Program-made: the position numbers and the translations under genes | Virus record (IMG/VR): IMGVR_UViG_3300027782_000027 | Location: 176,760 to 240,759 of that record | Length of the DNA: 64,000 nucleotides | Reading direction: 5' to 3' (one strand) | Shown here: piece after piece, positions 1 through 64,000 of the stretch | Position numbering within the stretch: the first letter of the stretch is position 1 | Layout of the letters: every line of letters begins with the position of its first letter | Notes under the pieces: generated by a model | What the model was told of the DNA's origin: nothing | The model's database searches: none | What the model saw: only the letters and a program-made list of their open reading frames with translations

Positions 1-2
1 GT

Positions 3-3000
3 AGTTCAGGGACTAGTGGAACATCTGGTTCAAGTGGTTCAAGTGGTTCTTCAGGGTCTAGTGGTAGTGTAGGAACAAGCGGAACTTCTGGTTCTTCAGG
101 AAGTAGTGGAAGTGCTGGGTCATCTGGTTCAAGTGGTTCGTCGGGTACATCAGGTGCTAATGGAAGCTCTGGTAGTTCAGGTTCAAGTGGTAGTTCAGGG
201 ACAAGTGGTTCGTCAGGTTCTAGCGGAAGTGCTGGAAGCTCAGGAAGTTCTGGTTCTGTTGGGACATCAGGTTCGTCAGGTACTTCAGGTTCAAGCGGTT
301 CTTCAGGTAGTAGTGGCTCAAGTGGTAGTTCAGGAAGTTCTGGTTCTGCGGGTACTTCAGGTTCAAGTGGAAGTGCTGGAACTAGTGGTTCATCTGGTAG
401 TTCAGGGTCTGCTGGTAGTTCAGGGTCAAGTGGAGTAACTGGTTCTTCAGGTACTAGCGGGTCTTCAGGAAGTTCTGGTAGTTCAGGTTCTAGTGGAAGT
501 GTTGGAACTAGCGGTTCATCAGGTACAAGTGGTTCATCCGGCTCAAGTGGAAGTTCTGGTTCATCAGGAAGTTCTGGTTCAACAGGTTCATCAGGAAGTT
601 CTGGTTCAACAGGTTCATCAGGAACAAGTGGTACGTCAGGTAGTAGCGGTTCTAGTGGTAGTACAGGGACTAGTGGTTCGTCAGGAAGTTCTGGCTCAGC
701 TGGTACAAGCGGAAGTTCAGGTTCTACAGGTAGTAGTGGGTCTAGCGGAAGTGCGGGTTCTTCAGGAAGTGTAGGGACTAGTGGAACATCTGGTTCTAGT
801 GGTAGTTCTGGTTCTAGTGGAAGTACGGGTAGTTCAGGTACTAGCGGTAGTAGTGGTTCATCAGGAAGTTCTGGTTCCACAGGTTCTTCGGGAAGTAGTG
901 GAACATCAGGTTCTGTAGGTTCATCAGGTACTAGTGGTTCTTCAGGTTCTAGTGGAAGTGCTGGAAGTTCAGGTTCAACTGGTACATCTGGTTCTTCAGG
1001 TTCAGTAGGAACAAGTGGAACTTCTGGTTCAAGTGGTAGTTCAGGTTCTTCAGGTTCAGTAGGAACAAGTGGAACTTCTGGTTCAAGTGGTAGTTCAGGT
1101 TCTTCTGGAACTAGTGGAAGTGTTGGTACAAGTGGTTCATCTGGAACATCAGGTTCTAGTGGTAGTTCAGGAAGTTCTGGTTCATCAGGAAGTTCGGGTT
1201 CCACAGGTTCTTCGGGAACATCAGGAAGTACTGGAAGTTCAGGGTCTAGTGGAAGTACTGGTAGTTCAGGGACTAGTGGTTCGTCAGGGTCTAGCGGAAG
1301 TTCAGGTACATCAGGTACTTCTGGTTCAAGTGGGTCTTCAGGTTCTAGTGGAAGTGTTGGAACATCAGGTACGAGCGGTTCGTCAGGTTCTAGTGGTAGC
1401 ACTGGAAGCTCAGGAAGTGCGGGTACATCAGGTAGTTCAGGTTCTGTAGGTACAAGTGGTAGTTCTGGAAGCTCAGGAAGTTCTGGTTCATCAGGTTCTG
1501 CGGGAAGTGCTGGTACATCAGGAACATCAGGTTCATCGGGAAGTAGTGGTAGTTCAGGGTCATCTGGTTCAGCAGGTACATCAGGTGCTAATGGAAGTTC
1601 TGGTACTTCAGGAACATCTGGTTCTTCAGGTTCAAGTGGAAGTAGTGGTTCATCAGGAAGTGTGGGTACATCTGGTTCATCTGGTACATCTGGTACATCA
1701 GGAACATCTGGTTCAAGTGGCTCAGCAGGTTCTAGCGGAAGTGCTGGAAGCTCAGGAAGTAGCGGTTCATCTGGTACATCAGGAGCTAATGGAAGTAGTG
1801 GAACATCTGGTTCTTCAGGTTCAAGTGGTAGTAGTGGTAGTTCAGGTTCAGCTGGTTCTTCTGGAACATCAGGTTCTAGCGGAAGCTCAGGAAGTACTGG
1901 TTCATCTGGTTCTTCTGGTACTTCAGGAAGTAGTGGAAGTTCTGGAACATCAGGTTCAAGCGGTTCATCAGGTAGTTCAGGAAGTGTTGGAACAAGTGGA
2001 AGTTCTGGAACTTCAGGTTCAAGTGGTTCGTCAGGTTCTAGTGGTAGTGCTGGAAGCTCTGGTACGTCAGGTACTAGTGGTTCATCAGGAACTTCAGGTT
2101 CAAGTGGTTCGTCAGGTTCTAGTGGTAGTACTGGAAGCTCAGGAAGTACTGGTACAAGTGGAAGTTCTGGTTCATCAGGTAGTTCAGGAAGTGTTGGTAC
2201 AAGTGGAAGTTCAGGTTCTGCCGGAACGTCTGGTTCATCAGGAAGTTCGGGTTCAAGCGGTAGTAGTGGAAGTTCAGGTTCTACTGGTTCAAGAGGAACA
2301 TCAGGAACATCAGGTAGTAGTGGTACAAGTGGAACATCAGGTACTTCTGGTTCATCAGGTTCTAGCGGAAGTGCTGGTTCATCAGGTACATCGGGAGCTA
2401 ACGGAAGTTCAGGTACAAGTGGTACTTCAGGAAGTAGTGGAAGTTCAGGGTCTAGCGGTAGTGCTGGAAGTTCAGGTTCTACTGGTACAAGTGGCTCTTC
2501 AGGAAGTTCTGGTACAAGTGGCTCTTCAGGAAGTTCTGGTTCATCGGGTAGTAGTGGAAGTGCGGGGTCATCTGGTTCATCAGGTACATCAGGTGCTAAT
2601 GGAAGTTATGGTACTTCAGGTACTAGTGGAAGTTCAGGGTCTAGCGGTAGTGCTGGAAGTTCTGGTTCTGTAGGTACAAGTGGCTCATCAGGTTCTAGCG
2701 GAAGCGCTGGAAGTTCAGGAAGTACTGGCTCAAGTGGTAGTTCTGGTTCGTCAGGAACAAGTGGTGCTAATGGTAGTTCAGGAACGTCTGGTTCAAGTGG
2801 CTCATCTGGTTCTTCAGGAAGTAGTGGTAGTTCTGGTTCTGTTGGAACATCAGGTTCTAGCGGTTCATCAGGAAGTTCTGGTTCTTCAGGAAGTACAGGT
2901 TCAAGTGGAACATCAGGTACTTCTGGTTCGTCAGGTTCTAGCGGTTCATCAGGAAGTAGTGGTAGTGCAGGTTCTTCAGGAACATCAGGGGCTAACGGTT

Positions 3001-6000
3001 CTTCAGGTACAAGTGGTTCGTCAGGTTCTAGCGGTAGTACTGGAAGCTCAGGAAGTAGTGGTACATCGGGTGCTAATGGAAGCAGCGGAACATCAGGAAG
3101 TTCAGGGTCTAGTGGTTCTTCAGGAACTGCTGGCTCAAGTGGATTATCAGGAAACGACTCTTCTAACTCAGGTAGATGGAGATATAATGGAACAGGTACT
3201 ACACCTGCAGCAACATTCTTTCAGACAGATAGTACAACAATATCTTCAATTACTAATGTCTATATAAACATTGATGATATAAATTCCACATCTTATGCTT
3301 CGTGGTTTTCTGGAATAGATACCATACAGGCTCTTGGTAATACTGTTTATTTACAAATCACACAAGTAGGTTCTAACAATATTATTGGTATATGGGATGT
3401 TGCAGGAATTACAGTAACCGGTAGTGTTTATAGATGGATATTCAAAGGTAATATTGTTGCAAATGGAACTTTATCCAGTACAGAATATACAATATCATGG
3501 GTATTTAATGGTCTTAATGGTTCATCTGGTACGAGCGGAAGTTCTGGAACATCAGGTTCAAGCGGAAGTTCGGGCAGTTCAGGTTCGTCAGGTAATACTG
3601 GAAGTTCAGGAACATCAGGTTCATCAGGAACTAGCGGTTCATCAGGTAGTGCTGGCTCAAGTGGAAGTTCAGGTAATACAGGTTCTTCGGGTACAAGTGG
3701 TAGTTCAGGGTCTTCAGGTAGTGTAGGTACATCTGGAACGAGTGGAACATCGGGTACTAGTGGAAGTTCAGGTTCATCAGGAAGTGCTGGTACGAGTGGA
3801 AGTTCAGGAACATCGGGTTCAAGTGGTAGTTCAGGTTCGTCAGGTAATACTGGAAGTTCAGGTTCTTCAGGAACATCAGGGTCCAGTGGTAGTTCAGGAA
3901 GTACAGGTTCTTCAGGTTCAAGTGGAACATCAGGAAGTTCAGGGTCTAGTGGTTCTTCAGGTTCTAGTGGTAGTGCTGGAAGTTCTGGTACATCAGGTGC
4001 TAATGGTAGTTCAGGAACATCTGGCTCAAGCGGTTCATCTGGCTCAAGTGGAAGTAGTGGTAGTTCTGGTTCAGTTGGAACATCAGGTTCTAGTGGAAGT
4101 AGTGGTAGTTCAGGGTCTTCAGGAAGTACTGGTTCAAGAGGAACAAGCGGTTCTTCAGGAACATCGGGAAGCTCAGGTTCAAGTGGTTCATCAGGTACTT
4201 CAGGTTCTAACGGAAGTTCAGGAACATCAGGAAGTGCTGGTTCAAGTGGTAGTTCAGGTTCATCAGGTTCAAGTGGAACATCAGGTTCTAATGGTAGCTC
4301 TGGTACATCAGGTAGTTCTGGTTCAAGTGGTAGTAGTGGTTCTAGCGGTAGTGCTGGTACTTCAGGTTCAGTAGGGACAAGTGGCTCTTCAGGAAGTGCG
4401 GGTAGTTCAGGGTCAAGTGGAAATACAGGCTCTTCGGGTACTAGCGGTTCATCAGGAACATCAGGTTCTTCTGGCTCAAGTGGCTCGTCAGGGTCTGGTG
4501 GAAGCTCAGGTACATCGGGTAGTAGTGGAACATCAGGGTCTTCAGGCTCAAGTGGAAGTTCAGGTAGTACAGGTTCATCGGGTTCATCTGGTATTACAGG
4601 TTCTTCAGGAACTAGTGGTAGTTCAGGTACATCAGGAAGTTCGGGTTCATCAGGTAGTAGTGGAAGCACTGGCTCAAGTGGTACTGGAGGTTCTTCAGGA
4701 ACATCAGGTTCTTCTGGTTCAAGTGGAAGCTCAGGTTCTTCGGGTAATAGCGGTTCATCGGGAACTTCTGGGTCAAGTGGAACATCAGGTTCTTCTGGCT
4801 CTTCAGGTAGTTCTGGGTCTAGCGGAAGTGCTGGCTCAAGTGGTAGTTCAGGTTCATCGGGTATTACTGGAAGTAGTGGAACAAGTGGTTCTTCTGGCTC
4901 AAGCGGAAGTTCAGGAACATCGGGTTCTTCGGGTACTTCAGGGTCAAGTGGTTCTTCAGGAAGTAGCGGAAGTTCGGGTAATACAGGTTCTTCTGGAACT
5001 AGCGGTTCATCAGGTAGTGCTGGTTCAAGCGGAAGTTCGGGTAATACAGGTTCTTCTGGAACTAGCGGTTCATCAGGTAGTGCTGGTTCAAGCGGAAGTT
5101 CGGGTAATACAGGTTCTTCGGGTACAAGTGGTAGTTCTGGAACATCGGGGTCAACAGGTTCTTCAGGAAGTTCTGGGATTACTGGTTCCTCAGGTACTTC
5201 TGGTTCAGGTTCTGCTGGTTCATCAGGTTCTAGCGGAAGTGGGTCATCAGGAACAAGTGGATTAGATGGTATAAGTGGAACATCTGGCTCAAGTGGTATT
5301 ACTGGTTCATCAGGTACTTCAGGTTCTGGCTCATCAGGAAGTTCAGGGTCTAGTGGAAGTACGGGTTCGTCAGGAACATCAGGTTCGTCAGGAACATCAG
5401 GAAGTTCAGGTTCTAGTGGTAGTTCTGGTTCAAGTGGGAGTACTGGTTCAAGAGGAACTTCTGGAAGTCAAGGTAACAAAGGAGGTCTTCAGTATATCTA
5501 TGGTAATGGAGCCGGTACAGCACCTTCTTCAGGTCAATTTAGTTATAATGGTGCAGGTTCTTCAGTTTATGATTTGAAATTTAATGTAACAACCGCGGAT
5601 TCTGCAAATATTAGTGATTATTTTTTCAATTTAGTTGGAAAAAGTGGGATTGTATATTTGATTTTCAATTTAAATGGTTCAAACAAAATTGATATTTATA
5701 GCTTTAATAACGTTTCGGTAAGTGGTAGTGATTATCTTTTTACAGGAGCTTTAGATACAAATGCTGGAGATACAACACTTACAACTAGTGATTTATGTGC
5801 AATTACCATAATTGTTAATGGAGCATCAGGTGCTAATGGTAGTTCAGGAACTTCAGGTTCAAGTGGTAGTAGTGGAAGTACTGGTTCAAGAGGAACATCG
5901 GGTTCTTCAGGTTCAAGCGGAAGTTCTGGTTCATCAGGGACTAGCGGTTCATCAGGAACTTCAGGTTCTAGTGGAAGTTCAGGTTCTAGTGGAAGTTCTG

Positions 6001-6326
6001 GTTCAAGTGGTTCTTCAGGAACTTCAGGTTCAAGTGGAAGTACAGGTTCAAGAGGAACATCTGGAAGCTCAGGAACTAGTGGTACTTCAGGTTCATCGGG
6101 TTCTTCGGGTACTTCAGGTTCAAATGGTTCATCTGGTACAAGTGGTAGTTCAGGTTCATCGGGTAGTTCAGGTTCATCAGGGACTAGCGGTTCATCAGGA
6201 AGTTCTGGAATTACTGGCTCTTCAGGAACATCAGGTTCAGGTTCATCAGGAACTAGTGGAGCTGCGGGCGGAACATTCACATTAGGAATTGTTTACACAA
6301 CCGCAAACAATTTTAACTTTATATAA
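3..6326 (+). CDS. Giant Gly-X-Y (X,Y mostly Ser/Thr) repeat fibre protein with two globular inserts; 5'-partial (>2100 aa)
   Basis: Frame 3 reads agt tca ggg act agt gga (SSGTSG) from base 3 and stays in the Gly-X-Y register through the track's GTG at 1662, which is an internal Val codon, to TAA at 6326. The true start lies upstream of the window. Confidence 0.9.
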   Translation, partial: SSGTSGTSGSSGSSGSSGSSGSVGTSGTSGSSGSSGSAGSSGSSGSSGTSGANGSSGSSGSSGSSGTSGSSGSSGSAGSSGSSGSVGTSGSSGTSGSSGSSGSSGSSGSSGSSGSAGTSGSSGSAGTSGSSGSSGSAGSSGSSGVTGSSGTSGSSGSSGSSGSSGSVGTSGSSGTSGSSGSSGSSGSSGSSGSTGSSGSSGSTGSSGTSGTSGSSGSSGSTGTSGSSGSSGSAGTSGSSGSTGSSGSSGSAGSSGSVGTSGTSGSSGSSGSSGSTGSSGTSGSSGSSGSSGSTGSSGSSGTSGSVGSSGTSGSSGSSGSAGSSGSTGTSGSSGSVGTSGTSGSSGSSGSSGSVGTSGTSGSSGSSGSSGTSGSVGTSGSSGTSGSSGSSGSSGSSGSSGSTGSSGTSGSTGSSGSSGSTGSSGTSGSSGSSGSSGTSGTSGSSGSSGSSGSVGTSGTSGSSGSSGSTGSSGSAGTSGSSGSVGTSGSSGSSGSSGSSGSAGSAGTSGTSGSSGSSGSSGSSGSAGTSGANGSSGTSGTSGSSGSSGSSGSSGSVGTSGSSGTSGTSGTSGSSGSAGSSGSAGSSGSSGSSGTSGANGSSGTSGSSGSSGSSGSSGSAGSSGTSGSSGSSGSTGSSGSSGTSGSSGSSGTSGSSGSSGSSGSVGTSGSSGTSGSSGSSGSSGSAGSSGTSGTSGSSGTSGSSGSSGSSGSTGSSGSTGTSGSSGSSGSSGSVGTSGSSGSAGTSGSSGSSGSSGSSGSSGSTGSRGTSGTSGSSGTSGTSGTSGSSGSSGSAGSSGTSGANGSSGTSGTSGSSGSSGSSGSAGSSGSTGTSGSSGSSGTSGSSGSSGSSGSSGSAGSSGSSGTSGANGSYGTSGTSGSSGSSGSAGSSGSVGTSGSSGSSGSAGSSGSTGSSGSSGSSGTSGANGSSGTSGSSGSSGSSGSSGSSGSVGTSGSSGSSGSSGSSGSTGSSGTSGTSGSSGSSGSSGSSGSAGSSGTSGANGSSGTSGSSGSSGSTGSSGSSGTSGANGSSGTSGSSGSSGSSGTAGSSGLSGNDSSNSGRWRYNGTGTTPAATFFQTDSTTISSITNVYINIDDINSTSYASWFSGIDTIQALGNTVYLQITQVGSNNIIGIWDVAGITVTGSVYRWIFKGNIVANGTLSSTEYTISWVFNGLNGSSGTSGSSGTSGSSGSSGSSGSSGNTGSSGTSGSSGTSGSSGSAGSSGSSGNTGSSGTSGSSGSSGSVGTSGTSGTSGTSGSSGSSGSAGTSGSSGTSGSSGSSGSSGNTGSSGSSGTSGSSGSSGSTGSSGSSGTSGSSGSSGSSGSSGSAGSSGTSGANGSSGTSGSSGSSGSSGSSGSSGSVGTSGSSGSSGSSGSSGSTGSRGTSGSSGTSGSSGSSGSSGTSGSNGSSGTSGSAGSSGSSGSSGSSGTSGSNGSSGTSGSSGSSGSSGSSGSAGTSGSVGTSGSSGSAGSSGSSGNTGSSGTSGSSGTSGSSGSSGSSGSGGSSGTSGSSGTSGSSGSSGSSGSTGSSGSSGITGSSGTSGSSGTSGSSGSSGSSGSTGSSGTGGSSGTSGSSGSSGSSGSSGNSGSSGTSGSSGTSGSSGSSGSSGSSGSAGSSGSSGSSGITGSSGTSGSSGSSGSSGTSGSSGTSGSSGSSGSSGSSGNTGSSGTSGSSGSAGSSGSSGNTGSSGTSGSSGSAGSSGSSGNTGSSGTSGSSGTSGSTGSSGSSGITGSSGTSGSGSAGSSGSSGSGSSGTSGLDGISGTSGSSGITGSSGTSGSGSSGSSGSSGSTGSSGTSGSSGTSGSSGSSGSSGSSGSTGSRGTSGSQGNKGGLQYIYGNGAGTAPSSGQFSYNGAGSSVYDLKFNVTTADSANISDYFFNLVGKSGIVYLIFNLNGSNKIDIYSFNNVSVSGSDYLFTGALDTNAGDTTLTTSDLCAITIIVNGASGANGSSGTSGSSGSSGSTGSRGTSGSSGSSGSSGSSGTSGSSGTSGSSGSSGSSGSSGSSGSSGTSGSSGSTGSRGTSGSSGTSGTSGSSGSSGTSGSNGSSGTSGSSGSSGSSGSSGTSGSSGSSGITGSSGTSGSGSSGTSGAAGGTFTLGIVYTTANNFNFI
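990..1097 (+). repeat. Exact 54-bp tandem duplication inside the Gly-Ser gene
   Basis: ggttcttcaggttcagtaggaacaagtggaacttctggttcaagtggtagttca at 990-1043 and 1044-1097. Confidence 0.85.
4965..5119 (+). repeat. Exact 63-bp tandem repeat (about 2.5 copies) inside the Gly-Ser gene
   Basis: agcggaagttcgggtaatacaggttcttctggaactagcggttcatcaggtagtgctggttca starts at 4965 and 5028, with a partial copy at 5091. Confidence 0.85.
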
Positions 6327-6334
6327 TATTTATA
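6327..6334 (+). promoter_or_regulatory. Putative phage late promoter TATTTATA
   Basis: Member of a motif recurring upstream of more than 10 genes. Confidence 0.55.
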
Positions 6335-6362
6335 ATAAACTAAATTAAACTAATATAATAAT

Positions 6363-6782
6363 ATGCCAGCGAATACAGCTCCAATCTTTACACTATTACC
6401 TGAGATTATGTGGGATAATACTATCACAACTGCTAATAATACTGGTGATTTAACTTCAGGTACAGTTTATCCTGTATTTACCGCAGGTACCAATGGTAGT
6501 TATGTGCAAAAAATAAGATTTAGACATACAGGTGCCAATTCGGCGGCAACTGTTGCTCGTGTTTGGATTAATAATGGTTCTGCGACTACTAGTGCAATTA
6601 ATAACACTTTATTTGATGAAATAACAATTGCTGCAAACGCCACATTTACAACGAATGCCGCCTCAACCAACTATGAATTACCACTTATGTTTGGTTTACC
6701 TCCTAATTATAGACTTTATGTAACAATCGGTGCGGCTGCTGCAGGTGGTATTGATGCAACGGTTATAGGAGGAGACTACTAA
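6363..6782 (+). CDS. Hypothetical tail-fibre-associated beta-rich virion protein
   Basis: 139-aa Thr/Ala/Asn-rich ORF directly after the fibre gene. Confidence 0.7.
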   Translation: MPANTAPIFTLLPEIMWDNTITTANNTGDLTSGTVYPVFTAGTNGSYVQKIRFRHTGANSAATVARVWINNGSATTSAINNTLFDEITIAANATFTTNAASTNYELPLMFGLPPNYRLYVTIGAAAAGGIDATVIGGDY

Positions 6783-6967
6783 TGTTAATATACCAATTAA
6801 TACAATTTGACTATGGTTCGCCAGTATCTATGGGATATATGGAAATAGATTGGATGGCAGGACAATGTTTAAGATTAACCGATTTAGACGGTAATACTTT
6901 AGATTTGACAATAAATTTCGGATACCGAGTTGTTGATTCAAACCCTCCAAGACCATCATGGGCTTAA
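6782..6967 (+). CDS. Small hypothetical protein (possible fibre/adhesin connector or chaperone)
   Basis: 61 aa, coupled by a TAATG overlap. Confidence 0.65.
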   Translation: MLIYQLIQFDYGSPVSMGYMEIDWMAGQCLRLTDLDGNTLDLTINFGYRVVDSNPPRPSWA

Positions 6968-6973
6968 AAAATT

Positions 6974-7870
6974 ATGATTGACTATTACAATTTAGCTGAC
7001 AATCAATATAAAAATCAAGTATATACCGGGTCTATAGGTACTAATACTACTTTCATGGTTTATTATTGGATTAAACCAAGAGGTGTTACTATGGTACATA
7101 TTACTGCTATTGGTGCTGGAGGTGGTGGAGGTGGTGGTAATTCTTCTGCGAGTACTGCGGCTTCAGGTGGTTCTGGTGGTGGTTCAGGAGCTATTACAAG
7201 ATTAACAATCCCCGCTATTTTTTTACCCGACCAACTTAGAATAATTGTTGCCGCTGGTGGTTCTGGAGGAACTACAGGTGGAGGTAATACTGCAGCTAAT
7301 ACTTTTGTTGAAGTTGCTAGAGGTTCTGCGGTTGCGGCTACCTATGTGTTACAAGCTAACGGTGGTGGTGGAGGTAACGTAGGTGCTGCGGGAGCAGCTT
7401 CTGCGGGTGGTGGAGCCGGAGCTATAGGTGTTCAAACTAATGCAGTATATCAGGCTTTAGGTACGTTTTCAGTTATTGCAGGTCAAGCGGGTGCTGCAGG
7501 TGCAAATGGTGCCGTAGGGGGTACAATAACAATTAACGGTAATGCTACAACAGTATCAGGAGGTGCCGCTGGAGGTGGGAAAAGTGCAGCTAATACCTCA
7601 TTTGGTGGTGGTAATATCAATCCTATTGGGCAAATACCTACAGGTAATGGAGGAAGCGCGGGTGGAACTAATAATGGTGATACAGGAACTTATACGTTTA
7701 ATGGATTTTATAGTGCAGGAGGTGCTGGTGGAGGTGCTTTTGCAACAGGTACTGCGGGCAGAGGAGGTGATGGTGGACCTGGCAGCGGTGGAGGTGGTGG
7801 TGGTTCAGGAGTAACTGGAGGTAATGGAGGTAATGGTGGACCCGGTATGGTAATAATAACATGTTGGTAA
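6974..7870 (+). CDS. Glycine-rich (polyglycine) adhesin-like protein, paralogue 1
   Basis: WIKPRGVTMVHITAIGAGGGGGGG ... GGNGGPGMVIITCW. Confidence 0.8.
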   Translation: MIDYYNLADNQYKNQVYTGSIGTNTTFMVYYWIKPRGVTMVHITAIGAGGGGGGGNSSASTAASGGSGGGSGAITRLTIPAIFLPDQLRIIVAAGGSGGTTGGGNTAANTFVEVARGSAVAATYVLQANGGGGGNVGAAGAASAGGGAGAIGVQTNAVYQALGTFSVIAGQAGAAGANGAVGGTITINGNATTVSGGAAGGGKSAANTSFGGGNINPIGQIPTGNGGSAGGTNNGDTGTYTFNGFYSAGGAGGGAFATGTAGRGGDGGPGSGGGGGGSGVTGGNGGNGGPGMVIITCW

Positions 7871-7882
7871 TAAGTATAAAAT

Positions 7883-8761
7883 ATGAGTTTTGTATATGAT
7901 TTAGCGGACACAAGTTATAAGACCGCAGTGTTTTATCAGTCAGGTAGTTGGATAAAACCACAAGGTATAACCATGATATCTATCACGGCTATTGGTGCTG
8001 GTGGTGGAGGTAGTGGAGGGGCTACTAATACATCTGCTAACGCAAGGTCAGGAGGTGGTGGAGGTGGTTCAGGTAGTATTACAAGATTGACTATTCCTGA
8101 AATGTTTATAACTGATTCATTAATTATAAATATTGGTACGGGTGGTAACGGAGGTGCTGCTGGTTTAGGAAATGGAGGTAGTGGAGGGTCAACAATTGTT
8201 GACATGCCTGTTCCGGGTAATGGTGACATATATACAAGAGTAATAGTTGCTACTGGAGGGTCAGGAGCAGTTGGTGCTACAGGAGGAGTGGCCGCAGGTG
8301 CAACTGACGTAGCCGCGGCATTATATTCGACATTAGGTATTTGGATGGCTATTGGAGGACAAGGAGGTGGTAACGGATTAACTGCCGCAGGTACTTCGGT
8401 AACATATGGAGCGACTATTGGACTACCAATTACCTCAGGTGCGGGAGGTGGTGGTATGGCCGCGGCAGGTACCACACCAACAAATGGTGGAGAAATTACA
8501 GGCGCAGGGTTTGTGTCTACAAACCCTGGTGGTATTTCAGGAGCTACAGGGAATAGAGGGGTTTATTCATTAACACCTTTTTATTCTACAGGAGGAAGTG
8601 GAGGTGGAGGTGGAGGGACAACTCCAGTTTCAGGTGGTGCAGGAGGTGATGGAAATATTGGATGTGGTGGTGGCGGTGGTGGAGGTGGTACTTCACCCAC
8701 AGGTGTTGGTGGCATTGGAGGAAAAGGTGGAGACGGTTTAGTAATAATACAATGTTGGTAA
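7883..8761 (+). CDS. Glycine-rich adhesin-like protein, paralogue 2
   Basis: WIKPQGITMISITAIGAGGGG ... GGKGGDGLVIIQCW. Confidence 0.8.
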   Translation: MSFVYDLADTSYKTAVFYQSGSWIKPQGITMISITAIGAGGGGSGGATNTSANARSGGGGGGSGSITRLTIPEMFITDSLIINIGTGGNGGAAGLGNGGSGGSTIVDMPVPGNGDIYTRVIVATGGSGAVGATGGVAAGATDVAAALYSTLGIWMAIGGQGGGNGLTAAGTSVTYGATIGLPITSGAGGGGMAAAGTTPTNGGEITGAGFVSTNPGGISGATGNRGVYSLTPFYSTGGSGGGGGGTTPVSGGAGGDGNIGCGGGGGGGGTSPTGVGGIGGKGGDGLVIIQCW

Positions 8762-8770
8762 TATAATAAT

Positions 8771-9649
8771 ATGGATTTTCAATATAATTTAACAAACAAC
8801 TCTCATAAGGTTTTCATTTACAACAGTGATGGTACTCACACATGTCAATTACCTAAAGGTGTGTCTATGGTATATGTTATTACAATAAGTGCTGGTGGAG
8901 GTGGTGGTGGAGGATTTACATCCGCCAGTGGAGCCGCTGGAGGAGGAGGTGGTGGAGGTACAGGAGCAGTCAACCGTATCATCATTCCAAAAATATTTTT
9001 GACAGATAGTTTAACAGTTGTAGTTGGTGCCGGAGGTGCCGGAGGTGCTGCAAATACTATTGGTTCTAACGGAGGGGCAACATCTGTAGGATTAAATGTG
9101 ACAACTGGTGGAGGTGCTCAATCATTTTTATTAAGTATTACTGCTGGTGGTGGAGGAGGAAACCCCGGAACTGTGGGGGCTGGTGGTACGGGAGGTGCTG
9201 CTGGAGCTACGTCATCGGTAAACAATATGGCTATGACAGCTTTAGGTGAGTTTGTATTAAGAGCTGGTATTGCGGGTGGTGATGGTAATGCGACTGGAGC
9301 TCCATTGGCTGGTATATACGGGTCAGGTATTGTTCCTTTATCCGCTGGTAGAGGTGGTGCGGGTCGTACAGCAGGTAACGTTCCAGCCGCTGGTGGTTCT
9401 ATTTCAGGTAGAGGATTTGTACAAGATGTTCCAGGAGGTACTTCAGGTGGTGGTACAGGTGTTGATGGTATGTTTATGCGGAAACCTTTTGTATCACTCG
9501 GTGGTACAGGTGGTGGTTCATCAACAGGTGTGGGTGGTAACGGTGGTAATGGAGGACCTGGTAGCGGTGGAGGCGGTGGTGGTGCTGGAACAACAGGAGG
9601 AACAGGAGGACGTGGTGGTAATGGCTTAGTAATTATAACTTGTTGGTAA
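8771..9649 (+). CDS. Glycine-rich adhesin-like protein, paralogue 3
   Basis: LPKGVSMVYVITISAGGGGGGG ... GGRGGNGLVIITCW. Confidence 0.8.
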   Translation: MDFQYNLTNNSHKVFIYNSDGTHTCQLPKGVSMVYVITISAGGGGGGGFTSASGAAGGGGGGGTGAVNRIIIPKIFLTDSLTVVVGAGGAGGAANTIGSNGGATSVGLNVTTGGGAQSFLLSITAGGGGGNPGTVGAGGTGGAAGATSSVNNMAMTALGEFVLRAGIAGGDGNATGAPLAGIYGSGIVPLSAGRGGAGRTAGNVPAAGGSISGRGFVQDVPGGTSGGGTGVDGMFMRKPFVSLGGTGGGSSTGVGGNGGNGGPGSGGGGGGAGTTGGTGGRGGNGLVIITCW

Positions 9650-9658
9650 TTATATAAT

Positions 9659-9925
9659 ATGACATACGTTGAAATATCAAATATAAACGGAACACCACCT
9701 TTTCAAATTTACTTATGTGATTTTGCGGGTAATAATTGTTCTTTGGTTCAAACTGAATACGACCCCGTTTATTGGCCAGTTATTGTTTATCTTCCATCGT
9801 CTTTGATTGGGTCAAGTCAGGTGATGTGTAAAGTTATTGATGGAAATTCTTGTGAGACTTTTAATATTTTAGTTTGTCCAAGTCCTACACCAACACCGAC
9901 ACCTACCCCAACACCCACTCCTTAA
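9659..9925 (+). CDS. Small Cys-containing virion-type protein with Pro-Thr tail
   Basis: ISNINGTPPFQIYLCD motif shared with 17442..17663; C-terminal (PT)n. Confidence 0.7.
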   Translation: MTYVEISNINGTPPFQIYLCDFAGNNCSLVQTEYDPVYWPVIVYLPSSLIGSSQVMCKVIDGNSCETFNILVCPSPTPTPTPTPTPTP

Positions 9926-9965
9926 TATATTTCATTTTTAATATTCATAAAAATAAATTTCTTGT

Positions 9966-9973
9966 TATTTATA
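9966..9973 (+). promoter_or_regulatory. Putative late promoter TATTTATA (4 nt before ATG)
   Basis: ttg tTATTTATA tgta ATG. Confidence 0.6.
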
Positions 9974-9977
9974 TGTA

Positions 9978-12062
9978 ATGGCACTTGGATTTCAAAATTG
10001 TTGTGATGTAGAAGATTATTTTTATGTAACTGGTATACCTGGTTCGGTTTCTGAATTTGAAATATATTATATTCAAACTGTTGAAGGTGAAAAACTATGT
10101 GGTACATATGTTGAATTACCTACATTAGATTATCAACCAATTACCTATGATTTAATAGGTATGACAGCACAGACAAGTTGTACAAATTGTATTTTATTAA
10201 ATCCTTGTCCAACAGGAATTACTATAGATTTCGGAACTCAAAGTACTGGAATTTTCACACCTGTTAATGAGTGTAATGTTAAAACTATCTTTCCTTTTGA
10301 TGTTGAATGTAGAACTGTGGTACCTGTAATTGGTGAAGGTAACGTAAACGGTTCGGTAAGTTTATTTGTTACAGGTGGTACTCCACCTTATAATTTTTAT
10401 AGTGCGGGAACACAAACTCAAATAGGTGTGGGTATTTTACCGACTAATAATGAGTATTTGTTATATGAAAATGTCCCGGCAGGTGATTACTCAATTTTAG
10501 TTCATGACTTTTGGGGAGATAATGTTCAGGTTGTTACTTGTAATATACCTCTTGTTCCTGACCCGTTATATGTTGAATGTCAACCTAACTCACCTGAGTT
10601 TGGTTTACCATCAAGTGGTTCTTTAGATTTGTTAATAACAGGAGGGACTGAACCATATTCGATTTATTTGAGTGGTAATCCTGTTAGTTTACCTATATTT
10701 AATCTAACGGCAGGAACATATACATTAGTTATTGAGGATAATGGTGTTGAAGATTATTTTCAAACTGAAACAATTACTTGTACTTTATTAAATCCTGAGG
10801 ATTTAGTTTATCCTGATAAGTTATGTATGAACTTCCAATACTGTGGGGTTAACTTCTATTTAGATTTTGTAAGTGCGTCAACACTTAATTCAAGACCTGT
10901 ATATAACTTATCGACACCAAGTGAAATAAGTGTTACAGGAATGACAATATATTATGATGAATATTGGTTAAGTTCAATTGAAACTCATAACTCTCCATTA
11001 CCTATCCCAACAGATTGTGAACAATCAAATGTGGTATCGTTTAAAATTGGAAATACATTTTCAGACCAACCTAATGGTTCTAACTGGATTGGTGGTGGTA
11101 CATTTGCAAATACTAATCCAATAGTTGTTACTTCAGGACAATGTTCGCAGATAACACCAACAGTTATTACTAATGCTCAAGGAGGGTGTGGTTTAACAGA
11201 TAATATTGGTAGTGTTATATTATTACCAAATCCATCGTCAGGTCAACCATATACATATTATGTTGATGGTATTGAGTATAACACTCCTGTAGTTAGTAAT
11301 TTAGGTAATGGTGGACATACTGCTCAAGTCTTAGATGTTAACGGTAATTTGAGTAATGTTGTATCATTTACAATTAATAATTCTCCGTTATCACAAACCT
11401 ATTGGGATTATTGCTCATATGTAAATACATTTACAAATACAATAAATGGAGGGATAAAAAAGGATAATTTTAAAGCGAGATTTCTAAATACAACCTCAAA
11501 TTGTTCAATTAAAGCTAAACTAAGAATTATTTATGAATATGCGGAATGGTCGCCCAATAATGAAAATACAACTCAAAATATCAGTCCATATACAGGTACA
11601 CAATTACTTGTATATCTAAATAATGTTGTACAACAAACAGCAACTTTTCAGTTAATAAGTTCACAAAATACTACTTTTATAATTCCAAGTTGTTCACCTA
11701 CAAATACGTTTCAACCGTTTACAAAAACTGTTCAGGTATACGAAACTACAAATTTTGTAAATTTTATAACATTAAATTCACTTGTTGAGGTGAAAGGTGT
11801 TGGATTTGCTTGGGTTTGGAATACTACAACACCTCTTCTTGATTACCCACAATGCTTCCCCGCAGTGTCAGGAACCTCAACCGTGCAAATTTTTAATGCT
11901 ACACTATCGTTTCCCCCAAATTGTCAGTGTATTTTACCGCCACAAGATGTAACAATTGGTGTTTCGCAAATTAATGTGAATCGAAGAAATACAACGTTAG
12001 TTGGTAATGTTATATTAAATACACCGGCAAATATACCAGCAAATATGAATTGTACAGTATAA
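9978..12062 (+). CDS. Cys-rich structural/adhesin protein with SprB-like repeats
   Basis: GSVSLFVTGGTPPYNFY...VPAGDYSILVHD and GSLDLLITGGTEPYSIY...LTAGTYTLVIED repeats. Confidence 0.65.
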   Translation: MALGFQNCCDVEDYFYVTGIPGSVSEFEIYYIQTVEGEKLCGTYVELPTLDYQPITYDLIGMTAQTSCTNCILLNPCPTGITIDFGTQSTGIFTPVNECNVKTIFPFDVECRTVVPVIGEGNVNGSVSLFVTGGTPPYNFYSAGTQTQIGVGILPTNNEYLLYENVPAGDYSILVHDFWGDNVQVVTCNIPLVPDPLYVECQPNSPEFGLPSSGSLDLLITGGTEPYSIYLSGNPVSLPIFNLTAGTYTLVIEDNGVEDYFQTETITCTLLNPEDLVYPDKLCMNFQYCGVNFYLDFVSASTLNSRPVYNLSTPSEISVTGMTIYYDEYWLSSIETHNSPLPIPTDCEQSNVVSFKIGNTFSDQPNGSNWIGGGTFANTNPIVVTSGQCSQITPTVITNAQGGCGLTDNIGSVILLPNPSSGQPYTYYVDGIEYNTPVVSNLGNGGHTAQVLDVNGNLSNVVSFTINNSPLSQTYWDYCSYVNTFTNTINGGIKKDNFKARFLNTTSNCSIKAKLRIIYEYAEWSPNNENTTQNISPYTGTQLLVYLNNVVQQTATFQLISSQNTTFIIPSCSPTNTFQPFTKTVQVYETTNFVNFITLNSLVEVKGVGFAWVWNTTTPLLDYPQCFPAVSGTSTVQIFNATLSFPPNCQCILPPQDVTIGVSQINVNRRNTTLVGNVILNTPANIPANMNCTV

Positions 12063-12088
12063 AAACTATTAAAAGATAATTATAATAA

Positions 12089-14290
12089 ATGGGATACGTA
12101 ATAAAAGAAAATCAAGGGTTACTGATAACAAGACTAACCGATGTCGGTAGAAGAAAAATATCAGAAGGAAACTTTAATATAAGTTATTTCCAAATCGGAG
12201 ATAGTGAAGTTAATTATAGTGCAATACCTGATTATAATATTTCAAATTTTCAAATTTTAGAACCATCATTTAACGCACATAATAATGTGGGAGTTCCTCA
12301 ATCAAATAAAAATGATGTAAAATATCCATATTATTTACAAGGAACTACAGGAATCACTTATGGTCTTCCATTTATGGCATCTGCTGATGATTCTGTTTAC
12401 AATACTGCGGCACCTAGTGGATTTTTTAGTGCTAGTACCGCAACCACATGTTACGCACCATATCATACATCAGCATATACTTATAATTCACAATATACTG
12501 TAAATTTAGCTTCATCATCATTTAATGGTAATTCATCGATTATGACTTTAACGTCTAATCCATGTTCTGACTCAGCATCGGGAACTACAATATCTGCGGG
12601 AACACTTGTTACCATTTATATGAGTGGTGGTTCATCATGTGGTTGTATTAGGTCATGTTATCCGGTATTGACATATCAAGTGACGGCATGGAATTCAGGA
12701 ACATTACAATTGACAGTCGATAGACTTTTACCAGATTTAAATGGGTTAGGATATACAGGAACTGCTAGATTATTCTTTTATCCTTCAGGAATGACTGGAT
12801 ACGATTTACCAACTCCTATGAACTATTGGAGTGATAGTGTTATTAATTATGAATCAGTTTGTACTCCTGAAGATGGTTTAGTTAAGATTTGGAATATGAA
12901 TATTCCTTGGAGTGAGAATCCTGCAGGTTTATTAACAACACAAGATAAGAGTTTTGAAAATTTTGGTTCAGTTGATTATATTAGCACAAAAGAATATTAC
13001 GGTTATATGTCATCAAGTGGACAAACAGATACTTCAGGAACTTCTTACTATAATTCTTTTTATGAAGAAATTATTGTTACACCTGAAGAACAAAAGGCTA
13101 TTGCAATTGTTCACTATACTAATAACACCATAATTAATTTTTATGGTGAAAAATTTGCTTGTGAAGCGTATGACAATACTGACCCTGGTGCAACAGGACA
13201 AGCGAGAAACTTCTCAATAAATCTACCTTGGTTGATGTGGCATAAAAACCCAACATCATGTTGTAGTGGTGAAACATTTTACATTGACCCAGCAGGATTC
13301 GATAATTACGATTTATTAACACCTTATTACATACAATCAACTAAAAATGTTGATATGAATAATCCAGGTATTAGATATTATCATTTATATGATACTCATG
13401 CTAATCCCGTTACAGGTAAACCAAATAGAGTAGGTAAAGTTTTCCCTGATGATAAAGTTATTATTTTTGATGATGATGAAATCATCGCGGCTATGTCATA
13501 TATCTCAAATAGAAATTTCACATTGCCAGCACCAAAATTAGGTTTAATTGTTCCAGGTTCTTGTGGTGATACTTCTACTGACGGATTATTAGATAATGAC
13601 CAACAAGTTTGTTGGGTAACTTACGGATTTGAAGGTGATTGGCAGGGGATGCATTGTAACTATTATCAAAAAATTATTGGACCAACATCAGGTTGTAATT
13701 TAACAGAACAAAACATAACAGTTAGTTTTGGTAATGAGTTTAAATGTATGACAACAGGAACTACAAGTGGGTTTGGGGCTAACGGATTTTTTATTTTAGC
13801 TCAAACTGGTACAACATCACAATTAAGACCTGACCCTGAAGAATGGGTAAAAATTGATTATACATCTGATTTATCAAATTATATATTACCTAACTCTTAC
13901 ATCAATCCTGTAGGGTTAAGTGCTTTAACATTCACAATAACACCATCAGCATATACGGGAGGTGACTCTTATTTACTTAACGAACAAATTATCATCCCAA
14001 GTAATTCTGAATCTGATTTAGGTTTGTTAGGATTTGGTGATGAGTATTCATTCTATGGTAATGTTAATACTGATATTCAGGCAACAATCTATGAAATGAG
14101 ATATTTGATTAATTTACCTAATAATCAATTTGTTAGTTCTACAAATCCAACATGGACTAGTGGAACCCCAGCTTACATGTCTGAAATTGGATTATATGAT
14201 ACAAATAAAAATTTATTAGTGTTAGCTAAATTCCAATCACCACAATTAAGACAAGGTATTCAACAGGCAGTAGTTAAGTTAGATTTCTAA
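12089..14290 (+). CDS. Baseplate/tail-collar-like structural protein
   Basis: N-terminal LTDVGRRKIS..FQIGDSE and C-terminal YMSEIGLYDTNKNLLVLAK resemble the two halves of phage tail-fibre/baseplate attachment domains. Confidence 0.6.
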   Translation: MGYVIKENQGLLITRLTDVGRRKISEGNFNISYFQIGDSEVNYSAIPDYNISNFQILEPSFNAHNNVGVPQSNKNDVKYPYYLQGTTGITYGLPFMASADDSVYNTAAPSGFFSASTATTCYAPYHTSAYTYNSQYTVNLASSSFNGNSSIMTLTSNPCSDSASGTTISAGTLVTIYMSGGSSCGCIRSCYPVLTYQVTAWNSGTLQLTVDRLLPDLNGLGYTGTARLFFYPSGMTGYDLPTPMNYWSDSVINYESVCTPEDGLVKIWNMNIPWSENPAGLLTTQDKSFENFGSVDYISTKEYYGYMSSSGQTDTSGTSYYNSFYEEIIVTPEEQKAIAIVHYTNNTIINFYGEKFACEAYDNTDPGATGQARNFSINLPWLMWHKNPTSCCSGETFYIDPAGFDNYDLLTPYYIQSTKNVDMNNPGIRYYHLYDTHANPVTGKPNRVGKVFPDDKVIIFDDDEIIAAMSYISNRNFTLPAPKLGLIVPGSCGDTSTDGLLDNDQQVCWVTYGFEGDWQGMHCNYYQKIIGPTSGCNLTEQNITVSFGNEFKCMTTGTTSGFGANGFFILAQTGTTSQLRPDPEEWVKIDYTSDLSNYILPNSYINPVGLSALTFTITPSAYTGGDSYLLNEQIIIPSNSESDLGLLGFGDEYSFYGNVNTDIQATIYEMRYLINLPNNQFVSSTNPTWTSGTPAYMSEIGLYDTNKNLLVLAKFQSPQLRQGIQQAVVKLDF

Positions 14291-14337
14291 ATTATTTACT
14301 ATTAAGTTAATTACTTTAATATTAAATCTAATAAGTA

Positions 14338-14940
14338 ATGTTAGATATGGCAAAAAGTATTAAAAATTCTCCTAAAATTTTGGGATTGGATGTTTCCACT
14401 AAAACTATTGGTGTGGCATTGTTTGATTTATCTTCAAGAGATTTATTGGAGTTAACTCATGTTTCACCGCAACCAAAACCGACACCTGAAACAAAGATTG
14501 AGGAGATGTTATTAAAATCTGCAACATTCAGAAAAAAGTTGGAAGAATATAAAGGCGTTGGTGTTGTTAGATGTGTGATTGAAGAACCTTTATTAAATAG
14601 TAATAATGCTTACACCATCGGAACCTTATTAAGATATAATACATTAATTACTAAAGAAGTTTATGATGTATTAGGTATCGTTCCTGAATACGTATCAACT
14701 TATAACTCAAGAAAAGAAGCTTGGCCTGAATTAGTTAAGAAAAACGAAAAAGGTAAGTTTGTTTTATTTGGTGGTTATCCTAAAGATTGTGATAAGAAGA
14801 TGATTATATGGGAACTTGTCGCAAAAAGAGAACCACAAATTAATTGGTTATACACAAGAAATAATACATTAAAGAAAGAGAATTTTGATATGACAGATGC
14901 TTATACGGTTGTATTAAGTTATCTAAATTCAAAAAATTAA
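14338..14940 (+). CDS. ruvC: RuvC-like Holliday junction resolvase
   Basis: ILGLDVSTKTIG, VIEEP and DMTDAY acidic catalytic motifs. Confidence 0.8.
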   Translation: MLDMAKSIKNSPKILGLDVSTKTIGVALFDLSSRDLLELTHVSPQPKPTPETKIEEMLLKSATFRKKLEEYKGVGVVRCVIEEPLLNSNNAYTIGTLLRYNTLITKEVYDVLGIVPEYVSTYNSRKEAWPELVKKNEKGKFVLFGGYPKDCDKKMIIWELVAKREPQINWLYTRNNTLKKENFDMTDAYTVVLSYLNSKN

Positions 14941-14961
14941 TAAGATTTTTATTTAAAATTT

Positions 14962-14985
14962 AAGGTGTCATTTGACACCTTTTTT
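14962..14985. terminator. Intrinsic terminator between convergent genes
   Basis: aaggtgtca-tt-tgacacctt followed by a T-run. Confidence 0.8.
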
Positions 14986-14986
14986 G

Positions 14987-17437
14987 TTATGTACACAATA
15001 CTGATATATTGTTGTCTAAACTATTTTCAACATAGATTCTATCATATTTACTATCGTAAGCAACACCTCTTGGTAAATTACCAACTGGAATTGTTTTAAT
15101 AACGGTATTAGTTAATACATCTATAACACTAACATTATCTGTTGTAGCATTACTTACATACAGTGTGTTACTGTTAGTGTCAAATGCCATATCTATTGGA
15201 TTTGTACCAACAGTTATTGTTGTTCCTGTTGTGTTAGTTATTGGGTTAATTGTTATGACTTTATCAGTACCATTTAAAAGTGTGTATACAGTATTATTTA
15301 TTGGTACATATAAACAGTATCTAGGTAAAGAACCTGAAGGCATGTTAATTGTTGATGCGGTTATTCCTTTTATAGTATCTATTGTTACCACAGTACTGCT
15401 TATTGAGTTTGGTACATATACTTGTAAATTATTTTCATTAAATGCTGGTTGAATTGGTCTAGTTCCTGTTGTATAAGTATTTACAATAGTACTTACCGGT
15501 ATTGAACTTACTGTTCCTCCATCATATTCAGCAACATATAATACTTCGTTTATAGTATCATACGTTAATCCAAAAGGTCTTAATCCTGTTGGAATTGTAG
15601 AAATTACCGATAGGGTAAGAGGATTTATAACTGATATGGTATTCGCTGAGAAATTACTAACGTATAATAATTTACTATCGTTACTTAATACCCCACCTCT
15701 AGGTTGAATACCAACTGGGATTGTTGATACAATAGAATAATCATTAATATCAATTACTGAAACATTATTACTTGTTTCGTTAATTACATACATATATTCG
15801 TTTACACTATCAAATACTATAAAGAATGGGCCTGTTCCCACTGATATTGTTTGTATTATGTTTGGACATGATTGTGTTGGTGTTGGTGTTGGACTGAATG
15901 TTGGTGTTGGTGTTGAGGTTGGAACTGGTGAACAGAACTTGCAATCAAATAAATTACCACTTTCAATAGACTCTAAAATATTTGTAGGAGAACCTAAAAT
16001 ATCTGAGACATAAGTAACACACGATGATTTACCATCAATTATAACACTAAATGTTGCACCTGTTGAAAATGGTATATCTCCTGAAACCACATAAGTTGTT
16101 CTACCATTACAGTCTTGTAAAAACTTGGAATATAAACTTGTAAATTTAGATGAGAAAGTATCATATGATACTGTACCACTAACTATAACACCTTTAATTG
16201 CGTTTGTTGGTGTAACACTTGGAGTTGGACTTGGACCAGGATATGAATAACTTACCCCACTAAAAATAAGTGATTTACCATTACACAGAGGTGTAGGTGT
16301 TGGAGTTGTTGTAGGTGTTGTTGTTGGTGTTAATGTCGGTGTTGGAGTTGGAGTTGCTCCTGATGTAATATTACAATCAAATACTGCGGTGAAATCAAAT
16401 GTATCACAAGCATCTGTTAATGTTGGTGTTGGTGTTGGACATGATGTGTTAAAATATGTTTCGTCTAAATCAGGACAAACAGTATTACTACCTGTCGGTC
16501 CAAATAATTGACATTCACCGTTTACACAACTTGATAAACACCATCTTGTTTCTCCTGTGTTATAATATATGTAATACGGATTAGTGTTATCTGGTTTGTA
16601 GAATACGTTTCGTTGACCAAAAACACCATAGTTGTAATAAGTTCCGTCGTAATTTGTATAAGCACTTAAATTTGTAAACACACAATAACTTGACTGAGGA
16701 CATGCAGTATAAACTGGACTTGGAGTAACAGTAGGTGTTGGTGTCGTTGATAAAGTTGGTGTTGGTGTATTACAAAATGTTGGTAGAGGTGTTTTTGTAA
16801 CAGTAGGTGTTGGGGTTTTTGTCGGTGTAATTGATAGTGTTGGGGTTGGAGAACTTGTTACGGTAGGTGTTGGAGTCTTTGTTGGCGTGATACTTGGAGT
16901 TGGTGTAACAGTTCTTGTTGGGGTATGTGTTGGAGTTATACTTGGTGTTGGAGTATTAGTTGGGGTTTTTGTTACTGTAGGTGTATTAGTCGGGGTTTTT
17001 GTTACTGTAGGTGTATTAGTTGGTGTTTTTGTTGGTGTAACAGTTTTTGTTGGAGTATTTGTTGGTGTTTTTGTTGGAGTTTTTGTTGGAGTTGCACTTG
17101 GTGTGACAGTTTTTGTTGGAGTGTTTGTCGGCGTTTTTGTAGGGGTGGCACTCGGAGCGGGTGTAGATGTCGGAGTAGGTGTAGGACCTGGTACACAAGG
17201 ATAGACCGTGGTACATGCAGAACAAGTTAAATAACTTGTTGTATTTGCTGAAATTAAATTATATTCTGTTCTACCACTAACAAATCCTGAAGTTAAATAC
17301 TGTGAACAACCTGTATACTTATCTGTTATTAAATAATAAGATGTGTTAGCAGAGAAGGTTCCCCCAGAATAATTCGACTGAATTTGGAATGTAGTACCAC
17401 TACAACAACCTGAAAATGAATACCAATTTAATGCCAA
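14987..17437 (-). CDS. Cys-rich protein with mucin-like Pro/Thr stalk and C-terminal YVTN/YncE beta-propeller
   Basis: ([10 protein letters not shown])n; repeats such as [53 protein letters not shown]. Confidence 0.85.
16720..17190 (-). repeat. Pro/Thr low-complexity coding repeat
   Basis: Degenerate 12/30-bp units encoding [14 protein letters not shown]. Confidence 0.8.
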
Positions 17438-17441
17438 TTTT

Positions 17442-17663
17442 TTAAATACTTGTTGTTCCCGTTATTATACAACCAACTGAATCAGTTACCCTTAAATCAT
17501 ATCCATTCAATTCTTGGATAGGAGTTGGGACACTAAAACTATACGGTAAATCACCACTATCTATACTAGATATAAAATAACAAGGTGTACCACCTGAAAG
17601 ACATAAATAAATGTCAAATGGTGTTGAACCTGTAATACTACTAACCGTAATCGTTGTTGGCAT
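17442..17663 (-). CDS. Small virion-type protein, paralogue of 9659..9925
   Basis: [16 protein letters not shown]; TATTTATA motif 4 nt upstream (17668-17675, minus strand). Confidence 0.7.
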
Positions 17664-17737
17664 ATGATATAAATATAAAAGGGATTAAAACTTTGTGAAG
17701 TTTGACAACAATAAGTTTTTATCTTATTATTAAGGTA

Positions 17738-18634
17738 ATGGATGAAGATGAAATTTTACTTGAAATTATTAGGGACTTATTTGGTAAAGAGAAACATTAT
17801 TATGCTTCCAAAGGTCAGATTTCAATAAATTGTCCGTATTGTGATGAGGGTAGAAACAAGGGAAACCTTGAAATTAACATCAACGAACACGTATATAAAT
17901 GTTGGTCATGTTCGGATTCAAATGGAACACACGGAGTTTTAGGTAAGTTAATTGATATTTTTGGAACCAAAAACCAAAAGAAAACTTACGACATATTCAA
18001 ACCCGAAGAACATAAGTCAAAACATGTTGAACTAAAAAAGTTAAAACTTCCCAAAGAATTTATTTCAATTAAGGACGCTAACCCCCTTCACATTCCGCAC
18101 AGAGAAGTTTTAAAGTACATTAAGACTCGTGGTATTACTGATGAAATGATTGAAAAGTTTAATATTGGTTTTGCTACCGATGGTGACTACGGAGGGAGGA
18201 TTATTATACCTTCATATGGTATGGACAATGAGATTAACTACTTCATATCAAGGGCTTGGTTTAATACGAAGAATAAGTATAAAAATCCTGAATACCCAAA
18301 GGAGACAATTATATTTAACGAGAAGTTAATTGATTGGAATAAACCAATTTATCTGTGTGAAGGTGCGATTGACGGATTCTTTACACCCAACCCAGTTGTT
18401 CTACTAGGAAAAATATTACACGATTTATTATTTGAAACAATATATACCAAAGCTAAGTCAGATATTATCATATGTTTGGATGCCGATGCTTGGAAAGATG
18501 CTCAAAAACTTTATAACCAATTAAATGGTGGGAAGTTAAGAGGGAGAGTAAAGATTCTAAAACTACCAAAAGACTCTGATATTGCAGATTTGAAAGGTAT
18601 GATAGATGATTATTATTATGAAATGAGTTATTAA
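17738..18634 (+). CDS. dnaG: DNA primase (Zn finger + Toprim)
   Basis: CPYC..CWSC, RIIIP, KYKNP, LCEGAIDG, CLDADA; ATG 17738 preferred over TTG 17702. Confidence 0.85.
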   Translation: MDEDEILLEIIRDLFGKEKHYYASKGQISINCPYCDEGRNKGNLEININEHVYKCWSCSDSNGTHGVLGKLIDIFGTKNQKKTYDIFKPEEHKSKHVELKKLKLPKEFISIKDANPLHIPHREVLKYIKTRGITDEMIEKFNIGFATDGDYGGRIIIPSYGMDNEINYFISRAWFNTKNKYKNPEYPKETIIFNEKLIDWNKPIYLCEGAIDGFFTPNPVVLLGKILHDLLFETIYTKAKSDIIICLDADAWKDAQKLYNQLNGGKLRGRVKILKLPKDSDIADLKGMIDDYYYEMSY

Positions 18635-18637
18635 AAT

Positions 18638-19492
18638 ATGGATTTATATAAAATAAGAGAAGAAATTATAGAAATAATTTCACAAAAACAAAAAGAACTT
18701 CAATTAACTTTTGAAGAAGAAAGTCATACGTATACAATGGCTGATAAAGATGGTAACTTACGAAGTGATTGGCCCTCAGTATCTAAAATACTAAAATTGT
18801 TTTATCCTGAGTTCCCAACTGATGAAGCGGCTCAAAAGAAATCTAAAGGTGACCCAGTTCTCAAACAACAATTAATTGAAGAATGGGCAGCTGCCGGTGA
18901 TTACTCAACCAATATGGGTAGTAGAGTCCATTACATTTTAGAACAAGCTTCACATAAAATGTTTGGAATAGATAAAGAGATTAGAAAACCTGAATTTGAA
19001 TGTGATATCACCCAAATACTGAAAGGTGATAGTATGGTTACTGCAGGTAAAAAGTTTCTTAAATTAATGGAAGGAAGAGAAACAGTTTTGTTGGATACCG
19101 AAATTGTTTTGGGTTCAAATGAATTACAATACGTGGGGCAACCCGATAAGGTGTGGTTGGTGATAAATAAGAAGAAAGATGGGTTTGGTATTTTAGTTAC
19201 TGACTATAAAACAAACAAACCTAAAAACTTTGAAAGTAACAACTTTACAAAACCTATGTTTAAACCATTCCAAAATCTACCAAATACCGCTCTTGGACAC
19301 TACTATGTTCAACTACCTTTATATGGTAAGTTAATCCTAAAAATGTTGGAAGGAACAAAATACGAAAACATGAAATTATATGGATGTATTGTCGTATTAT
19401 TGCAAGAGGATTCAGAGTTCAAAGAGTTCAGAGTACCACAAGATGTGATAGATACTGTGATGACTATGAATGTAAAGGACTATCTGAATTGA
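18638..19492 (+). CDS. PD-(D/E)XK exonuclease
   Basis: PSVSKIL, GSRVHYILE, GQPD, TDYKT, YYVQLPLY. Confidence 0.8.
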   Translation: MDLYKIREEIIEIISQKQKELQLTFEEESHTYTMADKDGNLRSDWPSVSKILKLFYPEFPTDEAAQKKSKGDPVLKQQLIEEWAAAGDYSTNMGSRVHYILEQASHKMFGIDKEIRKPEFECDITQILKGDSMVTAGKKFLKLMEGRETVLLDTEIVLGSNELQYVGQPDKVWLVINKKKDGFGILVTDYKTNKPKNFESNNFTKPMFKPFQNLPNTALGHYYVQLPLYGKLILKMLEGTKYENMKLYGCIVVLLQEDSEFKEFRVPQDVIDTVMTMNVKDYLN

Positions 19493-19519
19493 CAACAAAC
19501 AAAAAAAATACTATATTTG
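19489..19519 (+). promoter_or_regulatory. Bacteroidota-type primary sigma promoter
   Basis: TTG-N20-TATATTTG, ATG 4 nt downstream. Confidence 0.7.
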
Positions 19520-19523
19520 AACT

Positions 19524-19721
19524 ATGATAAAACTAACATTTAACACAACAGACAAAACAGTAAGCGTTGATTTAGGTCAACTTCATTTTGAGGATTACTT
19601 AAACGTATCAACAGTACAAATTAGAGAAGGTTACTACGAAGTAATGATTAAGTCTGATGAGAAATCTAAACCAGTACTTAGAGTACCGATTAGTAATACA
19701 ATAATGTTTATACAAGAATAA
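19524..19721 (+). CDS. Hypothetical protein
   Basis: 65-aa ORF behind a promoter. Confidence 0.7.
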   Translation: MIKLTFNTTDKTVSVDLGQLHFEDYLNVSTVQIREGYYEVMIKSDEKSKPVLRVPISNTIMFIQE

Positions 19722-19722
19722 T

Positions 19723-19956
19723 ATGAATTTAGAAAAACCAAAAATTAATTTAAGAGACATGGACTTCATTGTCTGTGACAAATGTGAACATAACGAGTTC
19801 AAAGAAATTACTTACCTAAAACGAGTACCAAAGTTATTAACTGGCTCACCCGATGATACAGTCGTACCTTTCCCAACATACGCTTGTTTGGCTTGTGGTA
19901 ATGTGAATGAAGAATTAAACCCATTTCACACTGAATCTCCGAAATTAGAACTATGA
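19723..19956 (+). CDS. Zinc-ribbon protein
   Basis: CDKC...CLAC. Confidence 0.7.
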   Translation: MNLEKPKINLRDMDFIVCDKCEHNEFKEITYLKRVPKLLTGSPDDTVVPFPTYACLACGNVNEELNPFHTESPKLEL

Positions 19957-20732
19957 TAAAAAAGTTAGTTCATTTTTCTGATTTACACGTTAGGTTGTTT
20001 AAAGACCACCAACTGTATAAGTCAATTTTAGAAGAAGCGTTTAAACAATGGAAAGATATTGCTCCTGATAGAATTGTGTTTACAGGGGATTTAGTTCACT
20101 CTAAAAACCAAATGACACCTGAACTTGTTGAGTTCATCGCTTGGGTATTGACGGAGTGTTCAAAGATTGCTAAGACGGTATTAATACCTGGTAACCACGA
20201 CTTCCTTGAAAACAATATGGAACGATTGGATGCTCTAACACCTGTGGTTGATTCACTTAAAAATGAAATGGTGGTTTACTACAAGAATAGAGGTGTGTAT
20301 CAGGATGAAAATATTGATTGGTGTGTGTATTCACTTATGGACCATAACATCCCACCTACGATTGAAAAGTCTGATAGAGTTAAGATTGGATTATTTCACG
20401 GACCAGTTCAAGGACTTACCACCAACTTAGGATTTAAGTTTGAAGATGGGTTTGAAACATCAAAGTTTGATGGGTGTGACTTGGTACTATGTGGTGATAT
20501 TCACAAGAGACAAATCTTTGATATACCAAATGGTAAGAAGGCTTATATGATTGGTTCAACCGTTGGACAGAACTATGGTGAAACGGTAACCAAACACGGA
20601 TATGGAATTTATGATGTGGAAAAAGATGAGTATACGACAGTAGATTTATTCAACCCAAAACCTTTCATATCATTTAGAATAAACTCATATGAAGATATTG
20701 AAAATGGAACAGAAAAATTCGTTAACTATTGA
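19953..20732 (+). CDS. sbcD: Metallophosphoesterase, SbcD/Mre11/gp47-like nuclease
   Basis: SDLH, TGDLVH, GNHD, FHG, GDIH motifs; close to an SbcC-like gene. Confidence 0.85.
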   Translation: MIKKLVHFSDLHVRLFKDHQLYKSILEEAFKQWKDIAPDRIVFTGDLVHSKNQMTPELVEFIAWVLTECSKIAKTVLIPGNHDFLENNMERLDALTPVVDSLKNEMVVYYKNRGVYQDENIDWCVYSLMDHNIPPTIEKSDRVKIGLFHGPVQGLTTNLGFKFEDGFETSKFDGCDLVLCGDIHKRQIFDIPNGKKAYMIGSTVGQNYGETVTKHGYGIYDVEKDEYTTVDLFNPKPFISFRINSYEDIENGTEKFVNY

Positions 20733-21156
20733 GTTAACCAAACAAGACGTTGAAGACTTCAATTCATTCTGTACGATTAATGAAATAACCGACCCTAATG
20801 GTTTTGTTAAATTATGTTTTAGAAAGGGTTATTATATTGAAAAATATGGGTTATTAAATCAGGGTAATCTTCCTGAGGTTATTGACAGAGAATTTGAGAA
20901 GGAAGTTATTGTTGAAGATAACTCAAAAATTGAAGAACTACAAAATGAAATTTACATTCTTAAAGGTAAATTGGAAGATAAAAAGGAAGTAGAATGTGGT
21001 AAACTACAGGAAACCCTTTTTGAACTAAACAGACAATTAAGCGATAAAAATAACACAATAAAAGAATTAACAAGAAAGGTAAATGAGCTTGAAGATATGA
21101 CAAAAACTTCTTATGCTTTCTACCTACAGAATTCAAACTTAAAAAATAGAATATGA
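20704..21156 (+). CDS. Hypothetical coiled-coil protein
   Basis: Heptad-rich C-terminus; ATG 20704 preferred. Confidence 0.65.
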   Translation: MEQKNSLTIELTKQDVEDFNSFCTINEITDPNGFVKLCFRKGYYIEKYGLLNQGNLPEVIDREFEKEVIVEDNSKIEELQNEIYILKGKLEDKKEVECGKLQETLFELNRQLSDKNNTIKELTRKVNELEDMTKTSYAFYLQNSNLKNRI

Positions 21157-21503
21157 CACAGTTAGTATTATTTATGATTTTAGCCTACGGGTTCTCAACA
21201 ATTATGGTTTACGGAACCATATTTAAAGGGATAAGAGATTTCATCAAAGCTTATGGAAACTCTGATTTAATGTTATCAAACACATTCAACTTTATTTCAG
21301 GTATTATATCCTGTATGATGTGTTGTTCCACTTGGGTAGGTTTCTTTTTGGGAACATTTTTATTCTCACCGACTTATCAGTTCTTCGGAACAAGTCCATA
21401 CATTTCATGGTTCTTTGATGGTTTATTTGCATCAGGGGCAGTATGGGCAATCAACGCTTTCATTGAATGGTTTGAAGTAAACCGACCAGCTAAAATAGAT
21501 TAA
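21153..21503 (+). CDS. Membrane protein with CxxC motif (DUF1360-like)
   Basis: Three hydrophobic segments; CMMCCSTWVG. Confidence 0.6.
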   Translation: MTQLVLFMILAYGFSTIMVYGTIFKGIRDFIKAYGNSDLMLSNTFNFISGIISCMMCCSTWVGFFLGTFLFSPTYQFFGTSPYISWFFDGLFASGAVWAINAFIEWFEVNRPAKID

Positions 21504-21522
21504 TTTAAAACCCAAATAATAT

Positions 21523-21705
21523 ATGCCAACGTCAAGATTAAGACCAAACCACAAGCAGAAGGTTGCTGCGTGGAAATTAAAAAACGCTCATGCTGAAAGA
21601 CGCTACCAAAGAACAATGTCAGATTTGTTTGAAAAAATGAAACAAACCGTTTCTGAAAAACCAGAAGGTGAAGAAGCAAATGGACCTGTTCAGCAAGACA
21701 ATTAA
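21523..21705 (+). CDS. Small basic hypothetical protein
   Basis: 60 aa with AT-rich leader. Confidence 0.6.
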   Translation: MPTSRLRPNHKQKVAAWKLKNAHAERRYQRTMSDLFEKMKQTVSEKPEGEEANGPVQQDN

Positions 21706-24049
21706 TTTCACAAAAGTTAGAATGATAAAAGATTTAGATTTTTCAAAACTTGAAAATCCTTACGTACAAGTAGTATGGGAAGACACACCCGAAAATTTTA
21801 CACAAGAAAAGTTAAAAAGTGTGAAAGCGTACTTTCAAAAAAAGTATTCAACTACAAGCGTAAATGTTATTACCAAGTTAAAGAAAACAGAAGAGGTACA
21901 AGACAATGTTGATGTAACTATCAACATTATGGACGAGAACTATCAACACGATTTGATTAAGTCCATCCTTCAATCTAAATCTCAAGAAAACCTTTACGAA
22001 GATATACTGAAGATTGACTCGGCGGTGAACAATAAGATGATTGCCGAACAAGACGAGATTGCTTCATTTAAGAAGTGGTATATTAAGAAGATTGAGTTTT
22101 CTAACTTTCTATCTTATGGTGAAAACCAACATATAAACTTCGAAAAGTTGGGTGGGATTACCGTAATTGAATCGGACCCACCTAACTTTGGAGGTAAGAC
22201 TGTGTTGTCGGTGGATTTGTTGATGTTCTTGTTTTTCAATACGACAACAAAAACAAACAAAGCTGAGGAGATATTCAACAGATATTCTGATAAAGATAAA
22301 GTATCTGTTAGAGGGGAGATTGTTATTGATGGTGAAGATTACATTATTGTTCGTGAACTTGAACGTAAGAAATCTAAATCAGGTGAATGGAATGTTAAGA
22401 CAGAGTTAGACTTCTTTAAGAAGTTTCCTGATGGTTCATTGGTTAAATTCACGGGTGAACAACGACGTGAAACTGAAAAGTTTATTAAGACATCCATTGG
22501 AAGTTATGAAGACTTCCTGATGACTATATTGACCACTGGTACTAACCTTGAAGACTTGTTAGATGCAAAACCAACGGCTCGTGGACAAGTTCTATCAAGA
22601 TTTTTAGGTTTAGATTTCCTTAAAAGAAAGGAAGAGACTGGTAAAGAAATCTATTCGGAGTTCTCCAAGTCAATGATTTCAAACATATACAATACTGAAA
22701 CATTGAAGAATGAGAACGAAGAACTATTGGTTAAAAACCAAGAGTTTGATAAGAATATTGTAGAAAGTGAAGTTAAGATTGAAGATGTTAAAGGTAGGAT
22801 TGTTAAAGGACAAGAGTATCGTGATAACCTTTTGAAATCAAAGGTTGTTGTTGATAGAGAAATTTCATTACTTAACCCTGAAAACACAAAGAAAGAAGTT
22901 GAAACCTTTGAATATCAAATCAAACAGAATGTTCAGTTAAGAGATGGTGTTAAGATTGTTGAACCTTCAAAGTTTTATTATGAGAATGAACATGATAAGG
23001 TTAAGGAGGAGTATCAGAAAACCTACAAACAAAAGGTTGAGTTAGATACTAATATATCATCAATTCAAAAGTTAAAAAGTTCGGTAAGTGGTGGTATCAA
23101 GTGTGAACACTGTGGTATTGAACTTATGAACGCAGCAATTACACAATCAAGAATTGCTGAACTTGACGGACTTATCGGGCAAAAAACCAAGATTGAGGGT
23201 TTAATACAAGAATTATCGGACAAAGAACAAGGTTTTGTTAAACTTAAAAAAGACTTTGATGAGTACGAAAGAAACAAACTTGTCTATGAAAAATACCAAG
23301 CAACAATTGAAAACTTTGAGTTAAAGAAAGAAAGTTTGTTAGATAAGTTGAAAAGATATGATGATGTACAAGATGTTATTAAATCTAACGAACAGATTGA
23401 AAGTCAAATCATTAAGGCTAACTTACGATTGGAAGATTTAAAACGAGAGGAACAACTTGTTCAACAGGAAGTTTCAAGTTCACGTTTTAAAATTACCAAC
23501 AATCTTGAAAAGATTAATACTAACAACAACTTAATCATTAAGATTTCTGAGGAACAACAAAAGGAAGTTAAGTATAAAGTTTATTTGGAATTGTTTGGTA
23601 AGAACGGTATATCAAAAAGAATTATGAAGAACATGATGCCTTTGATTAACTCTGAACTTCAACGACTATTACAGGACTCATGTTACTTCAGATTGGAAAT
23701 TCGTATTAGTGAAAAGAATGAGGTTGAATTTTGTATGATAGACAATAATACTCAAATTGAAAAGTTAATGACTTCAGGTTCGGGATATGAGAAGACAATT
23801 GCTTCACTGGCGTTAAGAGCGGTGATGGCTAAAGTATGTTCTTTACCTAAACCAAACATTACGGTATTTGATGAAGTCTTCGGTAAGATATCTAACGACA
23901 ACTTGGAAATGGTTTATGAGTTCTTTATTAAGATTAAAGAATACTTTGAAAACATACTTGTTATTACTCACAACCCTATGATTTCAAACTGGGCCGATAA
24001 CATCATCAAGATTACGAAAACTGACAATATTTCTAAAGTTTCACATTAA
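21680..24049 (+). CDS. sbcC: SbcC/Rad50/gp46-like ATPase
   Basis: FSNFLSYG, NFGGKT Walker A, CEHC zinc hook, SGSGYE signature, VFDEVFG Walker B, VITH. Confidence 0.9.
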   Translation: MDLFSKTINFTKVRMIKDLDFSKLENPYVQVVWEDTPENFTQEKLKSVKAYFQKKYSTTSVNVITKLKKTEEVQDNVDVTINIMDENYQHDLIKSILQSKSQENLYEDILKIDSAVNNKMIAEQDEIASFKKWYIKKIEFSNFLSYGENQHINFEKLGGITVIESDPPNFGGKTVLSVDLLMFLFFNTTTKTNKAEEIFNRYSDKDKVSVRGEIVIDGEDYIIVRELERKKSKSGEWNVKTELDFFKKFPDGSLVKFTGEQRRETEKFIKTSIGSYEDFLMTILTTGTNLEDLLDAKPTARGQVLSRFLGLDFLKRKEETGKEIYSEFSKSMISNIYNTETLKNENEELLVKNQEFDKNIVESEVKIEDVKGRIVKGQEYRDNLLKSKVVVDREISLLNPENTKKEVETFEYQIKQNVQLRDGVKIVEPSKFYYENEHDKVKEEYQKTYKQKVELDTNISSIQKLKSSVSGGIKCEHCGIELMNAAITQSRIAELDGLIGQKTKIEGLIQELSDKEQGFVKLKKDFDEYERNKLVYEKYQATIENFELKKESLLDKLKRYDDVQDVIKSNEQIESQIIKANLRLEDLKREEQLVQQEVSSSRFKITNNLEKINTNNNLIIKISEEQQKEVKYKVYLELFGKNGISKRIMKNMMPLINSELQRLLQDSCYFRLEIRISEKNEVEFCMIDNNTQIEKLMTSGSGYEKTIASLALRAVMAKVCSLPKPNITVFDEVFGKISNDNLEMVYEFFIKIKEYFENILVITHNPMISNWADNIIKITKTDNISKVSH

Positions 24050-24050
24050 G

Positions 24051-24081
24051 TTTGGTAAATTAAAAAATTGTATTATCTTTG
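24051..24081 (+). promoter_or_regulatory. Bacteroidota-type promoter driving the sigma-factor operon
   Basis: TTTG-N19-TATCTTTG. Confidence 0.75.
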
Positions 24082-24088
24082 TAAGACT

Positions 24089-24643
24089 ATGATTATGAAT
24101 TATATATTATTTGCATTCGGGGAATATAAAGAAAACCCACAGGCCTTAAACCTTTTAACTGAAACGGTATCACAAATATCAAAAGGTGAGATAAAATTCC
24201 AACATGGAGACAGTGGTGTCATAATAACATTTGGCACGAAGTTGGATTGGGAAGATATAGACGACTATATGAAGAAAAATATTGTTAAATTAACAGCAAT
24301 GTATTTTGTTTTCCCTATTGAATCTGACATGATATATTCTATGGACGAAGATATTAAAAAACATTTGTTTGAAAACACTGACATTTTGACAGAAAATGAA
24401 GAATTAAATCAGACTAGATACGTAAGTGATAATACAGGAGTTCCTGAATTTTTTAGGGGTATCCATATTCACAAGGGTAGTCCTTTTGATGATATTCTTA
24501 AAATCCTTAATGAAGAAGTTATTCAAGATGTACCAGTTATGACACTTAATGATTTATTGGATAAGATAAAAGAAAAAGGTATAGATAGTTTGTCAGAAAT
24601 TCAATTAAAACAATTAGAAATTTACTCAAAACAAATAATATGA
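24089..24643 (+). CDS. Hypothetical protein
   Basis: ORF with C-terminal LNDLLDKIKEKGIDSL motif; ATG 24089 lies after the promoter. Confidence 0.7.
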   Translation: MIMNYILFAFGEYKENPQALNLLTETVSQISKGEIKFQHGDSGVIITFGTKLDWEDIDDYMKKNIVKLTAMYFVFPIESDMIYSMDEDIKKHLFENTDILTENEELNQTRYVSDNTGVPEFFRGIHIHKGSPFDDILKILNEEVIQDVPVMTLNDLLDKIKEKGIDSLSEIQLKQLEIYSKQII

Positions 24644-25440
24644 TGGAAAAAAACCAAGTTATCCCGATTAATCAAGACGAAGTACAAATCTACCTTAAAG
24701 AACTCAGACGTATTAAGGTAATGACTCCTGAAAGAGAAAGGGAACTGTCGGCTAAGATGCAAACCCCCGAAACGACTGATAGTGAAAAGGCACGTATCTG
24801 TAAAGAATTGTTAGAGGGTAACCTACGATTTGTTATCACTGTTGCTAAACAGTATCAGGGACAAGGTGTTGATTTCAGTGATTTAGTTGCTGAAGGGAAT
24901 ATCGGACTTATGAAGGCGATTAATAGTTTTGATTGGACAAAGAACCTTCGTTTCATATCGTATGCGGTGTGGTGGATTAGACAATCCATTCTACAGTCTT
25001 TGAATGAACACTCAAGAACAATCCGTATCCCTGTTAACGTTATCCAAGACCTATATAAAGAGAAGAAACGTACAGACAAGACGGGTGAAAGAATTGACGA
25101 TAGATTTGCTAATCTCCCATCAACAATTAACCTACAAACTCAGATTAATGAAGATGGTGATACGTTGATTGATTTAATTGTTAATAAGAATAGTGATATG
25201 CCTGATGAGGCATTTAATAATGGTGACCAACTTAAAGACGGATTGTTTGGTATTATGAATATACTAGATGAACGTGAAAGACAGATTATTGAAGACTATT
25301 ATGGTATCTCAGGTACCCCAAGAACACTTGAAGATATTGGTTCAGATTTCAGTTTAACTAAGGAAAGAGTAAGACAAATTAAGGAAAAAGCTCTTCGTAA
25401 GTTACGAAATGAAAGTGTTACCTTGTTCGATTATATGTAA
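24640..25440 (+). CDS. RNA polymerase sigma70-family factor (RpoD/RpoS-like, no region 1.1)
   Basis: YLKELRR, NLRFVITVAKQY, DLVAEGNIGL, FISYAVWWIRQSI, TLEDIG..LTKERVRQIKEKALRKLR. Confidence 0.95.
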   Translation: MMEKNQVIPINQDEVQIYLKELRRIKVMTPERERELSAKMQTPETTDSEKARICKELLEGNLRFVITVAKQYQGQGVDFSDLVAEGNIGLMKAINSFDWTKNLRFISYAVWWIRQSILQSLNEHSRTIRIPVNVIQDLYKEKKRTDKTGERIDDRFANLPSTINLQTQINEDGDTLIDLIVNKNSDMPDEAFNNGDQLKDGLFGIMNILDERERQIIEDYYGISGTPRTLEDIGSDFSLTKERVRQIKEKALRKLRNESVTLFDYM

Positions 25441-25490
25441 TCAACTATTTATTGTTATAAATTTAATTTTAAATTAGATAAAAAAACATT

Positions 25491-25769
25491 ATGGAAAAAT
25501 TACAGAAATACTTTATCCCCGCGATTTTGGTAATCGTATTATTATCCTTCTTTAAAGGATGTGGAACCTCAACCCAAGTTAAAACAACTGAAAAACAGGT
25601 TGAGTTATTAACTAAGAAAGTTGACTCTTTAAGTACTATCGTAGTATCTCAGGATAAACTAATTACTATCATTAAAGAAACTCCAAGTTGGAAGACTTTA
25701 GAAATTGAAGAATTGTCGGATAAGAACCATATGCCCATAAACCATTACAAGAATGAGTTGGGACAATGA
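25491..25769 (+). CDS. Putative lipoprotein/membrane-anchored protein
   Basis: Hydrophobic N-terminus then FKGCG; TATTTAT at 25446. Confidence 0.6.
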   Translation: MEKLQKYFIPAILVIVLLSFFKGCGTSTQVKTTEKQVELLTKKVDSLSTIVVSQDKLITIIKETPSWKTLEIEELSDKNHMPINHYKNELGQ

Positions 25770-26707
25770 AAAATTGGTTTAGTAGAAATTTAACAAACAT
25801 AATTTCTTTAGCCTTTGTTATTCCAATATTACTCGTAGCGTTTGTGTCAATATCACACGTTACGAGTTTTTATGGTTTATCCAATCCTTTTACTTGGGCT
25901 ATATACCTTTCAGTGGGTATTGAAATTGCTGCATTATCTGCCTTAGCAGCTGTGTCAGTTAACATGGGTCGTTTTGTTTACTTCCCATTTATCATCGTAA
26001 CATTCATTCAGATGTTGGGTAATATTTTCTTTTCGTTTACATATATCGATGAGACATCACAAACATTCCAAGATTGGATTGCAATGGTTGGTGGGTTGTT
26101 TGAAAACATGGGGATTGAAATGACTGATTTAAACAGTCATAAGACAGTTTTAGCTTTCTTAACTGGAGGGTTACTTCCAGTCATATCTCTAACATTTGCT
26201 CACATGTTGGTAAAGTTTACCGAAAAGAATAAAGAAGTGGTTGAAGATGATAAAACAGATTTAACTGAAGGTGACATTCAAAAAATAATTGAATTACAGG
26301 TTAAAGAAAAGGAAAAAGAAAAGTGGACACCTTCTAATGAAGATTTAGAAAAATTAGAGGAAATATTAAAAAATAACTATCCTGTAGAACAAAAACCTAA
26401 AAGTAAACCATATCAACCATCTGAAGAAGATTTACGTAAGATTGAAGAAGTTTTAAATGGTTATACTGAAATTGTTAAAGAAAATATTGATGAAAACGAT
26501 GAGGTGATAACTGAGGACGTTGTTGAGGAACCTGTGGAAGAAGTTAAACCGATTACGGAAGAAAATCAGTATGACAATACTGTATATATGGGATTACTTA
26601 ATAAAGAAGAAGATATACAACCTGAAGAGGTTGAAAAAAAAAATGATACACTTACCGAAACGGGTGAAGATTACAAGGTTTTAAACTACAAAAAAAGAGA
26701 TGCTTGA
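25766..26707 (+). CDS. Multi-pass membrane protein with acidic tail
   Basis: About four TM segments, then an E/K-rich tail with a repeated PSxEDLxKxEE. Confidence 0.7.
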   Translation: MKNWFSRNLTNIISLAFVIPILLVAFVSISHVTSFYGLSNPFTWAIYLSVGIEIAALSALAAVSVNMGRFVYFPFIIVTFIQMLGNIFFSFTYIDETSQTFQDWIAMVGGLFENMGIEMTDLNSHKTVLAFLTGGLLPVISLTFAHMLVKFTEKNKEVVEDDKTDLTEGDIQKIIELQVKEKEKEKWTPSNEDLEKLEEILKNNYPVEQKPKSKPYQPSEEDLRKIEEVLNGYTEIVKENIDENDEVITEDVVEEPVEEVKPITEENQYDNTVYMGLLNKEEDIQPEEVEKKNDTLTETGEDYKVLNYKKRDA

Positions 26708-27302
26708 AATTAAAAAATATGGTAAGTTTTCTAATTTTGAAAAAAATAAAAAGAAAAAACAAATAATTCTTTGTAACAGTTTTAGACCACAAGGAGAATA
26801 TCTAAACTCTTTGAAATACCGTTTTAACGGTAACTACAAGAAAATTCCTAATTATTTAATAACCAAATCAGGGGTTGTGTTAAATTTTATATCAGACGAT
26901 TCTTATGGTGATTTTTTTTCAGAAAGTGAAGTAAATAAACATTCAATCGTGATTTGTTTAGAAAATTTAGGGTGGTTACAAAAAACACCGTTAGGTTTAT
27001 CTCATTCTAATTGGATTGGTGATATTTATAGTAAAGATATTTTTGAAAAAAAATGGAGAAGTAAAATTTTTTGGGAACCATATACTAAAGAACAAATAAA
27101 TTCACTGATAGAACTTTCAAAAAAACTCTTAAAGAAATTTTCAATAGACAACAAATTTATTGGACACAATACGAGAGTAGACGGTGTTAAATTATTTAAT
27201 GGAATTGTCTGTAGAAGTAATTTTAGTGATAAATTTTTGGATTTAAACCCATCATTTGAATATGAATATTTTAAAAAAGAGATAGAAAATTATGAGAGAT
27301 AA
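26700..27302 (+). CDS. Amidase_2-like (N-acetylmuramoyl-L-alanine amidase fold), probably degenerate
   Basis: QIILCNS, PNYLITKSG, SIVICLENLGW, YTKEQINSL, DLNPSF. Confidence 0.6.
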   Translation: MLEIKKYGKFSNFEKNKKKKQIILCNSFRPQGEYLNSLKYRFNGNYKKIPNYLITKSGVVLNFISDDSYGDFFSESEVNKHSIVICLENLGWLQKTPLGLSHSNWIGDIYSKDIFEKKWRSKIFWEPYTKEQINSLIELSKKLLKKFSIDNKFIGHNTRVDGVKLFNGIVCRSNFSDKFLDLNPSFEYEYFKKEIENYER

Positions 27303-27891
27303 CCAAGACATAAAAGACCAACTTAAAAAAGTTAGACAAATTCTTGAATCAAAAAATCAAATAGTTCAAGGACACATAAAGGAAATTAAGAAGTCGTATT
27401 TGATAACTGAAGAGGAAATTGAGGACAATAATATATCTACAAGATATAATGTCCCTAAATCTGTTGAGGACGATATTCAGGGGGATACGGACGAACCAAA
27501 TAAAGCTGAACAGGCATATAGAATATCTGGTGGTATATTAGTTATTCATGCTGAAACCATGAAAGATACCGAACTAACTACTGATGATAAAATGGCTTTT
27601 CAGGAGACTATGGATGAGTTTGTTAGTGAAGTTTCTGATTTAGTTAATTTCAATCAATTAAATGTTTATAAAGATAATGTTGATTGGAGTGGTAAAATTG
27701 TCGATTTTGATATTGATTTTTATTTTACTATCGGAGAAAATAATGGTTTATATATAACTTGTGATATGGTTAAAGTTGATGAAAATTTCACAGCGTCAAT
27801 GGATAAATTACAAACATTTTACGAAAAGTTCAAATCTAAATGGGCTAAAGTAATTGCTAGTAGAAAAAAAACAAAACCAATGGGAGTATGA
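27292..27891 (+). CDS. Hypothetical (probable virion) protein
   Basis: 199-aa ORF. Confidence 0.7.
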   Translation: MRDNQDIKDQLKKVRQILESKNQIVQGHIKEIKKSYLITEEEIEDNNISTRYNVPKSVEDDIQGDTDEPNKAEQAYRISGGILVIHAETMKDTELTTDDKMAFQETMDEFVSEVSDLVNFNQLNVYKDNVDWSGKIVDFDIDFYFTIGENNGLYITCDMVKVDENFTASMDKLQTFYEKFKSKWAKVIASRKKTKPMGV

Positions 27892-28226
27892 GTCAAAAAG
27901 TAATTATAATATTAGTTAGTATTTTAATTTTATTAGTTGGTTATAATACTATTATAACCACAAAGATTAAAACCGATGTTAAAAAATATCAAACATCAAT
28001 TGACAGTATACAAACAAAAATTGATTCTGTTAGTTTAATAAACAAAGAATTGGATTTAAAACTTGATTCATTAGATACGAATATCAATCATATTACCAAA
28101 GAAATCGATTTGGTTGATAATAACATAAATGTAATAAAAAAGAAAACAAATGAAAAAATTGTTGTTGTTGACCATTATGACAATGCTGAGCTTAATGGGT
28201 TTTTCTCAGGTAGGTACGGTAACTAA
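27888..28226 (+). CDS. TM-anchored coiled-coil protein (i-spanin-like)
   Basis: N-terminal TM helix plus heptads. Confidence 0.5.
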   Translation: MSQKVIIILVSILILLVGYNTIITTKIKTDVKKYQTSIDSIQTKIDSVSLINKELDLKLDSLDTNINHITKEIDLVDNNINVIKKKTNEKIVVVDHYDNAELNGFFSGRYGN

Positions 28227-28572
28227 AGATACAACTAAGGTTGTTATAAGTTCAGAAATTGCAAGACAAATTGCTAAAGATTTAATTAGATTAGATGGTT
28301 GTATTCAAGAAAATACCGAATTGTATACTAAGATATCAAAGATAGAAGATAGAGAAAAACAAAAAGACCAAAAGATTGAAATTTTACAAGAAAAAGATAA
28401 AAACAATCAAGTTATAATTGGTGAAAAAGATAAACAAATTGGTTTGTATGTTAATATGACTAACGATTTGAAAGATGAAATTAAAACCAATAATGATAAA
28501 ACTAAATGGTGGAAAGTCGGAACCTATACCGGTGGAGGATTAACACTTCTATTATTAATACTCGCATTTTAA
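28150..28572 (+). CDS. Signal-peptide coiled-coil protein with C-terminal TM (spanin-like partner)
   Basis: MKKLLLLTIMTMLSLMGFSQ; overlaps the previous gene by 77 nt. Confidence 0.5.
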   Translation: MKKLLLLTIMTMLSLMGFSQVGTVTKDTTKVVISSEIARQIAKDLIRLDGCIQENTELYTKISKIEDREKQKDQKIEILQEKDKNNQVIIGEKDKQIGLYVNMTNDLKDEIKTNNDKTKWWKVGTYTGGGLTLLLLILAF

Positions 28573-28573
28573 A

Positions 28574-28816
28574 ATGGCTTTTAATCAATCTGAAAAAAAC
28601 GAAATAGAAAAAATTGTCAAAAAAGAAATTAAATCTTTTTTAGATTCAAATACTATTAAACAATTTGAAGAAAAAATGATAGAATTATTATTAAAGGATA
28701 TTAAAAAGGGTAAATCTGAGAAAGAGATAAAAAATATAATTTCTAAGTCAATGATGGATTTCTACGAATATTTATGGTTTAATAAATCAACTTGGATGGA
28801 TAAAATTAAAAGGTAA
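28574..28816 (+). CDS. Hypothetical protein
   Basis: 80-aa ORF. Confidence 0.7.
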   Translation: MAFNQSEKNEIEKIVKKEIKSFLDSNTIKQFEEKMIELLLKDIKKGKSEKEIKNIISKSMMDFYEYLWFNKSTWMDKIKR

Positions 28817-28817
28817 T

Positions 28818-29366
28818 ATGGACATAAAAGATACGTTATTAAAATCTCTACAGAGTAAAATGCCAAGAGATACCGACTCTTTAAAAGATATGAATAGTTT
28901 TGCAACCAAGTTAAAAACTGAAAGTGAGGAGTTTGATGAGGCGACTGGTTCAGGTAGTACTGGTGGATATGTTGGTCCTTTATCTGAAGAAGAATATTGT
29001 GATGTTTGTGATAAAACTAAATCTGAATGTAGTTGTGATGAAATTAAAAAAGTTGAAGCAACTGAAGCAACAGGTTCTAGTTCGTCTGGTTCATATGAAG
29101 GTCCATCATTTTTAGCTAAATCACAAAAGAAAAAAGATTGGAGAGGAGCAGCAAAACCATTATATAAAGGTGGAAAGTTTGTGAAAATTAAAAAGAAATG
29201 TCAAAAGTTTCCATATTGTAATCAAGGGGATATTAACGCTCTTAAATTGACTGAACTTGATGTCTTTGAAAGTATTGTTAAAAAATTGGCATTGGAATAT
29301 AAAATAGACGAAAATCTAATTAAAAAATTAATCAAAGAAGATATTCTGAAAAACATGAATATCTGA
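28818..29366 (+). CDS. Hypothetical virion-type protein with repeated EATGS motifs
   Basis: EATGSGSTGGYVGP / EATGSSSSGSYEGP; CQKFPYCNQG. Confidence 0.7.
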   Translation: MDIKDTLLKSLQSKMPRDTDSLKDMNSFATKLKTESEEFDEATGSGSTGGYVGPLSEEEYCDVCDKTKSECSCDEIKKVEATEATGSSSSGSYEGPSFLAKSQKKKDWRGAAKPLYKGGKFVKIKKKCQKFPYCNQGDINALKLTELDVFESIVKKLALEYKIDENLIKKLIKEDILKNMNI

Positions 29367-29387
29367 ATATTTATATAGTAAAATACA

Positions 29388-30833
29388 ATGTTTGAATTTG
29401 ATAAAATAATTAAGGGTATCATTAGTGAAAGTTTATCTGAAAGAGCTGATGAACTTGCTGGACAGATTTTTAACAAAATTGAATCAAACGAAGACGTTGA
29501 TAAGTACGATTTAGAAGTAGGTACTGATTATGGTTTTGATGACGATGATGAGGATTACACGTTTATAAGAAGAGGTAAAATATCACCAGACGGACCATTC
29601 CATTTTAAAAGAAATAAACGAGGTGACGATGTTGCCTTTGGAGAAAAAAAAATAGCAAACATGAAAAAAAGAATTAAAGATGCAAGAAGTGAAACAACTG
29701 AAAGACTACATGGTGGTCAAAAAAAATTAGATGTTGCAGAACCTAAAGGTAAACTGACTAAAGCGGATTTTTTAAAATTACAAAAAATGGAAGAAGAAGT
29801 AGAAGAAGGAAACGCTTTTACTGGAGCTTTATCGAAGGCGAAAAAAGAAGGTAAAAAATCTTTTAAAGTTGATGGTAAAGAATTTGAAGTGACTGAAGAT
29901 TTAGGTGGTATGAGATTAGGTATGGGACACGATGACTTTGAAGATATGAATTTATCTGATGATGAAAACCCAAGAGTCCAATATTTGAAGAAAAAGTATA
30001 TGAGAAATTATCCTGAAGAGATTGACCAAGAAGTTGATTTTGTTTCAGGTGATGAAGAACCGGTTAATTATAGAATTAAGATGGGTGATGGTGATTTTCT
30101 TGATTTGGGTGAATCAGAATTGATTGATATGATTGAAGAACTTGTTACTGAAGAAAAGGTTAAGGATAATTTAAAGAAGACAGGTAAACCAGCTGGATTA
30201 GTTCAATATGATAGAGTTTCTAAAAAAGATAAAGAACAGAACTCAAAGGCTAATAAAGAATCATTTAAAAAGATGGCTGACTATGTTAAAGCAGGGTCTA
30301 AAGATACATTTAAATCTAATCCAGTAACGTTCCCAAAAGGTAATGGTGAACTTGCTAAAATGGATAAAAAGGCATATACAGCATCTGAGTATGTTGATGA
30401 GTATATAGATGCATTTGCGTATCCAGGACAAACTAACATAGTGTTTGATGAGATTAAACCTGATGATAAAAAAATTGAGATGTATCTTAAAGGTAATAGA
30501 CTAACAGGTAATGCTCAGGTTGATGACGAAGGTAATCCATTAGGTAATGTTGTTCCAAGTAAGTTAGGTGAGAAGATGTATAAGAACTACGAGGATAATT
30601 TATATGGTGCGGAACAATCAGAAGCTTCTTATAAGAGACAATCACAACCTGTTGATGTTGCCGGTGAAGTAACTCAAAAGGGTAAATTAAAAAGTAAAAA
30701 AAGTTCATCGGCGGCTAAGGCTCAAAAAGTTTTAGATAATGTTAGTGAATCAATATTTAATGAAAAAAGTTCACTTCTTAATGAAGAGATGGAAAACATG
30801 AAAAAGTTAATTGGTTATCAGTATAAAAAATAA
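29388..30833 (+). CDS. Probable internal head protein
   Basis: TATTTATA at 29368-29375; IIKGIISE leader; charged modules separated by Glu-containing linkers. Confidence 0.6.
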   Translation: MFEFDKIIKGIISESLSERADELAGQIFNKIESNEDVDKYDLEVGTDYGFDDDDEDYTFIRRGKISPDGPFHFKRNKRGDDVAFGEKKIANMKKRIKDARSETTERLHGGQKKLDVAEPKGKLTKADFLKLQKMEEEVEEGNAFTGALSKAKKEGKKSFKVDGKEFEVTEDLGGMRLGMGHDDFEDMNLSDDENPRVQYLKKKYMRNYPEEIDQEVDFVSGDEEPVNYRIKMGDGDFLDLGESELIDMIEELVTEEKVKDNLKKTGKPAGLVQYDRVSKKDKEQNSKANKESFKKMADYVKAGSKDTFKSNPVTFPKGNGELAKMDKKAYTASEYVDEYIDAFAYPGQTNIVFDEIKPDDKKIEMYLKGNRLTGNAQVDDEGNPLGNVVPSKLGEKMYKNYEDNLYGAEQSEASYKRQSQPVDVAGEVTQKGKLKSKKSSSAAKAQKVLDNVSESIFNEKSSLLNEEMENMKKLIGYQYKK

Positions 30834-30871
30834 TTAGTTACTTTAAAATATTTTAATCTATAATTCTCCAT

Positions 30872-31351
30872 ATGACTATGGAGAATTTTTTTTCATATAT
30901 ATCCAAACCTATAGACCCTGAAGAATTTGAATTTTGGGTTGAATCAAACAATATTTGTTTTTTAAAACTGGAGCTATACGAAACTTTTGTAAAATCATTG
31001 GTTAATTTAGTTTCCCAAACATACTTGGGAGAATCTGAATTTAATGAAACCAATATTAATGTTACTGAACAGGACATTAATAATCATTTTGATTGGTGTT
31101 GGGATAAGACCGTTGACAACTTTAAAAAAGAGAAAATTTTTTTTGAAAGTGATGGTGAACATAAAAAGTTTATCAGGGAGTTTATTTTTGAAACCTTTTA
31201 TCTACAAAAAAATAAAGATGTAAAATCATCGTTGGATAAGTTCTTTAATGAAATATTTGATATTGAAACTTCAATGACGAAATCTGATTTGGATTTATTA
31301 ACCACAATTTATAAATTGATGGAAAAAAATGTAAAAGTAAATTTACAATAA
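30872..31351 (+). CDS. Hypothetical protein
   Basis: 159-aa ORF. Confidence 0.7.
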   Translation: MTMENFFSYISKPIDPEEFEFWVESNNICFLKLELYETFVKSLVNLVSQTYLGESEFNETNINVTEQDINNHFDWCWDKTVDNFKKEKIFFESDGEHKKFIREFIFETFYLQKNKDVKSSLDKFFNEIFDIETSMTKSDLDLLTTIYKLMEKNVKVNLQ

Positions 31352-31404
31352 TAAATAAACCACTATTCTTGATAGTGTAATAAACAATTTTTATCTTTAA
31401 CAAA

Positions 31405-31581
31405 ATGGAAACAGTTGAAAAAATTAAAGAATTAACTGAACTACTTTCAGTAGATGCTACTAAGTTCTACCAAGGTAATAAGAGTGCTGGTACAAGAGCG
31501 AGAAAAACTGCTCAAGAATTAAAAGCTCTTCTTCAGACATTCAGAGGCGAAATTTTAGAAGGAAGAAAACAGAATGATTAA
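31405..31581 (+). CDS. Histone H1-like nucleoid protein (Hc1 family); missing from ORF track
   Basis: METVEKIKELTELLSVDATKFYQGNKSAGTRARKTAQELKALLQTFRGEILEGRKQND; GNKxAGTRARK signature. Confidence 0.85.
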   Translation: METVEKIKELTELLSVDATKFYQGNKSAGTRARKTAQELKALLQTFRGEILEGRKQND

Positions 31582-31762
31582 TCTAAATAATTTATTTTTA
31601 TTTATTTTTATTTTTAGTGTTTTAAATGTTTTTAAAATTTCAATCATTTTTACAAAATCGCTACTACAAACTCCACCCCAAAAGATGGAGTTGAGTAGTG
31701 GGATTAATTTATTATTCCATTTAACATTAACTTACATAATAACTTATATAATTGCAATCTGA
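31574..31762 (+). CDS. Small two-TM membrane protein
   Basis: Two hydrophobic stretches. Confidence 0.6.
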   Translation: MINLNNLFLFIFIFSVLNVFKISIIFTKSLLQTPPQKMELSSGINLLFHLTLTYIITYIIAI

Positions 31763-32199
31763 TGAGTTTATATACTGAAATCAAACCTTTATTTGATTAT
31801 CTTAATCAAATACGAAAACTTGAAAATTATATCGTTTTTGATATGATTTTTCCAAAGACATGGAAGATGCCTAAAAAATTCATTATTGAAGACAAATTTT
31901 TAAATAATGGTTCTGATGATGACTCACTTCTTTTGTCGTTTATTTCAGAGTACGATGAATCGGAAATAAATAAAACCCAACAAAATATTTTAGGTATTGT
32001 TAATTATAATTTAGAGAGAGAAGCTAAAGAAAAATTATTAGAAAGTAAGATAAGTGAATTAAAAAACATATTTGAAAAAGAAAGTTTAGATAACTTAAAA
32101 ATTCTAAAATTTCAATTAAATTCTGAAAAACCTGTAAAAAATGCCATCACAAAATCAAATACAGAAAGAGTTGGAAGCCCTGAAATCGTTGAGGACTAA
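31762..32199 (+). CDS. Hypothetical protein
   Basis: 145 aa, translationally coupled. Confidence 0.7.
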   Translation: MSLYTEIKPLFDYLNQIRKLENYIVFDMIFPKTWKMPKKFIIEDKFLNNGSDDDSLLLSFISEYDESEINKTQQNILGIVNYNLEREAKEKLLESKISELKNIFEKESLDNLKILKFQLNSEKPVKNAITKSNTERVGSPEIVED

Positions 32200-32332
32200 G
32201 AACGAACTTGATTTAAATAAAGAAAAAGAAAAGTTGGCTGAAATTTTTAAGGATATTAAAAAGAAAGATTTATTTCCTGAAAAGAAAAAATATACATTAT
32301 GGCAGAGAATAAAGAAAGTAATGAATTTTTAG
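32141..32332 (+). CDS. Small basic hypothetical protein
   Basis: 63 aa ending TLWQRIKKVMNF. Confidence 0.6.
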   Translation: MPSQNQIQKELEALKSLRTKNELDLNKEKEKLAEIFKDIKKKDLFPEKKKYTLWQRIKKVMNF

Positions 32333-32514
32333 GTAAATTAGCAATGATTGCTGACGCCTCACAGTCTTTAATTGAGGGTAAAGTATCTGTGGTTATTGAA
32401 GTTTACCAACAGGAGTTTGACATTATTAAACAAAACTTTTCCCAAAATACCGCTGAAGATAGATTTAAGGTTGAAATCTCAGATGTTGATTTTATATTTA
32501 TTTTGGATAAGTAG
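32299..32514 (+). CDS. Hypothetical protein
   Basis: 71-aa ORF. Confidence 0.6.
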   Translation: MAENKESNEFLGKLAMIADASQSLIEGKVSVVIEVYQQEFDIIKQNFSQNTAEDRFKVEISDVDFIFILDK

Positions 32515-33130
32515 TAAAGCTTGTATATAGTTGTTTTCGAGTAAAACCTTTTTCTTCTAAGATTTCATAAAGATATTTTCTGTGTATTGTTGAAATATCT
32601 TTTACTATAATTAAATTCTTTCTTGGGTTATTGTTAAAAAGAATATCTAAAAATCTGTCACAGTCCTCTTCATTTTTTAAACTAAATAATTTATAATCAT
32701 CATCATTTTGAACTATAAATTTATTTTTTAATTTTGATATCATTAATATTTTATCATGGTTTAAGTAAGTTTTTAAAAATTCTGAAAATGTGATTCTTTT
32801 ATTTTTTCCTATATCAAAAATAAGTTCTTCTAAATTATATCTTTCTATTTTGAGTAGATATTGATTTTCGGATATCTTGGGATTAATTACTTTATTTCTA
32901 CCAAACTCGTCAGTGTAATGGATAGTCTCCCCAATATAATCACTGGTGACAATCCCTATGTTAAACTTACAATCATGTCCACTTTCAAATTGTTTATTAA
33001 AAATTATATCACTTGACTTTTTTAATAAATCTTTGTAATAATTTTCAGCTAAAGTTTGTCTAACAAAAGATTTGAGTTTTTTCTTTTTTTTGTTATTCTT
33101 AAACAATATGATATGAAATTTTTGTTCCAT
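32498..33130 (-). CDS. Hypothetical basic protein
   Basis: 210-aa ORF. Confidence 0.7.
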   Translation of the reverse strand: MEQKFHIILFKNNKKKKKLKSFVRQTLAENYYKDLLKKSSDIIFNKQFESGHDCKFNIGIVTSDYIGETIHYTDEFGRNKVINPKISENQYLLKIERYNLEELIFDIGKNKRITFSEFLKTYLNHDKILMISKLKNKFIVQNDDDYKLFSLKNEEDCDRFLDILFNNNPRKNLIIVKDISTIHRKYLYEILEEKGFTRKQLYTSFTTYPK

Positions 33131-33167
33131 ATTAATAAATTAATAAAATTTTAAAAAATAAAAACAG

Positions 33168-34088
33168 TTGGAAAATTTTTATCAGATTTTAGATGTACCA
33201 GAAACTGCAAGTCAGGACGAAATAAAAAAAGCTTATAGGAAGAAAGCTGTGGAATCACACCCTGATAAGGGTGGTAATGAGGAAGTATTTAAAAAGATTT
33301 CAGAAGCTTATGATGTTCTAGGTAACGAGGATAAGAGAAGAAATTATGATAATAATAAGAATAATCCTTTTGGTGGTTTTGATGCTGACCCATTTAACAT
33401 GTTTCATGATTTCTTTAATAATATAAAACAAAATAAACCAAGAAAAGCTCCTGATAAAGTTGTTGAATTAAATATTGGAACTTTAGATTCTTATATTGGG
33501 AAGAATATCGATATTAATTTCAGTAGAAAAATTAATTGTAACACCTGTAATGGTAAAGGTGGTGATAGGGTCACATGTTCGAAATGTAATGGCTCAGGTA
33601 GAATAACCCAAAGAATTGGTAATTCGTTTTTCAGTAATATAGTACAGATGCCATGTGATGCTTGTTCAGGTCAAGGATTCAGTTTAAATAACGTTTGTTT
33701 TTCTTGTGCTGGTGAAGGTAAAAATAATGAGATGAAGTCAATTAATATTAATTTACCTCATGGTATTACTGATGGTCAGATGATAAAGGCGAAACAAATG
33801 GGAGATTATCATGAAGGAAGTTTTGGGGATATAATTTTTAAAATTAAGGTAAATCCTCAAGACGGTTTTGATAAGGTAAACAATGACTTAGTATACAATT
33901 ATCAAATGTCATTGGAAGATTTTAATAAAGATATGATTGACGTACCACACCCATCAGGTAACCTAAATATAAAATTACCTGAAGAGGTAGATACAACAAA
34001 ACCCCTACGTGTTAAAGGTAAGGGTTTTAGAAGTGAGGGTATTGGAGATTTTTATGTTAACATGTATGTTAAACATAAGAGAAGTTAG
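33168..34088 (+). CDS. dnaJ: Chaperone DnaJ
   Basis: J-domain HPD, four CxxCxGxG repeats, C-terminal domain; TTG start. Confidence 0.95.
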   Translation: MENFYQILDVPETASQDEIKKAYRKKAVESHPDKGGNEEVFKKISEAYDVLGNEDKRRNYDNNKNNPFGGFDADPFNMFHDFFNNIKQNKPRKAPDKVVELNIGTLDSYIGKNIDINFSRKINCNTCNGKGGDRVTCSKCNGSGRITQRIGNSFFSNIVQMPCDACSGQGFSLNNVCFSCAGEGKNNEMKSININLPHGITDGQMIKAKQMGDYHEGSFGDIIFKIKVNPQDGFDKVNNDLVYNYQMSLEDFNKDMIDVPHPSGNLNIKLPEEVDTTKPLRVKGKGFRSEGIGDFYVNMYVKHKRS

Positions 34089-34090
34089 AC

Positions 34091-34477
34091 TTATTCGTCT
34101 ATTTCTGTAAGATACATCCAAGCGTAATCGTTATACTCTATAGCTATGAATATATAACCTTGAGTTTCAGATGGACCCATATGGAAGTTACAGTTACCAC
34201 CTTCTGAATCTAACATTCTGTAAGTAATATATGAATCTTTGTCACTTAGTTTAGTGACTACACGATATACTTGGGTTTGTTTACTAAAGATGGTTACTTT
34301 GTCGTCCTCAAGTTTAATTAGAATGTCTACTGATGTTGGTGAACCGTTCCATACGATTTCGTTATTTGTGTCTCTATAACCTGTGTAGAGTTCTACGGCT
34401 TTAGCGAAACCTATTTCTTGAGAAAATGATAATAGTGTTGAGAACACTAAAAAGAGTGATAAGATAAATTTTTTCAT
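34091..34477 (-). CDS. Secreted hypothetical protein
   Basis: Signal peptide MKKFILSLFLVFSTLLSFSQ. Confidence 0.7.
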   Translation of the reverse strand: MKKFILSLFLVFSTLLSFSQEIGFAKAVELYTGYRDTNNEIVWNGSPTSVDILIKLEDDKVTIFSKQTQVYRVVTKLSDKDSYITYRMLDSEGGNCNFHMGPSETQGYIFIAIEYNDYAWMYLTEIDE

Positions 34478-34549
34478 TGTGTTTTATATTTTTTGTAAAG
34501 ATAATATATTCTATGGATTTATGAAATAAATATTGTTATTTTTTATTGT

Positions 34550-37150
34550 ATGAAAAAAATATTGTTCATTGTACCCCACCTATCAACTGGGGGATTACCG
34601 CAAGTTACGACAAACAAAATCCAACTTCTTAAGGATGACTACATTATTAAGTGTGTGGAGTACGGATGTTATTCATGGGATTTTGTTGTTCAGAAGAACC
34701 GAATTAAGAATTTAATCGGTGAGGAGAATCTTATTACATTATGGGATGACAAGAATGTTTTGATTAATCTTATTGATGAATTCCAACCTGATATTATATC
34801 TATGGAGGAATTCCCTGAGTTTTTTATGGGACATGAAATTACAAGACAGATTTATAGAAAAAATCGTCTGTACAAGATATTTGAAACAACACATGATTCA
34901 AGTTTCAAACCAACATCTAAAATTTGGTTCCCTGATAAGTTTATTTTTGTTAGTGTGTTTAATGCTATTCAGTATTCTATGTTTGATATTCCTTACGAGG
35001 TGATTGAGTACCCCATTGAAAATAGAGAGAAGAGAAAGGAATTGTTCCAAGATAAACTTGGGTTAGATAAGGGATGGAAACATGTTGTTAATGTTGGATT
35101 GTTTACTGAAAGGAAAAACCAAAAGTATATTTTTGAAATTGCTCGTAAGTTAGAAAATAGTAAAATTAAGTTTCATTTTATTGGTAATCAGGCGGATAAC
35201 TTTAAGAGTTACTGGGAACCATTGATGAAAAACAAACCTGAGAACTGTATTGTTTGGGGTGAAAAAGATAATGTAAATGAATTTTTGGAAGCGTCTGATT
35301 TATTCATGTTCCCATCAAAAGGTGATAGAAATAATAAGGAGTTAAACCCGATTGCTATTAAGGAAGCCATTGAATATGGTATTCCGATGATGATGTATAA
35401 TCTTGATGTGTATTGTGGGAAATATGATAAACTACCTCAGGTTAAATTTTTGAATGGGGATATTGATAATGATGTGAATAATATGATGGATATTTTAAAT
35501 ATAGGTGGGGTTGATTCTCTGTTTAATTTTGGTTTTAATGGGGAAACTAATCAGATTACCATAAATTATAATGGTAATGAAAAGTTGAACTTTAATATTA
35601 GTATTAGGGATATGACATCAAAGGCTCCAATGTATTGGTTTAATTTACCTTTGGAGTATCCAATATTTTATTGGACAATACCCATTCCAATTCATATTAA
35701 GAAATTCAAAGACAACCCTAATTTCAGAGGGTTTTTGGTTGAGTTTTATGATGTGGAAACAAACGAATTAGTTTTTGGACAGGAGTTGATTGTTAATAGT
35801 AATTTTTACCCGAGAATTCCTGAATTTAAATTTAAACCTTTGGACTGTAACTATATTAATTACTACGAGTTCTTTGTTGATAGATGTTTTGACGATTTGA
35901 GATTAGAAAATCTTGACACTGTAATTGACATCGGTGCTAATGTCGGATTGTTTGCTAAGTATATGTATTCTGTAAATGCTAAGAAGGTTATTTTAGTTGA
36001 GGCAAATCCATACCTAAGAGAGAGTATTGAATACCATTTAGATAATGATTTGGAAACATCAACTATCTATATGAACCCAGTCTATAAAGAACATACCAAA
36101 ATTGACTTTAGATTTTCAAAAGAAAATTCAACAATTGGTTCAAATGTTTTTGACGGTAATGTTGGTGAATACGGTCAACTTAATAATTTAATCAGTTGTG
36201 ATACAATTACTATTGATGACATTTATAAGGATAATAACTACGGTAGAATATCATTATTTAAATGTGATATTGAAGGTGGTGAGTATCCTATTTTTGAATC
36301 AATTACTGATGAACAGATTGGACTGGTTGATAGGTTCATGGTTGAGTTCCATGAAAACACCAACGGACAAATTAATATTATACTTGAAAAACTTGAAAAG
36401 AATAATTTTGAGTATGACATTATTGTTTATGAGATGGGTAAAAAAATTAGAGCGGATAGAAATGCTAAACATGGTGTAATTTTTGCCAAACCTAAGAATG
36501 TTAAATTAAGGAAACCTGGTACTTTATCATCATCAGTTTATGATGTTACAAAAAGTTTTGAAGAACGATTAGCGGAATATACTGGAGCACCTTACGCAGT
36601 TACAATAGATAATCAAAGTAACGCTTTATTCTTATCGTTGTATTACGAGAAAATAACTGGTAAAACAATTAAAATACCAAGTAGAACATATCCATCAGTT
36701 CCTTGTGAAATTATACATGCTGGTGGTAAGGTTGAATTTGAAGATGTTTATGGGTCAACATTAAAAGGACCTTATCAGTTATCACCGACAAATGTGTGGG
36801 ATTCAGCCTTAAGATTTACTACCGACATGTATATACCAGGAACACATATGTGTCTATCATTTACAGGTCCATACAAACACCTAAAACTTGGTAAGGGTGG
36901 TGCAATCTTAACTGACGACTTTGAAGCTTATAAGTGGTTTAAGAGAGCTAGATATTCAGGTAGAAATGAAGTTTCGTATCATGATGATAATTTTGATATG
37001 TTAGGATGGAATTTTTATATGATGCCTGAAATTGCGTCAAGAGGATTGTTACTTATGAACCAATTTTATAATATGGACGGGACACCTAAACATAATGAGG
37101 ATTTGGAATTACCATACCCTGACTTATCAAAATTTGATGTTTATAAATGA
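34550..37150 (+). CDS. Fusion: GT4 glycosyltransferase + FkbM methyltransferase + DegT/DnrJ-like PLP aminotransferase
   Basis: HLSTGGLP, RKNQ, ELNPIAIKEA; VIDIGANVG, KCDIEGGE; FEERLAEYTG, WDSA, SFTGPYKHL..GKGGAI. Confidence 0.85.
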   Translation: MKKILFIVPHLSTGGLPQVTTNKIQLLKDDYIIKCVEYGCYSWDFVVQKNRIKNLIGEENLITLWDDKNVLINLIDEFQPDIISMEEFPEFFMGHEITRQIYRKNRLYKIFETTHDSSFKPTSKIWFPDKFIFVSVFNAIQYSMFDIPYEVIEYPIENREKRKELFQDKLGLDKGWKHVVNVGLFTERKNQKYIFEIARKLENSKIKFHFIGNQADNFKSYWEPLMKNKPENCIVWGEKDNVNEFLEASDLFMFPSKGDRNNKELNPIAIKEAIEYGIPMMMYNLDVYCGKYDKLPQVKFLNGDIDNDVNNMMDILNIGGVDSLFNFGFNGETNQITINYNGNEKLNFNISIRDMTSKAPMYWFNLPLEYPIFYWTIPIPIHIKKFKDNPNFRGFLVEFYDVETNELVFGQELIVNSNFYPRIPEFKFKPLDCNYINYYEFFVDRCFDDLRLENLDTVIDIGANVGLFAKYMYSVNAKKVILVEANPYLRESIEYHLDNDLETSTIYMNPVYKEHTKIDFRFSKENSTIGSNVFDGNVGEYGQLNNLISCDTITIDDIYKDNNYGRISLFKCDIEGGEYPIFESITDEQIGLVDRFMVEFHENTNGQINIILEKLEKNNFEYDIIVYEMGKKIRADRNAKHGVIFAKPKNVKLRKPGTLSSSVYDVTKSFEERLAEYTGAPYAVTIDNQSNALFLSLYYEKITGKTIKIPSRTYPSVPCEIIHAGGKVEFEDVYGSTLKGPYQLSPTNVWDSALRFTTDMYIPGTHMCLSFTGPYKHLKLGKGGAILTDDFEAYKWFKRARYSGRNEVSYHDDNFDMLGWNFYMMPEIASRGLLLMNQFYNMDGTPKHNEDLELPYPDLSKFDVYK

Positions 37151-37770
37151 TAGTTGGATTCAATGAATATAAACACAAGTATCAATTTAATGTTACAGGT
37201 GTAATTCATGTTGGGGCTCATGTTGGTCAAGAATATAATCAATATATTGAAACATTTGGTTTAATCTCTACATATTGGTTTGAACCAATACCACATGTTT
37301 ATAAAGAACTATCAAAAAATTTAGATGGGAAACCTAACACATTTTATTATAATGTTGCGATAGGTGAAAAAATTGGTATACATAAAATGTATCTTGATGA
37401 TGGTAACGGACAACAAAGTTCATCGTTATTAAAACCAAAAGAACATCAAAATTTTTATCCCCATATCAAATTTAGTGAAGAAAACACTATTAATATTACC
37501 TTGAATACATTAGATTTTTATGGTATAGATAGTTGTAATGTTTTAGTTTTAGATACTCAGGGGTATGAGTTAAATGCTCTTAAGGGTTCAATTAATACCT
37601 TAAAGAATATTGATTATATATTCACAGAATTTAATGTTATTGAAATGTATGATGGTTGTCCATCAATTGAACAACTTGATGAGTTTTTACAACCTTTTGG
37701 TTTTTACAGACAAGAAACATGGAATGTTGATGGAGTATGGGGTGATGCATTTTACTTAAAAAAAATATGA
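37147..37770 (+). CDS. FkbM-family methyltransferase
   Basis: IHVGAHVGQE, FEP, LDTQGYELNALKG. Confidence 0.85.
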   Translation: MIVGFNEYKHKYQFNVTGVIHVGAHVGQEYNQYIETFGLISTYWFEPIPHVYKELSKNLDGKPNTFYYNVAIGEKIGIHKMYLDDGNGQQSSSLLKPKEHQNFYPHIKFSEENTINITLNTLDFYGIDSCNVLVLDTQGYELNALKGSINTLKNIDYIFTEFNVIEMYDGCPSIEQLDEFLQPFGFYRQETWNVDGVWGDAFYLKKI

Positions 37771-38354
37771 TTAAAAAAGCTTTTATCGGTAATGGGGGAC
37801 ATTTGAGAGAGGTAATCGCTCATACAAATTATGATGTTATTAGATTTGTTGAAGACGAGTATTTCAAGGGGGAATATAATACATTCCCACTATCACAATT
37901 CAATTCAAAAGAATACACGATTATGATTGCAATTGCTGATAGTCAAGTTAGGTCAAGAATTCAAAAATCATTACCTGAAGACACTAAATATTTTTCATTC
38001 ATTGACCCATCTGCAATTTTAATGGATAGAAATATTGTAATCGGTGATGGTTCATTTATTGGTGCTAATTGTGTTATAACTACTAATGTGAAGATTGGTA
38101 ATCATTCTATTTTAAATAGAAATGTAAATATTGGACATGACGTGGTAATAGGTGATTGTTTTAGTGCTATGGCTGGTTCTGTGGTATCAGGGAACGTCTC
38201 AATTGGTAATAATTGTTATATGGGTAACAATTCATCAATACGTGAAAAAACAACCATTTGTGATGATGTGGTAATTGGAATGAATGGAAGTGTTGTTAAG
38301 AATATTGATAAACCTGGAACTTATGTTGGAGTTCCTGTTAATAAAATTAAATAA
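37767..38354 (+). CDS. Sugar acetyltransferase (PglD/NeuD-like, hexapeptide repeats)
   Basis: GNGGH, IAIAD, IGHDVVIGD, YVGVP. Confidence 0.9.
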   Translation: MIKKAFIGNGGHLREVIAHTNYDVIRFVEDEYFKGEYNTFPLSQFNSKEYTIMIAIADSQVRSRIQKSLPEDTKYFSFIDPSAILMDRNIVIGDGSFIGANCVITTNVKIGNHSILNRNVNIGHDVVIGDCFSAMAGSVVSGNVSIGNNCYMGNNSSIREKTTICDDVVIGMNGSVVKNIDKPGTYVGVPVNKIK

Positions 38355-40087
38355 TGGAAAAATTACTTTCGGTTATAGTATCGGCATATAATTTTGAAAA
38401 ATACCTTGAAGAGTGTATAGATTCAATTTATAACCAAAAAATTACCTACGGATATGAGGTAATTGTTAGAGATGATTGTTCAAAAGATAATACTAAAGAT
38501 GTTTTAGTTAAATTAAAAGAAAAATACCCTGATTTAAGAGTATTAAATGGGGATGTTAATTTGGGAGCATTAGAAAATATAAGAACTTTATTAAACTCTT
38601 GCACGACAAAATATATTGCGTATATTGATGGTGATGATTATTTTGACAATTATACAATTTTAAATGAAGAGGTTGAATTTTTAGAGAATAGCCCAAATTA
38701 TAGTATGGTATGTACAGGAACAAGATATTTGTACCCTGACGGGACAAAAATACCAACAGTACCTGAGTTATTTATTAGTTCATTCCTTGATGATGTTACA
38801 ACAGATGATTTACTCACAATCAATCATGCTTCTTTCTCAAGGGTGTTTAGAAACATACCAAATTTAATAAAAAATTATTTTAAAAATTTACCTTATGTTG
38901 ATTGGCCACTTAACTACGAAATTAGTAAACATGGTTTAATTAAATGTATTCATAAATGTGGAGGCATTTATAGAATATCTAATGACGGTATGTTTTCAAA
39001 TGTATCTGAAGAGGAAAAAAACAAACAAAATTTAATTGTTATCAATGAACTTAAACGACAAAGTATTAAAGATAAGTTTAAAACAATAACCATAGTTGAT
39101 TGTTTTATACACAATCAAAATGTTTTAAATAAATTAGAATTATGTATTAATAATTTAAAAAAATATAATCACACAATACTTTTAGTATCTAATACAATTG
39201 TTCCTGAACATATAATAAAAAATGTTGATTATCATCTATATAATTCTAATAATATTCTTTTTGAGGGTGAGTATACTAATTCAGAACCAGTTATTTTTTG
39301 GAAAAATCTTGATGGATTAACAGTACATGAAGTTATAAATACAATACAGAAACATGGATTACCCGTTATGGTTAATTTATTTAATTCATTAGACTTATGT
39401 AAATCACTTGGGTTTACACACTTCCAAAGAATTGAAGTTGATGATTTGTATAGTGAGAAAGGTTATGAATATATAATAACTGTTCCTTTAATTTGTTCTG
39501 AAAAAAATAAAAAGGGAATGTTTTATTTTAATGAGGGTAGAGATGTCTCGTTCCATTATTTTTATAGTGAGATAGATTATTTCCTACAGATAATTAATAG
39601 GGTTAGTTGTGAAGAAGATTATAAAAATTATTTAGTAAATCACGGATATGGTACTGATTTTATAAATGTTGAAAAATATCTATATGATAACATAAACAGA
39701 AATGATTATGGTTTATTAATAAGGAAAAATGGTGAGGAGGAAATGAATTTTGATTTCCAGGGGACTTTATGGAATACAGAAACTACAGGTAGTAATATAT
39801 CGTCTAAATTTAGAGGATGTTCAACAAAACTTTATAATATACCGGGACAAGAGTCTACGATGTTGTTGTCTTACAACCACAACAATTTTAAATCTGAAAG
39901 AAAGATAGTTGTTAATTTTTTAGATGGTAATACTGAAACTTATTATCATAGTTTGGAAAATTATGGTCATTGGTCTTTTAATATTTTAAATAATGTTGAA
40001 AAAATATTAGTTTATGATAACCAAAACGATGAATTTTTGTATGAAATTATAAACCAAAATGTTCTTGATTATATTATTTTTTCATGA
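38354..40087 (+). CDS. GT2 glycosyltransferase with additional C-terminal domain
   Basis: SVIVSAYN, DDCSKD, YIAYIDGDDY. Confidence 0.85.
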   Translation: MEKLLSVIVSAYNFEKYLEECIDSIYNQKITYGYEVIVRDDCSKDNTKDVLVKLKEKYPDLRVLNGDVNLGALENIRTLLNSCTTKYIAYIDGDDYFDNYTILNEEVEFLENSPNYSMVCTGTRYLYPDGTKIPTVPELFISSFLDDVTTDDLLTINHASFSRVFRNIPNLIKNYFKNLPYVDWPLNYEISKHGLIKCIHKCGGIYRISNDGMFSNVSEEEKNKQNLIVINELKRQSIKDKFKTITIVDCFIHNQNVLNKLELCINNLKKYNHTILLVSNTIVPEHIIKNVDYHLYNSNNILFEGEYTNSEPVIFWKNLDGLTVHEVINTIQKHGLPVMVNLFNSLDLCKSLGFTHFQRIEVDDLYSEKGYEYIITVPLICSEKNKKGMFYFNEGRDVSFHYFYSEIDYFLQIINRVSCEEDYKNYLVNHGYGTDFINVEKYLYDNINRNDYGLLIRKNGEEEMNFDFQGTLWNTETTGSNISSKFRGCSTKLYNIPGQESTMLLSYNHNNFKSERKIVVNFLDGNTETYYHSLENYGHWSFNILNNVEKILVYDNQNDEFLYEIINQNVLDYIIFS

Positions 40088-40851
40088 TTGGATTAACAAT
40101 AACAACTTGTAAAAGAATTGATTTGTTTGAAAAAACAATACTAACATTTGTGAACGAATGTGAAGATTGTAATTTAATTGATATAATAATTCATTATGAT
40201 GATTCTTCATCTTTGGAAGATAGAGATAAGATGTTTTCATTATTGAATAGATTATTTCCCGATACTCTAATAGTCTCTAAAAGATTTAATCCAAATTCGT
40301 TTAACACTAATAGAAGACATTTAGAGATAATGAAAAAATGGAAAGAAGATATTAAATTTTTTAATATTGATTATGTTTTTCATTTAGAAGATGATTGGTT
40401 ATTTGAAAACAAATTTAGTATCCAAGAAGGTGTTGAATTGTTAAAAAATAATAATGAAATTGCTATGGTTGGATTTTCATGGAAAAAAAAGATATTCCCT
40501 AAAGAATTATTTGAACCAAGAATTATTGGTAATTTTTGGGAGTGGTATTATTCTGAAAAACATTACTTGAATGAACCTTTGTTTAATGATACGGTTGAAG
40601 AAACTTTACACGAAGTTAAGGGTTTATGGATTAAATATATTAACTGGCCTTACTTTGGATTTAGACCGGCAATTCATGATGTGAATAAATTAAATGAGAT
40701 TGAAACGTTTAATAATAATATGGATTCTTTTGAATTAGAATTTGCAATAAGATTTGCAAAAAAATTCAAATCTTTTTTACATTTAGAAAGAATTTGTTAT
40801 CATATTGGAGATGATAATTCATCATATAATTTAAATAACTCTTTAAGATAA
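40084..40851 (+). CDS. GT-A fold glycosyltransferase
   Basis: ITTCKR, YDDSS, YVFHLEDDW, YHIG. Confidence 0.75.
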   Translation: MIGLTITTCKRIDLFEKTILTFVNECEDCNLIDIIIHYDDSSSLEDRDKMFSLLNRLFPDTLIVSKRFNPNSFNTNRRHLEIMKKWKEDIKFFNIDYVFHLEDDWLFENKFSIQEGVELLKNNNEIAMVGFSWKKKIFPKELFEPRIIGNFWEWYYSEKHYLNEPLFNDTVEETLHEVKGLWIKYINWPYFGFRPAIHDVNKLNEIETFNNNMDSFELEFAIRFAKKFKSFLHLERICYHIGDDNSSYNLNNSLR

Positions 40852-41423
40852 TGGATTATAACTTTTTATGGGTTCCAAAAACTACTTATCACAGGTCAGC
40901 ACAAAGTCAATTTGTTGTTGATGTCTTTCCAAAGGTATTAAAAAACTTTGAATTAATAATTGAAATTGGTACATTCACAGGTGCCTTTACTTTATGGTTG
41001 TCTGAGAATAAATCTGATAATTGTAAAATAATTTCTTATGATATTAATCCTGATTATTGTGAAGTTAATAATCTTAAACATACTGAATTAAGAATTGGCG
41101 ACTGTTTTGATATTGATGTCATAAAAGATATTTGTGATTTAATTAAAAATTCAGGTAGAACACTTTTTTTATGTGACGGGGGGGATAAAGAACTTGAGTT
41201 TAGATTGTATTCAAAGTATCTAAAAACAAACGATGTTATTATGCTTCATGATTATTCACATAGTGAAGAGGAATATAATATTATTAAAGAAAAAATAAAT
41301 TGGCCAACAAATTCAGAATCACACTATAAAAATATTGAAAGATACTTACCTGAACTTAATTTAACTACATTTATGTATGATGATTTTAAACAAGTTTTAT
41401 GGGGTTCGTTTATAAAAAATTGA
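40851..41423 (+). CDS. SAM-dependent methyltransferase (CmcI/Methyltransf_24-like)
   Basis: IIEIGTFTG, SYDI, CDGG, MLHD. Confidence 0.75.
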   Translation: MDYNFLWVPKTTYHRSAQSQFVVDVFPKVLKNFELIIEIGTFTGAFTLWLSENKSDNCKIISYDINPDYCEVNNLKHTELRIGDCFDIDVIKDICDLIKNSGRTLFLCDGGDKELEFRLYSKYLKTNDVIMLHDYSHSEEEYNIIKEKINWPTNSESHYKNIERYLPELNLTTFMYDDFKQVLWGSFIKN

Positions 41424-41424
41424 T

Positions 41425-42144
41425 ATGAATTATAAGATTAAATTAGTTCATTTACAGACAACACAGAATGAACATAGAGAAAAACTATCACGAAAATCTA
41501 TACAACAAGTAATACCTTACGGTATTGAATATGTTTTACATCAGAACGAGTTATATACTTCCTTACCTCCAGTTCATACAAGTGTTAGACCACATAATGT
41601 TAGAATCGGTAAGTATGAAGATATTAATGACCCTGAATATGGGAACGCATTAACTCCGGCTCACTACGGATGTTTTGAGGCGTTTAAAATTGGTATCCTA
41701 TCAGAATTTGATAATGATTTGGACTTCTTAATTGTTTGTGAAGGTGATTGTATAATAGAAGTTCCGATAGAAGAATTTATTGATAAAGTTAATCATGTCT
41801 GTGGTATTGTTAATCAGGAAGATATTTCTTATTTTTCGTTTGGTGATACTAAAACTTTAGATTATGGGTGGCATCAATCTGACGTTGTTAGAGAAATACC
41901 GAACCAAGATTTATTGTTTATTACTAATAAAATAATTGGTTTACAGTGTATTATGTTTTCAAAAAAATCACGTAAAACAATTATGAGCCAGTTGAGAACA
42001 CATAGATGGGATTGTGCTGATACATTTTTTAATATAATATGTGCAGAACAGAGATTAACTATGGGTGTTTTAAAGAAAAGAATAACAACTCAGGTAGATG
42101 GGGAATCATTCATAGATAAAGAATATAAAGTTTTTACAAAATAA
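41425..42144 (+). CDS. GT25-like glycosyltransferase
   Basis: HYGCFEAF, LIVCEGDC. Confidence 0.55.
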   Translation: MNYKIKLVHLQTTQNEHREKLSRKSIQQVIPYGIEYVLHQNELYTSLPPVHTSVRPHNVRIGKYEDINDPEYGNALTPAHYGCFEAFKIGILSEFDNDLDFLIVCEGDCIIEVPIEEFIDKVNHVCGIVNQEDISYFSFGDTKTLDYGWHQSDVVREIPNQDLLFITNKIIGLQCIMFSKKSRKTIMSQLRTHRWDCADTFFNIICAEQRLTMGVLKKRITTQVDGESFIDKEYKVFTK

Positions 42145-42145
42145 T

Positions 42146-42691
42146 ATGGCACACGAACAACAGAAGAATTTTTTTAAAAGAGTTAAAGAAAAATACCCAA
42201 AATATTTCACAGATGTAAAAGTTTTAGATATCGGTTCTTTGGATATAAATGGGTCAGTAAGAGATTTATTTGATTACCCATTTTATTACGTTGGATTAGA
42301 TTTGGCACCTGGAAAAAATGTTGATGTAATTTGTCCTGGACATTTATATGATTGTGGATTTCAGTTTGATGTTGTTTCATCGGGTGAATGTTTTGAACAT
42401 GATATGTATTACGCAAGAACTATACAGAATATGGTTAAACTTCTTAAGTCTGGTGGTTTAATGGTTTTTACTTGTGCGTCAACAGGGAGACATGAACATG
42501 GTACATTAAGAACTACTCCTGATAACGCACCTTTCTTGGGTGATATTAGTGAAAAGTGGGCAAATTACTATAAGAATTTAACTGAAGATGATATTAGGTC
42601 AGTTATTGATGTTAATGATATTTTTAATAACTTTGGATTTGAATATGAACCAGTAACTTGTGATTTATATTTTTGGGGGATTAAAAAATGA
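42146..42691 (+). CDS. Class I SAM-dependent methyltransferase
   Basis: VLDIGSLDING, FDVVSSGECFEHD, LKSGG. Confidence 0.85.
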   Translation: MAHEQQKNFFKRVKEKYPKYFTDVKVLDIGSLDINGSVRDLFDYPFYYVGLDLAPGKNVDVICPGHLYDCGFQFDVVSSGECFEHDMYYARTIQNMVKLLKSGGLMVFTCASTGRHEHGTLRTTPDNAPFLGDISEKWANYYKNLTEDDIRSVIDVNDIFNNFGFEYEPVTCDLYFWGIKK

Positions 42692-43383
42692 TTGATGTTG
42701 ATGTTATTTGTCTTACTAATACAACTTCCGATGAATTATATTGGATGACAAGACGAACATTAACAACTATACACGATTCTGAAAAAGAGTATAAATTTCA
42801 TGTTCACTTAATTGAGACTAATTCCCAAAGTAATTATGATTTTTCAGATATTGTTGAAAATTATGTAAAACCAAATGAAAAATTTAATTACAATAGATTT
42901 TTAAATCATTCTTATCCTTATGTAAAACATAAATGGGTTTTAATTACTAACAATGATGTAAGATATGAAAGAGGTTGGTTTTCAAAGATAATCGAGGTTT
43001 ACAACAAAAGACCTGATGTTGAATCTTTTTCACCTAAATGTCCGATACTTTATTCAAAATATTTTTTTAATGATTTTTTAGGTGGTGATTTAGATTTTCA
43101 TGAAAGTGTTGGGACTAGTGTTCACTTAATGGGTTGGTCATTAGTTATGAAAAAAAGAGTTTTTGACATTGTTTATCCGTGGGATGAAAACTTTGATATG
43201 TACTACCAAGATAATGATTATGCTGAAATTTTATTAAAAAATAATATTAAACACGGTTTGGTTAGGGACTCAATTGCAACTCATTTAGAATCACAAACTA
43301 TAAAATATAAATTTAATTCAAATACAATTGATAATCTTAGAGTGAAAAATTATTTTTACAATAAATGGGGAAAAGAAATTTAA
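42688..43383 (+). CDS. GT2-family glycosyltransferase
   Basis: FNYNRFLN, ITNNDV, WDENFDMYYQDND. Confidence 0.8.
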   Translation: MIDVDVICLTNTTSDELYWMTRRTLTTIHDSEKEYKFHVHLIETNSQSNYDFSDIVENYVKPNEKFNYNRFLNHSYPYVKHKWVLITNNDVRYERGWFSKIIEVYNKRPDVESFSPKCPILYSKYFFNDFLGGDLDFHESVGTSVHLMGWSLVMKKRVFDIVYPWDENFDMYYQDNDYAEILLKNNIKHGLVRDSIATHLESQTIKYKFNSNTIDNLRVKNYFYNKWGKEI

Positions 43384-43384
43384 T

Positions 43385-45517
43385 ATGAAAATTACACAAG
43401 TAACACCAGGAATAATTACGATACCACCAAACGGTTGGGGGGCGGTTGAAAAGGTAATATGGGAATATTACAACAACATTAAAGAATTAGGTCACGAATG
43501 TGATATAAAGTATCTTAACGATATTGATATTAATAATAGTGATATTGTTCATATTCATATGGCTAATTTGGCAATTGATGCCGCTAATAAAGGAATACCA
43601 TATATTTTTTCATTACATGACCACCACGTTGTTTATTATGGTAAAGATTCATCTAACTACCAACAAAATTTAGATGCAATTAAAAGGTCTGTGGTATCAT
43701 TTACACATGCTGAGTTTTTAGTTGATTACTTTGATGAAACAGACAAGTTATTCTACCTATCACATGGTGTTAATACAGAGTTCTTTAAGAATGACAAACC
43801 GAAAAGAACGGAACACAAATTATTGTGTTTAGCAAACAATGGTATTGGTGGTGATTCAACACATGACAGGAAAGGATTTAGATATGCAATTGAGGCGGCA
43901 ATTAAATTAGATTTACCCATTACAGTTGCCGGTCCTGAAAACAATAGAATATTCTTTGAACATCATAATGACTTATTGAATTATGATAAGTTAACATTAA
44001 TGTTTTCAAATCCAAACGAAGAACAGATATTAGAACTATATAAAAGTCATTCTATATTCTTACACCCTTCTATGTTAGAAGCGGGACATCCGAACCTAAC
44101 ATTACTTGAGGCGGTGTCTTGTAACATGCCGGTTGTTGGTACTTACTTAGGTTCACAAACGATAGAAGGGATGGTAGTGGTTGAAAGAGATGTAAATCAA
44201 ATTGTTACTGGTATTAAACAAGTTATTGATAATTATGATTTATATCTAAGTAACACTGAATTAGATAGACAAAAATACGATTGGAGTGTTATTACCAAAA
44301 GAATGGTTAGAATCTATGAGGACCTTATTAATAGTAGAAAAAATTTGAATAGTCTTGAAACTAAACAAAGATTTGATAAAGTATTTGAAAATACTGAAAT
44401 AAAACCAAAAGATATGGTTGAAAAAATTGAAGTGATTAATCACTACATCAACGGAGCGTTAGTTGAAATTAAAGGTAATACTGATAAGAAATATTTAGTT
44501 GAGTTTTGGAATCAGAATAGTGACTGCGAATATCGTGAGGAGATTGGGTGTAATATGTGGGTTAGATTGAATAAAAAGTATTTTGATGAGTATACTTTAA
44601 AAATTTACTCTGAAGGTAATTTAATTAGTGAAAAGAAATATGATGCTGAAAATAAACGAGTATACATTGCATTAGATTCAAAATCATTGGGTGATACATT
44701 TGCTTGGGTACCATATGCCGAAGAATTCAGAAAGAAACACAACTGTAAGGTTATATGTTCAACGTTCTTTAACGATTTGTTTGTAAAACAATATCCTGAG
44801 ATACAATTTGTTTCACCTGGTAGTACGGTTCATAATCTATATGCAATGTATGAGATAGGTTGGTTCTACGATGGAGATAATGTTAAAATGGATAGACACC
44901 CAAGTGATTTCAAATTAGGTCCATTACAAAAAACCGCAACAGACATTTTAGGTTTGGAATATAAAGAAGTTAAACCTTTAATCAAAAATCCAAACAAGAT
45001 AAAGAAAAAACGAGTTGGACTGGGTATTCACTCAACGGCTCAATCAAAGTATTGGAATAATCCAAAGGGTTGGCGAGATATTACTGATTATCTAATATCT
45101 CTTGGGTATGAGGTGATTATCTATTCAAAAGAGGAAGATGGGTATATGGGTAATTTTTATCCAAAAGGCGCTAAACAAAACCCTCCTGGTTCAATCTACA
45201 AACTTATAGAAGAGTTATCAACTTGTGAATTCTTTATAGGTATATCAAGTGGTATTTCATGGGTTACTTGGGCATTGGATATCCCAACAGTTTTGATTTC
45301 AGGATTTACTGAAGAGTTTAACGAACCTTATGATAATGTATATAAGGTAAGTGCTCCTGAAAATACTTGCAGAGGATGTGCTAATAAATTTAGATTAGAC
45401 CCAGGTGATTGGAATTGGTGTCCAATAAATAAGGGGAATGATAAGATGTTTGAATGTTCTAAAAAGATAACATCTGAGATGGTAAAAGATAAAATTATTG
45501 AATTACTTGGTAAGTAA
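43385..45517 (+). CDS. GT4 fused to Aah/TibC-like autotransporter O-heptosyltransferase domain
   Basis: PPNGWGAVE, EAGHPNLTLLEA; SLGDTFAW, HSTAQSKYWNNPKGW, FIGISSGISW, ISGFT, CRGC..DWNWCP..FECSKKIT. Confidence 0.85.
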   Translation: MKITQVTPGIITIPPNGWGAVEKVIWEYYNNIKELGHECDIKYLNDIDINNSDIVHIHMANLAIDAANKGIPYIFSLHDHHVVYYGKDSSNYQQNLDAIKRSVVSFTHAEFLVDYFDETDKLFYLSHGVNTEFFKNDKPKRTEHKLLCLANNGIGGDSTHDRKGFRYAIEAAIKLDLPITVAGPENNRIFFEHHNDLLNYDKLTLMFSNPNEEQILELYKSHSIFLHPSMLEAGHPNLTLLEAVSCNMPVVGTYLGSQTIEGMVVVERDVNQIVTGIKQVIDNYDLYLSNTELDRQKYDWSVITKRMVRIYEDLINSRKNLNSLETKQRFDKVFENTEIKPKDMVEKIEVINHYINGALVEIKGNTDKKYLVEFWNQNSDCEYREEIGCNMWVRLNKKYFDEYTLKIYSEGNLISEKKYDAENKRVYIALDSKSLGDTFAWVPYAEEFRKKHNCKVICSTFFNDLFVKQYPEIQFVSPGSTVHNLYAMYEIGWFYDGDNVKMDRHPSDFKLGPLQKTATDILGLEYKEVKPLIKNPNKIKKKRVGLGIHSTAQSKYWNNPKGWRDITDYLISLGYEVIIYSKEEDGYMGNFYPKGAKQNPPGSIYKLIEELSTCEFFIGISSGISWVTWALDIPTVLISGFTEEFNEPYDNVYKVSAPENTCRGCANKFRLDPGDWNWCPINKGNDKMFECSKKITSEMVKDKIIELLGK

Positions 45518-45526
45518 TTCAATAAT
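45494..45526. repeat. Perfect 15-bp inverted repeat at the overlap of convergent genes
   Basis: attattgaattactt-ggt-aagtaattcaataat. Confidence 0.9.
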
Positions 45527-45673
45527 ATCTTTAACTAAAGTTATTGACCCATAAATGGATAACCCAAGAATTACAGACCCTAAAATTAATTGAGGTATAA
45601 ATTTTTTACGAGTTTCTTGACATTTGGTGCATTTTTTTTCTTCAGATTTTTTTAAATTTTCCATGTTTTCCAT
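45503..45673 (-). CDS. Small CxxC + TM membrane protein; missing from ORF track
   Basis: MENMENLKKSEEKKCTKCQETRKKFIPQLILGSVILGLSIYGSITLVKDIIELLTK. Confidence 0.7.
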   Translation of the reverse strand: MENMENLKKSEEKKCTKCQETRKKFIPQLILGSVILGLSIYGSITLVKDIIELLTK

Positions 45674-45684
45674 TATTTATAATT

Positions 45685-46071
45685 ATGAGACTTTTAAATT
45701 GTATCAAAAACATAATAAAGGAAGAAAGGATTGGAAAGCTTTTTGGTGACATTAAAGTTAAAGTATCTATTGAAACTTCATCACATGGTAATACCCAAAG
45801 GTTTAGACATGGTAAAGATGAAGTAATTACTAATGATGAAATATTAAGTGTGTTAAACTTAGGTCTACCTGAAATATTAGATGGTATTAAAGAAGGTGAG
45901 TTAGGACAAGACTCATCAATAGTAGTTTCACAAAAAGATTATCCGTTTTTAAATGTTGTTACCAATTTAGAAGAACAGGATTGTTATAATTTCCAAATCA
46001 ATATTGTTACTACCATCCGTAAGAAAAGATTTTACACAACTGGTAAAAACGATTTCCAAATTTACGTATAA
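45685..46071 (+). CDS. Hypothetical late protein
   Basis: TATTTATA at 45674-45681; IKNIIKEE leader. Confidence 0.7.
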   Translation: MRLLNCIKNIIKEERIGKLFGDIKVKVSIETSSHGNTQRFRHGKDEVITNDEILSVLNLGLPEILDGIKEGELGQDSSIVVSQKDYPFLNVVTNLEEQDCYNFQINIVTTIRKKRFYTTGKNDFQIYV

Positions 46072-46108
46072 ATAAAAACCCCCAAAACATCCGATGTAAT
46101 GAGGGTTT
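46072..46108 (-). terminator. Intrinsic terminator (probably bidirectional)
   Basis: Minus strand AAACCCUC-auuacaucggauguuuu-GGGGGUUU-UUAUUU. Confidence 0.75.
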
Positions 46109-46217
46109 CTATCTTTTTCACCTAACGGTTGAGGCTTTTGCCTTTGAACACACCGGGGTTCAATTCCGACTTAATGATTTGGTTGGGTTATTAAGTTGAC
46201 CCCATTCGTTTAACTTG
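46072..46217 (-). ncRNA. Structured small RNA, 6S/6S-Flavo-like candidate
   Basis: TATATTTG promoter (46222-46229, minus), nested stems GGGGUCAA/UUGAACCCC and ACUUAAU/AUUAAGU, intrinsic terminator at 46072-46108; no ORF in the track. Confidence 0.6.
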
Positions 46218-46288
46218 AATACAAATATAAATAGAATATCCTGAATAAAAAAATATATTTTAAACTTTTTTTGATATATCTTTGTCGT

Positions 46289-46426
46289 ATGAAACAGGAA
46301 ATACTACCACTTAACTTACGTCACGTCGCTCAAATTGTGAGACGGAATATGATTACAAAAGTTGTACCATGTGGTAAAGAGTATTCCCGTAAAAGACTTA
46401 AGAAGGTTGATATCTACCAAGATTAG
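46289..46426 (+). CDS. Small basic protein; missing from ORF track
   Basis: MKQEILPLNLRHVAQIVRRNMITKVVPCGKEYSRKRLKKVDIYQD; TATCTTTG at 46277-46284, 4 nt upstream. Confidence 0.65.
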   Translation: MKQEILPLNLRHVAQIVRRNMITKVVPCGKEYSRKRLKKVDIYQD

Positions 46427-46449
46427 AATTATATTTTACGAAAAAAGTT

Positions 46450-47289
46450 ATGCTAAGTTATATTGGTGGTAAGAGTAAGATAGGTAAGTGGATTGTCCCA
46501 TTTTACCCAACAGATATGGAAACCTATGTTGAAACGTTTGGTGGTATGTTTTGGTGTTTCTTCAACATGGATTTAAAACAATATCCTAATTTGAAAAAAG
46601 TAGTTTATAATGACTTCAATCCTTTGAATTATAATTTGTTTATGTGTCTTCAGGACCCTGAGGCTCTTTTGTCTGTGATTAATAACATTCCATGTCAACA
46701 ACAAGGTGTGGAGGTGACACCACCTGTTTATAAAGAACAATTTAATGAGTTTCAAAAGGAAATTTTCTCACATGGTTTAACAATCAACTATCCTGATTAT
46801 AATGTTGCTGCGAAGTATGCTTATGTTCTAACACAAGTTTTCAGTGGTTCAAAACCTGAGACATCAAGTTTTATTGATTTGAAAGGTAAGTATAAGTCAA
46901 AATATCTTACCTTTAGAGATAAATTATCTAAACCTGATTGGGTGGAACATTTCAATAGAATATCGGAGTTTAGATTAGGTGATTTTGAAGATGTTATTAA
47001 AGAGTTTGATAGCCCGACAACATACTTTTATGTTGACCCACCGTATTGGAAGACCGAGAACTATTACTCAAACCACGATTTTGATAGGGAAGACCATGAA
47101 AGATTGGCAGATTGTTTGAAAGGTATTGAAGGTAAATTTAGTTTATCTTACTACGATTTTCAGTTGTTGAATGAGTGGTTCCCAAAGGAGGAATACAAAT
47201 GGGAGAAAAAAGAATTTGCTAAAGCTGCTGCTGCGAAGAAAGGAAAGGCACAAAATATGGGTGAAGAACTATTAATTATGAATTATTGA
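46450..47289 (+). CDS. Dam/D12-family DNA adenine methyltransferase
   Basis: YIGGKS, YVETFGG, VYNDFN, YVDPPY. Confidence 0.9.
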   Translation: MLSYIGGKSKIGKWIVPFYPTDMETYVETFGGMFWCFFNMDLKQYPNLKKVVYNDFNPLNYNLFMCLQDPEALLSVINNIPCQQQGVEVTPPVYKEQFNEFQKEIFSHGLTINYPDYNVAAKYAYVLTQVFSGSKPETSSFIDLKGKYKSKYLTFRDKLSKPDWVEHFNRISEFRLGDFEDVIKEFDSPTTYFYVDPPYWKTENYYSNHDFDREDHERLADCLKGIEGKFSLSYYDFQLLNEWFPKEEYKWEKKEFAKAAAAKKGKAQNMGEELLIMNY

Positions 47290-47313
47290 TATATTTATAT
47301 AAAAACTTTAGAA

Positions 47314-48663
47314 ATGAAATTTACTAATATCTTAACAAACATTATTTTAGAAGATTCAAGATTTAACCTTCTATATGATAAATTAGTTGACAAGGGTGGT
47401 AGAAAACCTGAACCAGGTAAAATCCCTTTTGATACATTAAAGACTATTATCTTTGCTGACCCTACAACAAGAGCTCCGCAAAGTTTACTTCAAAATATTG
47501 AAACCTTAACACCTGAACAAATGGAAATTGTTAAGGTTGGTAAGTATACTAACTGGATATTAAAGAACTTCTTAAAACCAACATTTAGTGATGATTTTCG
47601 TGTTGAAGTTGGTTCACCTGAATATAAACAAGCGGTTAAAAGATATCGTGACTTATACCTTGAGGATTTATACAAGGTTACTGAAGATTTAAATAAGTTT
47701 GAAAGATTTAAAGGTCAACTAGAAGCTGACAAAAGAGATATTAATAAATTGACTATTGATTCGTTATTTGATGCAGTTAAGGACTTTAAGTTAGAAAAAA
47801 CAAAAGGAACAAAACAGGAAAAAGAAGAAGCTAAATCAACTTACCAATATCCTGGTTCAACTATTGCGTTTAAAGGGCCAAACTGGACTGTGGTTAAGAT
47901 TGAAGACCAAAGTGAACTTGGTAAAAACGCAGCTTGTTTCTTTGGTGGATATCATGAGCCGGACATGGGTGAAACAAGATGGTGTACATCATCACCTGGT
48001 TTATCTTACTTCAACACTTATATTAAACAAGGACCATTATATGTAATTCTACCTAATGACAGTTCTGATTTGGGTAAAAAGTCAGGTCTTCCTGTTGAAA
48101 GATATCAATGGCATTTTCAGTCTAATCAGTTTATGGACAGACAGGATAGAAATGTTAATATTGTTGAAATGTTACAAGGTAAGTTATCAGAACTTAAAGA
48201 ATTCTTCAAACCTGAATTTGCTAAAGGATTGGCTAAAGAAAATGGTAAGAGAGTTGATATTGTTTATCCTGAATCTTCGGCTGGTAAGTTCGTTGGATTG
48301 TATGGATTTAAAGAATTATTTGATAACCTACCAGATGACTTGGAGCAATTAATCATCCAAACTTCAAAAAACATTAAAGAAACAATTGCTCTTGAAGTTC
48401 CTGAAAGTATTGGAAGATTTGATAAGTTACAAACACTTTTATTAGGTGGTATGGTTAAATCTGTTCCTAATAGTATCTGTAATTTGACTAGTTTACTATT
48501 ACTTGCTTTACCAAACAACCCTCAGTTAACGACTATCCCAACTTGTGTTAAAGATTTACCTATGTTAGGTTTCTTGAATGTAAGTGGAAGTAATGTTAAA
48601 CTTCCTGAAGAACTTAAAGATGTTTTACATGAGGAAGGTGATGGTTATTATTATGTAGTTTAA
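47314..48663 (+). CDS. Late protein with TRWCTS domain and C-terminal leucine-rich repeats
   Basis: VPESIGRFDKLQTLLL, VPNSICNLTSLLLLAL, IPTCVKDLPMLGFLNV; TATTTATA at 47292. Confidence 0.75.
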   Translation: MKFTNILTNIILEDSRFNLLYDKLVDKGGRKPEPGKIPFDTLKTIIFADPTTRAPQSLLQNIETLTPEQMEIVKVGKYTNWILKNFLKPTFSDDFRVEVGSPEYKQAVKRYRDLYLEDLYKVTEDLNKFERFKGQLEADKRDINKLTIDSLFDAVKDFKLEKTKGTKQEKEEAKSTYQYPGSTIAFKGPNWTVVKIEDQSELGKNAACFFGGYHEPDMGETRWCTSSPGLSYFNTYIKQGPLYVILPNDSSDLGKKSGLPVERYQWHFQSNQFMDRQDRNVNIVEMLQGKLSELKEFFKPEFAKGLAKENGKRVDIVYPESSAGKFVGLYGFKELFDNLPDDLEQLIIQTSKNIKETIALEVPESIGRFDKLQTLLLGGMVKSVPNSICNLTSLLLLALPNNPQLTTIPTCVKDLPMLGFLNVSGSNVKLPEELKDVLHEEGDGYYYVV

Positions 48664-48701
48664 TAAATAAGTTATATCTTTGTTTCCTAATCTTAGAGCC
48701 T

Positions 48702-48992
48702 ATGAAAAATGTGGATGCGGAAATTTACTTAAATCAATTGATTGCGTTCTTTGAAAAGAACCCCAACGATTTGATTGACTTAATTGGGGAACTTAAGAAA
48801 ACCAAATTCTACAAAAGAATTAAAGAAAAAGTTTACGAGAATGTTGAAAATGGTTTGGAACTCATCCTTACCCAGCAACAACTTATTGATATTGTTGTTG
48901 ATATGTATGATGAGACAAACAAAACTGTCAAACCATTAGAAATAAAAACACCTGTTATCAAAACAAATTACGGAATTATTTGGCTTAACTAA
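48702..48992 (+). CDS. Hypothetical protein
   Basis: TATCTTTG at 48675-48682 upstream. Confidence 0.7.
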   Translation: MKNVDAEIYLNQLIAFFEKNPNDLIDLIGELKKTKFYKRIKEKVYENVENGLELILTQQQLIDIVVDMYDETNKTVKPLEIKTPVIKTNYGIIWLN

Positions 48993-49010
48993 GAAACTGT
49001 TGTATATTTG
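48979..49010 (+). promoter_or_regulatory. Bacteroidota-type promoter
   Basis: TTTG-N20-TATATTTG. Confidence 0.75.
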
Positions 49011-49032
49011 TAGTCATAAATAAATAAACACT

Positions 49033-49779
49033 ATGAACATACAAGATTTAAGAACAACAGTCCCAGCACTTTTCCAAACAGAAAAACTTTCAAAATTGTC
49101 TGACCGCTACACCATGGTTCCTACCATTGATGTTGTGGACAAGTTCATCCAAAACGGATGGCAAGTGAGCGGAGCAAAACAAGTAGGTAAGGGTTCATTT
49201 GGTAAACACCAAGTCCGTCTTCGTAACGCAGAACTTCCACAAGTAGGAGATTCATTGTTAGAGGCGGTAATAACCAACTCACACAACGGAACTTCAACTC
49301 TTCAGGTAGGTGCGGGACTCTACCGCCTCATCTGCTCAAATGGTTTGACTGTCCCTGTATCAACCTTTGGTGACATGAAACAAACTCACTTGAACTTGAG
49401 TATGAGTGATGTTGAAATGATTACAGAACAATTCGTAATCAACACACCTAAAATCCAAAAGTCAGTAACCCGTATGATGGAAGTTACCATGGATACTGAA
49501 AGAAAGATTGACTTTGTATCTAAGGCGGTTGGTATCCGTTGGAAGAACACCGAGGATATCTCAACTCTAACTTTAGAGACAATCATTGACCCACTTCGTG
49601 ATGGTGATAGTGATGACAACCTTTGGAGTACCTTCAACGTGGTACAAGAGAAGTTAATCCGTGGAGGGTTCATCAAACAACAAGGACGTAACTCTCGTTC
49701 AGTAAAGGGTATCAATTCTTTGAATATGGACAACATGATTAACACAAGACTTTGGGAACTAGCTGAAACATTTTGCTAA
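49033..49779 (+). CDS. DUF932/DUF945 family protein
   Basis: LSDRY..VPT, NSHNGTS, GLYRLICSNG, NLWSTFNVVQEKLIRGG. Confidence 0.85.
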   Translation: MNIQDLRTTVPALFQTEKLSKLSDRYTMVPTIDVVDKFIQNGWQVSGAKQVGKGSFGKHQVRLRNAELPQVGDSLLEAVITNSHNGTSTLQVGAGLYRLICSNGLTVPVSTFGDMKQTHLNLSMSDVEMITEQFVINTPKIQKSVTRMMEVTMDTERKIDFVSKAVGIRWKNTEDISTLTLETIIDPLRDGDSDDNLWSTFNVVQEKLIRGGFIKQQGRNSRSVKGINSLNMDNMINTRLWELAETFC

Positions 49780-51458
49780 TGGACAACCTATTCAGACTCA
49801 TCAACGAAAAACATTATGTCGGTCACTATCTCCCCTACAATTCGGTGGGGGATATTGCCGATAGTATCCTTGTAGAACCATTTGGTTTGAAAGATAAATA
49901 TCACGCAAGAGAGTCCTTTGATGGTAAGCACTATGTTTTTACTTTTGATAAATCAGTTAATAACGATAAAGAGGAGTTTGAAAAAAACTATGGTAATCCT
50001 CTTTGTGATGTGACTGTTTTTAGAAGTACTTTTGTTGTTGAGGAGAATGAGGATAAGATTTGCTTAAAAGTATTCTATTGTGGGAAACACAGAAAGGCTG
50101 GTGAAGTATTTTTTCGTAAAAGTACCAAACTAAACTACATTTCATTTAATAAGAAAACCAATATTTTTACGGTTGGTAAAAATACTGAATACCATAAAAA
50201 AAGAGGTAAGGGTAAGGGAAGTGTTCTTAGAAGAAACTCATTCCCCACATCGTTAACTACGGATGCTTATCATTCATTTATGAATGGGTTAGACGATACC
50301 AAAACATATAATTTGGAAATTACCGAAGGTATTAATGTATTTTTATCTAAAATTGGTGCTGAAAAAGTTTTAAACTACATTGGGTTACCGATGTCTTTAT
50401 TTGGATGTTTGTTGGACAAACAAGGTGTTAAGAAACCTGACAATTGGAGAGCGTATTATGATGTATATCCAAAACCAACTAAAAAAGACTATAAGAAATA
50501 CGGATTTAAGATGGTTGATGCTTACATGAAATTAAACAATGTAAGTTCAGAGAAAATTAAAAAAGTATTACATAAAATCCAAAACCCTTGTTTCAAAAGT
50601 ATTAAAATGTTGATGGATATCTTTGGTAGAGATTTTATTTTACAAAGACCTGAAGAAGAATTGTGTATTATTTTTAGTACTAAAAGTGATGAGTCAGCAT
50701 TTGAACCTGCAAGACATTACTTTGAAAATTTCGGTAAAAGGGATATGAGTAATTGTTATCAGATTTACTTATTATCTAAAACCGACCCTAATTTATATGC
50801 TAACACTTTTTACGACCACGTAAGATTTTTTGATATCATCTCAAAAAATGAACCGGTTAAATGGATGTCTAAAACTTTAAAAGAATTTAATGCTGAACAT
50901 ACTATTTGGTCGGACAAAGTTGACTTTTATACTACAGGGAGATATTCAAGACAATACTCTAATGAATTTATTGAACGAGTATCAAAACCAATCATAACAA
51001 GTGATAGAATTACATTTAATCCTGTTATTTTACAAAGTAGTGAGGATTATGTTAATGAGTCAGTACACCAGTCTAACTGTGTAAGAACTTATCAAAATAG
51101 ACCTTCATCATTAATTATATCACTTCGTAAGGAAGATGGTGAGAGAGCATCAATTGAATACAGACCTTCAATCGGTATGAATGAAAATCAACCAGTTATA
51201 TTCAAACGAGTTCAGACACTTGGAAGATTTAATGGTCAATTAGATGACACTTGGGGTAATGCAATTTTTATATTGGATAATAGATTAAAAAGTATCTCTA
51301 ATGAAGTGTGGGGTAATCCTGTTGCTGAGTTTGTTACTGGTGGTGGAAGAAAAGAGTATAACTTCATTTTTGATAAAAATGGACAACTTAACTGGGAACA
51401 TTTAACAAATTCAATTGACATCGGGGACGATTTACCTTACATTGACTTTGAATGGTAA
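49779..51458 (+). CDS. PcfJ-like domain protein
   Basis: ESVHQSNCVRTY, SLR, SIEY, QTLGRFN. Confidence 0.7.
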   Translation: MDNLFRLINEKHYVGHYLPYNSVGDIADSILVEPFGLKDKYHARESFDGKHYVFTFDKSVNNDKEEFEKNYGNPLCDVTVFRSTFVVEENEDKICLKVFYCGKHRKAGEVFFRKSTKLNYISFNKKTNIFTVGKNTEYHKKRGKGKGSVLRRNSFPTSLTTDAYHSFMNGLDDTKTYNLEITEGINVFLSKIGAEKVLNYIGLPMSLFGCLLDKQGVKKPDNWRAYYDVYPKPTKKDYKKYGFKMVDAYMKLNNVSSEKIKKVLHKIQNPCFKSIKMLMDIFGRDFILQRPEEELCIIFSTKSDESAFEPARHYFENFGKRDMSNCYQIYLLSKTDPNLYANTFYDHVRFFDIISKNEPVKWMSKTLKEFNAEHTIWSDKVDFYTTGRYSRQYSNEFIERVSKPIITSDRITFNPVILQSSEDYVNESVHQSNCVRTYQNRPSSLIISLRKEDGERASIEYRPSIGMNENQPVIFKRVQTLGRFNGQLDDTWGNAIFILDNRLKSISNEVWGNPVAEFVTGGGRKEYNFIFDKNGQLNWEHLTNSIDIGDDLPYIDFEW

Positions 51459-51793
51459 ACGAAAAAAAGATATTTCTATTTGAGGATAGATTGTTGGATA
51501 AAGAAGGACTTTTGTCAATTCTTCAGTTATCTGATGGACACAATCTTTCACCTTCTGATTTCTTAAAAAGAGATAACATAGAAAAAGTTTTTATTAACTC
51601 AATCATGTATAGTGATGGTGAGGTTTATTCCGACTTAATATGTAAACTACCCAATGGTAGTTTCATTTATTTATCTAAAGAAGACGGTGTTGAGTATAAA
51701 GTAAAATTATATTATAACGCTGACAAGTTGAGTGAGGTTAAGTTCTTTTTATCTCAACTTTTGAAACAAAAAAAGGAAAGTAAAAATATTTAA
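51452..51793 (+). CDS. Hypothetical protein
   Basis: 113-aa ORF. Confidence 0.65.
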   Translation: MVNEKKIFLFEDRLLDKEGLLSILQLSDGHNLSPSDFLKRDNIEKVFINSIMYSDGEVYSDLICKLPNGSFIYLSKEDGVEYKVKLYYNADKLSEVKFFLSQLLKQKKESKNI

Positions 51794-51797
51794 AAGT

Positions 51798-52103
51798 ATG
51801 GAACAATTAACAAGTAGTCAGATACAAGAAAAGATTAACAACGGGGAAGATTTTATATTAAAGATGCATGCCACATGGTGTGGTCCCTGTAAACAATTAA
51901 CTGAAGAACTAAAGAAAATTACAACTGATGTGTCAATCTATGAGTTTGACGTTGAGAGTGATATTAATTTCTCAAAGAGTTTGGGGGTTAGAAATGTACC
52001 TGTATTAAAATTTTATAAAGAAGGTGTTGATACTCATACAATGGTTGGTTTAAAACCTGCTCAGACTGTATCATCACTAATCCTTGAACACATTAATAAC
52101 TAA
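51798..52103 (+). CDS. Thioredoxin
   Basis: ATWCGPCK, VRNVP. Confidence 0.9.
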   Translation: MEQLTSSQIQEKINNGEDFILKMHATWCGPCKQLTEELKKITTDVSIYEFDVESDINFSKSLGVRNVPVLKFYKEGVDTHTMVGLKPAQTVSSLILEHINN

Positions 52104-52375
52104 TGAGTAAGTTATTGGTAGCGTATACGATGAAAGGGTGCCATTGGTGTACAGAGTTTAAAAAACAACTTAAAGAAAACAAGATTAAGTTTAAGGAACG
52201 AGACATTGAAAAATACGAAGAGGAGTATAACCTTTTTGTAGAAGTGACTGGTAACGATTTTGTTCCGGCATTTATGATTGTTGATACTATAACAGAAGAT
52301 GCTAAGTTGTTCGCACCCGACAGAGATTTTCAGGATATCAACGAAGCTGTTGGAATTATCAAAAATATTTTGTAG
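52103..52375 (+). CDS. Glutaredoxin-like protein
   Basis: YTMKGCHWC, FVPAF. Confidence 0.85.
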   Translation: MSKLLVAYTMKGCHWCTEFKKQLKENKIKFKERDIEKYEEEYNLFVEVTGNDFVPAFMIVDTITEDAKLFAPDRDFQDINEAVGIIKNIL

Positions 52376-52377
52376 TT
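52334..52377 (+). repeat. 44-bp direct repeat, copy 1 (3' end of glutaredoxin gene)
   Basis: gatatcaacgaagctgttggaattatcaaaaatattttgtagtt. Confidence 0.9.
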
Positions 52378-52399
52378 GTGTAATTTTTTCTTATCTTTG
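52369..52399 (+). promoter_or_regulatory. Bacteroidota-type promoter of the R-M cassette
   Basis: TTTG-N19-TATCTTTG, ATG 4 nt downstream. Confidence 0.75.
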
Positions 52400-52403
52400 T
52401 GGT

Positions 52404-53030
52404 ATGGGAAAAATTAACACAATTAAAAAGAAAGATATCATACCATTTCATAATGAATTAAACACAGTTGTTGAAGAATATTGTGATAGAGCTTGGGAGT
52501 CTAATGAAGGTGGGAAGAGAAGAAAAATTATGGGAGACCTTGGAGAAGAGATATCTCAAAGAATATTTGAATATTGTATTAATATTTTAAATATTAAAAA
52601 CACGAGAGTTTATAAAGGGTGTGAGAAAAAAATTATGTGTAAAATAGATAATAACGCATATTTTCAGGCTCAAGTTGATAAGCACATTGAAATTAAAAAT
52701 AATTTAAGAATTATTTGCGAAGCTAAAACTTATTTGGATAAAACTTATGTCGAAAGAGCTAGTAGTGATTTTAGTATAATTAGAAAATATAATACGATAG
52801 GTGATAAGAAAATTTTTAGTTATATTATTTCCTTACAAGACTGTGTTAAAAAAGAAACATTATCTTTTTTTATGAGAGATGGTCATATTGATAATGTATT
52901 TATTCTTATGGATTTAAAACGAAATGGAACTAAACCAATATGGAATCCTAATTTTAGAAAAACAATTAATCTTGATAAACTTTATAATTGTATTTATATT
53001 ATAACAAATAACTTATTAGATGGAATCTAA
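52404..53030 (+). CDS. Putative PD-(D/E)XK type II restriction endonuclease
   Basis: GDLGE, QVDKH...ICEAKTYLDK; overlaps an MTase gene; true start ATG 52404. Confidence 0.6.
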   Translation: MGKINTIKKKDIIPFHNELNTVVEEYCDRAWESNEGGKRRKIMGDLGEEISQRIFEYCINILNIKNTRVYKGCEKKIMCKIDNNAYFQAQVDKHIEIKNNLRIICEAKTYLDKTYVERASSDFSIIRKYNTIGDKKIFSYIISLQDCVKKETLSFFMRDGHIDNVFILMDLKRNGTKPIWNPNFRKTINLDKLYNCIYIITNNLLDGI

Positions 53031-53787
53031 ATTAATATTAGGAGAATGTATTGAGGAAATGAAAAAATTAGAAAAAGAATCTATTGATATGATTCTTTGT
53101 GATTTACCATATGGTACAACACAGTGTAGTTGGGATAGTGTAATTCCGTTTAAAGATTTGTGGGAACAATATGAAAGAATTATAAAACCAAATGGTGCAA
53201 TTGTTTTAACTGCTGCTCAACCTTTTACCTCTAATTTGGTTATGTCTAACACCAAATTATTTAGATATTCTTTAGTTTGGGAAAAATCTAAATCCACAGG
53301 GTATTTGAATAGTAAGAAAATGCCAATGAGAGCCCATGAGGATGTGTTAGTTTTTTATAAAAAATTACCAACTTATAACCCTCAAAAGGTACAAGGGACC
53401 CCTTATGATAAAGGTATTGCTCATAGACCAACAGAAGTTTATCGAGAACAAAAAGGTGAGATACATGTTAAAAATGAAAACGGATTAAGATATCCTAGGT
53501 CGGTACAATACTTTAAAACCGCAGAATCTGAAGGTAAAGTATATCACCCAACACAAAAACCAATTTCAATGTTCGAATGGTTGATTAAAACATATTCAAA
53601 TGAGGGTGATGTGATATTAGATAATTGTTTAGGCGCTGGTACAACGGCAATTGCTGCAATAAGAACTAATCGAAAATATATTGGTATTGAGATTAGTGAA
53701 GAATATTACAATATATCACTTGAAAGATTAAATAATGAAACAAAAGACATCAACAAAGCTGTTGGAATTATCAAAAATATTTTGTAG
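53020..53787 (+). CDS. N4-C/N6-A DNA methyltransferase (beta class)
   Basis: CDLPYG, HPTQKP, VILDNCLGAGTT, YIGIE. Confidence 0.9.
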   Translation: MESKLILGECIEEMKKLEKESIDMILCDLPYGTTQCSWDSVIPFKDLWEQYERIIKPNGAIVLTAAQPFTSNLVMSNTKLFRYSLVWEKSKSTGYLNSKKMPMRAHEDVLVFYKKLPTYNPQKVQGTPYDKGIAHRPTEVYREQKGEIHVKNENGLRYPRSVQYFKTAESEGKVYHPTQKPISMFEWLIKTYSNEGDVILDNCLGAGTTAIAAIRTNRKYIGIEISEEYYNISLERLNNETKDINKAVGIIKNIL

Positions 53788-53789
53788 TT
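53746..53789 (+). repeat. 44-bp direct repeat, copy 2 (3' end of MTase gene)
   Basis: gacatcaacaaagctgttggaattatcaaaaatattttgtagtt; 2 mismatches to copy 1. Confidence 0.9.
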
Positions 53790-53796
53790 TTGTTCC

Positions 53797-54324
53797 ATGA
53801 AGGAACTAACATTTAAAAAGAAAGGGGTAGTTCATACCCCTTTGACATTTTGGCAAGTTGACCCAACATCGAAGATTGCTATCTACCAAGGTGGAAGAGG
53901 GGCTCGTCCTGATTTGGATTTTATTGTAAAACATAAGGAAGAAGGTAAGAGATTACGTACACCGTCACATACACATTGGATTGTTGATTTGATTGCCAAG
54001 AAACAATGTGCTCCGAATGTTATTAAAGGGTTTATTGATGACCTGATAAAAATCTATGATGAAACTGAACCATTTAATTGTGAGACATCAAGAGATACCT
54101 ACCAATTACAGTATGTTAATAAACTCACATCAAAGTATCTTGCGTTACAAGGATGTGGTTATTATTCCGTTGAAGTTTTAATTTCTTTTGTTGAGTTGTT
54201 CTCCAAGTGTGAAAAACAAACACCAGGAGCGTTCATGTTTAGAAACCTATTGGTGATGGTTAAGGGGTATATTGACGGTGATAGAGACTTCTATCAAATC
54301 GTAGGTTACTCTAAACGTGTTTAA
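53797..54324 (+). CDS. Hypothetical protein
   Basis: TTG-N20-TAGTTTTG promoter 4 nt upstream; RLRTPSHTHWIVDL. Confidence 0.7.
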   Translation: MKELTFKKKGVVHTPLTFWQVDPTSKIAIYQGGRGARPDLDFIVKHKEEGKRLRTPSHTHWIVDLIAKKQCAPNVIKGFIDDLIKIYDETEPFNCETSRDTYQLQYVNKLTSKYLALQGCGYYSVEVLISFVELFSKCEKQTPGAFMFRNLLVMVKGYIDGDRDFYQIVGYSKRV

Positions 54325-54947
54325 ATAACGTTCAGGAACAATTTAGACGGTAGTTGATAGTCATCTGATACCTTACCTTCAAAGTTGTCGTTTAATATTG
54401 ACAGAAGAAGTTCTGAACTATAGTAACTATCTGATTTTACTTTGGTGAACTTCAGGTTACCTTCATTACTTTCAAATTCCAATCTAAGGTTTCTGAACTT
54501 AAAGTATGGTTGTGATTTCTCCGAGATTTTATAAAGGTAAGAATAAAGATTACCTAAATAGTTTTTAGAATATCCGTGAGGGAATGTTGATTGTATTGTT
54601 ATTGATGATAGTTTGTTTGCTGTGAAAGTTTCAGGATATTCAAAGATGAATTTGGTGTCTTCAAAGTTTGTGTCTTTGGTATCGTAATCTATGATGTCTA
54701 ACGTTTTAAGGTTAAGTCCTGTTAGGTCTGAATAGTTGTCTTTGTGTTCTTCTATGAACTTATCTGTAAGGTTGTTAAGAACAAAAACATTTGGGTTCTT
54801 TGTATAACCTTTGATGATGAATAGACTATTACAATCAACGACGGATAGTTTAGTTTTGTAGGTGTTATTTTCACTTACTTCTTGACACAAAAAATCTGCA
54901 AACTTATTAACAAATTCTTGATTTAAAATACAACTCTCTTTTTCCAT
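54321..54947 (-). CDS. Hypothetical protein
   Basis: ATG 54947 preferred over TTG 54953. Confidence 0.7.
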   Translation of the reverse strand: MEKESCILNQEFVNKFADFLCQEVSENNTYKTKLSVVDCNSLFIIKGYTKNPNVFVLNNLTDKFIEEHKDNYSDLTGLNLKTLDIIDYDTKDTNFEDTKFIFEYPETFTANKLSSITIQSTFPHGYSKNYLGNLYSYLYKISEKSQPYFKFRNLRLEFESNEGNLKFTKVKSDSYYSSELLLSILNDNFEGKVSDDYQLPSKLFLNVI

Positions 54948-55003
54948 GTTCAATTTTAGAACTAAAATTTTAAAGGTTAAAGTGTAAACTATTTTTTATC
55001 TTA

Positions 55004-56116
55004 TTAGAAATAACTATTAAACTCAATATTGAGACATTTTGTAACGTCGCTGAAATCGGGGTAGTCAGGGGTTCTTCCAGAACTCAACCAACTTAAGTCA
55101 CCACTTTCAAATAAACTTTTAAGTAGGTTGATATAACCTCCGTAATAATTTAAATTTTCATATGGGTTATTTACGTTACTTTCAAACCAAAGTTTAATAT
55201 TATAATGTGCAGTTTTTGTAACTTCATATCTTACGCCATATCTTTCTGTTGATGTACTTTTATTGTAATCGTATTTTTTGTATTTATAATCTTCAGCTTT
55301 TTTATTATCAATAACCTCACCGACTAATTGTCCTATAAGTGAGTCATACAATTCGTTAACGTAAACCGACCCATAACAATTTGAGTATAATGAATATAAT
55401 TCACTTCTTATATCTAATCCTAAGTTCATTATAAAGTATTCAACGCAATCATTATCTTGTAAAAGTTTAGTGATTATCTCTTCATTTAATTTTAAATTCG
55501 ACTCATCACCTTGTTCTTTTGCTAAATCTTCTATTAATCCAGGAGTTTCATAACTGATAGATAAATTACCAATTTTAAGTAAATCTTCTTTGATGTATCC
55601 TCTAATTTCTTCTTGGTATTTTGGCTCTAGTTCTTCATAAATATCTTTGAACTCATCACCTGTTACGTCATCATAAAGATAACCATCATAATCCCCATTT
55701 AATATTTCGGCGATTCTGTCTTCACTAATATCGTTTCTACCACTACTAAAGAATTGTGCCAGTTCACCGGAATCTTGTAAATCAACATAATATTTCCCAT
55801 CAATCTCAGTTATATCTGAAAATTCCATTTCCATCATCTTATAGATGTAATTTGGGTCTTTTTGTATAAATTGATAAATTATTTTATTTTGATAATCAGA
55901 CCAATCATTATTAAAAGGGTCAATGTAATGTGATAAATTATATTTAATTATTAACTCAAAAAATTTATCAAAACTACCTATGGTGTTTTCAATATCCTCC
56001 TCAGTAACATCTCCGTTTTGGAATAGAGTAATAAGTTTTACTAACTTATTTTGGAAACCTGTTAATACGGGTTTTTCCTCTTCTTCGTTTAATTTTTTGA
56101 AAATTTTAAATTCCAT
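55004..56116 (-). CDS. Acidic late protein
   Basis: TATTTATA at 56120-56127 (minus); KKLNEEEE leader. Confidence 0.75.
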   Translation of the reverse strand: MEFKIFKKLNEEEEKPVLTGFQNKLVKLITLFQNGDVTEEDIENTIGSFDKFFELIIKYNLSHYIDPFNNDWSDYQNKIIYQFIQKDPNYIYKMMEMEFSDITEIDGKYYVDLQDSGELAQFFSSGRNDISEDRIAEILNGDYDGYLYDDVTGDEFKDIYEELEPKYQEEIRGYIKEDLLKIGNLSISYETPGLIEDLAKEQGDESNLKLNEEIITKLLQDNDCVEYFIMNLGLDIRSELYSLYSNCYGSVYVNELYDSLIGQLVGEVIDNKKAEDYKYKKYDYNKSTSTERYGVRYEVTKTAHYNIKLWFESNVNNPYENLNYYGGYINLLKSLFESGDLSWLSSGRTPDYPDFSDVTKCLNIEFNSYF

Positions 56117-56128
56117 AATTATAAATAT

Positions 56129-56154
56129 AAAAAAAGAGGAAAAATTCCCCTTTT
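56129..56154 (-). terminator. Intrinsic terminator after the micropeptide operon
   Basis: Minus strand AAAAGGGGAA-UUU-UUCCUCUUUUUU. Confidence 0.75.
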
Positions 56155-56178
56155 AGTTTTCTTATGTTGCGGGAAAGA

Positions 56179-56220
56179 TTATTTTCCACATCCGCAACCA
56201 CCACCGTTGTTGTTCTTCAT
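56179..56220 (-). CDS. 13-aa micropeptide MKNNNGGGCGCGK
   Basis: ATG..TAA between a 41-aa GCGC ORF and a terminator, with an A-rich leader. Confidence 0.5.
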   Translation of the reverse strand: MKNNNGGGCGCGK

Positions 56221-56244
56221 CGTTTTTAATTTATTAGAGGTTTA

Positions 56245-56370
56245 TTACTTTTTCTTGTTTTTGTTGTAGTACTTATCAATAGTACTCTGAACTGCGTTTT
56301 TAATACTCTCAGTTCTTAACTTTTTCACCTGTTCAGGTGAAGCATTTTGTTTTTTACATCCACATCCCAT
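56245..56370 (-). CDS. 41-aa basic peptide starting MGCGCKK
   Basis: MGCGCKKQNASPEQVKKLRTESIKNAVQSTIDKYYNKNKKK; TATTTATA at 56387-56394 (minus). Confidence 0.7.
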   Translation of the reverse strand: MGCGCKKQNASPEQVKKLRTESIKNAVQSTIDKYYNKNKKK

Positions 56371-56460
56371 ATTGTTGGTATTTTATTATAAATATTTACC
56401 ACATGTGATTTAATAGTAAATAATATAGTTATTTTAATATTTATTAATATAATTTTTATC

Positions 56461-57759
56461 ATGAGAGTTAATATAGATATATCACAAATACAAAAGGTTG
56501 TTCAGATGTTGGTTGAGGAAGAAGGACAAGAGAGTGTTGTTATAACACCTGAGCAATATATTGACTTATTAAAGTTTACTGACTATAACGGTAAATTGGT
56601 TCAAAATATGAAACAATTCAGAGGTAAAAGGATTGTTATTGATGGTAATTTAAGTCTGAGAGGAACGGATGCCAACAATATCACAAATATCACAGTTAAT
56701 GGTGGTTTAGATTTAACATATACCAAAATTAATTCTATTGAGGGGATTGAAGCCAAATCTATTTCAACATATGGTACACCATATGAACAAATTCAAATCA
56801 AAAAACAAAGACAGATTGAATTTGAAAAACAAAACGTTTTACGACAAGAGGATGAGTGGAATTTAGAAACTGCAACTAGTGAGATTGCGATTTTGGCAAA
56901 TGTTTTATTTGAATTTTTGACTTCATCTTCTGGTGATTATGAGGCTAAAGAACCTAATCATGATGCAAGGTTACAGGAACTTTATACTGCAAAAGAAAGA
57001 ATGGAGGAAATTGAGAAAGAAACAGAAGATAATGAAAATCTGATGGATTTAGAAGCGGTTGAAGAAGAAATTGAAGAACTTGAAAAAAGAATTGACTTAT
57101 ATAATTTGGTTTATGATTACAAATATTATAGTATGAGAACTTTTTATTTGTTAACTGACGAATTAGAAGAATCAAAAGAAAGATGGGCGGTTGGTGATAA
57201 TTATAGAACCCACATGTCGGCATATGAAAGAATTGATGAATTGATTGATGATATCGGAATAAAAGGTTTTAATTCAAGTTTTGTTGAAGATTATATTGAT
57301 ATTGAAGAACTTAAGGAAACTTTTAGAGACGATGAAGAAAATAATGTTAGAGAAAACCTTGAAGACTTTTTTGACGAGGAAGATTTTGAATATTCAGACC
57401 CAGCAGTTCAAGAAAGAATTGATGAAATTGAATTGTTTTTGGAAGATTCTGAAATAGACCAAGAAAAAGAAGATGAATTAAATGAAGAACTTGATGAGTT
57501 AAGAGATAGTGATAAAACTGTCCCTGAAAATTTAATTGAGGAAAAGGTTGAAGATTTAATTAATGATTTGGTTGATGACCCTGCGAACGTAATTGAAGAA
57601 TATGGTTTGAATATTGAAAACTTTATAGATATAAAAGGTTTTAAAGAAGGGTTAGTTGAAACTGACGGTATTGGTCACACACTGAACTCTTACGATGGTG
57701 ATTACGATACTATTGAATTTAATGATGAAACATATTACATTTTACAAATAGAAGGGTAA
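56461..57759 (+). CDS. Highly acidic late protein with short LRR-like N-terminal region
   Basis: GNLSLRGT/GGLDLTYTKI; D/E-rich C-terminal half; TATTTAT at 56438. Confidence 0.75.
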   Translation: MRVNIDISQIQKVVQMLVEEEGQESVVITPEQYIDLLKFTDYNGKLVQNMKQFRGKRIVIDGNLSLRGTDANNITNITVNGGLDLTYTKINSIEGIEAKSISTYGTPYEQIQIKKQRQIEFEKQNVLRQEDEWNLETATSEIAILANVLFEFLTSSSGDYEAKEPNHDARLQELYTAKERMEEIEKETEDNENLMDLEAVEEEIEELEKRIDLYNLVYDYKYYSMRTFYLLTDELEESKERWAVGDNYRTHMSAYERIDELIDDIGIKGFNSSFVEDYIDIEELKETFRDDEENNVRENLEDFFDEEDFEYSDPAVQERIDEIELFLEDSEIDQEKEDELNEELDELRDSDKTVPENLIEEKVEDLINDLVDDPANVIEEYGLNIENFIDIKGFKEGLVETDGIGHTLNSYDGDYDTIEFNDETYYILQIEG

Positions 57760-57760
57760 A

Positions 57761-58522
57761 ATGGAAACAAAACCAAAAAGAAGAAAATTAAAAAAAGACA
57801 ATCATTTTAAGTTATCAACAGATTGGTTGTTAACAGAACCAGTTGACTACGAACATAAGTATTATATGTTGATGGACTTCTTAAATTTCTGTGACGATAA
57901 AATTGAAAAGTTTGAGTTGTATCCGTTATTCAGTGAAATGTCGTTACACTTAGCAAATCTACAAACGATATCTTCAGAGTTCAAATACATCATTGTTAAC
58001 AAAAAATTTGAAGTCATTGACGATGAAATATTAATCAATGAACTTAAATTTACACCAATCCCAAAGTTAGGTGATGATGAGTTAGAAGAACTAAATAAAA
58101 TTCTAAAATATGCTGGACCGAAGTTTTTTGAATACTTTAATGTCATCAAAGCTCTTTGGACATTAACATACGACTCGGTTTCAATCAAACATACCAACGA
58201 GAATAAAAATCAGAGTTTAGAAACAGGATATTTTTTTACACTTAAGGGTAACAACAAAAGGATTTGGAAGTATGTGGCAGGTGATGTTAACACGGTTAAA
58301 CACGACAGTAAATTTGCGGTTCAGTTGATATTTGATGGTGAAAGTAAAAAGGTTATCAAAACAATATTAAATGAATTAACCCAAGATATAAGTCTACCTA
58401 TATTTGAATTAATGTCATCCAACGACTTACCATTTGAGAATACACTCCTACCAATCTTTAAAAGAAAGGTATTAAGTTACATAGTTCAGAAAAAAACAAT
58501 TGTTAATCTAAAAAAAAATTAA
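57761..58522 (+). CDS. Hypothetical protein
   Basis: WLLTEPVDYEHKYYML. Confidence 0.7.
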   Translation: METKPKRRKLKKDNHFKLSTDWLLTEPVDYEHKYYMLMDFLNFCDDKIEKFELYPLFSEMSLHLANLQTISSEFKYIIVNKKFEVIDDEILINELKFTPIPKLGDDELEELNKILKYAGPKFFEYFNVIKALWTLTYDSVSIKHTNENKNQSLETGYFFTLKGNNKRIWKYVAGDVNTVKHDSKFAVQLIFDGESKKVIKTILNELTQDISLPIFELMSSNDLPFENTLLPIFKRKVLSYIVQKKTIVNLKKN

Positions 58523-58534
58523 TACTTTTGTAAT

Positions 58535-58696
58535 ATGGGGTTCAACAAAAAGATTGTAGGAGAATTACAAATACATGAAATAGAAATGAACCCCGAAAAT
58601 ATTAAGTATTATCTTAACGCTGATGCTATATTATTTTCATCTAAAGAAATTGAAATTAAATTTAAAGAATATGAGAAACAATATAGACCTGAATGA
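58535..58696 (+). CDS. Small hypothetical protein; missing from ORF track
   Basis: MGFNKKIVGELQ...QYRPE; TTG-N20-TACTTTTG promoter 4 nt upstream. Confidence 0.65.
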   Translation: MGFNKKIVGELQIHEIEMNPENIKYYLNADAILFSSKEIEIKFKEYEKQYRPE

Positions 58697-58871
58697 AGTT
58701 CTGTTAAGAAAACTTGAAAAACCAGTTCATATCAATTACATTTGTGATTATATCCTACGAGTTGGAATCGACGAAACAAGAAAACGAATTGAAAAACTTG
58801 TAAGTGAGGGTATACTTGAAGAAAGTAAATATGGAAAAGAATATTATGTCAGAGCAAAAAGAAATGGTTAA
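58671..58871 (+). CDS. Small winged-helix-like protein
   Basis: ETRKRIEKLVSEGILEE..YYV; ATG 58671 preferred. Confidence 0.55.
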   Translation: MRNNIDLNEVLLRKLEKPVHINYICDYILRVGIDETRKRIEKLVSEGILEESKYGKEYYVRAKRNG

Positions 58872-59076
58872 TCACCCATCACATTATGGTGGTGAAGATA
58901 ATCCATATGAAGCAATCAAAGTCATTGATGAGTGGAATTTAGGATTTTGTCTTGGGAATACAGTTAAATATATCTCAAGAGCGGGTAAAAAAAATAAAGA
59001 AAAAGAATTGGAAGATTTAGAAAAAGCTCTGTGGTATCTACAATATTATGTAAATCAAAAAAAATATGAAAAGTAA
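58846..59076 (+). CDS. DUF3310 family protein
   Basis: VNHPSHY, GFCLGNTVKYISRAGKK, EDLEKALWYL. Confidence 0.85.
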   Translation: MSEQKEMVNHPSHYGGEDNPYEAIKVIDEWNLGFCLGNTVKYISRAGKKNKEKELEDLEKALWYLQYYVNQKKYEK

Positions 59077-59941
59077 AATTACTGTTATTGGTATATCATC
59101 TGATAACATTGAAAATGTATTTAATGGTTGGGAATATACTTACATAGTTAAAGATTTATTAGCGAATTTTGAAGTTGACCTAAAGTTAATTTCAGATAAA
59201 TTAGATTTGTTTTGTGACAATTGTTTAATAATTTATTCATGTGATGAAAGAAATATTCCTGATAATTTACTTGAATATTTTACTGAGTATAAAAATAGAA
59301 ATCTTGATTTTAATCTTTTTCACATATCAAACGAACAACTAAGACATGATACAAGTTATTATAAATTGGCTAAAAATGTTTTTAGAAATTATTTTGACCC
59401 GTCAATAACTTTAAATAATGTTTTAACTTTACCTTTAGGTTATAAAAATGGGTTTTTTAATCCGAGTTTAACATTTAAAAAAATTGAAGATAAAAAATTT
59501 GATAGTTGTTTTGTTGGACAATTAAAACACGATAGAATTAATGTTGTTCACGAAATTAGTAATTTAGATAAAAAATTTATACACATTACACAACAATGGG
59601 ATTGTCCAACATCTCTCCCTTCGGAAGCAGTTTTTAAGATTTATCAAGATACTCTTTTAATTCCGTGTCCAATTGGTAATGTTAATCAAGACTCGTTCAG
59701 AATTTGTGAGATTTTGGAATCCGGCTCAATACCTTTAATTAAAATTTATTTCCAAGAAGATTATTTTAAACATATTTTTGGAGAACACCCAATACCAACT
59801 GTTAGAGATTGGAATGAAATACCTAAAATATTAAAAGATATTAAAAATAATAGTAACGAAAAAATTTTAGAAATTAATGAGTGGTATAAAAAATTCAAAG
59901 AAGAACTAAGAACTAAAATTTTTAATATATTAAATAAATGA
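59066..59941 (+). CDS. Exostosin/GT47-like glycosyltransferase
   Basis: LPLGY, FVGQ, PCPIGNVNQDSFRICEILESGSIP. Confidence 0.65.
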   Translation: MKSKITVIGISSDNIENVFNGWEYTYIVKDLLANFEVDLKLISDKLDLFCDNCLIIYSCDERNIPDNLLEYFTEYKNRNLDFNLFHISNEQLRHDTSYYKLAKNVFRNYFDPSITLNNVLTLPLGYKNGFFNPSLTFKKIEDKKFDSCFVGQLKHDRINVVHEISNLDKKFIHITQQWDCPTSLPSEAVFKIYQDTLLIPCPIGNVNQDSFRICEILESGSIPLIKIYFQEDYFKHIFGEHPIPTVRDWNEIPKILKDIKNNSNEKILEINEWYKKFKEELRTKIFNILNK

Positions 59942-60795
59942 TAGAAAATTATATTAACAAAGTCCTTAATGGTGATACCATTGACGTGATGAGCGAAATG
60001 CCCGAAGGATGGGTTGACCTAGTTGTTACATCGCCTCCATATAATGTGGGTATCCAATACGACACACATAACGATGAGATTGTTATGGATGAATATTGGG
60101 AGTGGTCTGAAAAATGGTTGACAGAAGTATACCGTCTACTTAAAGACGATGGAAGAATTGCTATTAACATACCATATGAGGTGAATGTACAAGCCCGTGG
60201 TGGTAGAGTATTCTTCGCTTCAGAAATATATCAGGTGATGAAAAAAGTTGGGTTTAAGTTCTACGGTATTGTTGACCTTGAAGAAGACTCACCACATAGA
60301 AGTAAGACAACTGCTTGGGGTTCTTGGATGAGTCCATCATCTCCTTACATTTACAACCCAAAAGAATGTGTCATCTTGGCTTATAAAAAAGTTCACATCA
60401 AGAAAGTTAAGGGTGAACCACAATGGAAAGGTGAACCTTATCTAACTGAAGAGGGGAAGAACAAAGTTGCTTATTCTGAACAAGATAAGAAAGAGTTTAT
60501 GGAATTGGTGTTTGGACAATGGAAATACTTTGCCGATACCCGTTCATTAACAAAGGCGACGTTCTCCATGGATATTCCCGAAAAGGCAATCAAGATATTG
60601 TCATACAGAAATGATGTGGTATTAGACCCCTTTAATGGTTCAGGTACCAGTTGTGTGGCAGCAGTTGTTCATGACAGACGATGGGTTGGTATTGAATTAA
60701 GTGAAAACTATTGTGAAATTGCTAAACAACGAATACAAAGTTTTGTTGACCAAAAGAGCCAACAGAAGTTACAATTTGAAAACGGAGTCCAATAA
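59938..60795 (+). CDS. N4-C/N6-A DNA methyltransferase (beta class)
   Basis: VTSPPYN, VLDPFNGSGTS, VGIEL. Confidence 0.9.
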   Translation: MIENYINKVLNGDTIDVMSEMPEGWVDLVVTSPPYNVGIQYDTHNDEIVMDEYWEWSEKWLTEVYRLLKDDGRIAINIPYEVNVQARGGRVFFASEIYQVMKKVGFKFYGIVDLEEDSPHRSKTTAWGSWMSPSSPYIYNPKECVILAYKKVHIKKVKGEPQWKGEPYLTEEGKNKVAYSEQDKKEFMELVFGQWKYFADTRSLTKATFSMDIPEKAIKILSYRNDVVLDPFNGSGTSCVAAVVHDRRWVGIELSENYCEIAKQRIQSFVDQKSQQKLQFENGVQ

Positions 60796-60808
60796 ACTCC
60801 GTTTTTTT
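60779..60808 (+). terminator. Intrinsic terminator
   Basis: aaaacggagt-ccaataa-actccgtttt-ttt. Confidence 0.85.
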
Positions 60809-60840
60809 ATTTATTTGTATATTTATAATTAAATGTTATT

Positions 60841-61212
60841 ATGAAAAATTCGGAAGTTGTTAAATTTTTACTAGAAACACAAACTCAGTTTAGAATACTA
60901 CACTGGCAAACAAAATCATTCTCAAGACATGAGGCTTATGGGCGTATTTATGATTCACTTGATGATTTGATTGATAAGTTTGTTGAAGTTTGTATGGGTA
61001 AACACGGAAGACCTAGTTTTACAGGCGGTTATACATTAGCGGGTAGAGATATTGAAGAACTTGAGTTAACTGAGTTTATTAATTTAGTATGTGAATACTT
61101 GGTGGGATTGTCTGAAAGCTACGACCCAAAGATGGACTCAGATTTATTAAACATTAGAGACGAAATGTTAGCGGAAATTAACCAGTTGAAATACTTGTTA
61201 ACTTTAAAATAG
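60841..61212 (+). CDS. Ferritin/Dps-like four-helix protein
   Basis: LHWQT..HEAYG..D..D..VE; NIRDEM..LKYLLTLK; TATTTATA at 60820. Confidence 0.75.
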   Translation: MKNSEVVKFLLETQTQFRILHWQTKSFSRHEAYGRIYDSLDDLIDKFVEVCMGKHGRPSFTGGYTLAGRDIEELELTEFINLVCEYLVGLSESYDPKMDSDLLNIRDEMLAEINQLKYLLTLK

Positions 61213-61234
61213 AGGTATATTACTTTTTTACTTT

Positions 61235-61267
61235 AAAAGGTTCATCGTAATGATGAACTTTTTTTTT
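61235..61267 (+). terminator. Intrinsic terminator
   Basis: aaaaggttcatc-gtaat-gatgaactttt followed by a T-run. Confidence 0.85.
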
Positions 61268-61286
61268 GTTATAATATTTATTATTA

Positions 61287-62687
61287 ATGAAAAAGATAAT
61301 TTCTGAAGGTGGTATTAGAAACATAAAAGAACTTTCTAATAGATACAGCAAAGCGAAGATATACTTTCACCAAGATTTAGATGGTGTTGCAACTGCATTA
61401 GCAATGAAAAAGTATTTGGAAGACAATGGAATTAAAGTTGTTGATGTTGAAGTAATCCAATACGGAGATAAAGAATTTGCGGTTAAGAAGGCGGATGCTG
61501 AAGGTGAAATTATGCCAGTTCTTGTTGACTTTGCTCACGGAAAACCAATGTTCGTAGTTCACACCGACCACCACGATAGACAAGCCGGAGCTGACGAAAC
61601 TAAATCAACTCAGTTCAGAGGAGCTCGTTCTAATGTTGAAACACTTTCACAGATTGTTCCGGCATCTGAAATTTTTACACCGGAAGATGTTGCGACAATA
61701 TCTATGGTTGATAGTGCTGATTATGCTTCTAAAAACATTACACCTGAAATGGTAATGAATTATGTATACGGAACGTCAAAAGAAAAAAGTGCTAAAGAAA
61801 ATAGAATGTTATTAGGTTTGGTTACTAACAAGTTATTGTTGGCGTTTAAGAACAAACCCGGATTTTTAGAGACATTAGTGTTAGATTGTAAACCTTCAAT
61901 CCTTTCAATCTTTAATAAGATAAAAGAGTTGATGAAGACAAATAGATATGCTGACATATCTTCATTAGAAAAAAACAAAGAAGATTATGTTCAGACAATG
62001 AAAGGACATAAGAATGTTCAGGTTAAAGATAATATCATTGTTCAATACGGTGGTGGAAGTATGATGAAACCTGGCTCATATGATAGATATACCCCATTTA
62101 GAAACAACCCTGAGGCAGACTTTCTTGTAATTGCTTGGCCACTTGGTTTATTACAGGCATCGTGTAACCCTTTTAAAAAAGAAAGAGAACTTAAAGGTGT
62201 TAACTTGGGAGAAATTGCTCAAGAAGTATTGGGACATTGGGAATCACAATTAAAAGAAAAACAAGTTCCACTATCAACAATTAAATGGGTTTCTGAAACT
62301 GCTGCAAAAGAAGAATCAGTTGGATTTACCTTTAAGGATTTTGCTGCAATATACGGAGACAAGTACTTGGATGAGAAAGATGGTGTTAAAACACTTATGG
62401 ATATTAAATCTTTGATGGAAAAGAAATCAACTGAACTGACTGAAGAAGAATGGAGTGTTTTAGATGGTGTTACTGTCCCTGTATGGGAAGTTATTCAAGC
62501 AAATTCAGGTGGACACAAGTGTATTACAAATGTATCTGGTTTAAACTATATTGGAAGAAGTAAAAGACCACCACAAGGTAAGTACAAGTACGACTCTGAA
62601 AAAGATGATTCACCTTATATTAAATTCTTAAAGATGTTACAGAATAAATTTGTAAATGTCTTACAAGAAAAGATTAATCAAAAATGA
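61287..62687 (+). CDS. DHH-like phosphoesterase
   Basis: YFHQDLDG, LVDFA, TDHHD, SGGH; TATTTAT at 61275. Confidence 0.7.
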   Translation: MKKIISEGGIRNIKELSNRYSKAKIYFHQDLDGVATALAMKKYLEDNGIKVVDVEVIQYGDKEFAVKKADAEGEIMPVLVDFAHGKPMFVVHTDHHDRQAGADETKSTQFRGARSNVETLSQIVPASEIFTPEDVATISMVDSADYASKNITPEMVMNYVYGTSKEKSAKENRMLLGLVTNKLLLAFKNKPGFLETLVLDCKPSILSIFNKIKELMKTNRYADISSLEKNKEDYVQTMKGHKNVQVKDNIIVQYGGGSMMKPGSYDRYTPFRNNPEADFLVIAWPLGLLQASCNPFKKERELKGVNLGEIAQEVLGHWESQLKEKQVPLSTIKWVSETAAKEESVGFTFKDFAAIYGDKYLDEKDGVKTLMDIKSLMEKKSTELTEEEWSVLDGVTVPVWEVIQANSGGHKCITNVSGLNYIGRSKRPPQGKYKYDSEKDDSPYIKFLKMLQNKFVNVLQEKINQK

Positions 62688-63172
62688 GAATAGTTGAAGA
62701 AATTAGTAAGATAAAAAAATTAATGTTTGAAAATCAAACTAATTTTAATTTTGGATATCAAGGGGACATTGGAGAGAAACCAGGGTTACATATCTACATA
62801 TCTGATGACGAAAAAATTGGACATTCTAATTTACTTAATTTTTATGATTCTTGGGATTTTGATATGGATGTAGAAAGATTTTATAATAATCCACAATATT
62901 GTGTTGATGGTTGTGATGACGGATTCTTCAACCAAAAAAATACAGTATATCTACATGACTTAAAAGTTTCCCCAAAATATCAAGGTAATGGGTATAGTAA
63001 GTTACTAATGAATAAATCACATGAAATTGCTAAAAATCTAGGATTTGATTATGTTAGTTTGATTACATCTAGAAATAATGAACCCGCTCAAAATTTGTAT
63101 AAAAAATTAGGTTATAAATTACACCAAACTGATGATAATAAAGATTTTTATTATTATAATTTAAACAAATGA
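62684..63172 (+). CDS. GNAT acetyltransferase
   Basis: LKVSPKYQGNGYSKLL, NEPAQNLYKKLGY. Confidence 0.85.
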   Translation: MRIVEEISKIKKLMFENQTNFNFGYQGDIGEKPGLHIYISDDEKIGHSNLLNFYDSWDFDMDVERFYNNPQYCVDGCDDGFFNQKNTVYLHDLKVSPKYQGNGYSKLLMNKSHEIAKNLGFDYVSLITSRNNEPAQNLYKKLGYKLHQTDDNKDFYYYNLNK

Positions 63173-63199
63173 AACAAAGTGATGGAATAATTGTGAAAG
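63169..63199 (+). repeat. 31-bp direct repeat of the Nudix 5' end (dead-end 16-codon remnant)
   Basis: atgaaacaaagtgatggaataattgtgaaag versus atgaaacaaagtgctggaattattgtgaaag at 63579-63609. Confidence 0.85.
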
Positions 63200-63204
63200 A
63201 AAGG

Positions 63205-63558
63205 TTAAACTTTAATTAAGAACTTACAAACATCACCCTCTTCAATATTTTCATCTTTACAACGACCACCTTCTATTTCTAAAACATAGGTTCCTGAACC
63301 TTCATAACTTTGACAAAGTTCAAATTCACAGGGTTCACAGTTGTGGTGTATTTTTGTTATTTTATGGTTTTTATCTATAAAGATGATATCCAAAGGAATA
63401 ATACAGTTCAACATCCAAAAACTGTGTTCACCTTTACCCATAAAAAATAACATACCATCAAATCCAATAAACTCCCGACCCATCATTCCTCTTTTAGTTT
63501 CAGATTTGGTTTTACAAACTTTGACTTTAAATATTTCTTTATTTATTGTTACAAACAT
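63205..63558 (-). CDS. DUF192 family protein
   Basis: GMMGRE..GMLF..SFWMLNCIIPLDIIFID..YVLEIEGG. Confidence 0.85.
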   Translation of the reverse strand: MFVTINKEIFKVKVCKTKSETKRGMMGREFIGFDGMLFFMGKGEHSFWMLNCIIPLDIIFIDKNHKITKIHHNCEPCEFELCQSYEGSGTYVLEIEGGRCKDENIEEGDVCKFLIKV

Positions 63559-63578
63559 AGTTATATATAAATAGTATT

Positions 63579-63989
63579 ATGAAACAAAGTGCTGGAATTA
63601 TTGTGAAAGTAAATGATAAATGTCTGGTTTGTAAGAGGGCTTCAGATGTTAATGAACCTGCAAAGTGGGCAATACCTATGGGTGGTATAGAGGAAGGAGA
63701 AGACCCTAAAGATGCTGCGTATAGAGAGTTCTATGAAGAGATGGGTGTTTCAGTTGATGGTGTTATTAAACCTTTAGTTAGGATTAATCGTTATAATAAG
63801 TTAGGAAATATAAAAAGTATTTTACATGTTTTTATTTTTAAAACTGATACTGAAATCATTCCTGATTTAGAGAATGCTGTAGATGGTTTTGAACATACTG
63901 AATGTGATTATATGACTTTAGATGAGATTAAAGGACTTACTATGTCATCGGGTATTAAGGAAGTTTTAACTGATGTGTTAAATTTTTAA
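63579..63989 (+). CDS. Nudix hydrolase
   Basis: GGIEEGEDPKDAAYREFYEEMG Nudix box. Confidence 0.9.
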   Translation: MKQSAGIIVKVNDKCLVCKRASDVNEPAKWAIPMGGIEEGEDPKDAAYREFYEEMGVSVDGVIKPLVRINRYNKLGNIKSILHVFIFKTDTEIIPDLENAVDGFEHTECDYMTLDEIKGLTMSSGIKEVLTDVLNF

Positions 63990-64000
63990 TTTTTTTGATA

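What the first reader, a model, noticed from the sequence alone, without database searches (positions are those of the whole stretch)
34550..45517. Candidate phage protein O-glycosylation system: Aah/TibC-like enzyme, 11-kb glycan locus and Ser/Thr-rich fibres
Seen: ten co-oriented genes encode about seven GT domains, four methyltransferase domains, an aminotransferase and an acetyltransferase. The last gene carries the full Aah/TibC motif set (LGD, STAQxKYWNNPxGW, SSGxSW, ISGFT, C-x2-C-x13-C-x11-C). Established: Aah/TibC are cytoplasmic, iron-binding enzymes that hyper-heptosylate Ser residues in repeats of autotransporter adhesins. Inference: the phage primes the more than 1000 Ser/Thr of its Gly-Ser fibre and PT stalks, then extends and methylates the glycans, giving a glycan-coated virion similar in concept to giant-virus fibrils. 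Alternatives are host-surface modification (superinfection exclusion) or DNA glycosylation.
Basis: partly seen in the sequence, partly recalled or inferred. Interest (0 to 1): 0.82.

Follow-up and report, generated by a model that had tools for sequence, protein, structure and literature searches.

The report
Phage fibre glycosylation cassette, TibC-like
A freshwater jumbo phage carries a mobile 11-kb block of ten sugar-handling genes whose key enzyme belongs to a new branch of the TibC/Aah protein-glycosylating family; in phages and bacteria this branch sits next to giant proline-free collagen-like Gly-Ser/Thr fibre genes, so it most likely sugar-coats those fibres, though no experiment shows this yet.

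Summary
Ten tightly packed, co-oriented genes (34550-45517) encode soluble glycosyltransferases, four methyltransferase domains, a NeuD/PglD-type acetyltransferase and a short DegT-like domain. The last gene fuses a GT4 module to a complete TibC/Aah-like module (TIGR04414 265 bits against a cut-off of 200; predicted fold TM 0.84 to TibC).

New here:
1. The phage enzyme falls in a well-supported clade, separate from the classical autotransporter heptosyltransferases. In that clade 37 of 54 genes have a (Gly-Ser/Thr-Ser/Thr)n collagen-like gene in the fetched locus, in phages and bacteria. Outside it the figure is 1 of 60, and the five neighbours tested there all carry AIDA repeats.
2. The adenine-binding Arg of TibC is invariant outside the clade but lost in the window protein and in most of the clade. 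Heptose should therefore not be assumed.
3. The window's fibre gene is at least 4,388 codons, with at least 1,111 uninterrupted Gly-X-Y triplets and 2,603 Ser/Thr.
4. The 11-kb block is a discrete cassette. A distantly related phage shares about 90% nucleotide identity only over it, and there it lies directly after a 3,414-aa fibre gene within tail genes.

The glycosylated-fibre reading is well supported by comparative genomics but is biochemically untested. The link to the Pro-Thr stalks is not supported.

The parts
34550..37150 (+). g1, 866 aa. GT4-type glycosyltransferase (about aa 1-320), FkbM methyltransferase (aa 457-622), and a short DegT-like PLP domain (aa about 640-866) with a Lys motif.
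   Evidence: Pfam; NCBIfam; PDB aminotransferase hits, weak; translation. Present in every strain variant whose fetched locus covers this position.
37147..37770 (+). g2, 207 aa, FkbM-family methyltransferase. A variable cassette gene.
   Evidence: Pfam 59 bits; TIGR01444; absent or replaced in some strains.
37767..38354 (+). g3, 195 aa, NeuD/PglB/VioB-type hexapeptide sugar N-acetyltransferase. Variable.
   Evidence: Hexapep and PglD_N; TIGR03570 at 144 bits against a 160.8 cut-off; absent in some strains.
38354..40087 (+). g4, 577 aa. GT2 (GT-A) domain at aa 1-161 plus a C-terminal domain. That domain is fused N-terminally to TibC-like modules in other phages.
   Evidence: Pfam; PDB chondroitin synthase and others; L022/L025 fusion proteins match g4 aa 245-423.
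40084..40851 (+). g5, 255 aa, probable GT-A-like glycosyltransferase. This is a lead only.
   Evidence: No HMM hit. Atlas neighbours are GT2/GT25-like viral proteins. Variable between strains.
40851..41423 (+). g6, 190 aa, class I SAM methyltransferase (FtsJ-like). Variable.
   Evidence: Pfam.
41425..42144 (+). g7, 239 aa, probable GT25-like glycosyltransferase. This is a lead only. A conserved core gene of the cassette.
   Evidence: Atlas. Found at 93-98% identity in 18 of the 20 other strain variants; the two without it (L002, L014) hold too little upstream DNA.
42146..42691 (+). g8, 181 aa, SAM methyltransferase (Methyltransf_23/11-like, below cut-offs). Variable.
   Evidence: Pfam.
42688..43383 (+). 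g9, 231 aa, GT2-like glycosyltransferase. Its homologue is fused to the N-terminus of the g10 homologue in L018.
   Evidence: Atlas score 0.99 to viral GT2 clusters; 950-aa fusion in L018; variable.
43385..44338 (+). g10 N-terminal module (aa 1-318): GT4 glycosyltransferase of the MshA/BshA-like retaining fold. A low-confidence linker (aa 320-344) follows.
   Evidence: Pfam; AF2 model; Foldseek.
44426..45517 (+). g10 C-terminal module (aa 348-710): a complete TibC/Aah-like protein O-glycosyltransferase. It comprises a beta-barrel (348-418) and a catalytic domain (425-710) carrying D437, T551, K555, W626, thumb Y587-M588 and a Cys4 finger (662/665/679/691). Leu607 stands in place of TibC Arg286.
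3..6326 (+). The last 2,107 codons of a giant collagen-like fibre gene, the proposed acceptor. It has 614 Gly-X-Y triplets (X = Ser 71% / Thr 23%; Y = Ser 80%), no proline and 1,187 Ser/Thr. The gene runs on upstream of the window: at least 4,388 codons in the source contig, with at least 1,111 uninterrupted triplets.
3159..3509 (+). 117-aa beta-sandwich domain inserted in the fibre. A diverged second copy lies at 5490-5819. The same fold recurs in viral collagen-repeat and tail-fibre proteins.
   Evidence: Alignment A3; AF2 pLDDT 91.5; BFVD matches with TMq 0.65-0.83.
6974..9649 (+). Context: three paralogous Gly-rich proteins (298, 292 and 292 aa). The first, the only one scanned, carries Pfam Gly_rich_2 and matches PHROG minor tail protein / tail fibre assembly families. 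They lie directly downstream of the fibre gene.
14987..17437 (-). Pro-Thr-linker protein with a YNCE/lactonase-type beta-propeller. It is a possible second acceptor, but no specific evidence supports that.
   Evidence: PT-rich ORFs are common in control loci through synteny. A PT-rich gene is adjacent to a TibC-like gene only in the L026 group.

Best explanation
The block 34550-45517 is a self-contained, horizontally mobile cassette for cytoplasmic O-glycosylation of the phage's own collagen-like fibre protein.

Shown:
- The C-terminal module of g10 is a full TibC/Aah-type enzyme. It has the beta-barrel, GT-B-like core, catalytic Asp, beta-phosphate Thr/Lys, sugar-contacting Trp, Cys4 finger and hydrophobic thumb.
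- It belongs to a distinct clade whose conserved genomic partner is a (Gly-Ser/Thr-Ser/Thr)n repeat protein, not an AIDA-type autotransporter.

Inferred:
- In the infected cell this module transfers the first sugar to Ser/Thr hydroxyls of the Gly-X-Y repeats of the fibre, which is at least 4,388 aa long, before or during virion assembly.
- The fused GT4 module and the other GT4, GT2 and GT25-like enzymes (g1, g4, g5, g7, g9) extend the glycan.
- The DegT-like domain and the NeuD/PglD-like acetyltransferase supply or modify an acetamido sugar.
- The four methyltransferase domains cap it with methyl groups.

The priming donor is uncertain. The ADP-reading Arg is replaced by Leu, so it may not be ADP-heptose.

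The likely result is a heavily glycosylated, possibly triple-helical, fibre on the virion. Its glycan varies between strains because the accessory genes of the cassette are swapped.
For: Enzyme identity. PDB sequence match to TibC, E 8.6e-52. TIGR04414 at 265 bits against a 200 cut-off. AF2 model with pLDDT above 90 over the module, and Foldseek top hit TibC 4RAP with TM 0.84 and rmsd 2.9 over 374 columns. Catalytic and structural residues are conserved (residue roles from PMC4358343).

Linkage to the fibre genes:
- In distant phage loci anchored on the TibC-like gene, a Gly-Ser/Thr triplet ORF lies 57 bp to 7.3 kb away in 8 of 12 dereplicated groups.
- The same holds in the cultured Microcystis phage Mel-JY01 and in the 735-kb phage LR756501.
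- No such ORF occurs in 138 control loci (2.6 Mb) anchored on replication genes of the same phage clade (Fisher p = 5e-10).
- In the reverse direction, 7 of 120 loci picked only by a Gly-Ser/Thr triplet DNA pattern hold a TibC-like domain, against 0 of 138 controls. No other cassette domain was found near such ORFs as often: 0-4 of 120.

Family tree. A clade with SH-aLRT 100 and branch length 0.78 holds all phage sequences plus bacterial ones. Inside it 37 of 54 have a Gly-Ser/Thr ORF in the fetched locus; outside it 1 of 60 (p = 1e-15). Five out-of-clade neighbours were tested. All carry AIDA repeats, and three also the autotransporter beta-domain, that is, the kind of protein the family is known to glycosylate. 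For this family the gene next door is therefore a good guide to the substrate.

The repeat is the shared element. The non-repeat parts of the neighbouring proteins are mostly unrelated: S74-chaperone tail fibres in L022/L025, and small secreted proteins or lipoproteins in Methylococcales and other bacteria.

One unit. A phage with only 24-28% identical SbcC/SbcD shares 86-91% nucleotide identity with the window over 34551-45497 and nowhere else. The block has GC 0.30 in a backbone of 0.37-0.38. Its order there is: tail-fibre-like gene, 3,414-aa Gly-Ser fibre gene, cassette, neck-protein-like gene, tail sheath.

Cytoplasmic, protein-directed. None of the ten proteins has a membrane segment, and no flippase, polymerase or lipid-carrier priming enzyme was detected in the block.
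Against: - No biochemical, proteomic or imaging data exist. No RNA run could be listed.
- In the window's own phage the fibre gene ends 28 kb upstream of the cassette, with replication genes between them.
- Control loci share synteny and are not independent samples, so the p-values overstate independence.
- Gly-Ser/Thr fibre genes and TibC-like genes may both simply reside in tail modules.
- 17 of 54 in-clade loci show no such ORF, though many of these loci are short.
- Loss of Arg286 could mean altered or weakened donor binding.
- That the fibre is in the virion rests on neighbours and on comparisons between predicted folds.
- Only 64 kb of a 241-kb genome was examined.
Confidence: 0.6

Rival explanations
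1. The cassette glycosylates other phage proteins, such as the capsid, the tail tube, the Gly-rich tail proteins or the Pro-Thr beta-propeller protein. On this reading its nearness to Gly-Ser/Thr fibre genes only reflects shared residence in structural or hypervariable modules.
For: In the window the cassette is 28 kb from the fibre gene. A Pro-Thr-rich gene is the immediate neighbour in the L026 group. Mycobacteriophage glycans sit on capsid and tail-tube C-termini, as cited in PMC12619734.
Against: In bacteria the same clade sits within about 80-970 bp of small secreted Gly-Thr-Ser repeat proteins that have no phage structural context. The repeat is the only element the neighbours share. PT-rich ORFs are equally common in control loci.
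Confidence: 0.12
2. The cassette modifies the host surface during infection, acting on the LPS O-chain, the capsule or host secreted adhesins, to block superinfection. This is the usual reading of glycosyltransferases found in phage tail-fibre regions.
For: This is the published interpretation for glycosyltransferases in the hypervariable tail-fibre regions of aquatic myophages (PMC7029224). Strain-level swapping of cassette genes resembles O-antigen loci. Classical TibC/Aah enzymes modify bacterial adhesins.
Against: All ten proteins are soluble. No lipid-carrier priming transferase, flippase, polymerase or ligase was detected in the block. The key enzyme is a protein O-glycosyltransferase whose clade partners with Gly-Ser/Thr repeat proteins, and the phage itself encodes an enormous one.
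Confidence: 0.12
3. The enzymes glycosylate phage DNA (hypermodified bases) to evade restriction.
For: Phage glycosyltransferases often do this (bioRxiv 10.1101/2023.12.21.572611). Several DNA methyltransferases lie nearby.
Against: The methyltransferases in the window are N6/N4 types. No C5-methyltransferase, TET/JBP-type dioxygenase or hydroxymethylase was found in the window. TibC-fold enzymes act on protein Ser. The cassette lies among tail genes in the second phage.
Confidence: 0.03
4. The cassette makes a free or otherwise non-protein-bound methylated oligosaccharide or nucleotide sugar, acting as an auxiliary metabolic function. The TibC-like module would then be inactive or repurposed.
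For: The conserved adenine-binding Arg is lost. The DegT-like domain is truncated.
Against: The catalytic Asp, Thr/Lys, Trp and Cys4 finger are almost invariant across 270 domains, which indicates purifying selection on an active enzyme. g10 is 92-97% identical across strains (74% in L018) while neighbouring genes are swapped.
Confidence: 0.05

Closest known systems
Bacterial autotransporter heptosyltransferases (BAHT: Aah, TibC; NCBIfam TIGR04414; PDB 4RAP/4RB4)
   Same: The module architecture and predicted fold are the same: beta-barrel, GT-B-like core, thumb and Cys4 iron finger. The catalytic Asp, the beta-phosphate Thr/Lys and the sugar-contacting Trp are conserved. The enzyme is a soluble cytoplasmic protein encoded close to a highly repetitive Ser-rich candidate acceptor.
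   Different: - It forms a separate clade.
- The partner is a Gly-X-Y collagen-like repeat protein, not an AIDA-type beta-helix autotransporter.
- The ADP-reading Arg286 is lost, Leu607 here.
- Finger spacing is x13 against an invariant x15.
- An iron-finger Phe (window position 676) is Trp in the clade.
- It is fused to a GT4 module and encoded by phages.
- Donor sugar and oligomeric state are unknown.
Mycobacteriophage virion glycosylation (Freeman et al. 2023, known here only as cited in PMC12619734)
   Same: Phage-encoded glycosyltransferases decorate the phage's own structural proteins in the cytoplasm. The idea of a glycan shield on the virion is shared.
   Different: The enzymes differ, since TibC-like enzymes are not reported there. 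The acceptors there are the C-termini of capsid and tail tube, not a collagen-like fibre. The loci are much smaller. I did not read the primary paper.
Giant-virus fibril glycosylation clusters (Mimivirus-type; recalled from my own knowledge, not tested here)
   Same: Multi-gene viral clusters combine an aminotransferase, an acetyltransferase, glycosyltransferases and methyltransferases to coat virion fibrils. Giant viruses also encode collagen-repeat proteins that carry the same inserted beta-sandwich fold.
   Different: The hosts are eukaryotic. No TibC-like enzyme is known there. The similarity is one of concept and of domain fold only.
Glycosylated bacterial collagen-like proteins such as Bacillus BclA (recalled from my own knowledge)
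   Same: Gly-X-Thr collagen-like repeats of a surface filament are O-glycosylated on the repeat Thr.
   Different: BclA repeats are Pro-rich and short, and other glycosyltransferases act on them. Here the repeats are Pro-free, Ser-dominated and up to more than 1,100 triplets long.

Membership tests
BAHT (Aah/TibC) protein O-heptosyltransferases | Scores above the curated cut-off of the family model TIGR04414 | tested here: met
   265 bits against a cut-off of 200; aa 367-705 cover model positions 26-372 of 374.
BAHT (Aah/TibC) protein O-heptosyltransferases | Protomer fold: N-terminal beta-barrel, GT-B-like catalytic domain, beta-hairpin thumb and iron-finger insertion | tested here: met
   AF2 model (pLDDT above 90 over aa 348-710) matches TibC 4RAP with TM 0.84 and rmsd 2.9 A over 374 columns. 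This rests on a predicted model only.
BAHT (Aah/TibC) protein O-heptosyltransferases | Catalytic base Asp110, beta-phosphate ligands Thr226/Lys230, and heptose-O4 ligand Trp305 | tested here: met
   D437, T551, K555 and W626. These are invariant or nearly so in 270 related domains.
BAHT (Aah/TibC) protein O-heptosyltransferases | Arg286 contacting adenine N1, the basis of ADP-sugar specificity | tested here: not met
   Leu607 in the window. Arg is present in 60 of 60 out-of-clade sequences but in only 14 of 54 in the clade. The role of the residue is taken from PMC4358343.
BAHT (Aah/TibC) protein O-heptosyltransferases | Four Cys of the 1Fe-0S iron finger | tested here: met
   C662, C665, C679 and C691 are present. 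Spacing is x2/x13/x11 against x2/x15/x11 in all 60 classical sequences. Iron binding itself is not testable here.
BAHT (Aah/TibC) protein O-heptosyltransferases | Dodecameric ring built through the thumb tip (Phe265-Val266) and Phe368 | not testable with these tools
   A hydrophobic thumb pair (Y587-M588) and F689 are present. The effect of the 345-aa N-terminal GT4 fusion on ring assembly is unknown.
BAHT (Aah/TibC) protein O-heptosyltransferases | Acceptor is an adjacent AIDA/TibA-type autotransporter with beta-helix repeats | tested here: not met
   Pfam scans covering most ORFs of 100 aa or more in the window gave no AIDA or autotransporter beta-domain hit. Clade partners are Pfam Collagen-type Gly-Ser/Thr repeat proteins. 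The five out-of-clade neighbours tested carry AIDA repeats, three of them with the autotransporter beta-domain.
BAHT (Aah/TibC) protein O-heptosyltransferases | Transfers heptose from ADP-glycero-manno-heptose | not testable with these tools
   No heptose-pathway gene was found in the window. Only 64 kb of 241 kb was seen.
Collagen triple-helix repeat proteins (Pfam PF01391), for the proposed acceptor | Uninterrupted Gly-X-Y periodicity | tested here: met
   Runs of 350, 189, 47, 18 and 10 triplets in the window. At least 1,111 uninterrupted triplets in the source contig. Related fibre ORFs score 48-286 bits on Pfam Collagen (cut-off 27.2).
Collagen triple-helix repeat proteins (Pfam PF01391), for the proposed acceptor | Pro/Hyp-rich X and Y positions that stabilise the helix | tested here: not met
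   Two Pro in 4,388 residues. X and Y are more than 90% Ser/Thr. Whether a triple helix forms is not testable here.
Phage DNA glycosylation systems | A route to a hydroxymethylated base (hydroxymethylase, or C5-methyltransferase plus TET/JBP dioxygenase) next to the glycosyltransferases | tested here: not met
   Only N6/N4 DNA methyltransferases occur in the window, and no such enzymes were found. The rest of the genome was not seen.
Lipid-linked polysaccharide (O-antigen/capsule) loci | Membrane priming transferase plus a flippase/polymerase or ABC exporter | tested here: not met
   None of the ten products has a membrane segment, and no such family was hit.

The most novel reading that the evidence does not exclude
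A previously unrecognised branch of the TibC/Aah family is the dedicated O-glycosyltransferase of prokaryotic and phage collagen-like proteins. In jumbo phages it would load thousands of Ser/Thr on micron-scale, proline-free Gly-X-Y fibres (at least 1,111 uninterrupted triplets) with a strain-variable, methylated glycan. That would yield bottle-brush or mucin-like virion fibres in which the sugars stand in for hydroxyproline to stabilise the helix. The whole 11-kb pathway would move between unrelated phages as a 'fibre glycotype' cassette. If so, many phage glycosyltransferase genes now read as host-LPS modifiers would be fibre-modifying enzymes instead.
Probability: 0.4. Interest if true: 0.88.

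Novelty: new variant of a known kind. Interest (0 to 1): 0.75.

Why it matters
Protein glycosylation of phage virions is known from very few cases. Glycosyltransferases next to tail-fibre genes in abundant aquatic phages are routinely read as host-surface or DNA modifiers (for example PMC7029224).

This locus offers a concrete and testable alternative. It names an enzyme family with a solved structure and known catalytic residues, an acceptor motif (Gly-Ser/Thr-Ser/Thr triplets), a cultured carrier (Microcystis phage Mel-JY01) and bacterial counterparts such as Methylococcales lipoproteins.

Three things would follow if it is right:
- The substrate range of the TibC/Aah family would extend from virulence autotransporters to collagen-like proteins.
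- It would explain how proline-free collagen-like repeats far longer than animal collagen helices can be functional.
- It would identify a mobile, hypervariable determinant of the virion surface, relevant to host recognition, to particle behaviour in lake water and to engineered glyco-fibres.

The family is large: 1,405 clusters at 50% identity match the module. The phage recurs in freshwater and lake metagenomes from many studies between 2017 and 2023.

Tried and rejected
- Literature. Searches for TibC or heptosyltransferase with phage, virus, jumbo phage or collagen-like found no paper linking this family to phages or collagen repeats. 'Mel-JY01' returned nothing.
- Close DNA relatives. Megablast against GenBank phages found none.
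- Pro-Thr association. Counting PT-rich ORFs near TibC-like genes was dropped as evidence, because PT-rich ORFs are frequent in control loci through conserved synteny.
- Heptose supply. The 'cytidylyltransferase-like' gene near the Mel-JY01 enzyme is not recognisably HldE; it gives only a weak CTP_transf_like hit.
- Fibre insert domain against the PDB. No significant match. Only predicted viral models match.
- A3 profile search. A search of the fibre proteins with a profile built from alignment A3 returned nothing, not even the window's own domain, so I take it as a technical failure. It was replaced by BLAST of repeat-masked sequences.
- Promoter/terminator and tRNA scans. Uninformative: promoter-like sites were at the shuffled level, and no tRNA was found.
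- Expression. No RNA run was listed, and read laying was not used.
- N-terminus of the window's fibre gene. Not reached, because the N-terminal domain of the sister fibre has relatives only in its own lineage.
- PHROG/Pfam on many window ORFs. No hits, so the capsid, portal and terminase of this phage were not located within the window.

Full report
**What the window is.** The window is AT-rich (about 30% GC) and encodes phage functions: primase, exonuclease, SbcCD, a sigma factor, a RuvC-like resolvase and several DNA methyltransferases. It is the last 64 kb of the 240,759-bp viral contig IMGVR_UViG_3300027782_000027. Near-identical sequence recurs in freshwater and lake metagenomes from many studies. 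This is a freshwater jumbo phage whose host is unknown. SprB-type repeats and Pro-Thr linkers, together with the relatives of a second carrier phage, hint at Bacteroidota.

**The observation.** Ten + strand ORFs occupy 34550-45517. Their junctions are 4- or 1-nt overlaps or 1-nt gaps, and none of the products has a membrane segment. Pfam and NCBIfam give the following:

| Gene | Domains |
|---|---|
| g1 | GT4 + FkbM methyltransferase + short DegT-like domain that keeps the PLP-lysine motif |
| g2 | FkbM methyltransferase |
| g3 | NeuD/PglB/VioB-type acetyltransferase |
| g4 | GT2 plus an extra C-terminal domain |
| g6, g8 | SAM methyltransferases |
| g10 | GT4 plus a GT9/TibC-like module |
| g5, g7, g9 | no HMM hit; nearest protein-atlas clusters are viral GT2/GT25-like proteins |

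**The key enzyme.** Residues 391-704 of g10 align with TibC residues 62-383 at E 8.6e-52. The curated Aah/TibC model TIGR04414 scores 265 bits against a cut-off of 200.
- An AlphaFold model built on 30 homologues has mean pLDDT 86.8. It shows a GT4 module (aa 1-318), a low-confidence linker (320-344), an eight-strand beta-barrel (348-418) and the catalytic domain (425-710).
- Foldseek places TibC 4RAP first, with TM 0.84 and rmsd 2.9 A over 374 columns. The N-terminal module resembles the MshA/BshA GT4 enzymes.
- I mapped residues using the roles defined in the TibC structure paper (PMC4358343). The catalytic Asp110, Thr226, Lys230, Trp305, the four iron-finger Cys, Phe368 and a hydrophobic thumb tip are all present.
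- Arg286 is the exception. It reads the adenine of ADP-heptose, and here it is Leu607.

**The proposed acceptor.** The large ORF at the start of the window is a strict Gly-X-Y repeat.
- It has 614 triplets in runs of 350, 189, 47, 18 and 10. X is Ser 71% / Thr 23% and Y is Ser 80%. There is no proline.
- In the source contig the ORF is at least 4,388 codons and still open at the 5' end. It holds at least 1,111 uninterrupted triplets, 2,603 Ser/Thr and two Pro.
- Two inserted domains of about 110 aa interrupt the repeats. The first folds confidently (pLDDT 91.5) into a beta-sandwich. The best structural matches, at TMq 0.65-0.83, are domains of viral collagen triple-helix repeat proteins, a lambda Stf-like side tail fibre, a cyanophage baseplate-wedge tail-fibre connector and giant-virus collagen proteins.
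- Directly downstream lie three Gly-rich paralogues; the first, the only one scanned, matches minor-tail / tail-fibre-assembly families.

**Co-occurrence in phages.** Scanning IMG/VR with g10 gave 37 loci.
- In the distant ones (34-48% identity in the TibC-like module), a Gly-Ser/Thr triplet ORF lies within the 10-kb flanks in 8 of 12 dereplicated groups.
- The ORF is immediately downstream in L022 and L024/L025 (57-69 bp) and immediately upstream in L037.
- The L022 and L025 fibre ORFs carry Pfam Collagen plus a C-terminal Peptidase_S74 intramolecular chaperone, a hallmark of phage tail fibres and spikes.
- Among GenBank phages, the cultured Microcystis phage Mel-JY01 has a 1,016-codon Gly-Ser ORF, then a 'structural protein', then a 1,226-aa GT4...TibC-like protein (annotated only as an FkbM methyltransferase). 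These lie beside the terminase, portal and capsid genes.
- The 735-kb phage LR756501 has a collagen-like ORF 4.7 kb away. LR756504 has none within 20 kb.
- The controls were 138 loci (2.6 Mb) anchored on the sigma-factor and SbcC genes of the same phage clade. They contain no Gly-Ser/Thr triplet ORF and no TibC-like domain. They share synteny, so they show that such ORFs are not scattered everywhere rather than giving independent counts.
- In the reverse direction, 120 loci chosen only by a degenerate DNA pattern for six Gly-(Ser/Thr)-(Ser/Thr) triplets (998 kb) hold a TibC-like domain in 7 cases. The other cassette domains appear in 0-4.

**Bacteria and the family tree.** A scan of one genome per bacterial species returned 80 loci.
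- In the closest ones (Methylococcales, Burkholderiaceae, several gammaproteobacterial MAGs, Arenicellales, Pseudobdellovibrionaceae), the TibC-like gene lies 83-970 bp from a small protein made of a signal peptide or lipobox and (GTS)n or (GSS)n repeats. These repeats score on Pfam Collagen.
- I built a maximum-likelihood tree of 114 modules, rooted on an E. coli plasmid Aah-like gene. It shows one clade (SH-aLRT 100, stem length 0.78) that holds every phage sequence and these bacterial ones.
- Inside the clade, 37 of 54 have a Gly-Ser/Thr ORF in the fetched locus. Outside it, 1 of 60 does.
- Five out-of-clade neighbours were tested, and all carry AIDA repeats; three also have the autotransporter beta-domain. 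That is the classical enzyme-substrate gene pair. For this family the adjacent gene is therefore a reliable guide to the acceptor, and the clade has switched partner.
- The non-repeat parts of the partner proteins are mostly unrelated between lineages, so the repeat is the common element.
- Outside the clade the Glu285-Arg286 pair is invariant (59/60 and 60/60). Inside it Arg survives in 14 of 54.
- The finger spacing is fixed at x15 outside the clade and variable inside.
- The one alignment column that cleanly separates the two groups is an iron-finger Phe/Trp. That motif is implicated in TibA recognition.

**One mobile unit.** Contig IMGVR_UViG_3300042569_002280 shares nucleotide similarity with the window only over window 34551-45497, at 86-91% identity. 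That span runs from the g1 start codon to within 20 nt of the g10 stop, and neither flank matches.
- The backbone of that contig has 0.37-0.38 GC against 0.30 for the block. Its SbcC and SbcD are 24-28% identical to the window's.
- The gene order there is: a gene with a tail-fibre N-terminal domain, a complete 3,414-aa Gly-Ser fibre gene, an 81-aa ORF, g1-g10, then a neck-protein-like gene and a tail sheath.
It has moved between distantly related phages, and in one of them it is embedded in the tail module right after a fibre gene.
- Wherever the fetched locus reaches them, strain variants keep g1, g4, g7 and g10, while g2, g3, g5, g6, g8 and g9 are variably replaced. This is the pattern expected of a diversifying surface glycan.

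**Mechanism.**
- *Shown:* enzyme family, fold and catalytic residues; solubility of all ten products; cassette boundaries; the clade-specific gene partnership.
- *Inferred:* the TibC-like module primes Ser/Thr of the Gly-X-Y repeats in the cytoplasm. The fused GT4 module and the other glycosyltransferases extend the glycan. The DegT-like and acetyltransferase domains provide an acetamido sugar. The methyltransferases cap it.
- *Unknown:* the priming donor, given the lost Arg; whether the repeats form a triple helix; whether the fibre is on the head or the tail.
- The idea that the sugars replace hydroxyproline in stabilising the helix draws on glycosylated Thr in other collagens, which I recall from memory. 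It is speculation.

**Rivals.**
- *Host-surface modification* is the customary reading. It lacks any membrane or export component here.
- *DNA glycosylation* lacks a hydroxymethyl-base route in the window and fits neither the enzyme family nor the tail-module location.
- *Glycosylation of other virion proteins* cannot be excluded and may coexist with fibre glycosylation. The Pro-Thr protein is a candidate without specific support.

**Novelty.** Databases already auto-name some phage proteins 'Glycosyltransferase Aah/TibC'. I found no paper in the searchable library that connects this family to phages or to collagen-like repeats. I file it as a new variant of a known kind. It has the same fold and chemistry class as the known family, but a new clade, a new class of acceptor, an altered donor site, new fusions and a viral, mobile context.

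**Limits.** All evidence is computational. Flanks were capped at 10-20 kb, so genome-wide co-occurrence was not measured. The tree used the quick search with SH-aLRT support only and has several long branches.

Noticed in passing
window 3-6326; L300 2-13165: The fibre gene continues upstream of the window. It is at least 4,388 codons and still open, with one uninterrupted run of at least 1,111 Gly-X-Y triplets (3,333 residues). From memory, that is about three times the triple-helical domain of fibrillar animal collagens. Its N-terminus was not reached.
   Followed up: partly
L010 1003-12113, L315, L398 (IMGVR_UViG_3300042569_002280): The 11-kb cassette is about 90% nt-identical in a phage whose backbone is otherwise very different (GC 0.37-0.38, SbcCD 24-28% identical). 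This indicates recent horizontal transfer of the whole block. The relatives of that phage's tail sheath and neck genes are Flavobacterium, Tenacibaculum and Lak phages.
   Followed up: yes
L001-L021 against window 34550-45517: The cassette is a mosaic between strains. Wherever the fetched locus reaches them, g1, g4, g7 and g10 are present, while g2, g3, g5, g6, g8 and g9 are replaced by other genes in many strains. The distance from the g1 start to g10 varies from about 7.7 to 9.8 kb.
   Followed up: partly
L158 (PP395634.1, Microcystis phage Mel-JY01) 2-3049: A 1,016-codon Gly-Ser/Thr triplet ORF on the + strand is not annotated as such. The record has two CDSs on the opposite strand (1-651, 739-2298) and only a short + strand CDS (2519-3052). 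The TibC-like module is hidden in a 1,226-aa protein annotated 'methyltransferase FkbM'.
   Followed up: partly
window 59066-59941 and 59938-60795: A protein with an RXYLT1_C-like (glycosyltransferase-related) domain overlaps by 4 nt an N6/N4 DNA methyltransferase gene. I cannot explain this pairing. It lies outside the cassette.
   Followed up: no
window 46450-47289, 53020-53787, 59938-60795: Three DNA methyltransferases sit within 15 kb downstream of the cassette: one D12/Dam class and two N6_N4 class.
   Followed up: no
window 33168-34088: A full-length DnaJ (J domain, CxxCxGxG zinc domain and C-terminal domain) is encoded just upstream of the cassette, separated from it only by a 128-aa ORF on the opposite strand (34091-34477). 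A DnaJ-like gene also lies near the TibC-like gene in L023.
   Followed up: no
window 9659-9922; L026 4864-6699; L031 827-1714: A small 88-aa ORF shares a domain of about 75 aa (33% identity) with the N-termini of Pro-Thr-rich proteins that sit near TibC-like genes in other phages.
   Followed up: no
P0002, P0122, P0262 and others: Some proteins in the representative library carry two to four tandem TibC-like modules. Module-bearing proteins reach more than 2,000 aa, with many different fusions (FkbM, other methyltransferases, GT4, GT2).
   Followed up: no
L369 (Bordetella sputigena) 11071-12369: This is the single out-of-clade TibC-like gene with a Gly/Ser repeat neighbour. That neighbour combines (SSGSGG)n repeats with a PA-IIL fucose-binding lectin domain.
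   Followed up: no
L348-L353, L359, L378 (Selenomonadales/Acidaminococcaceae): These genomes carry two tandem paralogous TibC-like genes side by side, next to an AIDA-repeat protein (shown for L353). The two copies form sister clades in the tree.
   Followed up: no
window 9978-12062 and 14987-17437: A weak SprB-repeat hit (24.2 bits, below the 28-bit cut-off) and long Pro-Thr linkers joined to a YNCE/lactonase-type beta-propeller. Both features are typical of Bacteroidota surface proteins and may hint at the host.
   Followed up: no

What the first reader, a model, noticed from the sequence alone, without database searches (positions are those of the whole stretch)
52334..53792. R-M cassette flanked by 44-bp direct repeats that supply promoter parts and a shared C-terminus
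Seen: glutaredoxin ends DINEAVGIIKNIL and the MTase ends DINKAVGIIKNIL because the same 44 bp (34 bp perfect core) flank the 1.4-kb endonuclease+MTase pair. Copy 1 provides the TTTG -33 box of the cassette promoter. Copy 2 provides the MTase stop and most of the promoter of the next gene. No integrase or transposase is present. Established: R-M genes inserting with long target duplications are described in bacteria. Inference: a recent, excisable or amplifiable selfish cassette in a phage, possibly for host DNA degradation or competitor exclusion.
Basis: partly seen in the sequence, partly recalled or inferred. Interest (0 to 1): 0.65.

Follow-up and report, generated by a model that had tools for sequence, protein, structure and literature searches.

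The report
Restriction-modification cassette inserted in jumbo phage
One strain of an uncultured freshwater jumbo phage has picked up a two-gene restriction-modification module between two tightly packed genes, duplicating about 45 bases of the target in the way already described for such modules in bacteria; about 50 related phage contigs still show the empty site.

Summary
A 48-nt direct repeat (3 mismatches, 34-nt perfect core, only two copies in the 240-kb genome) flanks a 1.36-kb insert between glutaredoxin and ORF175.

About 50 related IMG/VR contigs have the empty site, with the Grx stop 9-15 nt before the ORF175 ATG. Only this strain is occupied: the window plus two identical contigs, and unitigs from four lake studies.

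The insert holds two genes:
- ORF208, whose AlphaFold model (pLDDT 92) matches type II restriction endonucleases (BbvCI Z 14.9), with invariant D/E/K.
- An overlapping beta-class N6-adenine methyltransferase.

The same pair sits elsewhere in related phages (93% DNA identity at best). There the methyltransferase is 242 aa with its own stop and terminator. Here the stop is lost exactly after codon 242, and translation runs into the duplicated Grx tail.

The left copy supplies a TTTG that, with the cassette's own TATCTTTG box, forms a Bacteroidota-type promoter.

This meets every published criterion for R-M "insertion with long target duplication", so it is a new member of a known kind, now in a phage. 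Excision, amplification, enzyme activity and specificity remain untested.

A sibling phage carries a different R-M-like cassette at the same junction.

The parts
51798..52103 (+). Thioredoxin gene. It belongs to the conserved block orf561-orf113-Trx-Grx-ORF175.
   Evidence: PF00085 at 1.5e-15. Synteny is conserved in about 50 contigs.
52103..52375 (+). Glutaredoxin-like gene (90 aa). It is intact, and its last 39 coding nt plus stop lie in the left repeat copy.
   Evidence: PF00462 at 2e-8 and NCBIfam glutaredoxin-like families. The tail matches that of empty-site relatives.
52334..52381 (+). Left copy of the duplicated target (48 nt; perfect core 52344-52377). It holds the Grx C-terminus, the TAG stop (52373-52375) and the TTTG at 52369-52372.
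52369..52399 (+). Putative hybrid promoter for ORF208. The TTTG (-33-like) comes from the duplicated target; 19 nt further on, TATCTTTG (-7-like, 52392-52399) comes from the cassette. The ATG follows 4 nt later.
   Evidence: The pattern TTTG-N17-21-TAnnTTTG occurs 13 times against 4.7 +/- 2.0 in shuffles, and this is one of the matches. The TATCTTTG..ATG geometry is shared with the L152 copy of the cassette. Promoter function is inferred.
52385..53745 (+). The inserted DNA proper: 1361 bp, 93% identical to the cassette in an unrelated genomic context (L152). Its composition is low in GC (27.8%; GC3 16-20% against 25-37% in the flanks).
   Evidence: blastn limits and composition; composition profile.
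52404..53030 (+). ORF208, a candidate type II restriction endonuclease of PD-(D/E)xK type. D92, E106 and K108 are invariant in 18 homologues. It has no Pfam or NCBIfam family.
   Evidence: AlphaFold2 pLDDT 92.2. Foldseek: BbvCI at 1.5e-6. VIA: BbvCI Z 14.9 over 187 aa, NucC 13.8, and SgrAI, NgoMIV, Bse634I, PspGI and Cfr10I at 10.5-11.9. Invariant columns. dN/dS 0.13-0.25.
53020..53787 (+). Beta-class N6_N4 DNA methyltransferase (255 aa). It overlaps ORF208 by 11 nt. Residues 1-242 are native; residues 243-255 and the stop come from the duplicated Grx tail.
   Evidence: PF01555 at 5.6e-29. Closest solved relatives are M.MboIIA, M.RsrI and CcrM. Native 242-aa versions end ...NNETK-stop. dN/dS 0.04-0.06.
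53746..53793 (+). Right copy of the duplicated target (perfect core 53756-53789). It provides 13 codons and the TAG stop to the methyltransferase, and keeps the region upstream of ORF175, including TAGTTTTG (53785-53792).
53797..54324 (+). ORF175, a conserved gene of unknown function directly downstream of the insertion site. In other phage lineages it borders a hypervariable island.

Best explanation
**What it is.** A compact two-gene module circulates among uncultured, low-GC freshwater jumbo phages. It consists of a restriction-endonuclease-fold nuclease (ORF208) translationally coupled to a beta-class adenine methyltransferase.

**How it got here.** In one strain it entered the 9-bp spacer between glutaredoxin and ORF175 by illegitimate recombination, with at most about 5 nt of microhomology (TAGTT) at the left joint. 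The re-entry point on the recipient lay about 45 nt upstream of the exit point, so about 45 nt of target was duplicated. A template switch, or joining to two sister copies during recombination-dependent replication, would both do this. No integrase or transposase took part.

**What the duplication does.**
- Left copy: it keeps glutaredoxin intact. It also places a TTTG 19 nt upstream of the cassette's own TATCTTTG box, making a Bacteroidota-type promoter.
- Right copy: it gives the methyltransferase 13 extra codons and a stop, replacing the stop codon and terminator it lost. It also preserves the sequence upstream of ORF175.

**Likely function.** Progeny DNA is methylated. On the next infection the nuclease cuts DNA that lacks the mark, either the host chromosome or co-infecting cassette-free relatives.

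**Shown:** the anatomy, the empty sites, the foreign origin of the cassette, the exact right joint, the nuclease fold, the methyltransferase family, and purifying selection on both genes.

**Inferred:** the recombination mechanism, promoter use, enzymatic activity and specificity, and the biological role.
For: - **Repeat.** It is real and unique in the genome.
- **Empty sites.** 28 close relatives (ORF175 at least 95% aa identical) and some 20 more distant ones have the Grx stop 9-15 nt from the ORF175 ATG, in the same orf561-orf113-Trx-Grx-ORF175 block. The occupied allele is confined to one strain. The outgroups are empty, so insertion is the derived state.
- **Same cassette elsewhere, without these repeats.** It occurs in other contexts (L152, L153-155, L165-169), and homology to the window runs exactly over 52385-53745.
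- **Right joint.** The native methyltransferase is 242 aa with TAA and a hairpin terminator. In the window the joint lies directly after codon 242.
- **Composition.** The cassette's GC3 is 16-20%, against 25-37% in the flanks.
- **Nuclease.** The fold matches type II REases at Z 10-15 over about 85% of the protein, and D92, E106 and K108 are invariant.
- **Methyltransferase.** PF01555 and adenine-specific structural relatives.
- **Selection.** Both genes are under purifying selection, with broadly matching dS.
- **Mobility genes.** No integrase is found in 240 kb.
- **Promoter.** The motif is enriched in the window and present at 52369-52399.
- **Precedent.** Published criteria and near-identical bacterial cases exist: 46-bp duplications that overlap a gene's 3' end, with low-GC inserts (PMC2853133).
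Against: - Neither gene has been assayed, and the recognition sequence is unknown.
- ORF208 relatives at 70% identity sit without the adjacent methyltransferase (L156-159). Distant homologues in cyanophage S-CAM1 are solitary. The nuclease therefore need not be strictly paired with this methyltransferase.
- The real donor was not sampled. The best match is 93% identical, so the left joint is known only to within a few bases and the TAGTT microhomology may be coincidence.
- The mismatches sit at the outer ends of the repeat. That also fits integration of a circle carrying a diverged copy of the target.
- Promoter assignments rest on a consensus only, and the host is unknown.
Confidence: 0.75

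Rival explanations
1. The cassette arrived by Campbell-type homologous integration of a small circle. The circle would have been excised earlier from another occupied genome by recombination between the repeats, so it already carried one diverged copy of the 45-nt Grx tail. This is the mini-circle route described for T4-type phages.
For: The three mismatches sit exactly at the outer ends of a perfect core. The left copy equals the target on its left side, and the right copy equals the target on its right side. A crossover inside the core would produce that pattern. The k=31 unitig graph is equally compatible with a 1412-bp circle. PeSL mini-circles are documented in T4-type phages (PMC2839356).
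Against: It explains only spread between genomes, not the origin of the duplication. None of 69 related loci has a Grx tail with the right copy's variant (GAC..AAA). No circle or tandem junction occurs in viral contigs. Cassette and flank depths are equal in the source run. The repeat is a unique coding tail, not a repeated regulatory motif.
Confidence: 0.1
2. The pair is not a cognate restriction-modification system. ORF208 would be a stand-alone nuclease (host-DNA degradation, a NucC-like effector or a recombination function). The methyltransferase would be an independent anti-restriction methylase that merely travels with it.
For: ORF206 (70% identical) lies alone between the SbcC-like gene and DUF6576 in L156-159. 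Cyanophage homologues are solitary. NucC, which is not a restriction enzyme, is the second-best structural match at Z 13.8. The genome has another methyltransferase of the same family that is a core gene.
Against: In at least eight independent contexts the two genes are adjacent with overlapping stop and start. Their dS values are similar in three of five comparisons and about twofold lower for ORF208 in the other two. The best fold matches are type IIP, IIF and IIT restriction enzymes over nearly the whole length. The solitary copies lie 1.4 kb from four tandem C5 methyltransferases, which could protect instead.
Confidence: 0.2
3. The occupied state is ancestral. The many empty sites would then be scar-less deletions by recombination between the direct repeats.
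For: Recombination between 34-48-nt repeats would regenerate exactly the observed empty sequence.
Against: Empty sites with the same tight junction extend to relatives with only 44-60% identical Grx and different tail sequences. The methyltransferase tail is plainly derived from Grx, and native versions end at residue 242. The cassette's composition is foreign. Only one clonal strain is occupied.
Confidence: 0.04
4. It is an assembly artefact: a cassette from another genome was threaded through a shared 34-mer.
For: k=31 unitigs end inside the core on both sides, so short-k graphs are ambiguous.
Against: Three separate assemblies give the same structure. The right copy has its own variant, joined in frame to methyltransferase codon 242, and the gene has no other stop. 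Cassettes elsewhere lack the 34-mer. Depths are equal across the joints.
Confidence: 0.02

Closest known systems
R-M gene complexes inserted with a long target duplication (Nobusato et al. 2000; Furuta et al. 2010, PMC2853133)
   Same: R and M genes alone are in the insert, with no mobility gene. The duplication is over 30 bp, of a sequence that is unique in the genome and single-copy at an empty site in a relative. The repeat overlaps the 3' end of the upstream gene, and the insert is lower in GC. The Haemophilus influenzae cases have 46-bp repeats with 44/46 identity between copies, almost the same figures as here.
   Different: The recipient is a jumbo phage genome, not a bacterial chromosome, and the donors are also phages. 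The methyltransferase lost its own stop and is fused in frame to the duplicated coding tail. The duplicated target appears to contribute a promoter element.
PeSL-mediated modular shuffling and mini-circles in T4-type phages (Arbiol et al. 2010, PMC2839356)
   Same: Small accessory gene modules are swapped in and out of hyperplastic regions of large virulent phages. Direct repeats flank a module and could release a circle.
   Different: PeSLs are promoter-plus-stem-loop motifs repeated many times per genome. Here the repeat is a unique coding tail present exactly twice, it has no stem-loop, and it was created by the insertion itself.
Virus-encoded R-M systems of chloroviruses (Van Etten et al. 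2019, PMC7019647)
   Same: A lytic large DNA virus carries adjacent methyltransferase and site-specific endonuclease genes. The proposed role is degradation of unmethylated host DNA while the virus's own DNA is protected.
   Different: The host there is eukaryotic, the endonucleases are packaged in virions, and the enzyme families are unrelated. Nothing is known here about packaging or timing.
Type II restriction endonucleases of the BbvCI, NgoMIV, SgrAI, Cfr10I, Bse634I and PspGI fold group
   Same: The predicted fold of ORF208 superposes on them at Z 10.5-14.9 over 165-188 of 208 residues, with a D...ExK catalytic motif.
   Different: Sequence identity is only 10-13%, there is no Pfam or NCBIfam hit, and the recognition site and oligomeric state are unknown. 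NucC (CBASS effector) scores almost as well.
Allelic substitution of different R-M systems at one chromosomal locus (hsd-type cassette variation; Furuta et al. 2010)
   Same: A sibling phage (L101, L029) carries a different R-M-like set at the very same Grx|ORF175 junction: a 212-aa ORF, a ResIII/DEAD helicase, an Eco57I-type methyltransferase and a 140-aa ORF.
   Different: That insert has no long flanking duplication. It replaces the last approximately 25 nt of Grx and the spacer.

Membership tests
R-M insertion with long target duplication (criteria of Furuta et al. 2010) | Both an R-gene and an M-gene homologue lie inside the inserted sequence | tested here: met
   ORF208 has a REase fold. 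The methyltransferase is PF01555. Both lie within 52385-53745.
R-M insertion with long target duplication (criteria of Furuta et al. 2010) | The insert is shorter than 20 kb and has no mobility genes | tested here: met
   The insert is 1.36 kb with two ORFs only. No PF00589 integrase is found in the whole contig.
R-M insertion with long target duplication (criteria of Furuta et al. 2010) | A direct repeat over 30 bp aligns with a single-copy sequence at an empty site in a related genome | tested here: met
   The repeat is 44-48 nt. The empty site is single-copy in about 50 related contigs.
R-M insertion with long target duplication (criteria of Furuta et al. 2010) | The repeat is unique in the genome, so it is not an IS end, an att site or a dispersed repeat | tested here: met
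   There are exactly two matches in 240,759 bp with up to 3 mismatches allowed.
Type II restriction-modification system | Separate, adjacent endonuclease and methyltransferase genes | tested here: met
   The genes overlap by 11 nt. The same arrangement occurs in at least eight other contigs.
Type II restriction-modification system | The endonuclease has a PD-(D/E)xK (or other nuclease) catalytic core | tested here: met
   D92, E106 and K108 are invariant, on a REase fold at Z 14.9.
Type II restriction-modification system | The two enzymes recognise the same DNA sequence, and methylation blocks cleavage | not testable with these tools
   This needs an expression or cleavage assay and a methylome. 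Solitary ORF208 relatives leave it open.
PeSL regulatory cassettes of T4-type phages | A conserved promoter-plus-stem-loop motif repeated at many sites in hyperplastic regions | tested here: not met
   There are only two copies in the genome. No terminator-like hairpin lies in or beside the repeat.
Transposon, IS or integrase-borne island | A transposase or integrase gene, terminal inverted repeats, and a short fixed-length target duplication | tested here: not met
   There is no such gene. No inverted repeats lie at the ends. The duplication is 44-48 nt.
Pfam or NCBIfam restriction-endonuclease families | A significant profile match | tested here: not met
   ORF208 has no Pfam or NCBIfam hit. 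The only hit is PHROG 10849, of unknown function, at 3.6e-13. It has a REase fold but belongs to no named family.

The most novel reading that the evidence does not exclude
The cassette behaves as a selfish, homing-like element within a phage population. In mixed infections its endonuclease would cut cassette-free sibling genomes that were not pre-methylated. Recombination-dependent repair from the occupied genome, or re-integration of a circle released through the 34-48-nt repeats, would then copy the cassette into the Grx|ORF175 junction. That junction, and the SbcC-sigma island in the sister lineage, would be arenas where rival R-M cassettes displace one another. The long target duplication itself would be a by-product of endonuclease-induced breaks processed by the phage's recombination machinery.
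Probability: 0.12. Interest if true: 0.75.

Novelty: new member of a known kind. Interest (0 to 1): 0.45.

Why it matters
This moves a mobility mode known only from bacterial chromosomes into a virulent-type jumbo phage. The mode is R-M genes inserting on their own with a long target duplication.

The data set is unusually complete for a natural case:
- the occupied allele;
- dozens of natural empty sites;
- donor-like copies that fix one joint to the base.

The duplication also looks functional rather than a mere scar. It rescues the upstream gene, gives a stop codon to a truncated methyltransferase, and appears to complete a promoter.

The work flags a phage-restricted restriction-endonuclease-fold family that has no database family. 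It shows that one intergenic junction in these phages hosts alternative R-M-like cassettes, which is relevant to phage-phage competition and to how phages acquire epigenetic marks.

It does not overturn any current view.

Tried and rejected
**Searches that found nothing useful**
- Near-identity and protein searches of cultured phage records: nothing for the region, ORF175 or Grx. Only distant methyltransferase hits and about 30% identical ORF208 hits in cyanophages.
- ORF208 against PDB sequences: nothing. The fold search was needed.
- ORF208 profile against 185,579 species genomes by pattern scan: no relative. This is a weak negative, because the scan is pattern-based.
- ORF175 function: no Pfam, NCBIfam or PHROG hit, nothing usable in the Atlas, and a confident fold with no PDB match (Foldseek E > 0.6; best VIA Z 6.1).

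**Tests of excision or amplification that were uninformative**
- Only Logan unitigs (k=31) were available. They end inside the 34-nt core, so a same-strain empty allele or a circle has no diagnostic 31-mer. No joints were reported, and depths were about equal.
- An exact-pattern scan for a strain-type empty junction in metagenome contigs gave 0 hits. The positive control for the occupied junction found only the window's own contig, so the zero means little.
- The circle or tandem junction pattern gave 0 hits in viral contigs.

**Ideas rejected**
- A co-transferred recombination tract next to the insert: identity to the nearest empty relatives is a flat 92-97% on both sides.
- A specific functional link between ORF175 and R-M genes. 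Across lineages its upstream neighbours also include DnaJ, SprT-like, T5orf172, DUF723, Pyr_excise, dCMP deaminase and PNKP phosphatase genes. It borders a generally plastic region.
- Long flanking repeats around the alternative 3.75-kb insert in L101: none.

**Not attempted**
Full report
**Setting.** The window is bases 176,760-240,759 of a 240,759-bp IMG/VR viral contig with an estimated completeness of 82%. The genome is about 31% GC. It encodes its own sigma-70-family factor, an SbcC-like ATPase, thioredoxin, glutaredoxin, many glycosyltransferases and two N6_N4 DNA methyltransferases. No tyrosine integrase is detectable. It has no close cultured relative. It belongs to a large group of lake-water phage contigs.

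**1.
- Window 52334-52381 and 53746-53793 are a 48-nt direct repeat with three mismatches, at repeat positions 3, 10 and 45.
- The 34-nt perfect core lies at 52344-52377 and 53756-53789, and the copies are 1412 nt apart.
- The core occurs exactly twice in the whole contig, even with three mismatches allowed.
- No other gene-flanking repeat of this sort exists in the window.
- Because the repeat covers the last 39 coding bases and the TAG of glutaredoxin, Grx (52103-52375) and the methyltransferase (53020-53787) end in near-identical 13-residue tails.

**2. It is an insertion, and the empty site exists.**
- ORF175 and Grx each retrieved about 70-80 related IMG/VR loci.
- In 28 contigs of close relatives (ORF175 at least 95% identical), the Grx stop is followed by a 9-nt spacer and the ORF175 ATG. 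This is exactly what is obtained by removing one repeat copy and everything between the copies.
- About 20 more distant relatives (Grx down to 44% identical) keep the block orf561-orf113-Trx-Grx-ORF175 with a 9-15-nt junction.
- Two more distant contigs have Trx rather than Grx directly upstream of ORF175.
- The occupied arrangement occurs only in the window and in two other contigs that are 100% identical over the region (L004/L072, L006/L073).
- A unitig covering 52348-53785 is present with 0-2 differences in four runs from four studies.
- The outgroups are empty, so the occupied state is derived.
- Identity between the window and its nearest empty relatives is a flat 92-97% on both sides of the site, with no sign of a co-transferred tract.

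**3. What was inserted.**

*ORF208 (52404-53030)*
- It has no Pfam or NCBIfam match.
- It has 44 homologue clusters at 45-90% identity in metagenomes, none with an informative annotation.
- An AlphaFold2 model built on 18 of them is confident (pLDDT 92.2, pTM 0.90).
- Foldseek puts BbvCI first (E 1.5e-6), followed by NucC and PspGI.
- VIA-align gives BbvCI Z 14.9 over 187 residues, NucC 13.8, and SgrAI, NgoMIV, Bse634I, PspGI and Cfr10I at 10.5-11.9.
- D92, E106 and K108 are invariant and form a D-x13-E-x-K motif.

*The methyltransferase*
- It starts 11 nt before the ORF208 stop.
- It is PF01555 (5.6e-29), and its closest solved relatives are the adenine-specific M.MboIIA, M.RsrI and CcrM.

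*Both genes*
- Both are under purifying selection against five other copies: dN/dS is 0.13-0.25 for ORF208 and 0.04-0.06 for the methyltransferase. dS values are similar in three of the five comparisons and about twofold lower for ORF208 in the other two.
- The insert is compositionally foreign. GC3 is 16% and 20%, against 25-37% in the neighbouring genes.

**4. Where it came from, and the exact joints.**
- The same pair occurs in other phage contigs in different surroundings. Mostly it lies in a variable island between an SbcC-like gene and a DUF6576-sigma-factor pair (L152, L165-169). It also lies between unrelated genes (L153-155).
- These phages are relatives of the window phage: the SbcC-like protein is 60% identical and the sigma factor 66%.
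- The window phage has the 'empty' form of that island, with SbcC-like at 21668-24049, then the DUF6576-like gene at 24068 and the sigma factor at 24640.
- The best copy (L152) is 93% identical to the window over exactly 52385-53745.
- In all of these copies the methyltransferase is 242-251 aa. In L152 it ends ...NNETK, then TAA and a GC-rich hairpin.
- In the window the sequence is collinear up to the AAA of codon 242 (53743-53745). It then continues directly with the right repeat copy. The stop codon and terminator are gone, and the right joint is therefore defined to the base.
- On the left, homology to L152 starts about 25 nt upstream of the ORF208 ATG and includes TATCTTTG-TGGT-ATG.
- The five bases before that (TAGTT, the Grx stop plus two) also precede the cassette in L152, where TAG is the stop of a different upstream gene. 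This is either short microhomology or coincidence.
- None of the other copies is flanked by the Grx-tail sequence. So the repeat is duplicated target, not part of the element.

**5. How it most likely happened (inferred).**
- The left joint on the recipient lies after TAGTT at about 52378. The right joint lies before GAY-ATC, the equivalent of 52334. That is about 45 nt upstream of the left joint.
- A single molecule cannot give this by two simple crossovers.
- Two routes can: a template switch out of and back into the recipient, or joining to two sister copies in a replicating concatemer. Both produce a duplication of exactly this kind without any dedicated recombinase.
- Two of the three mismatches are private to the right copy (GAT to GAC, synonymous; GAA to AAA, E to K). 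They lie in a part that now encodes only a dispensable methyltransferase tail.
- Those two mismatches fit in-situ drift over a time comparable with the approximately 5% divergence from the nearest empty relatives.
- They fit equally well a crossover inside the core with a circle carrying a diverged copy. I cannot separate these two readings.

**6. What the duplication does.**
- It leaves Grx intact.
- It supplies the methyltransferase with 13 codons and a stop. C-terminal length varies naturally in this family (242, 250 and 251 aa), so a tail is probably tolerated.
- It keeps the 45 nt upstream of ORF175, including TAGTTTTG four bases before the ATG. This matches the Bacteroidota -7 consensus TAnnTTTG.
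- More distant relatives have TATATTTG at the same place.
- The composite pattern TTTG-N17-21-TAnnTTTG is enriched in the window: 13 occurrences against 4.7 +/- 2.0, and 0 of 100 shuffles reach 13. One instance is 52369-52399, with the TTTG from the left repeat copy, a 19-nt spacer and TATCTTTG from the cassette.
- TAnnTTTG lies within 45 nt upstream of 7 of 63 genes, against about 2 expected.
It is weaker for ORF175, which has no canonical -33. None of it has been tested.

**7. Function (inferred).**
- The simplest reading is a type II R-M pair used offensively. Packaged DNA is pre-methylated, and the nuclease made after infection cuts unmethylated host DNA or cassette-free competitors. This is the role proposed for the chlorovirus R-M systems (PMC7019647).
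- There is a caveat. ORF208 relatives at 70% identity occur without the neighbouring methyltransferase, although 1.4 kb from four tandem C5 methyltransferases (L156-159).
- Homologues at 30% identity in cyanophage S-CAM1 are solitary.

**8. The site is a hot spot.**
- A sibling phage (L101 = L028, also L029; ORF175 97% identical) carries a different 3.75-kb insert at the same junction.
- That insert holds a 212-aa ORF, a ResIII/DEAD helicase, an Eco57I-type methyltransferase and a 140-aa ORF.
- It has its own terminator and promoter, and it replaces the last approximately 25 nt of Grx and the spacer, without a long duplication.
- In a distant relative, a 153-aa ORF plus an SPPY-type methyltransferase directly precede ORF175 (L057).
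- Across lineages the genes upstream of ORF175 also include homing-endonuclease-like and repair genes. The plasticity is therefore general, not R-M-specific.

**9. Comparison with what is known.**
- Furuta et al. 2010 (PMC2853133) define R-M 'insertion with long target duplication' by three criteria: R and M inside the insert, insert under 20 kb, and duplication over 30 bp matching an empty site.
- They describe Haemophilus cases with 46-bp unique repeats that overlap a gene's 3' end, 44/46 identity between the copies, and low-GC inserts.
- Every criterion is met here (see the membership test).
- What is new: the recipient and donors are phages, there is an in-frame fusion of the methyltransferase to the duplicated coding tail, the promoter is apparently hybrid, and the nuclease family is unnamed.
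- It is not a PeSL-type cassette. The repeat has two copies only and no stem-loop.
- It is not a transposon or an integrase-borne island.

**10. What remains open.**
- Excision, circles and amplification could not be tested. The only reads available were k=31 unitigs, which break inside the 34-nt core. The contig collections hold too few copies of this strain for a negative to count.
- Activity, specificity, promoter use and the host are unknown.

**Verdict.** This is a real, cleanly documented insertion of an R-M-like cassette with a 44-48-nt target duplication. It is a new member of a known kind and of moderate interest.

Noticed in passing
L101:4646-8376 (IMGVR_UViG_3300044846_002901; also L029): A sibling phage has a different 3.75-kb R-M-like insert at the same Grx|ORF175 junction. 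It holds a 212-aa ORF, a ResIII/DEAD helicase (500 aa), an Eco57I-type methyltransferase (379 aa) and a 140-aa ORF. It has no long flanking duplication.
   Followed up: partly
window 53797-54324 (ORF175): This 175-aa protein is highly conserved (55 invariant positions in 14 sequences down to 47% identity). Its model is confident (pLDDT 90): an N-terminal beta sheet plus a helical bundle. It has no family hit and no PDB fold match. In other lineages it borders a hypervariable island.
   Followed up: partly
L156:5001-10447 (also L157-159): An ORF208 homologue (70% identical) sits alone after the SbcC-like gene. It is followed by DUF6576, a sigma factor and four tandem C5 DNA methyltransferase genes.
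   Followed up: no
L057:3752-5009: In a distant relative, a 153-aa ORF with no family hit overlaps a 270-aa SPPY-motif N6_N4 methyltransferase directly upstream of the ORF175 homologue. This may be a third small R-M pair.
   Followed up: no
window 3-6326: A giant ORF, open at its 5' end (at least 2107 aa), is built almost entirely of degenerate 9-nt-periodic Ser/Gly-rich repeats. GC is locally much higher than in the rest of the window.
   Followed up: no
window 6974-9649: Three tandem paralogous genes of about 292-298 aa have glycine-rich repeats and similar N-terminal segments (72-nt repeat family, 69-78% identity).
   Followed up: no
window 14987-17437 (- strand): An 816-aa ORF contains long runs of 6/12/18-nt periodic GTTGGTGTT-like repeats.
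   Followed up: no
window 21668-25440: An SbcC/Rad50-like ATPase (793 aa) is followed by a DUF6576-like gene and a phage-encoded sigma-70-family factor. In sister lineages the gap between the first two is a variable island that holds the ORF208-methyltransferase pair, Pyr_excise, ORF175 and others.
   Followed up: partly
window 59066-60795: A second N6_N4 DNA methyltransferase (285 aa, 59938-60795) is conserved in relatives. It lies next to a gene with an RXYLT1-like glycosyltransferase C-terminal domain.
   Followed up: no
window 34550-45517: This is a cluster rich in glycosyltransferases (GT1, GT2, GT4, GT9). It includes an 866-aa fusion with FkbM methyltransferase and DegT aminotransferase domains.
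   Followed up: no
L030-L034 (e.g. L030:4652-5414): In one sub-lineage about 700 nt of extra sequence lies between orf113 and Trx, and Trx is only 77% identical while its neighbours are 92-97%. This is another local replacement hot spot.
   Followed up: no
window 52846 and 52829 (loose ends in runs X1 and X3): Contigs in the same lake samples match part of ORF208 at 97% or more and then diverge. Other alleles or contexts of the nuclease gene therefore co-occur with this strain.
   Followed up: no

What the first reader, a model, noticed from the sequence alone, without database searches (positions are those of the whole stretch)
56129..56394. Self-contained operon of two GCGC micropeptides
Seen (minus strand): TATTTATA promoter, a 41-aa ORF MGCGCKKQNASPEQ..., a 24-nt A-rich spacer, a 13-aa ORF MKNNNGGGCGCGK, then a terminator. 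Both peptides carry G-C-G-C followed by K or GK, one at the N-terminus and one at the C-terminus. Neither is in the ORF track. Inference: a shared CxC motif in adjacent tiny ORFs is unlikely by chance; they could be metal-binding or disulfide cross-linking virion peptides, or modified-peptide precursors.
Basis: partly seen in the sequence, partly recalled or inferred. Interest (0 to 1): 0.65.

Follow-up and report, generated by a model that had tools for sequence, protein, structure and literature searches.

The report
Two conserved Cys-Gly-Cys phage micro-genes
Two tiny genes (41 and 13 codons) in an uncultured freshwater T4-type jumbo phage are real, protein-level-conserved genes that each put an exposed Cys-Gly-Cys-Lys pair of thiols at one end of the peptide, and the larger one founds a widespread, unannotated small-protein family whose chemistry (redox or metal binding) has not been tested.

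Summary
On the minus strand lie a TATTTATA motif, a 41-codon ORF, a 24-nt spacer, a 13-codon ORF and a hairpin with a T-run.

- **ORF1 is a real gene.** A profile search finds 191 clusters at 50% identity, all proteins of 40-100 aa. Of the top 150, 149 carry M-[G/S/A]-(G)-C-[G/S]-C-K at the N-terminus. They have exactly two cysteines, a variable Q/N/P linker and a conserved basic helix (..KKT[V/I]EKYYNKK). Third codon positions vary while first and second do not (pN/pS 0.20).
- **ORF2 is very probably a real gene.** It is 11-23 aa and always ends GGCGCGK-stop. It is kept in several sublineages, has its own promoter-like motif and terminator elsewhere, and lies about 45 kb from ORF1 in a complete 322-kb genome. 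Another complete genome lacks it.
- **The host virus is a phage.** It has a T4-type gp23 capsid protein, so eukaryote-style acylation of MGCGC is excluded.
- **The promoter motif looks late-type.** It also precedes the terminase, portal, protease and sheath genes.
- **No known family matches.** Pfam, PHROGs, NCBIfam, Rfam, GenBank phages and the literature give nothing.
- **Function is inferred only.** I propose a terminal dithiol "head", either redox-active CXC or thiolate metal site.

The parts
56387..56394 (-). TATTTATA promoter-like motif, 16 nt upstream of the ORF1 start codon
   Evidence: The sequence is. The core TATTTAT lies within 80 nt upstream of 84 of 262 genes of the genome, against 37 for its reverse complement. 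These genes include terminase, portal, head protease, tail sheath and adaptor. The region is 98.9% identical to L027, where the flanking CDSs are 86-90% identical.
56245..56370 (-). ORF1, a 41-aa micro-protein. It has an N-terminal M-G-C-G-C-K, a short linker and a basic amphipathic helix at residues 12-35.
   Evidence: It is listed. Near-clade pN/pS is 0.197 and variable sites by codon position are 4/4/14. Family-wide entropy is about 0 at codon positions 1 and 2 and 0.9-1.5 bits at position 3 in the conserved blocks. There are 191 clusters at E<=1e-3, and the motif is kept in 149 of the top 150. AlphaFold2 gives coil for residues 1-11 and a helix for 12-35.
56221..56244 (-). 24-nt A-rich spacer between ORF1 and ORF2. 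Together with the ORF1 stop codon it reads GTAATAAACC.
   Evidence: GTAATAAACC is the conserved start of the ORF2 leader in phages where ORF2 has its own TATTTATA motif.
56179..56220 (-). ORF2, a 13-aa micro-peptide: M-K, then an Asn/Gly spacer, then G-G-G-C-G-C-G-K and stop
   Evidence: It appears. Versions of 11, 12, 13, 16, 17 and 23 aa are conserved, all in frame, with only third-position changes in the GGCGCGK block. It is a stand-alone unit in G002 and G005, about 45 kb from ORF1.
56125..56154 (-). Intrinsic-terminator-like hairpin (AAAAGGGGAA/TTCCTCTTTT) plus T-run, closing the two-gene unit
   Evidence: It was found by the terminator scan and appears in the fold. It is conserved, with stem changes that keep pairing (GGGGA/TCCCC, GGGGG/CCCCC, GGGAG/CTCCC), in related loci.
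56120..56127 (-). Second TATTTATA motif, 3 nt before the ATG of the next gene (370 aa)
   Evidence: It belongs to the short-spacing class (4-8 nt from the TATTTAT core to the ATG), which holds 36 genes in the genome.
55004..56116 (-). Conserved downstream neighbour: an acidic 370-aa protein of unknown function ('cluster 1')
   Evidence: It lies downstream of ORF1 on the same strand in 50 of the 61 loci compared. It has no Pfam, PHROG or NCBIfam hit, no conserved Cys and pI 4.3.
56461..57759 (+). Conserved divergent neighbour: a very acidic 432-aa protein of unknown function ('cluster 0'). Its own TATTTAT lies at 56438-56444 (+).
   Evidence: It is present in 60 of 61 loci. It has no family hits, pI 4.07 with 115 D+E and no conserved Cys.

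Best explanation
These are two genuine small genes of an uncultured T4-type jumbo phage. The record is about 241 kb and estimated 82% complete.

**ORF1** belongs to a widespread, unnamed small-protein family with three parts.
- The N-terminus is (M)-[G/S/A]-Cys-Gly-Cys-Lys. The small second residue predicts removal of the initiator Met, which would place the two thiols 1-2 residues from a free amine.
- A disordered Q/N/P-rich linker of variable length follows.
- A conserved basic amphipathic helix (..KKT[V/I]EKYYNKK) ends the protein.

**ORF2** is a lineage-restricted companion that is little more than the same head at the other end: Met-Lys, a Gly/Asn spacer, then Gly-Gly-Cys-Gly-Cys-Gly-Lys-COOH.

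**Transcription.** Both are transcribed from a TATTTATA-type phage promoter, the type that also precedes the morphogenesis genes. In this window they form one bicistronic unit closed by one terminator.

**Inferred mechanism.** The exposed terminal Cys-Gly-Cys-(Gly)-Lys is a reactive dithiol head.
- It could cycle between dithiol and an 11-membered disulfide ring, giving CXC thiol-disulfide exchange. The flanking Lys would favour the thiolate, as in the CGPCK and CGHCK sites of thioredoxin and PDI.
- Or it could chelate a thiophilic metal with the thiolates plus the terminal or backbone nitrogens, as the CxxCGC N-terminus of HypB does.
- The ORF1 helix would tether the head to a partner or structure. 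ORF2 would be a free, diffusible head.

**Shown:** the anatomy, coding selection, distribution, synteny and promoter class.
**Inferred:** Met removal, late timing and any thiol chemistry.
For: **Coding selection on ORF1.**
- Near-clade pN/pS is 0.197, with variable sites of 4/4/14 by codon position.
- Family-wide, only third positions vary in the conserved blocks.

**Family.**
- The profile search of 1.84e9 representatives finds 191 clusters at E<=1e-3 and 91 at E<=1e-10, all proteins of 40-100 aa.
- 149 of the top 150 carry the motif. These have exactly 2 Cys, and Lys follows the second Cys in all of them. Residue 2 is G, S or A throughout, and median pI is 9.6.
- AlphaFold2 gives coil for residues 1-11 and a helix for 12-35.

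**ORF2.**
- It is kept with in-frame length variants and synonymous changes (TGC/TGT, GGA/GGT, AAA/AAG).
- It has its own motif, leader and terminator, and is unlinked from ORF1, in G002 and G005.
- The pattern GGCGCGK-stop occurs in 107 IMG/VR stretches, against 2 for a mirror-order control.

**Virus type and promoter.**
- The virus is a phage: Gp23 capsid at E 6e-65, a terminase and no NCLDV capsid.
- The motif precedes the terminase, portal, protease, sheath and adaptor genes.

**Context.** A phage thioredoxin (WCGPCK) and a glutaredoxin (CHWC) lie in conserved synteny about 4 kb away.

**Chemical precedents.**
- H-Cys-Gly-Cys-NH2 has E0' of -0.167 V, and designed 24-residue CXC-alpha-helix-HDEL peptides (CRC and CWC) replace PDI in yeast (bioRxiv 10.64898/2026.01.27.701630).
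- The disordered CxxCGC N-terminus of HypB binds Ni(II) at picomolar affinity through the N-terminal amine and thiolates (PMC12284835).

**Transcription hint.** A 213-nt contig from a freshwater-sediment metatranscriptome covers 56138-56349 with 3 mismatches.
Against: - No direct evidence of translation exists. The RNA-library contig could come from contaminating DNA.
- The whole intergenic block, non-coding parts included, is more conserved (93-99%) than the flanking genes in close relatives. Near-clade conservation alone is therefore not diagnostic.
- The evidence for ORF2 rests on few independent lineages. Its Gly/Asn codon repeats would slip in 3-nt units whether or not they are coding.
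- Part of the ORF2 set was collected with a pattern that fixes the amino acids.
- No conserved Cys or His partner exists in the four syntenic neighbours.
- The ORF1 homodimer + Zn fold gave no verdict.
- A complete 321-kb relative has ORF1 but no GGCGC peptide at all. ORF2 is therefore dispensable, and the two need not act together.
- Thioredoxin and glutaredoxin genes are common in T4-type phages for ribonucleotide reduction, so their proximity may mean nothing.
- Two cysteines alone cannot fill a tetrahedral Cys4 site.
Confidence: 0.5

Rival explanations
1. Structural cross-linker, the first reader's 'virion peptide'. ORF1 would be a late, very basic peptide that binds DNA or an acidic virion or scaffold protein through its helix. 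Its terminal CGC would lock it to neighbours by intermolecular disulfides or a shared metal, as protamines do. ORF2 would cap or extend such links.
For: - The promoter motif is of the late type.
- Median pI is 9.6 and median net charge is +5.
- Both conserved flanking proteins are strongly acidic, with pI 4.1 and 4.3.
- Other small basic viral proteins end in GG(G)CGCGK.
Against: - No virion data exist.
- The locus lies about 160 kb from the capsid module.
- The neighbours have no conserved Cys.
- The bacterial cytoplasm is reducing.
- The dimer fold gave no verdict.
Confidence: 0.15
2. ORF2 is not a functional peptide. It would be a regulatory leader or upstream ORF, or the G-rich core of a small RNA, that senses translation or pairs with RNA and modulates read-through of the terminator into the next gene.
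For: - ORF2 is a 13-codon ORF followed within about 25 nt by a terminator and then a gene.
- In almost every variant, the G-rich Gly/Cys codons can pair with the pyrimidine-rich start of the 3'UTR, leaving the stop codon in the loop.
- One compensatory pair exists: UGC..CGC in L179 against UGU..CAC in L207.
- The promoter and leader are at least as conserved as the ORF.
Against: - The hairpin is no more stable than with a shuffled 3'UTR (median z -0.7).
- RNAalifold finds no shared structure, and Rfam finds nothing.
- The window-clade hairpin GUUGCGG/CCGCAAC is absent in other clades.
- The downstream gene differs where ORF2 is unlinked.
- The downstream gene has its own promoter motif after the terminator.
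- The peptide end is identical to the motif of ORF1 and to the C-termini of unrelated viral proteins.
Confidence: 0.15
3. Precursors of ribosomally made, post-translationally modified peptides (RiPPs). The Cys pair would be converted (thioamide, thiazole or oxazolone, thioether) by a phage or host enzyme into a chelator or toxin.
For: - The peptides are short with invariant Cys.
- Both ends of ORF1 are conserved around a variable middle.
- Several neighbours have unknown function.
Against: - No radical-SAM, YcaO, LanB/C/M, MNIO/DUF692 or peptidase family was found within about 5 kb.
- ORF2, at 11 aa, has no room for a leader.
- ORF2 moves around the genome without a fixed companion gene.
Confidence: 0.07
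4. Dual-acylation membrane anchor. MGCGC would be an N-myristoylation and S-palmitoylation signal like that of Lck (from my own knowledge), so the virus would infect a eukaryote.
For: - The string MGCGC followed by basic residues fits the general shape of such signals.
- Some C-terminal CGCGK proteins lie on contigs labelled as giant-virus MAGs.
Against: - The virus has a T4-type Gp23 capsid and a terminase and lacks an NCLDV capsid.
- Its terminators are of the bacterial type.
- Its closest cultured relatives infect Flavobacterium, Microcystis and Rhodothermus.
- Residue 2 is Ser or Ala in 22 of 142 representatives, and 7 more have an extra residue before the first Cys.
- Position 6 is always Lys, not Ser or Thr.
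Confidence: 0.02
5. Chance ORFs in a conserved non-coding regulatory region.
For: The entire intergenic block is highly conserved in close relatives.
Against: - Substitutions follow the third-codon-position pattern.
- There are 191 protein clusters.
- The motif is kept while the linker is unalignable.
- The pattern occurs 107 times against 2 for the control.
Confidence: 0.02

Closest known systems
N-terminal CxxCGC nickel site of the hydrogenase metallochaperone HypB (PMC12284835)
   Same: Both have a disordered N-terminal stretch with Cys-Gly-Cys next to a free terminal amine. In HypB the metal is bound by the amine nitrogen plus thiolates.
   Different: HypB uses three Cys (2, 5, 7) and carries a GTPase domain. 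ORF1 has two Cys, no domain, and is a phage protein of 40-62 aa. No hydrogenase genes were seen here.
CXC thiol-disulfide catalysts: the Cys-Gly-Cys tripeptide and designed CXC-linker-HDEL peptides that replace PDI in yeast (bioRxiv 10.64898/2026.01.27.701630)
   Same: The architecture matches: an N-terminal CXC, then a linker or alpha-helix, then a short charged tail. The size is similar (12-24 aa designed, 11-62 aa here). A positive charge sits near the thiols.
   Different: The designed peptides are synthetic, act in the oxidising ER, and work best with Trp or Arg as X. The phage peptides are natural, have Gly (rarely Ser) as X, and would act in a bacterial cytoplasm. No activity has been measured.
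Thioredoxin/PDI active site C-G-[P/H]-C-K (the phage's own thioredoxin at window 51798-52103 reads WCGPCK)
   Same: Both have a Cys pair starting C-G, and Lys immediately after the second Cys is invariant. The abstract of PMC5835755 reports a functional role for the Lys residues flanking the CxxC sites of PDI.
   Different: One residue fewer separates the cysteines (CXC, not CXXC). There is no thioredoxin fold.
C-terminal cysteine 'swinging arms' (from my own knowledge): SoxY ...GGCGG-COOH, thioredoxin reductase ...GCUG-COOH, Plasmodium TrxR ...CGGGKCG-COOH
   Same: Both have a Gly-rich, flexible extreme C-terminus carrying one or two reactive Cys, as in ORF2 and the other ...GG(G)CGCGK-COOH viral proteins.
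   Different: In the known cases the arm is attached to a large enzyme or carrier domain. ORF2 is the arm alone.
Leader peptides of transcription attenuators (trpL, hisL type; from my own knowledge)
   Same: Both are 11-23-codon ORFs with a run of identical codons, followed by a terminator and a gene.
   Different: No conserved alternative hairpins were found. ORF2 has its own promoter and terminator, the downstream gene changes between genomes, and the peptide end is conserved as amino acids.

Membership tests
xCGCK...EKYY micro-protein family (unnamed; defined here) | N-terminus M-[G/S/A]-(G)-C-[G/S]-C-K with exactly two Cys in the protein | tested here: met
   ORF1 starts MGCGCK and has two Cys. 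149 of the top 150 profile hits share the feature.
xCGCK...EKYY micro-protein family (unnamed; defined here) | C-terminal basic amphipathic helix ending [E/D/Q]-K-Y-Y, after a variable linker; total length 40-62 aa | tested here: met
   ORF1 ends ..TIDKYYNKNKKK and is 41 aa long. The helix spans residues 12-35 in the AlphaFold2 model.
xCGCK...EKYY micro-protein family (unnamed; defined here) | Position between the divergent acidic 'cluster 0' gene and the 'cluster 1' or 'cluster 4' genes | tested here: met
   Cluster 0 is present in 60 of 61 loci and cluster 1 in 50 of 61. The window has both.
HypB-type N-terminal high-affinity Ni site | Three cysteines in CxxCGC at positions 2, 5 and 7 | tested here: not met
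   Only two Cys are present (positions 3 and 5), and no family member has a third.
HypB-type N-terminal high-affinity Ni site | Attached HypB GTPase domain | tested here: not met
   The protein is 41 aa with no Pfam or NCBIfam hit.
Thioredoxin-fold oxidoreductases | Thioredoxin fold with a CxxC active site | tested here: not met
   The spacing is CXC. The model is a coil plus a single helix, and there is no Pfam hit.
Src-family-type dual acylation signal (N-myristoyl Gly2 plus S-palmitoyl Cys) | Invariant Gly2, small or hydroxyl residue at position 6, and a eukaryotic host supplying N-myristoyltransferase | tested here: not met
   Residue 2 is Ser or Ala in 22 of 142, and position 6 is always Lys. 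The virus has a T4-type capsid and terminase and no NCLDV capsid.
Attenuator leader peptide (for ORF2) | Conserved mutually exclusive antiterminator and terminator hairpins coupled to the ORF, and a fixed regulated downstream gene | tested here: not met
   No consensus structure was found. The hairpin is not better than shuffles. The downstream gene differs in G002, and ORF2 has its own promoter motif and terminator.
RiPP precursor peptide | A modifying enzyme of a known maturase family encoded next to the precursor | tested here: inconclusive
   No known maturase family was found within about 5 kb. However, four conserved neighbours have no recognisable family.
Metallothionein / phytochelatin-like thiolate cluster peptides | Many Cys (usually 7 or more) in repeated CxC/CxxC motifs forming metal-thiolate clusters | tested here: not met
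   Each peptide has exactly two Cys.
T4-type late gene | Late promoter TATAAATA read by a gp55-type sigma (from my own knowledge of T4) | tested here: inconclusive
   The motif here is TATTTATA in the sense orientation, not TATAAATA. It does precede the terminase, portal, protease and sheath genes. No motif lies within 140 nt of the capsid gene. No transcription start data exist.

The most novel reading that the evidence does not exclude
These would be natural, genetically encoded minimal dithiol cofactors. The phage would make 11-60-residue peptides whose only working part is a terminal Cys-Gly-Cys-Lys. They would serve as diffusible (ORF2) or tethered (ORF1) thiol-disulfide catalysts or metal shuttles, possibly fed by the phage's own thioredoxin and glutaredoxin. 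The same ...GG(G)CGCGK-COOH module would be reused as a C-terminal tag on unrelated small basic proteins of other large DNA viruses, including contigs labelled as giant-virus MAGs. That would be a natural counterpart of the designed CXC peptides that can replace PDI.
Probability: 0.15. Interest if true: 0.85.

Novelty: new variant of a known kind. Interest (0 to 1): 0.6.

Why it matters
- **Missed by annotation.** Genes of 11-60 codons are routinely missed in phage annotation, and neither ORF was in the ORF track.
- **Well supported by comparison.** ORF1 has 191 clusters. ORF2 is an 11-codon gene with its own promoter-like motif and terminator. A simple, chemically suggestive shared motif sits at opposite termini.
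- **Cheap to test.** The peptides can be made synthetically and assayed for metal binding, reduction potential, thiol pKa and disulfide isomerase activity.
- **Possible payoff.** If the dithiol head is catalytic or metal-carrying, this would be a natural example of enzyme-like chemistry by a peptide with almost no fold. It would also show a new way for large phages to manipulate thiol or metal homeostasis during late infection.
- **A reusable marker.** The find gives a marker motif for locating similar genes in other viruses.

Tried and rejected
- **Family and structure libraries.**
  - Rfam on the whole window found no family, and no tRNAs were found.
  - Pfam, PHROGs and NCBIfam found nothing for ORF1 or for the four conserved neighbours.
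  - The ESM Atlas look-up for the 210-aa neighbour returned only unnamed clusters.
- **Sequence searches.**
  - The word-based protein search with ORF1 found only close relatives. The profile search was needed to reach the rest.
  - tblastn of two family members against 50,697 GenBank phage records found no match at E<=1. BLAST's low-complexity filter is on and could hide weak hits.
- **Literature.** Searches for MGCGCK and for Cys-Gly-Cys with bacteriophage found nothing relevant.
- **Complex prediction.** The ORF1 x2 + Zn job gave 'no answer' (score 0.02, mark 0.42). I do not use it as evidence either way. I did not send neighbour pairs, because adjacency alone is not sufficient reason.
- **RNA structure.**
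  - The hairpin GUUGCGG/CCGCAAC overlapping the ORF2 Cys codons is specific to the window clade.
  - RNAalifold on 41 variants gave no consensus.
  - The stop-in-loop hairpins are not better than shuffled 3'UTRs.
- **Neighbours as partners.** I looked for a conserved Cys or His partner in the neighbours and found none.
- **Eukaryotic-virus reading.** The MGCGC-as-acylation reading is rejected by the capsid type and the Gly2 replacements.
- **Metatranscriptomes.** Only assembled contigs were available, so no transcript ends or strand could be read.
Full report
**1. Observation.**
- TATTTATA lies at 56387-56394.
- ORF1 is a 41-codon ORF at 56245-56370, starting MGCGCKKQ.
- A 24-nt A-rich spacer follows.
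- ORF2 is a 13-codon ORF at 56179-56220, reading MKNNNGGGCGCGK.
- A 10-pair hairpin with a T-run lies at 56132-56154.
- A second TATTTATA lies 3 nt before the ATG of the next gene (370 aa, 55004-56116).
- A 432-aa gene is transcribed divergently from 56461, with its own TATTTAT at 56438-56444.

The six-frame translation of the whole genome contains only three GCGC tetrapeptides in 481,514 codons, and two are these ORFs. No other credible small ORF carries CGC.

**2. What the genome is.**
- The window is bases 176,760-240,759 of a 240,759-bp IMG/VR virus record estimated 82% complete.
- It encodes a T4-type major capsid protein (Pfam Gp23, E 6e-65) and a large terminase.
- It also encodes a portal, head protease, tail sheath and adaptor. 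It has no NCLDV capsid.
- The nearest cultured relatives by capsid protein are Flavobacterium phage vB_FspM_immuto (42% identity), Microcystis phage Mel-JY01 and Rhodothermus phage RM378.
- A DUF3310 gene is 77% identical in DNA to the Flavobacterium phage.
- It is therefore a distant T4-type jumbo phage of a bacterium, probably from fresh water. The only RNA libraries holding related sequence are a lake-water and a freshwater-sediment metatranscriptome.

**3. ORF1 is a real gene and founds a family.**
- Using the flanking proteins I fetched 92 related IMG/VR loci. Both micro-ORFs are intact in every near relative whose sequence reaches them.
- Within the near clade there are 13 distinct ORF1 coding sequences. 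They show 4, 4 and 14 variable sites at codon positions 1, 2 and 3, and pN/pS is 0.197.
- In relatives whose 432-aa neighbour is only 29-51% identical, ORF1 keeps M-[G/S]-C-G-C-K-N and a C-terminal ..NAVKxTIEK[F/Y]Y. The middle becomes unalignable.
- A pattern and tblastn scan with an alignment found 80 further loci on contigs up to 321 kb.
- A profile search of 1.84 billion representatives found 191 clusters at E<=1e-3 and 91 at E<=1e-10. All are proteins of 40-100 aa, never a domain of something larger.
- That search does not impose the motif, and it gives the unbiased picture of the top 150.
  - 142 start M-[G/S/A]-C-[G/S]-C-K and 7 start M-[S/G/A]-G-C-G-C-K.
  - Apart from one outlier that lacks the motif, every member has exactly two Cys, and Lys after the second Cys is invariant.
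  - The longer entries are upstream miscalls of the start.
- Across 58 distinct coding sequences, the conserved blocks have near-zero entropy at codon positions 1 and 2 and 0.9-1.5 bits at position 3. The regex used in that step fixed C3, C5 and K6.
- AlphaFold2 with a 30-row alignment predicts a coil for residues 1-11 and one helix for residues 12-35, with mean pLDDT 74.
- The family is basic, with median pI 9.6 and median net charge +5.
- Residue 2 is always Gly, Ser or Ala. By the known specificity of methionine aminopeptidase this predicts removal of Met. That is an inference.

**4. ORF2 is very probably a gene too, but a lineage-restricted one.**
- It occurs as versions of 11, 12, 13, 16, 17 and 23 aa (for example MKKGGGCGCGK, MKNGGGCGCGK, MKGGGGCGCGK). 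All keep the ATG, the frame and GG-C-G-C-G-K-stop.
- The differences in the conserved block are all at third codon positions: TGC/TGT, GGA/GGT and AAA/AAG.
- In the window clade it shares ORF1's promoter motif and terminator.
- In the L084, L092 and L169 clades a TATTTATA motif followed by the conserved leader GTAATAAAC sits directly after the ORF1 stop. In L089, L166 and L190 ORF2 also has its own terminator.
- In the complete 322-kb genome G002, and in G005, ORF2 is a stand-alone unit (motif, 31-nt leader, 11 codons, terminator) about 45 kb from ORF1 and between unrelated genes.
- The complete 321-kb genome G001 has ORF1 but no GGCGC peptide anywhere.
- Three caveats apply. Few lineages are independent. 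The Gly/Asn codon repeats would slip in 3-nt units regardless of coding. Part of the set was collected with a pattern that fixes the amino acids.

**5. The C-terminal tag elsewhere.**
- The DNA pattern for GG-C-G-C-G-K-stop hits 107 stretches of IMG/VR. A mirror-order control with the same codons (M-K-G-C-G-C-G-G) hits 2.
- Beyond ORF2, the tag ends other small, mostly basic proteins.
  - 60-75-aa proteins on contigs labelled GVMAG (L184, L191, L216, L221, L234).
  - A 54-aa protein in a complete 110-kb phage record with terminal repeats (L204).
  - 48-aa and 22-aa proteins (L237/L254 and L193).
  - A 192-aa Cys/Ala/Pro-rich protein (L242).
  - A 106-aa family whose sequence shows two long hydrophobic stretches (L188 and others).
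- Homologues of the 106-aa family always end in a Cys pair close to Lys, but with varying spacing: CGCGK, GCMGCK, TCCGK, CKSC. There the general feature is a C-terminal Cys pair, not the exact string.
- I could not check what viruses the GVMAG contigs are, because those records are not held.

**6. Context.**
- Gene order is conserved over wide divergence. It runs: 253-aa protein, acidic 432-aa protein, divergent promoters, ORF1, (ORF2), acidic 370-aa protein, 210-aa protein. Further on lie a glutaredoxin (52103-52375, CHWC) and a thioredoxin (51798-52103, WCGPCK).
- None of the four immediate neighbours has a recognisable family or a conserved Cys.
- The motif TATTTAT lies within 80 nt upstream of 84 of 262 genes, against 37 for its reverse complement. 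Its distance to the ATG is bimodal, at 4-8 nt or 12-18 nt.
- It precedes the terminase, portal, protease, sheath and adaptor genes. I take it as a late-type phage promoter, which is an inference. It is not T4's TATAAATA, and none lies within 140 nt of the capsid gene.
- A 213-nt contig from a metatranscriptome covers 56138-56349 with 3 mismatches, while neighbouring contigs differ by about 5-10%. This is compatible with transcription but does not prove it.

**7. How it most likely works.**
- What selection preserves is a Cys-Gly-Cys followed by (Gly-)Lys at an exposed, flexible terminus. In ORF1 it also preserves a basic amphipathic helix at the far end of a spacer of free length and sequence. 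That is the anatomy of a reactive head on a tether.
- Two chemistries have direct precedents.
  - **CXC thiol-disulfide exchange.** H-Cys-Gly-Cys-NH2 has a reduction potential of -0.167 V, close to PDI. A nearby ammonium lowers the thiol pKa. Designed 24-residue CXC-alpha-helix-HDEL peptides (CRC and CWC) rescue yeast lacking PDI. The invariant Lys after the second Cys mirrors CGPCK and CGHCK of thioredoxin and PDI.
  - **Thiolate metal binding.** The disordered CxxCGC N-terminus of HypB binds Ni(II) at picomolar affinity through the terminal amine and thiolates.
- I cannot decide between these two. Neither was tested, and neither a partner nor a target is known.
- I put 0.85-0.9 on ORF1 being a translated, functional protein and about 0.75 on ORF2 being a functional peptide. 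I put about 0.5 on the dithiol-head mechanism as stated.

**8. Rivals.**
- ORF2 as a leader peptide or small RNA is weakened on several counts.
  - There is no conserved alternative structure.
  - ORF2 has its own promoter and terminator.
  - The downstream gene changes between genomes.
  - The peptide end is identical to ORF1's motif.
- A RiPP role lacks any known maturase nearby, but the unknown neighbours keep it open.
- A protamine-like virion cross-linker fits the charge and the promoter class, but no data bear on it.
- Eukaryote-style acylation of MGCGC is excluded.

**9. Novelty.**
- No library, GenBank phage record or paper describes these peptides.
- Terminal Cys arms are known as parts of larger proteins. 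Free-standing genes that encode little else, one of them only 11-23 codons with its own promoter and terminator, are a new variant.
- Function remains to be shown, so I score interest at 0.6.

Noticed in passing
window 3-6326 (+), and 6974-9649 (+): An open-ended ORF of more than 2,100 aa is almost entirely collagen-like G-X-Y repeats, rich in Ser and Thr (Pfam Collagen, E 3e-244). It explains the GC of 0.45-0.48, the strong GC skew and the many overlapping ORFs in the first 6 kb. Three paralogous genes of about 292-298 aa with a Gly_rich_2 domain follow it.
   Followed up: partly
whole genome G000; in the window e.g. 56387-56394 (-), 56120-56127 (-), 56438-56444 (+): A genome-wide promoter-like motif (A)TATTTAT(A) lies upstream of 84 of 262 genes, against 37 for the reverse complement. 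It often sits directly after a terminator. Its spacing to the ATG is bimodal, at 4-8 nt or 12-18 nt. The short class implies leaderless or nearly leaderless mRNAs. It precedes the terminase, portal, protease and sheath genes but not the capsid gene.
   Followed up: partly
L184, L191, L216, L221, L234, L204, L237/L254, L193, L242, L188 family (IMG/VR loci): The C-terminal string GG(G)CGCGK-stop also ends unrelated small, mostly basic proteins of other viral contigs. Some are labelled giant-virus MAGs, and one is in a complete 110-kb phage record. The pattern has 107 hits, against 2 for a mirror control. In the 106-aa family with two hydrophobic stretches, the homologues end in varied Cys pairs next to Lys.
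   Followed up: partly
window 51798-52103 (+) and 52103-52375 (+): Adjacent thioredoxin (WCGPCK) and glutaredoxin (CHWC) genes lie in conserved synteny with the micro-gene module across distant relatives. In the window they are separated from it by two inserted genes: a DNA methyltransferase (53020-53787) and an unannotated 243-aa gene (52299-53030), plus a 175-aa gene.
   Followed up: partly
window 34550-45517 (+): A run of large multi-domain sugar-modifying enzymes. One is an 866-aa fusion of a GT1 glycosyltransferase, an FkbM methyltransferase and a DegT-type aminotransferase. Others are a 577-aa GT2 and a 710-aa GT1 plus GT9. This suggests the phage builds or alters a glycan.
   Followed up: no
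L022, L023, L032 (IMG/VR) versus window 55004-56116 (-): The downstream 370-aa gene carries an extra N-terminal domain of about 100 aa in some strains. In those strains the neighbouring 432-aa protein is 93-98% identical to the window's. The same extension is present in the L084, L092, L089 and L169 clades. This looks like recent domain gain or loss.
   Followed up: no
L179 vs L207 (ORF2 3' end); window 56160-56200 (-): In nearly all ORF2 variants the last Gly-Cys-Gly-Lys codons can pair with the first bases of the 3'UTR, leaving the stop codon in the loop. One compensatory pair was seen (UGC..CGC against UGU..CAC). The folds are not more stable than with shuffled 3'UTRs.
   Followed up: yes
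L018, L103, L214 (IMG/VR): One strain has changes upstream of ORF2 that create a second in-frame ATG. This gives a possible 16-aa form, MKKMKNNNGGGCGCGK.
   Followed up: no
window 14987-17437 (-) and 9978-12062 (+): An 816-aa protein on the opposite strand has a lactonase/YncE-type beta-propeller. A 694-aa protein has a sub-threshold match (24.2 bits, cut-off 28) to an SprB repeat, a repeat I know from Bacteroidota gliding adhesins. Both are possible host-range hints.
   Followed up: no
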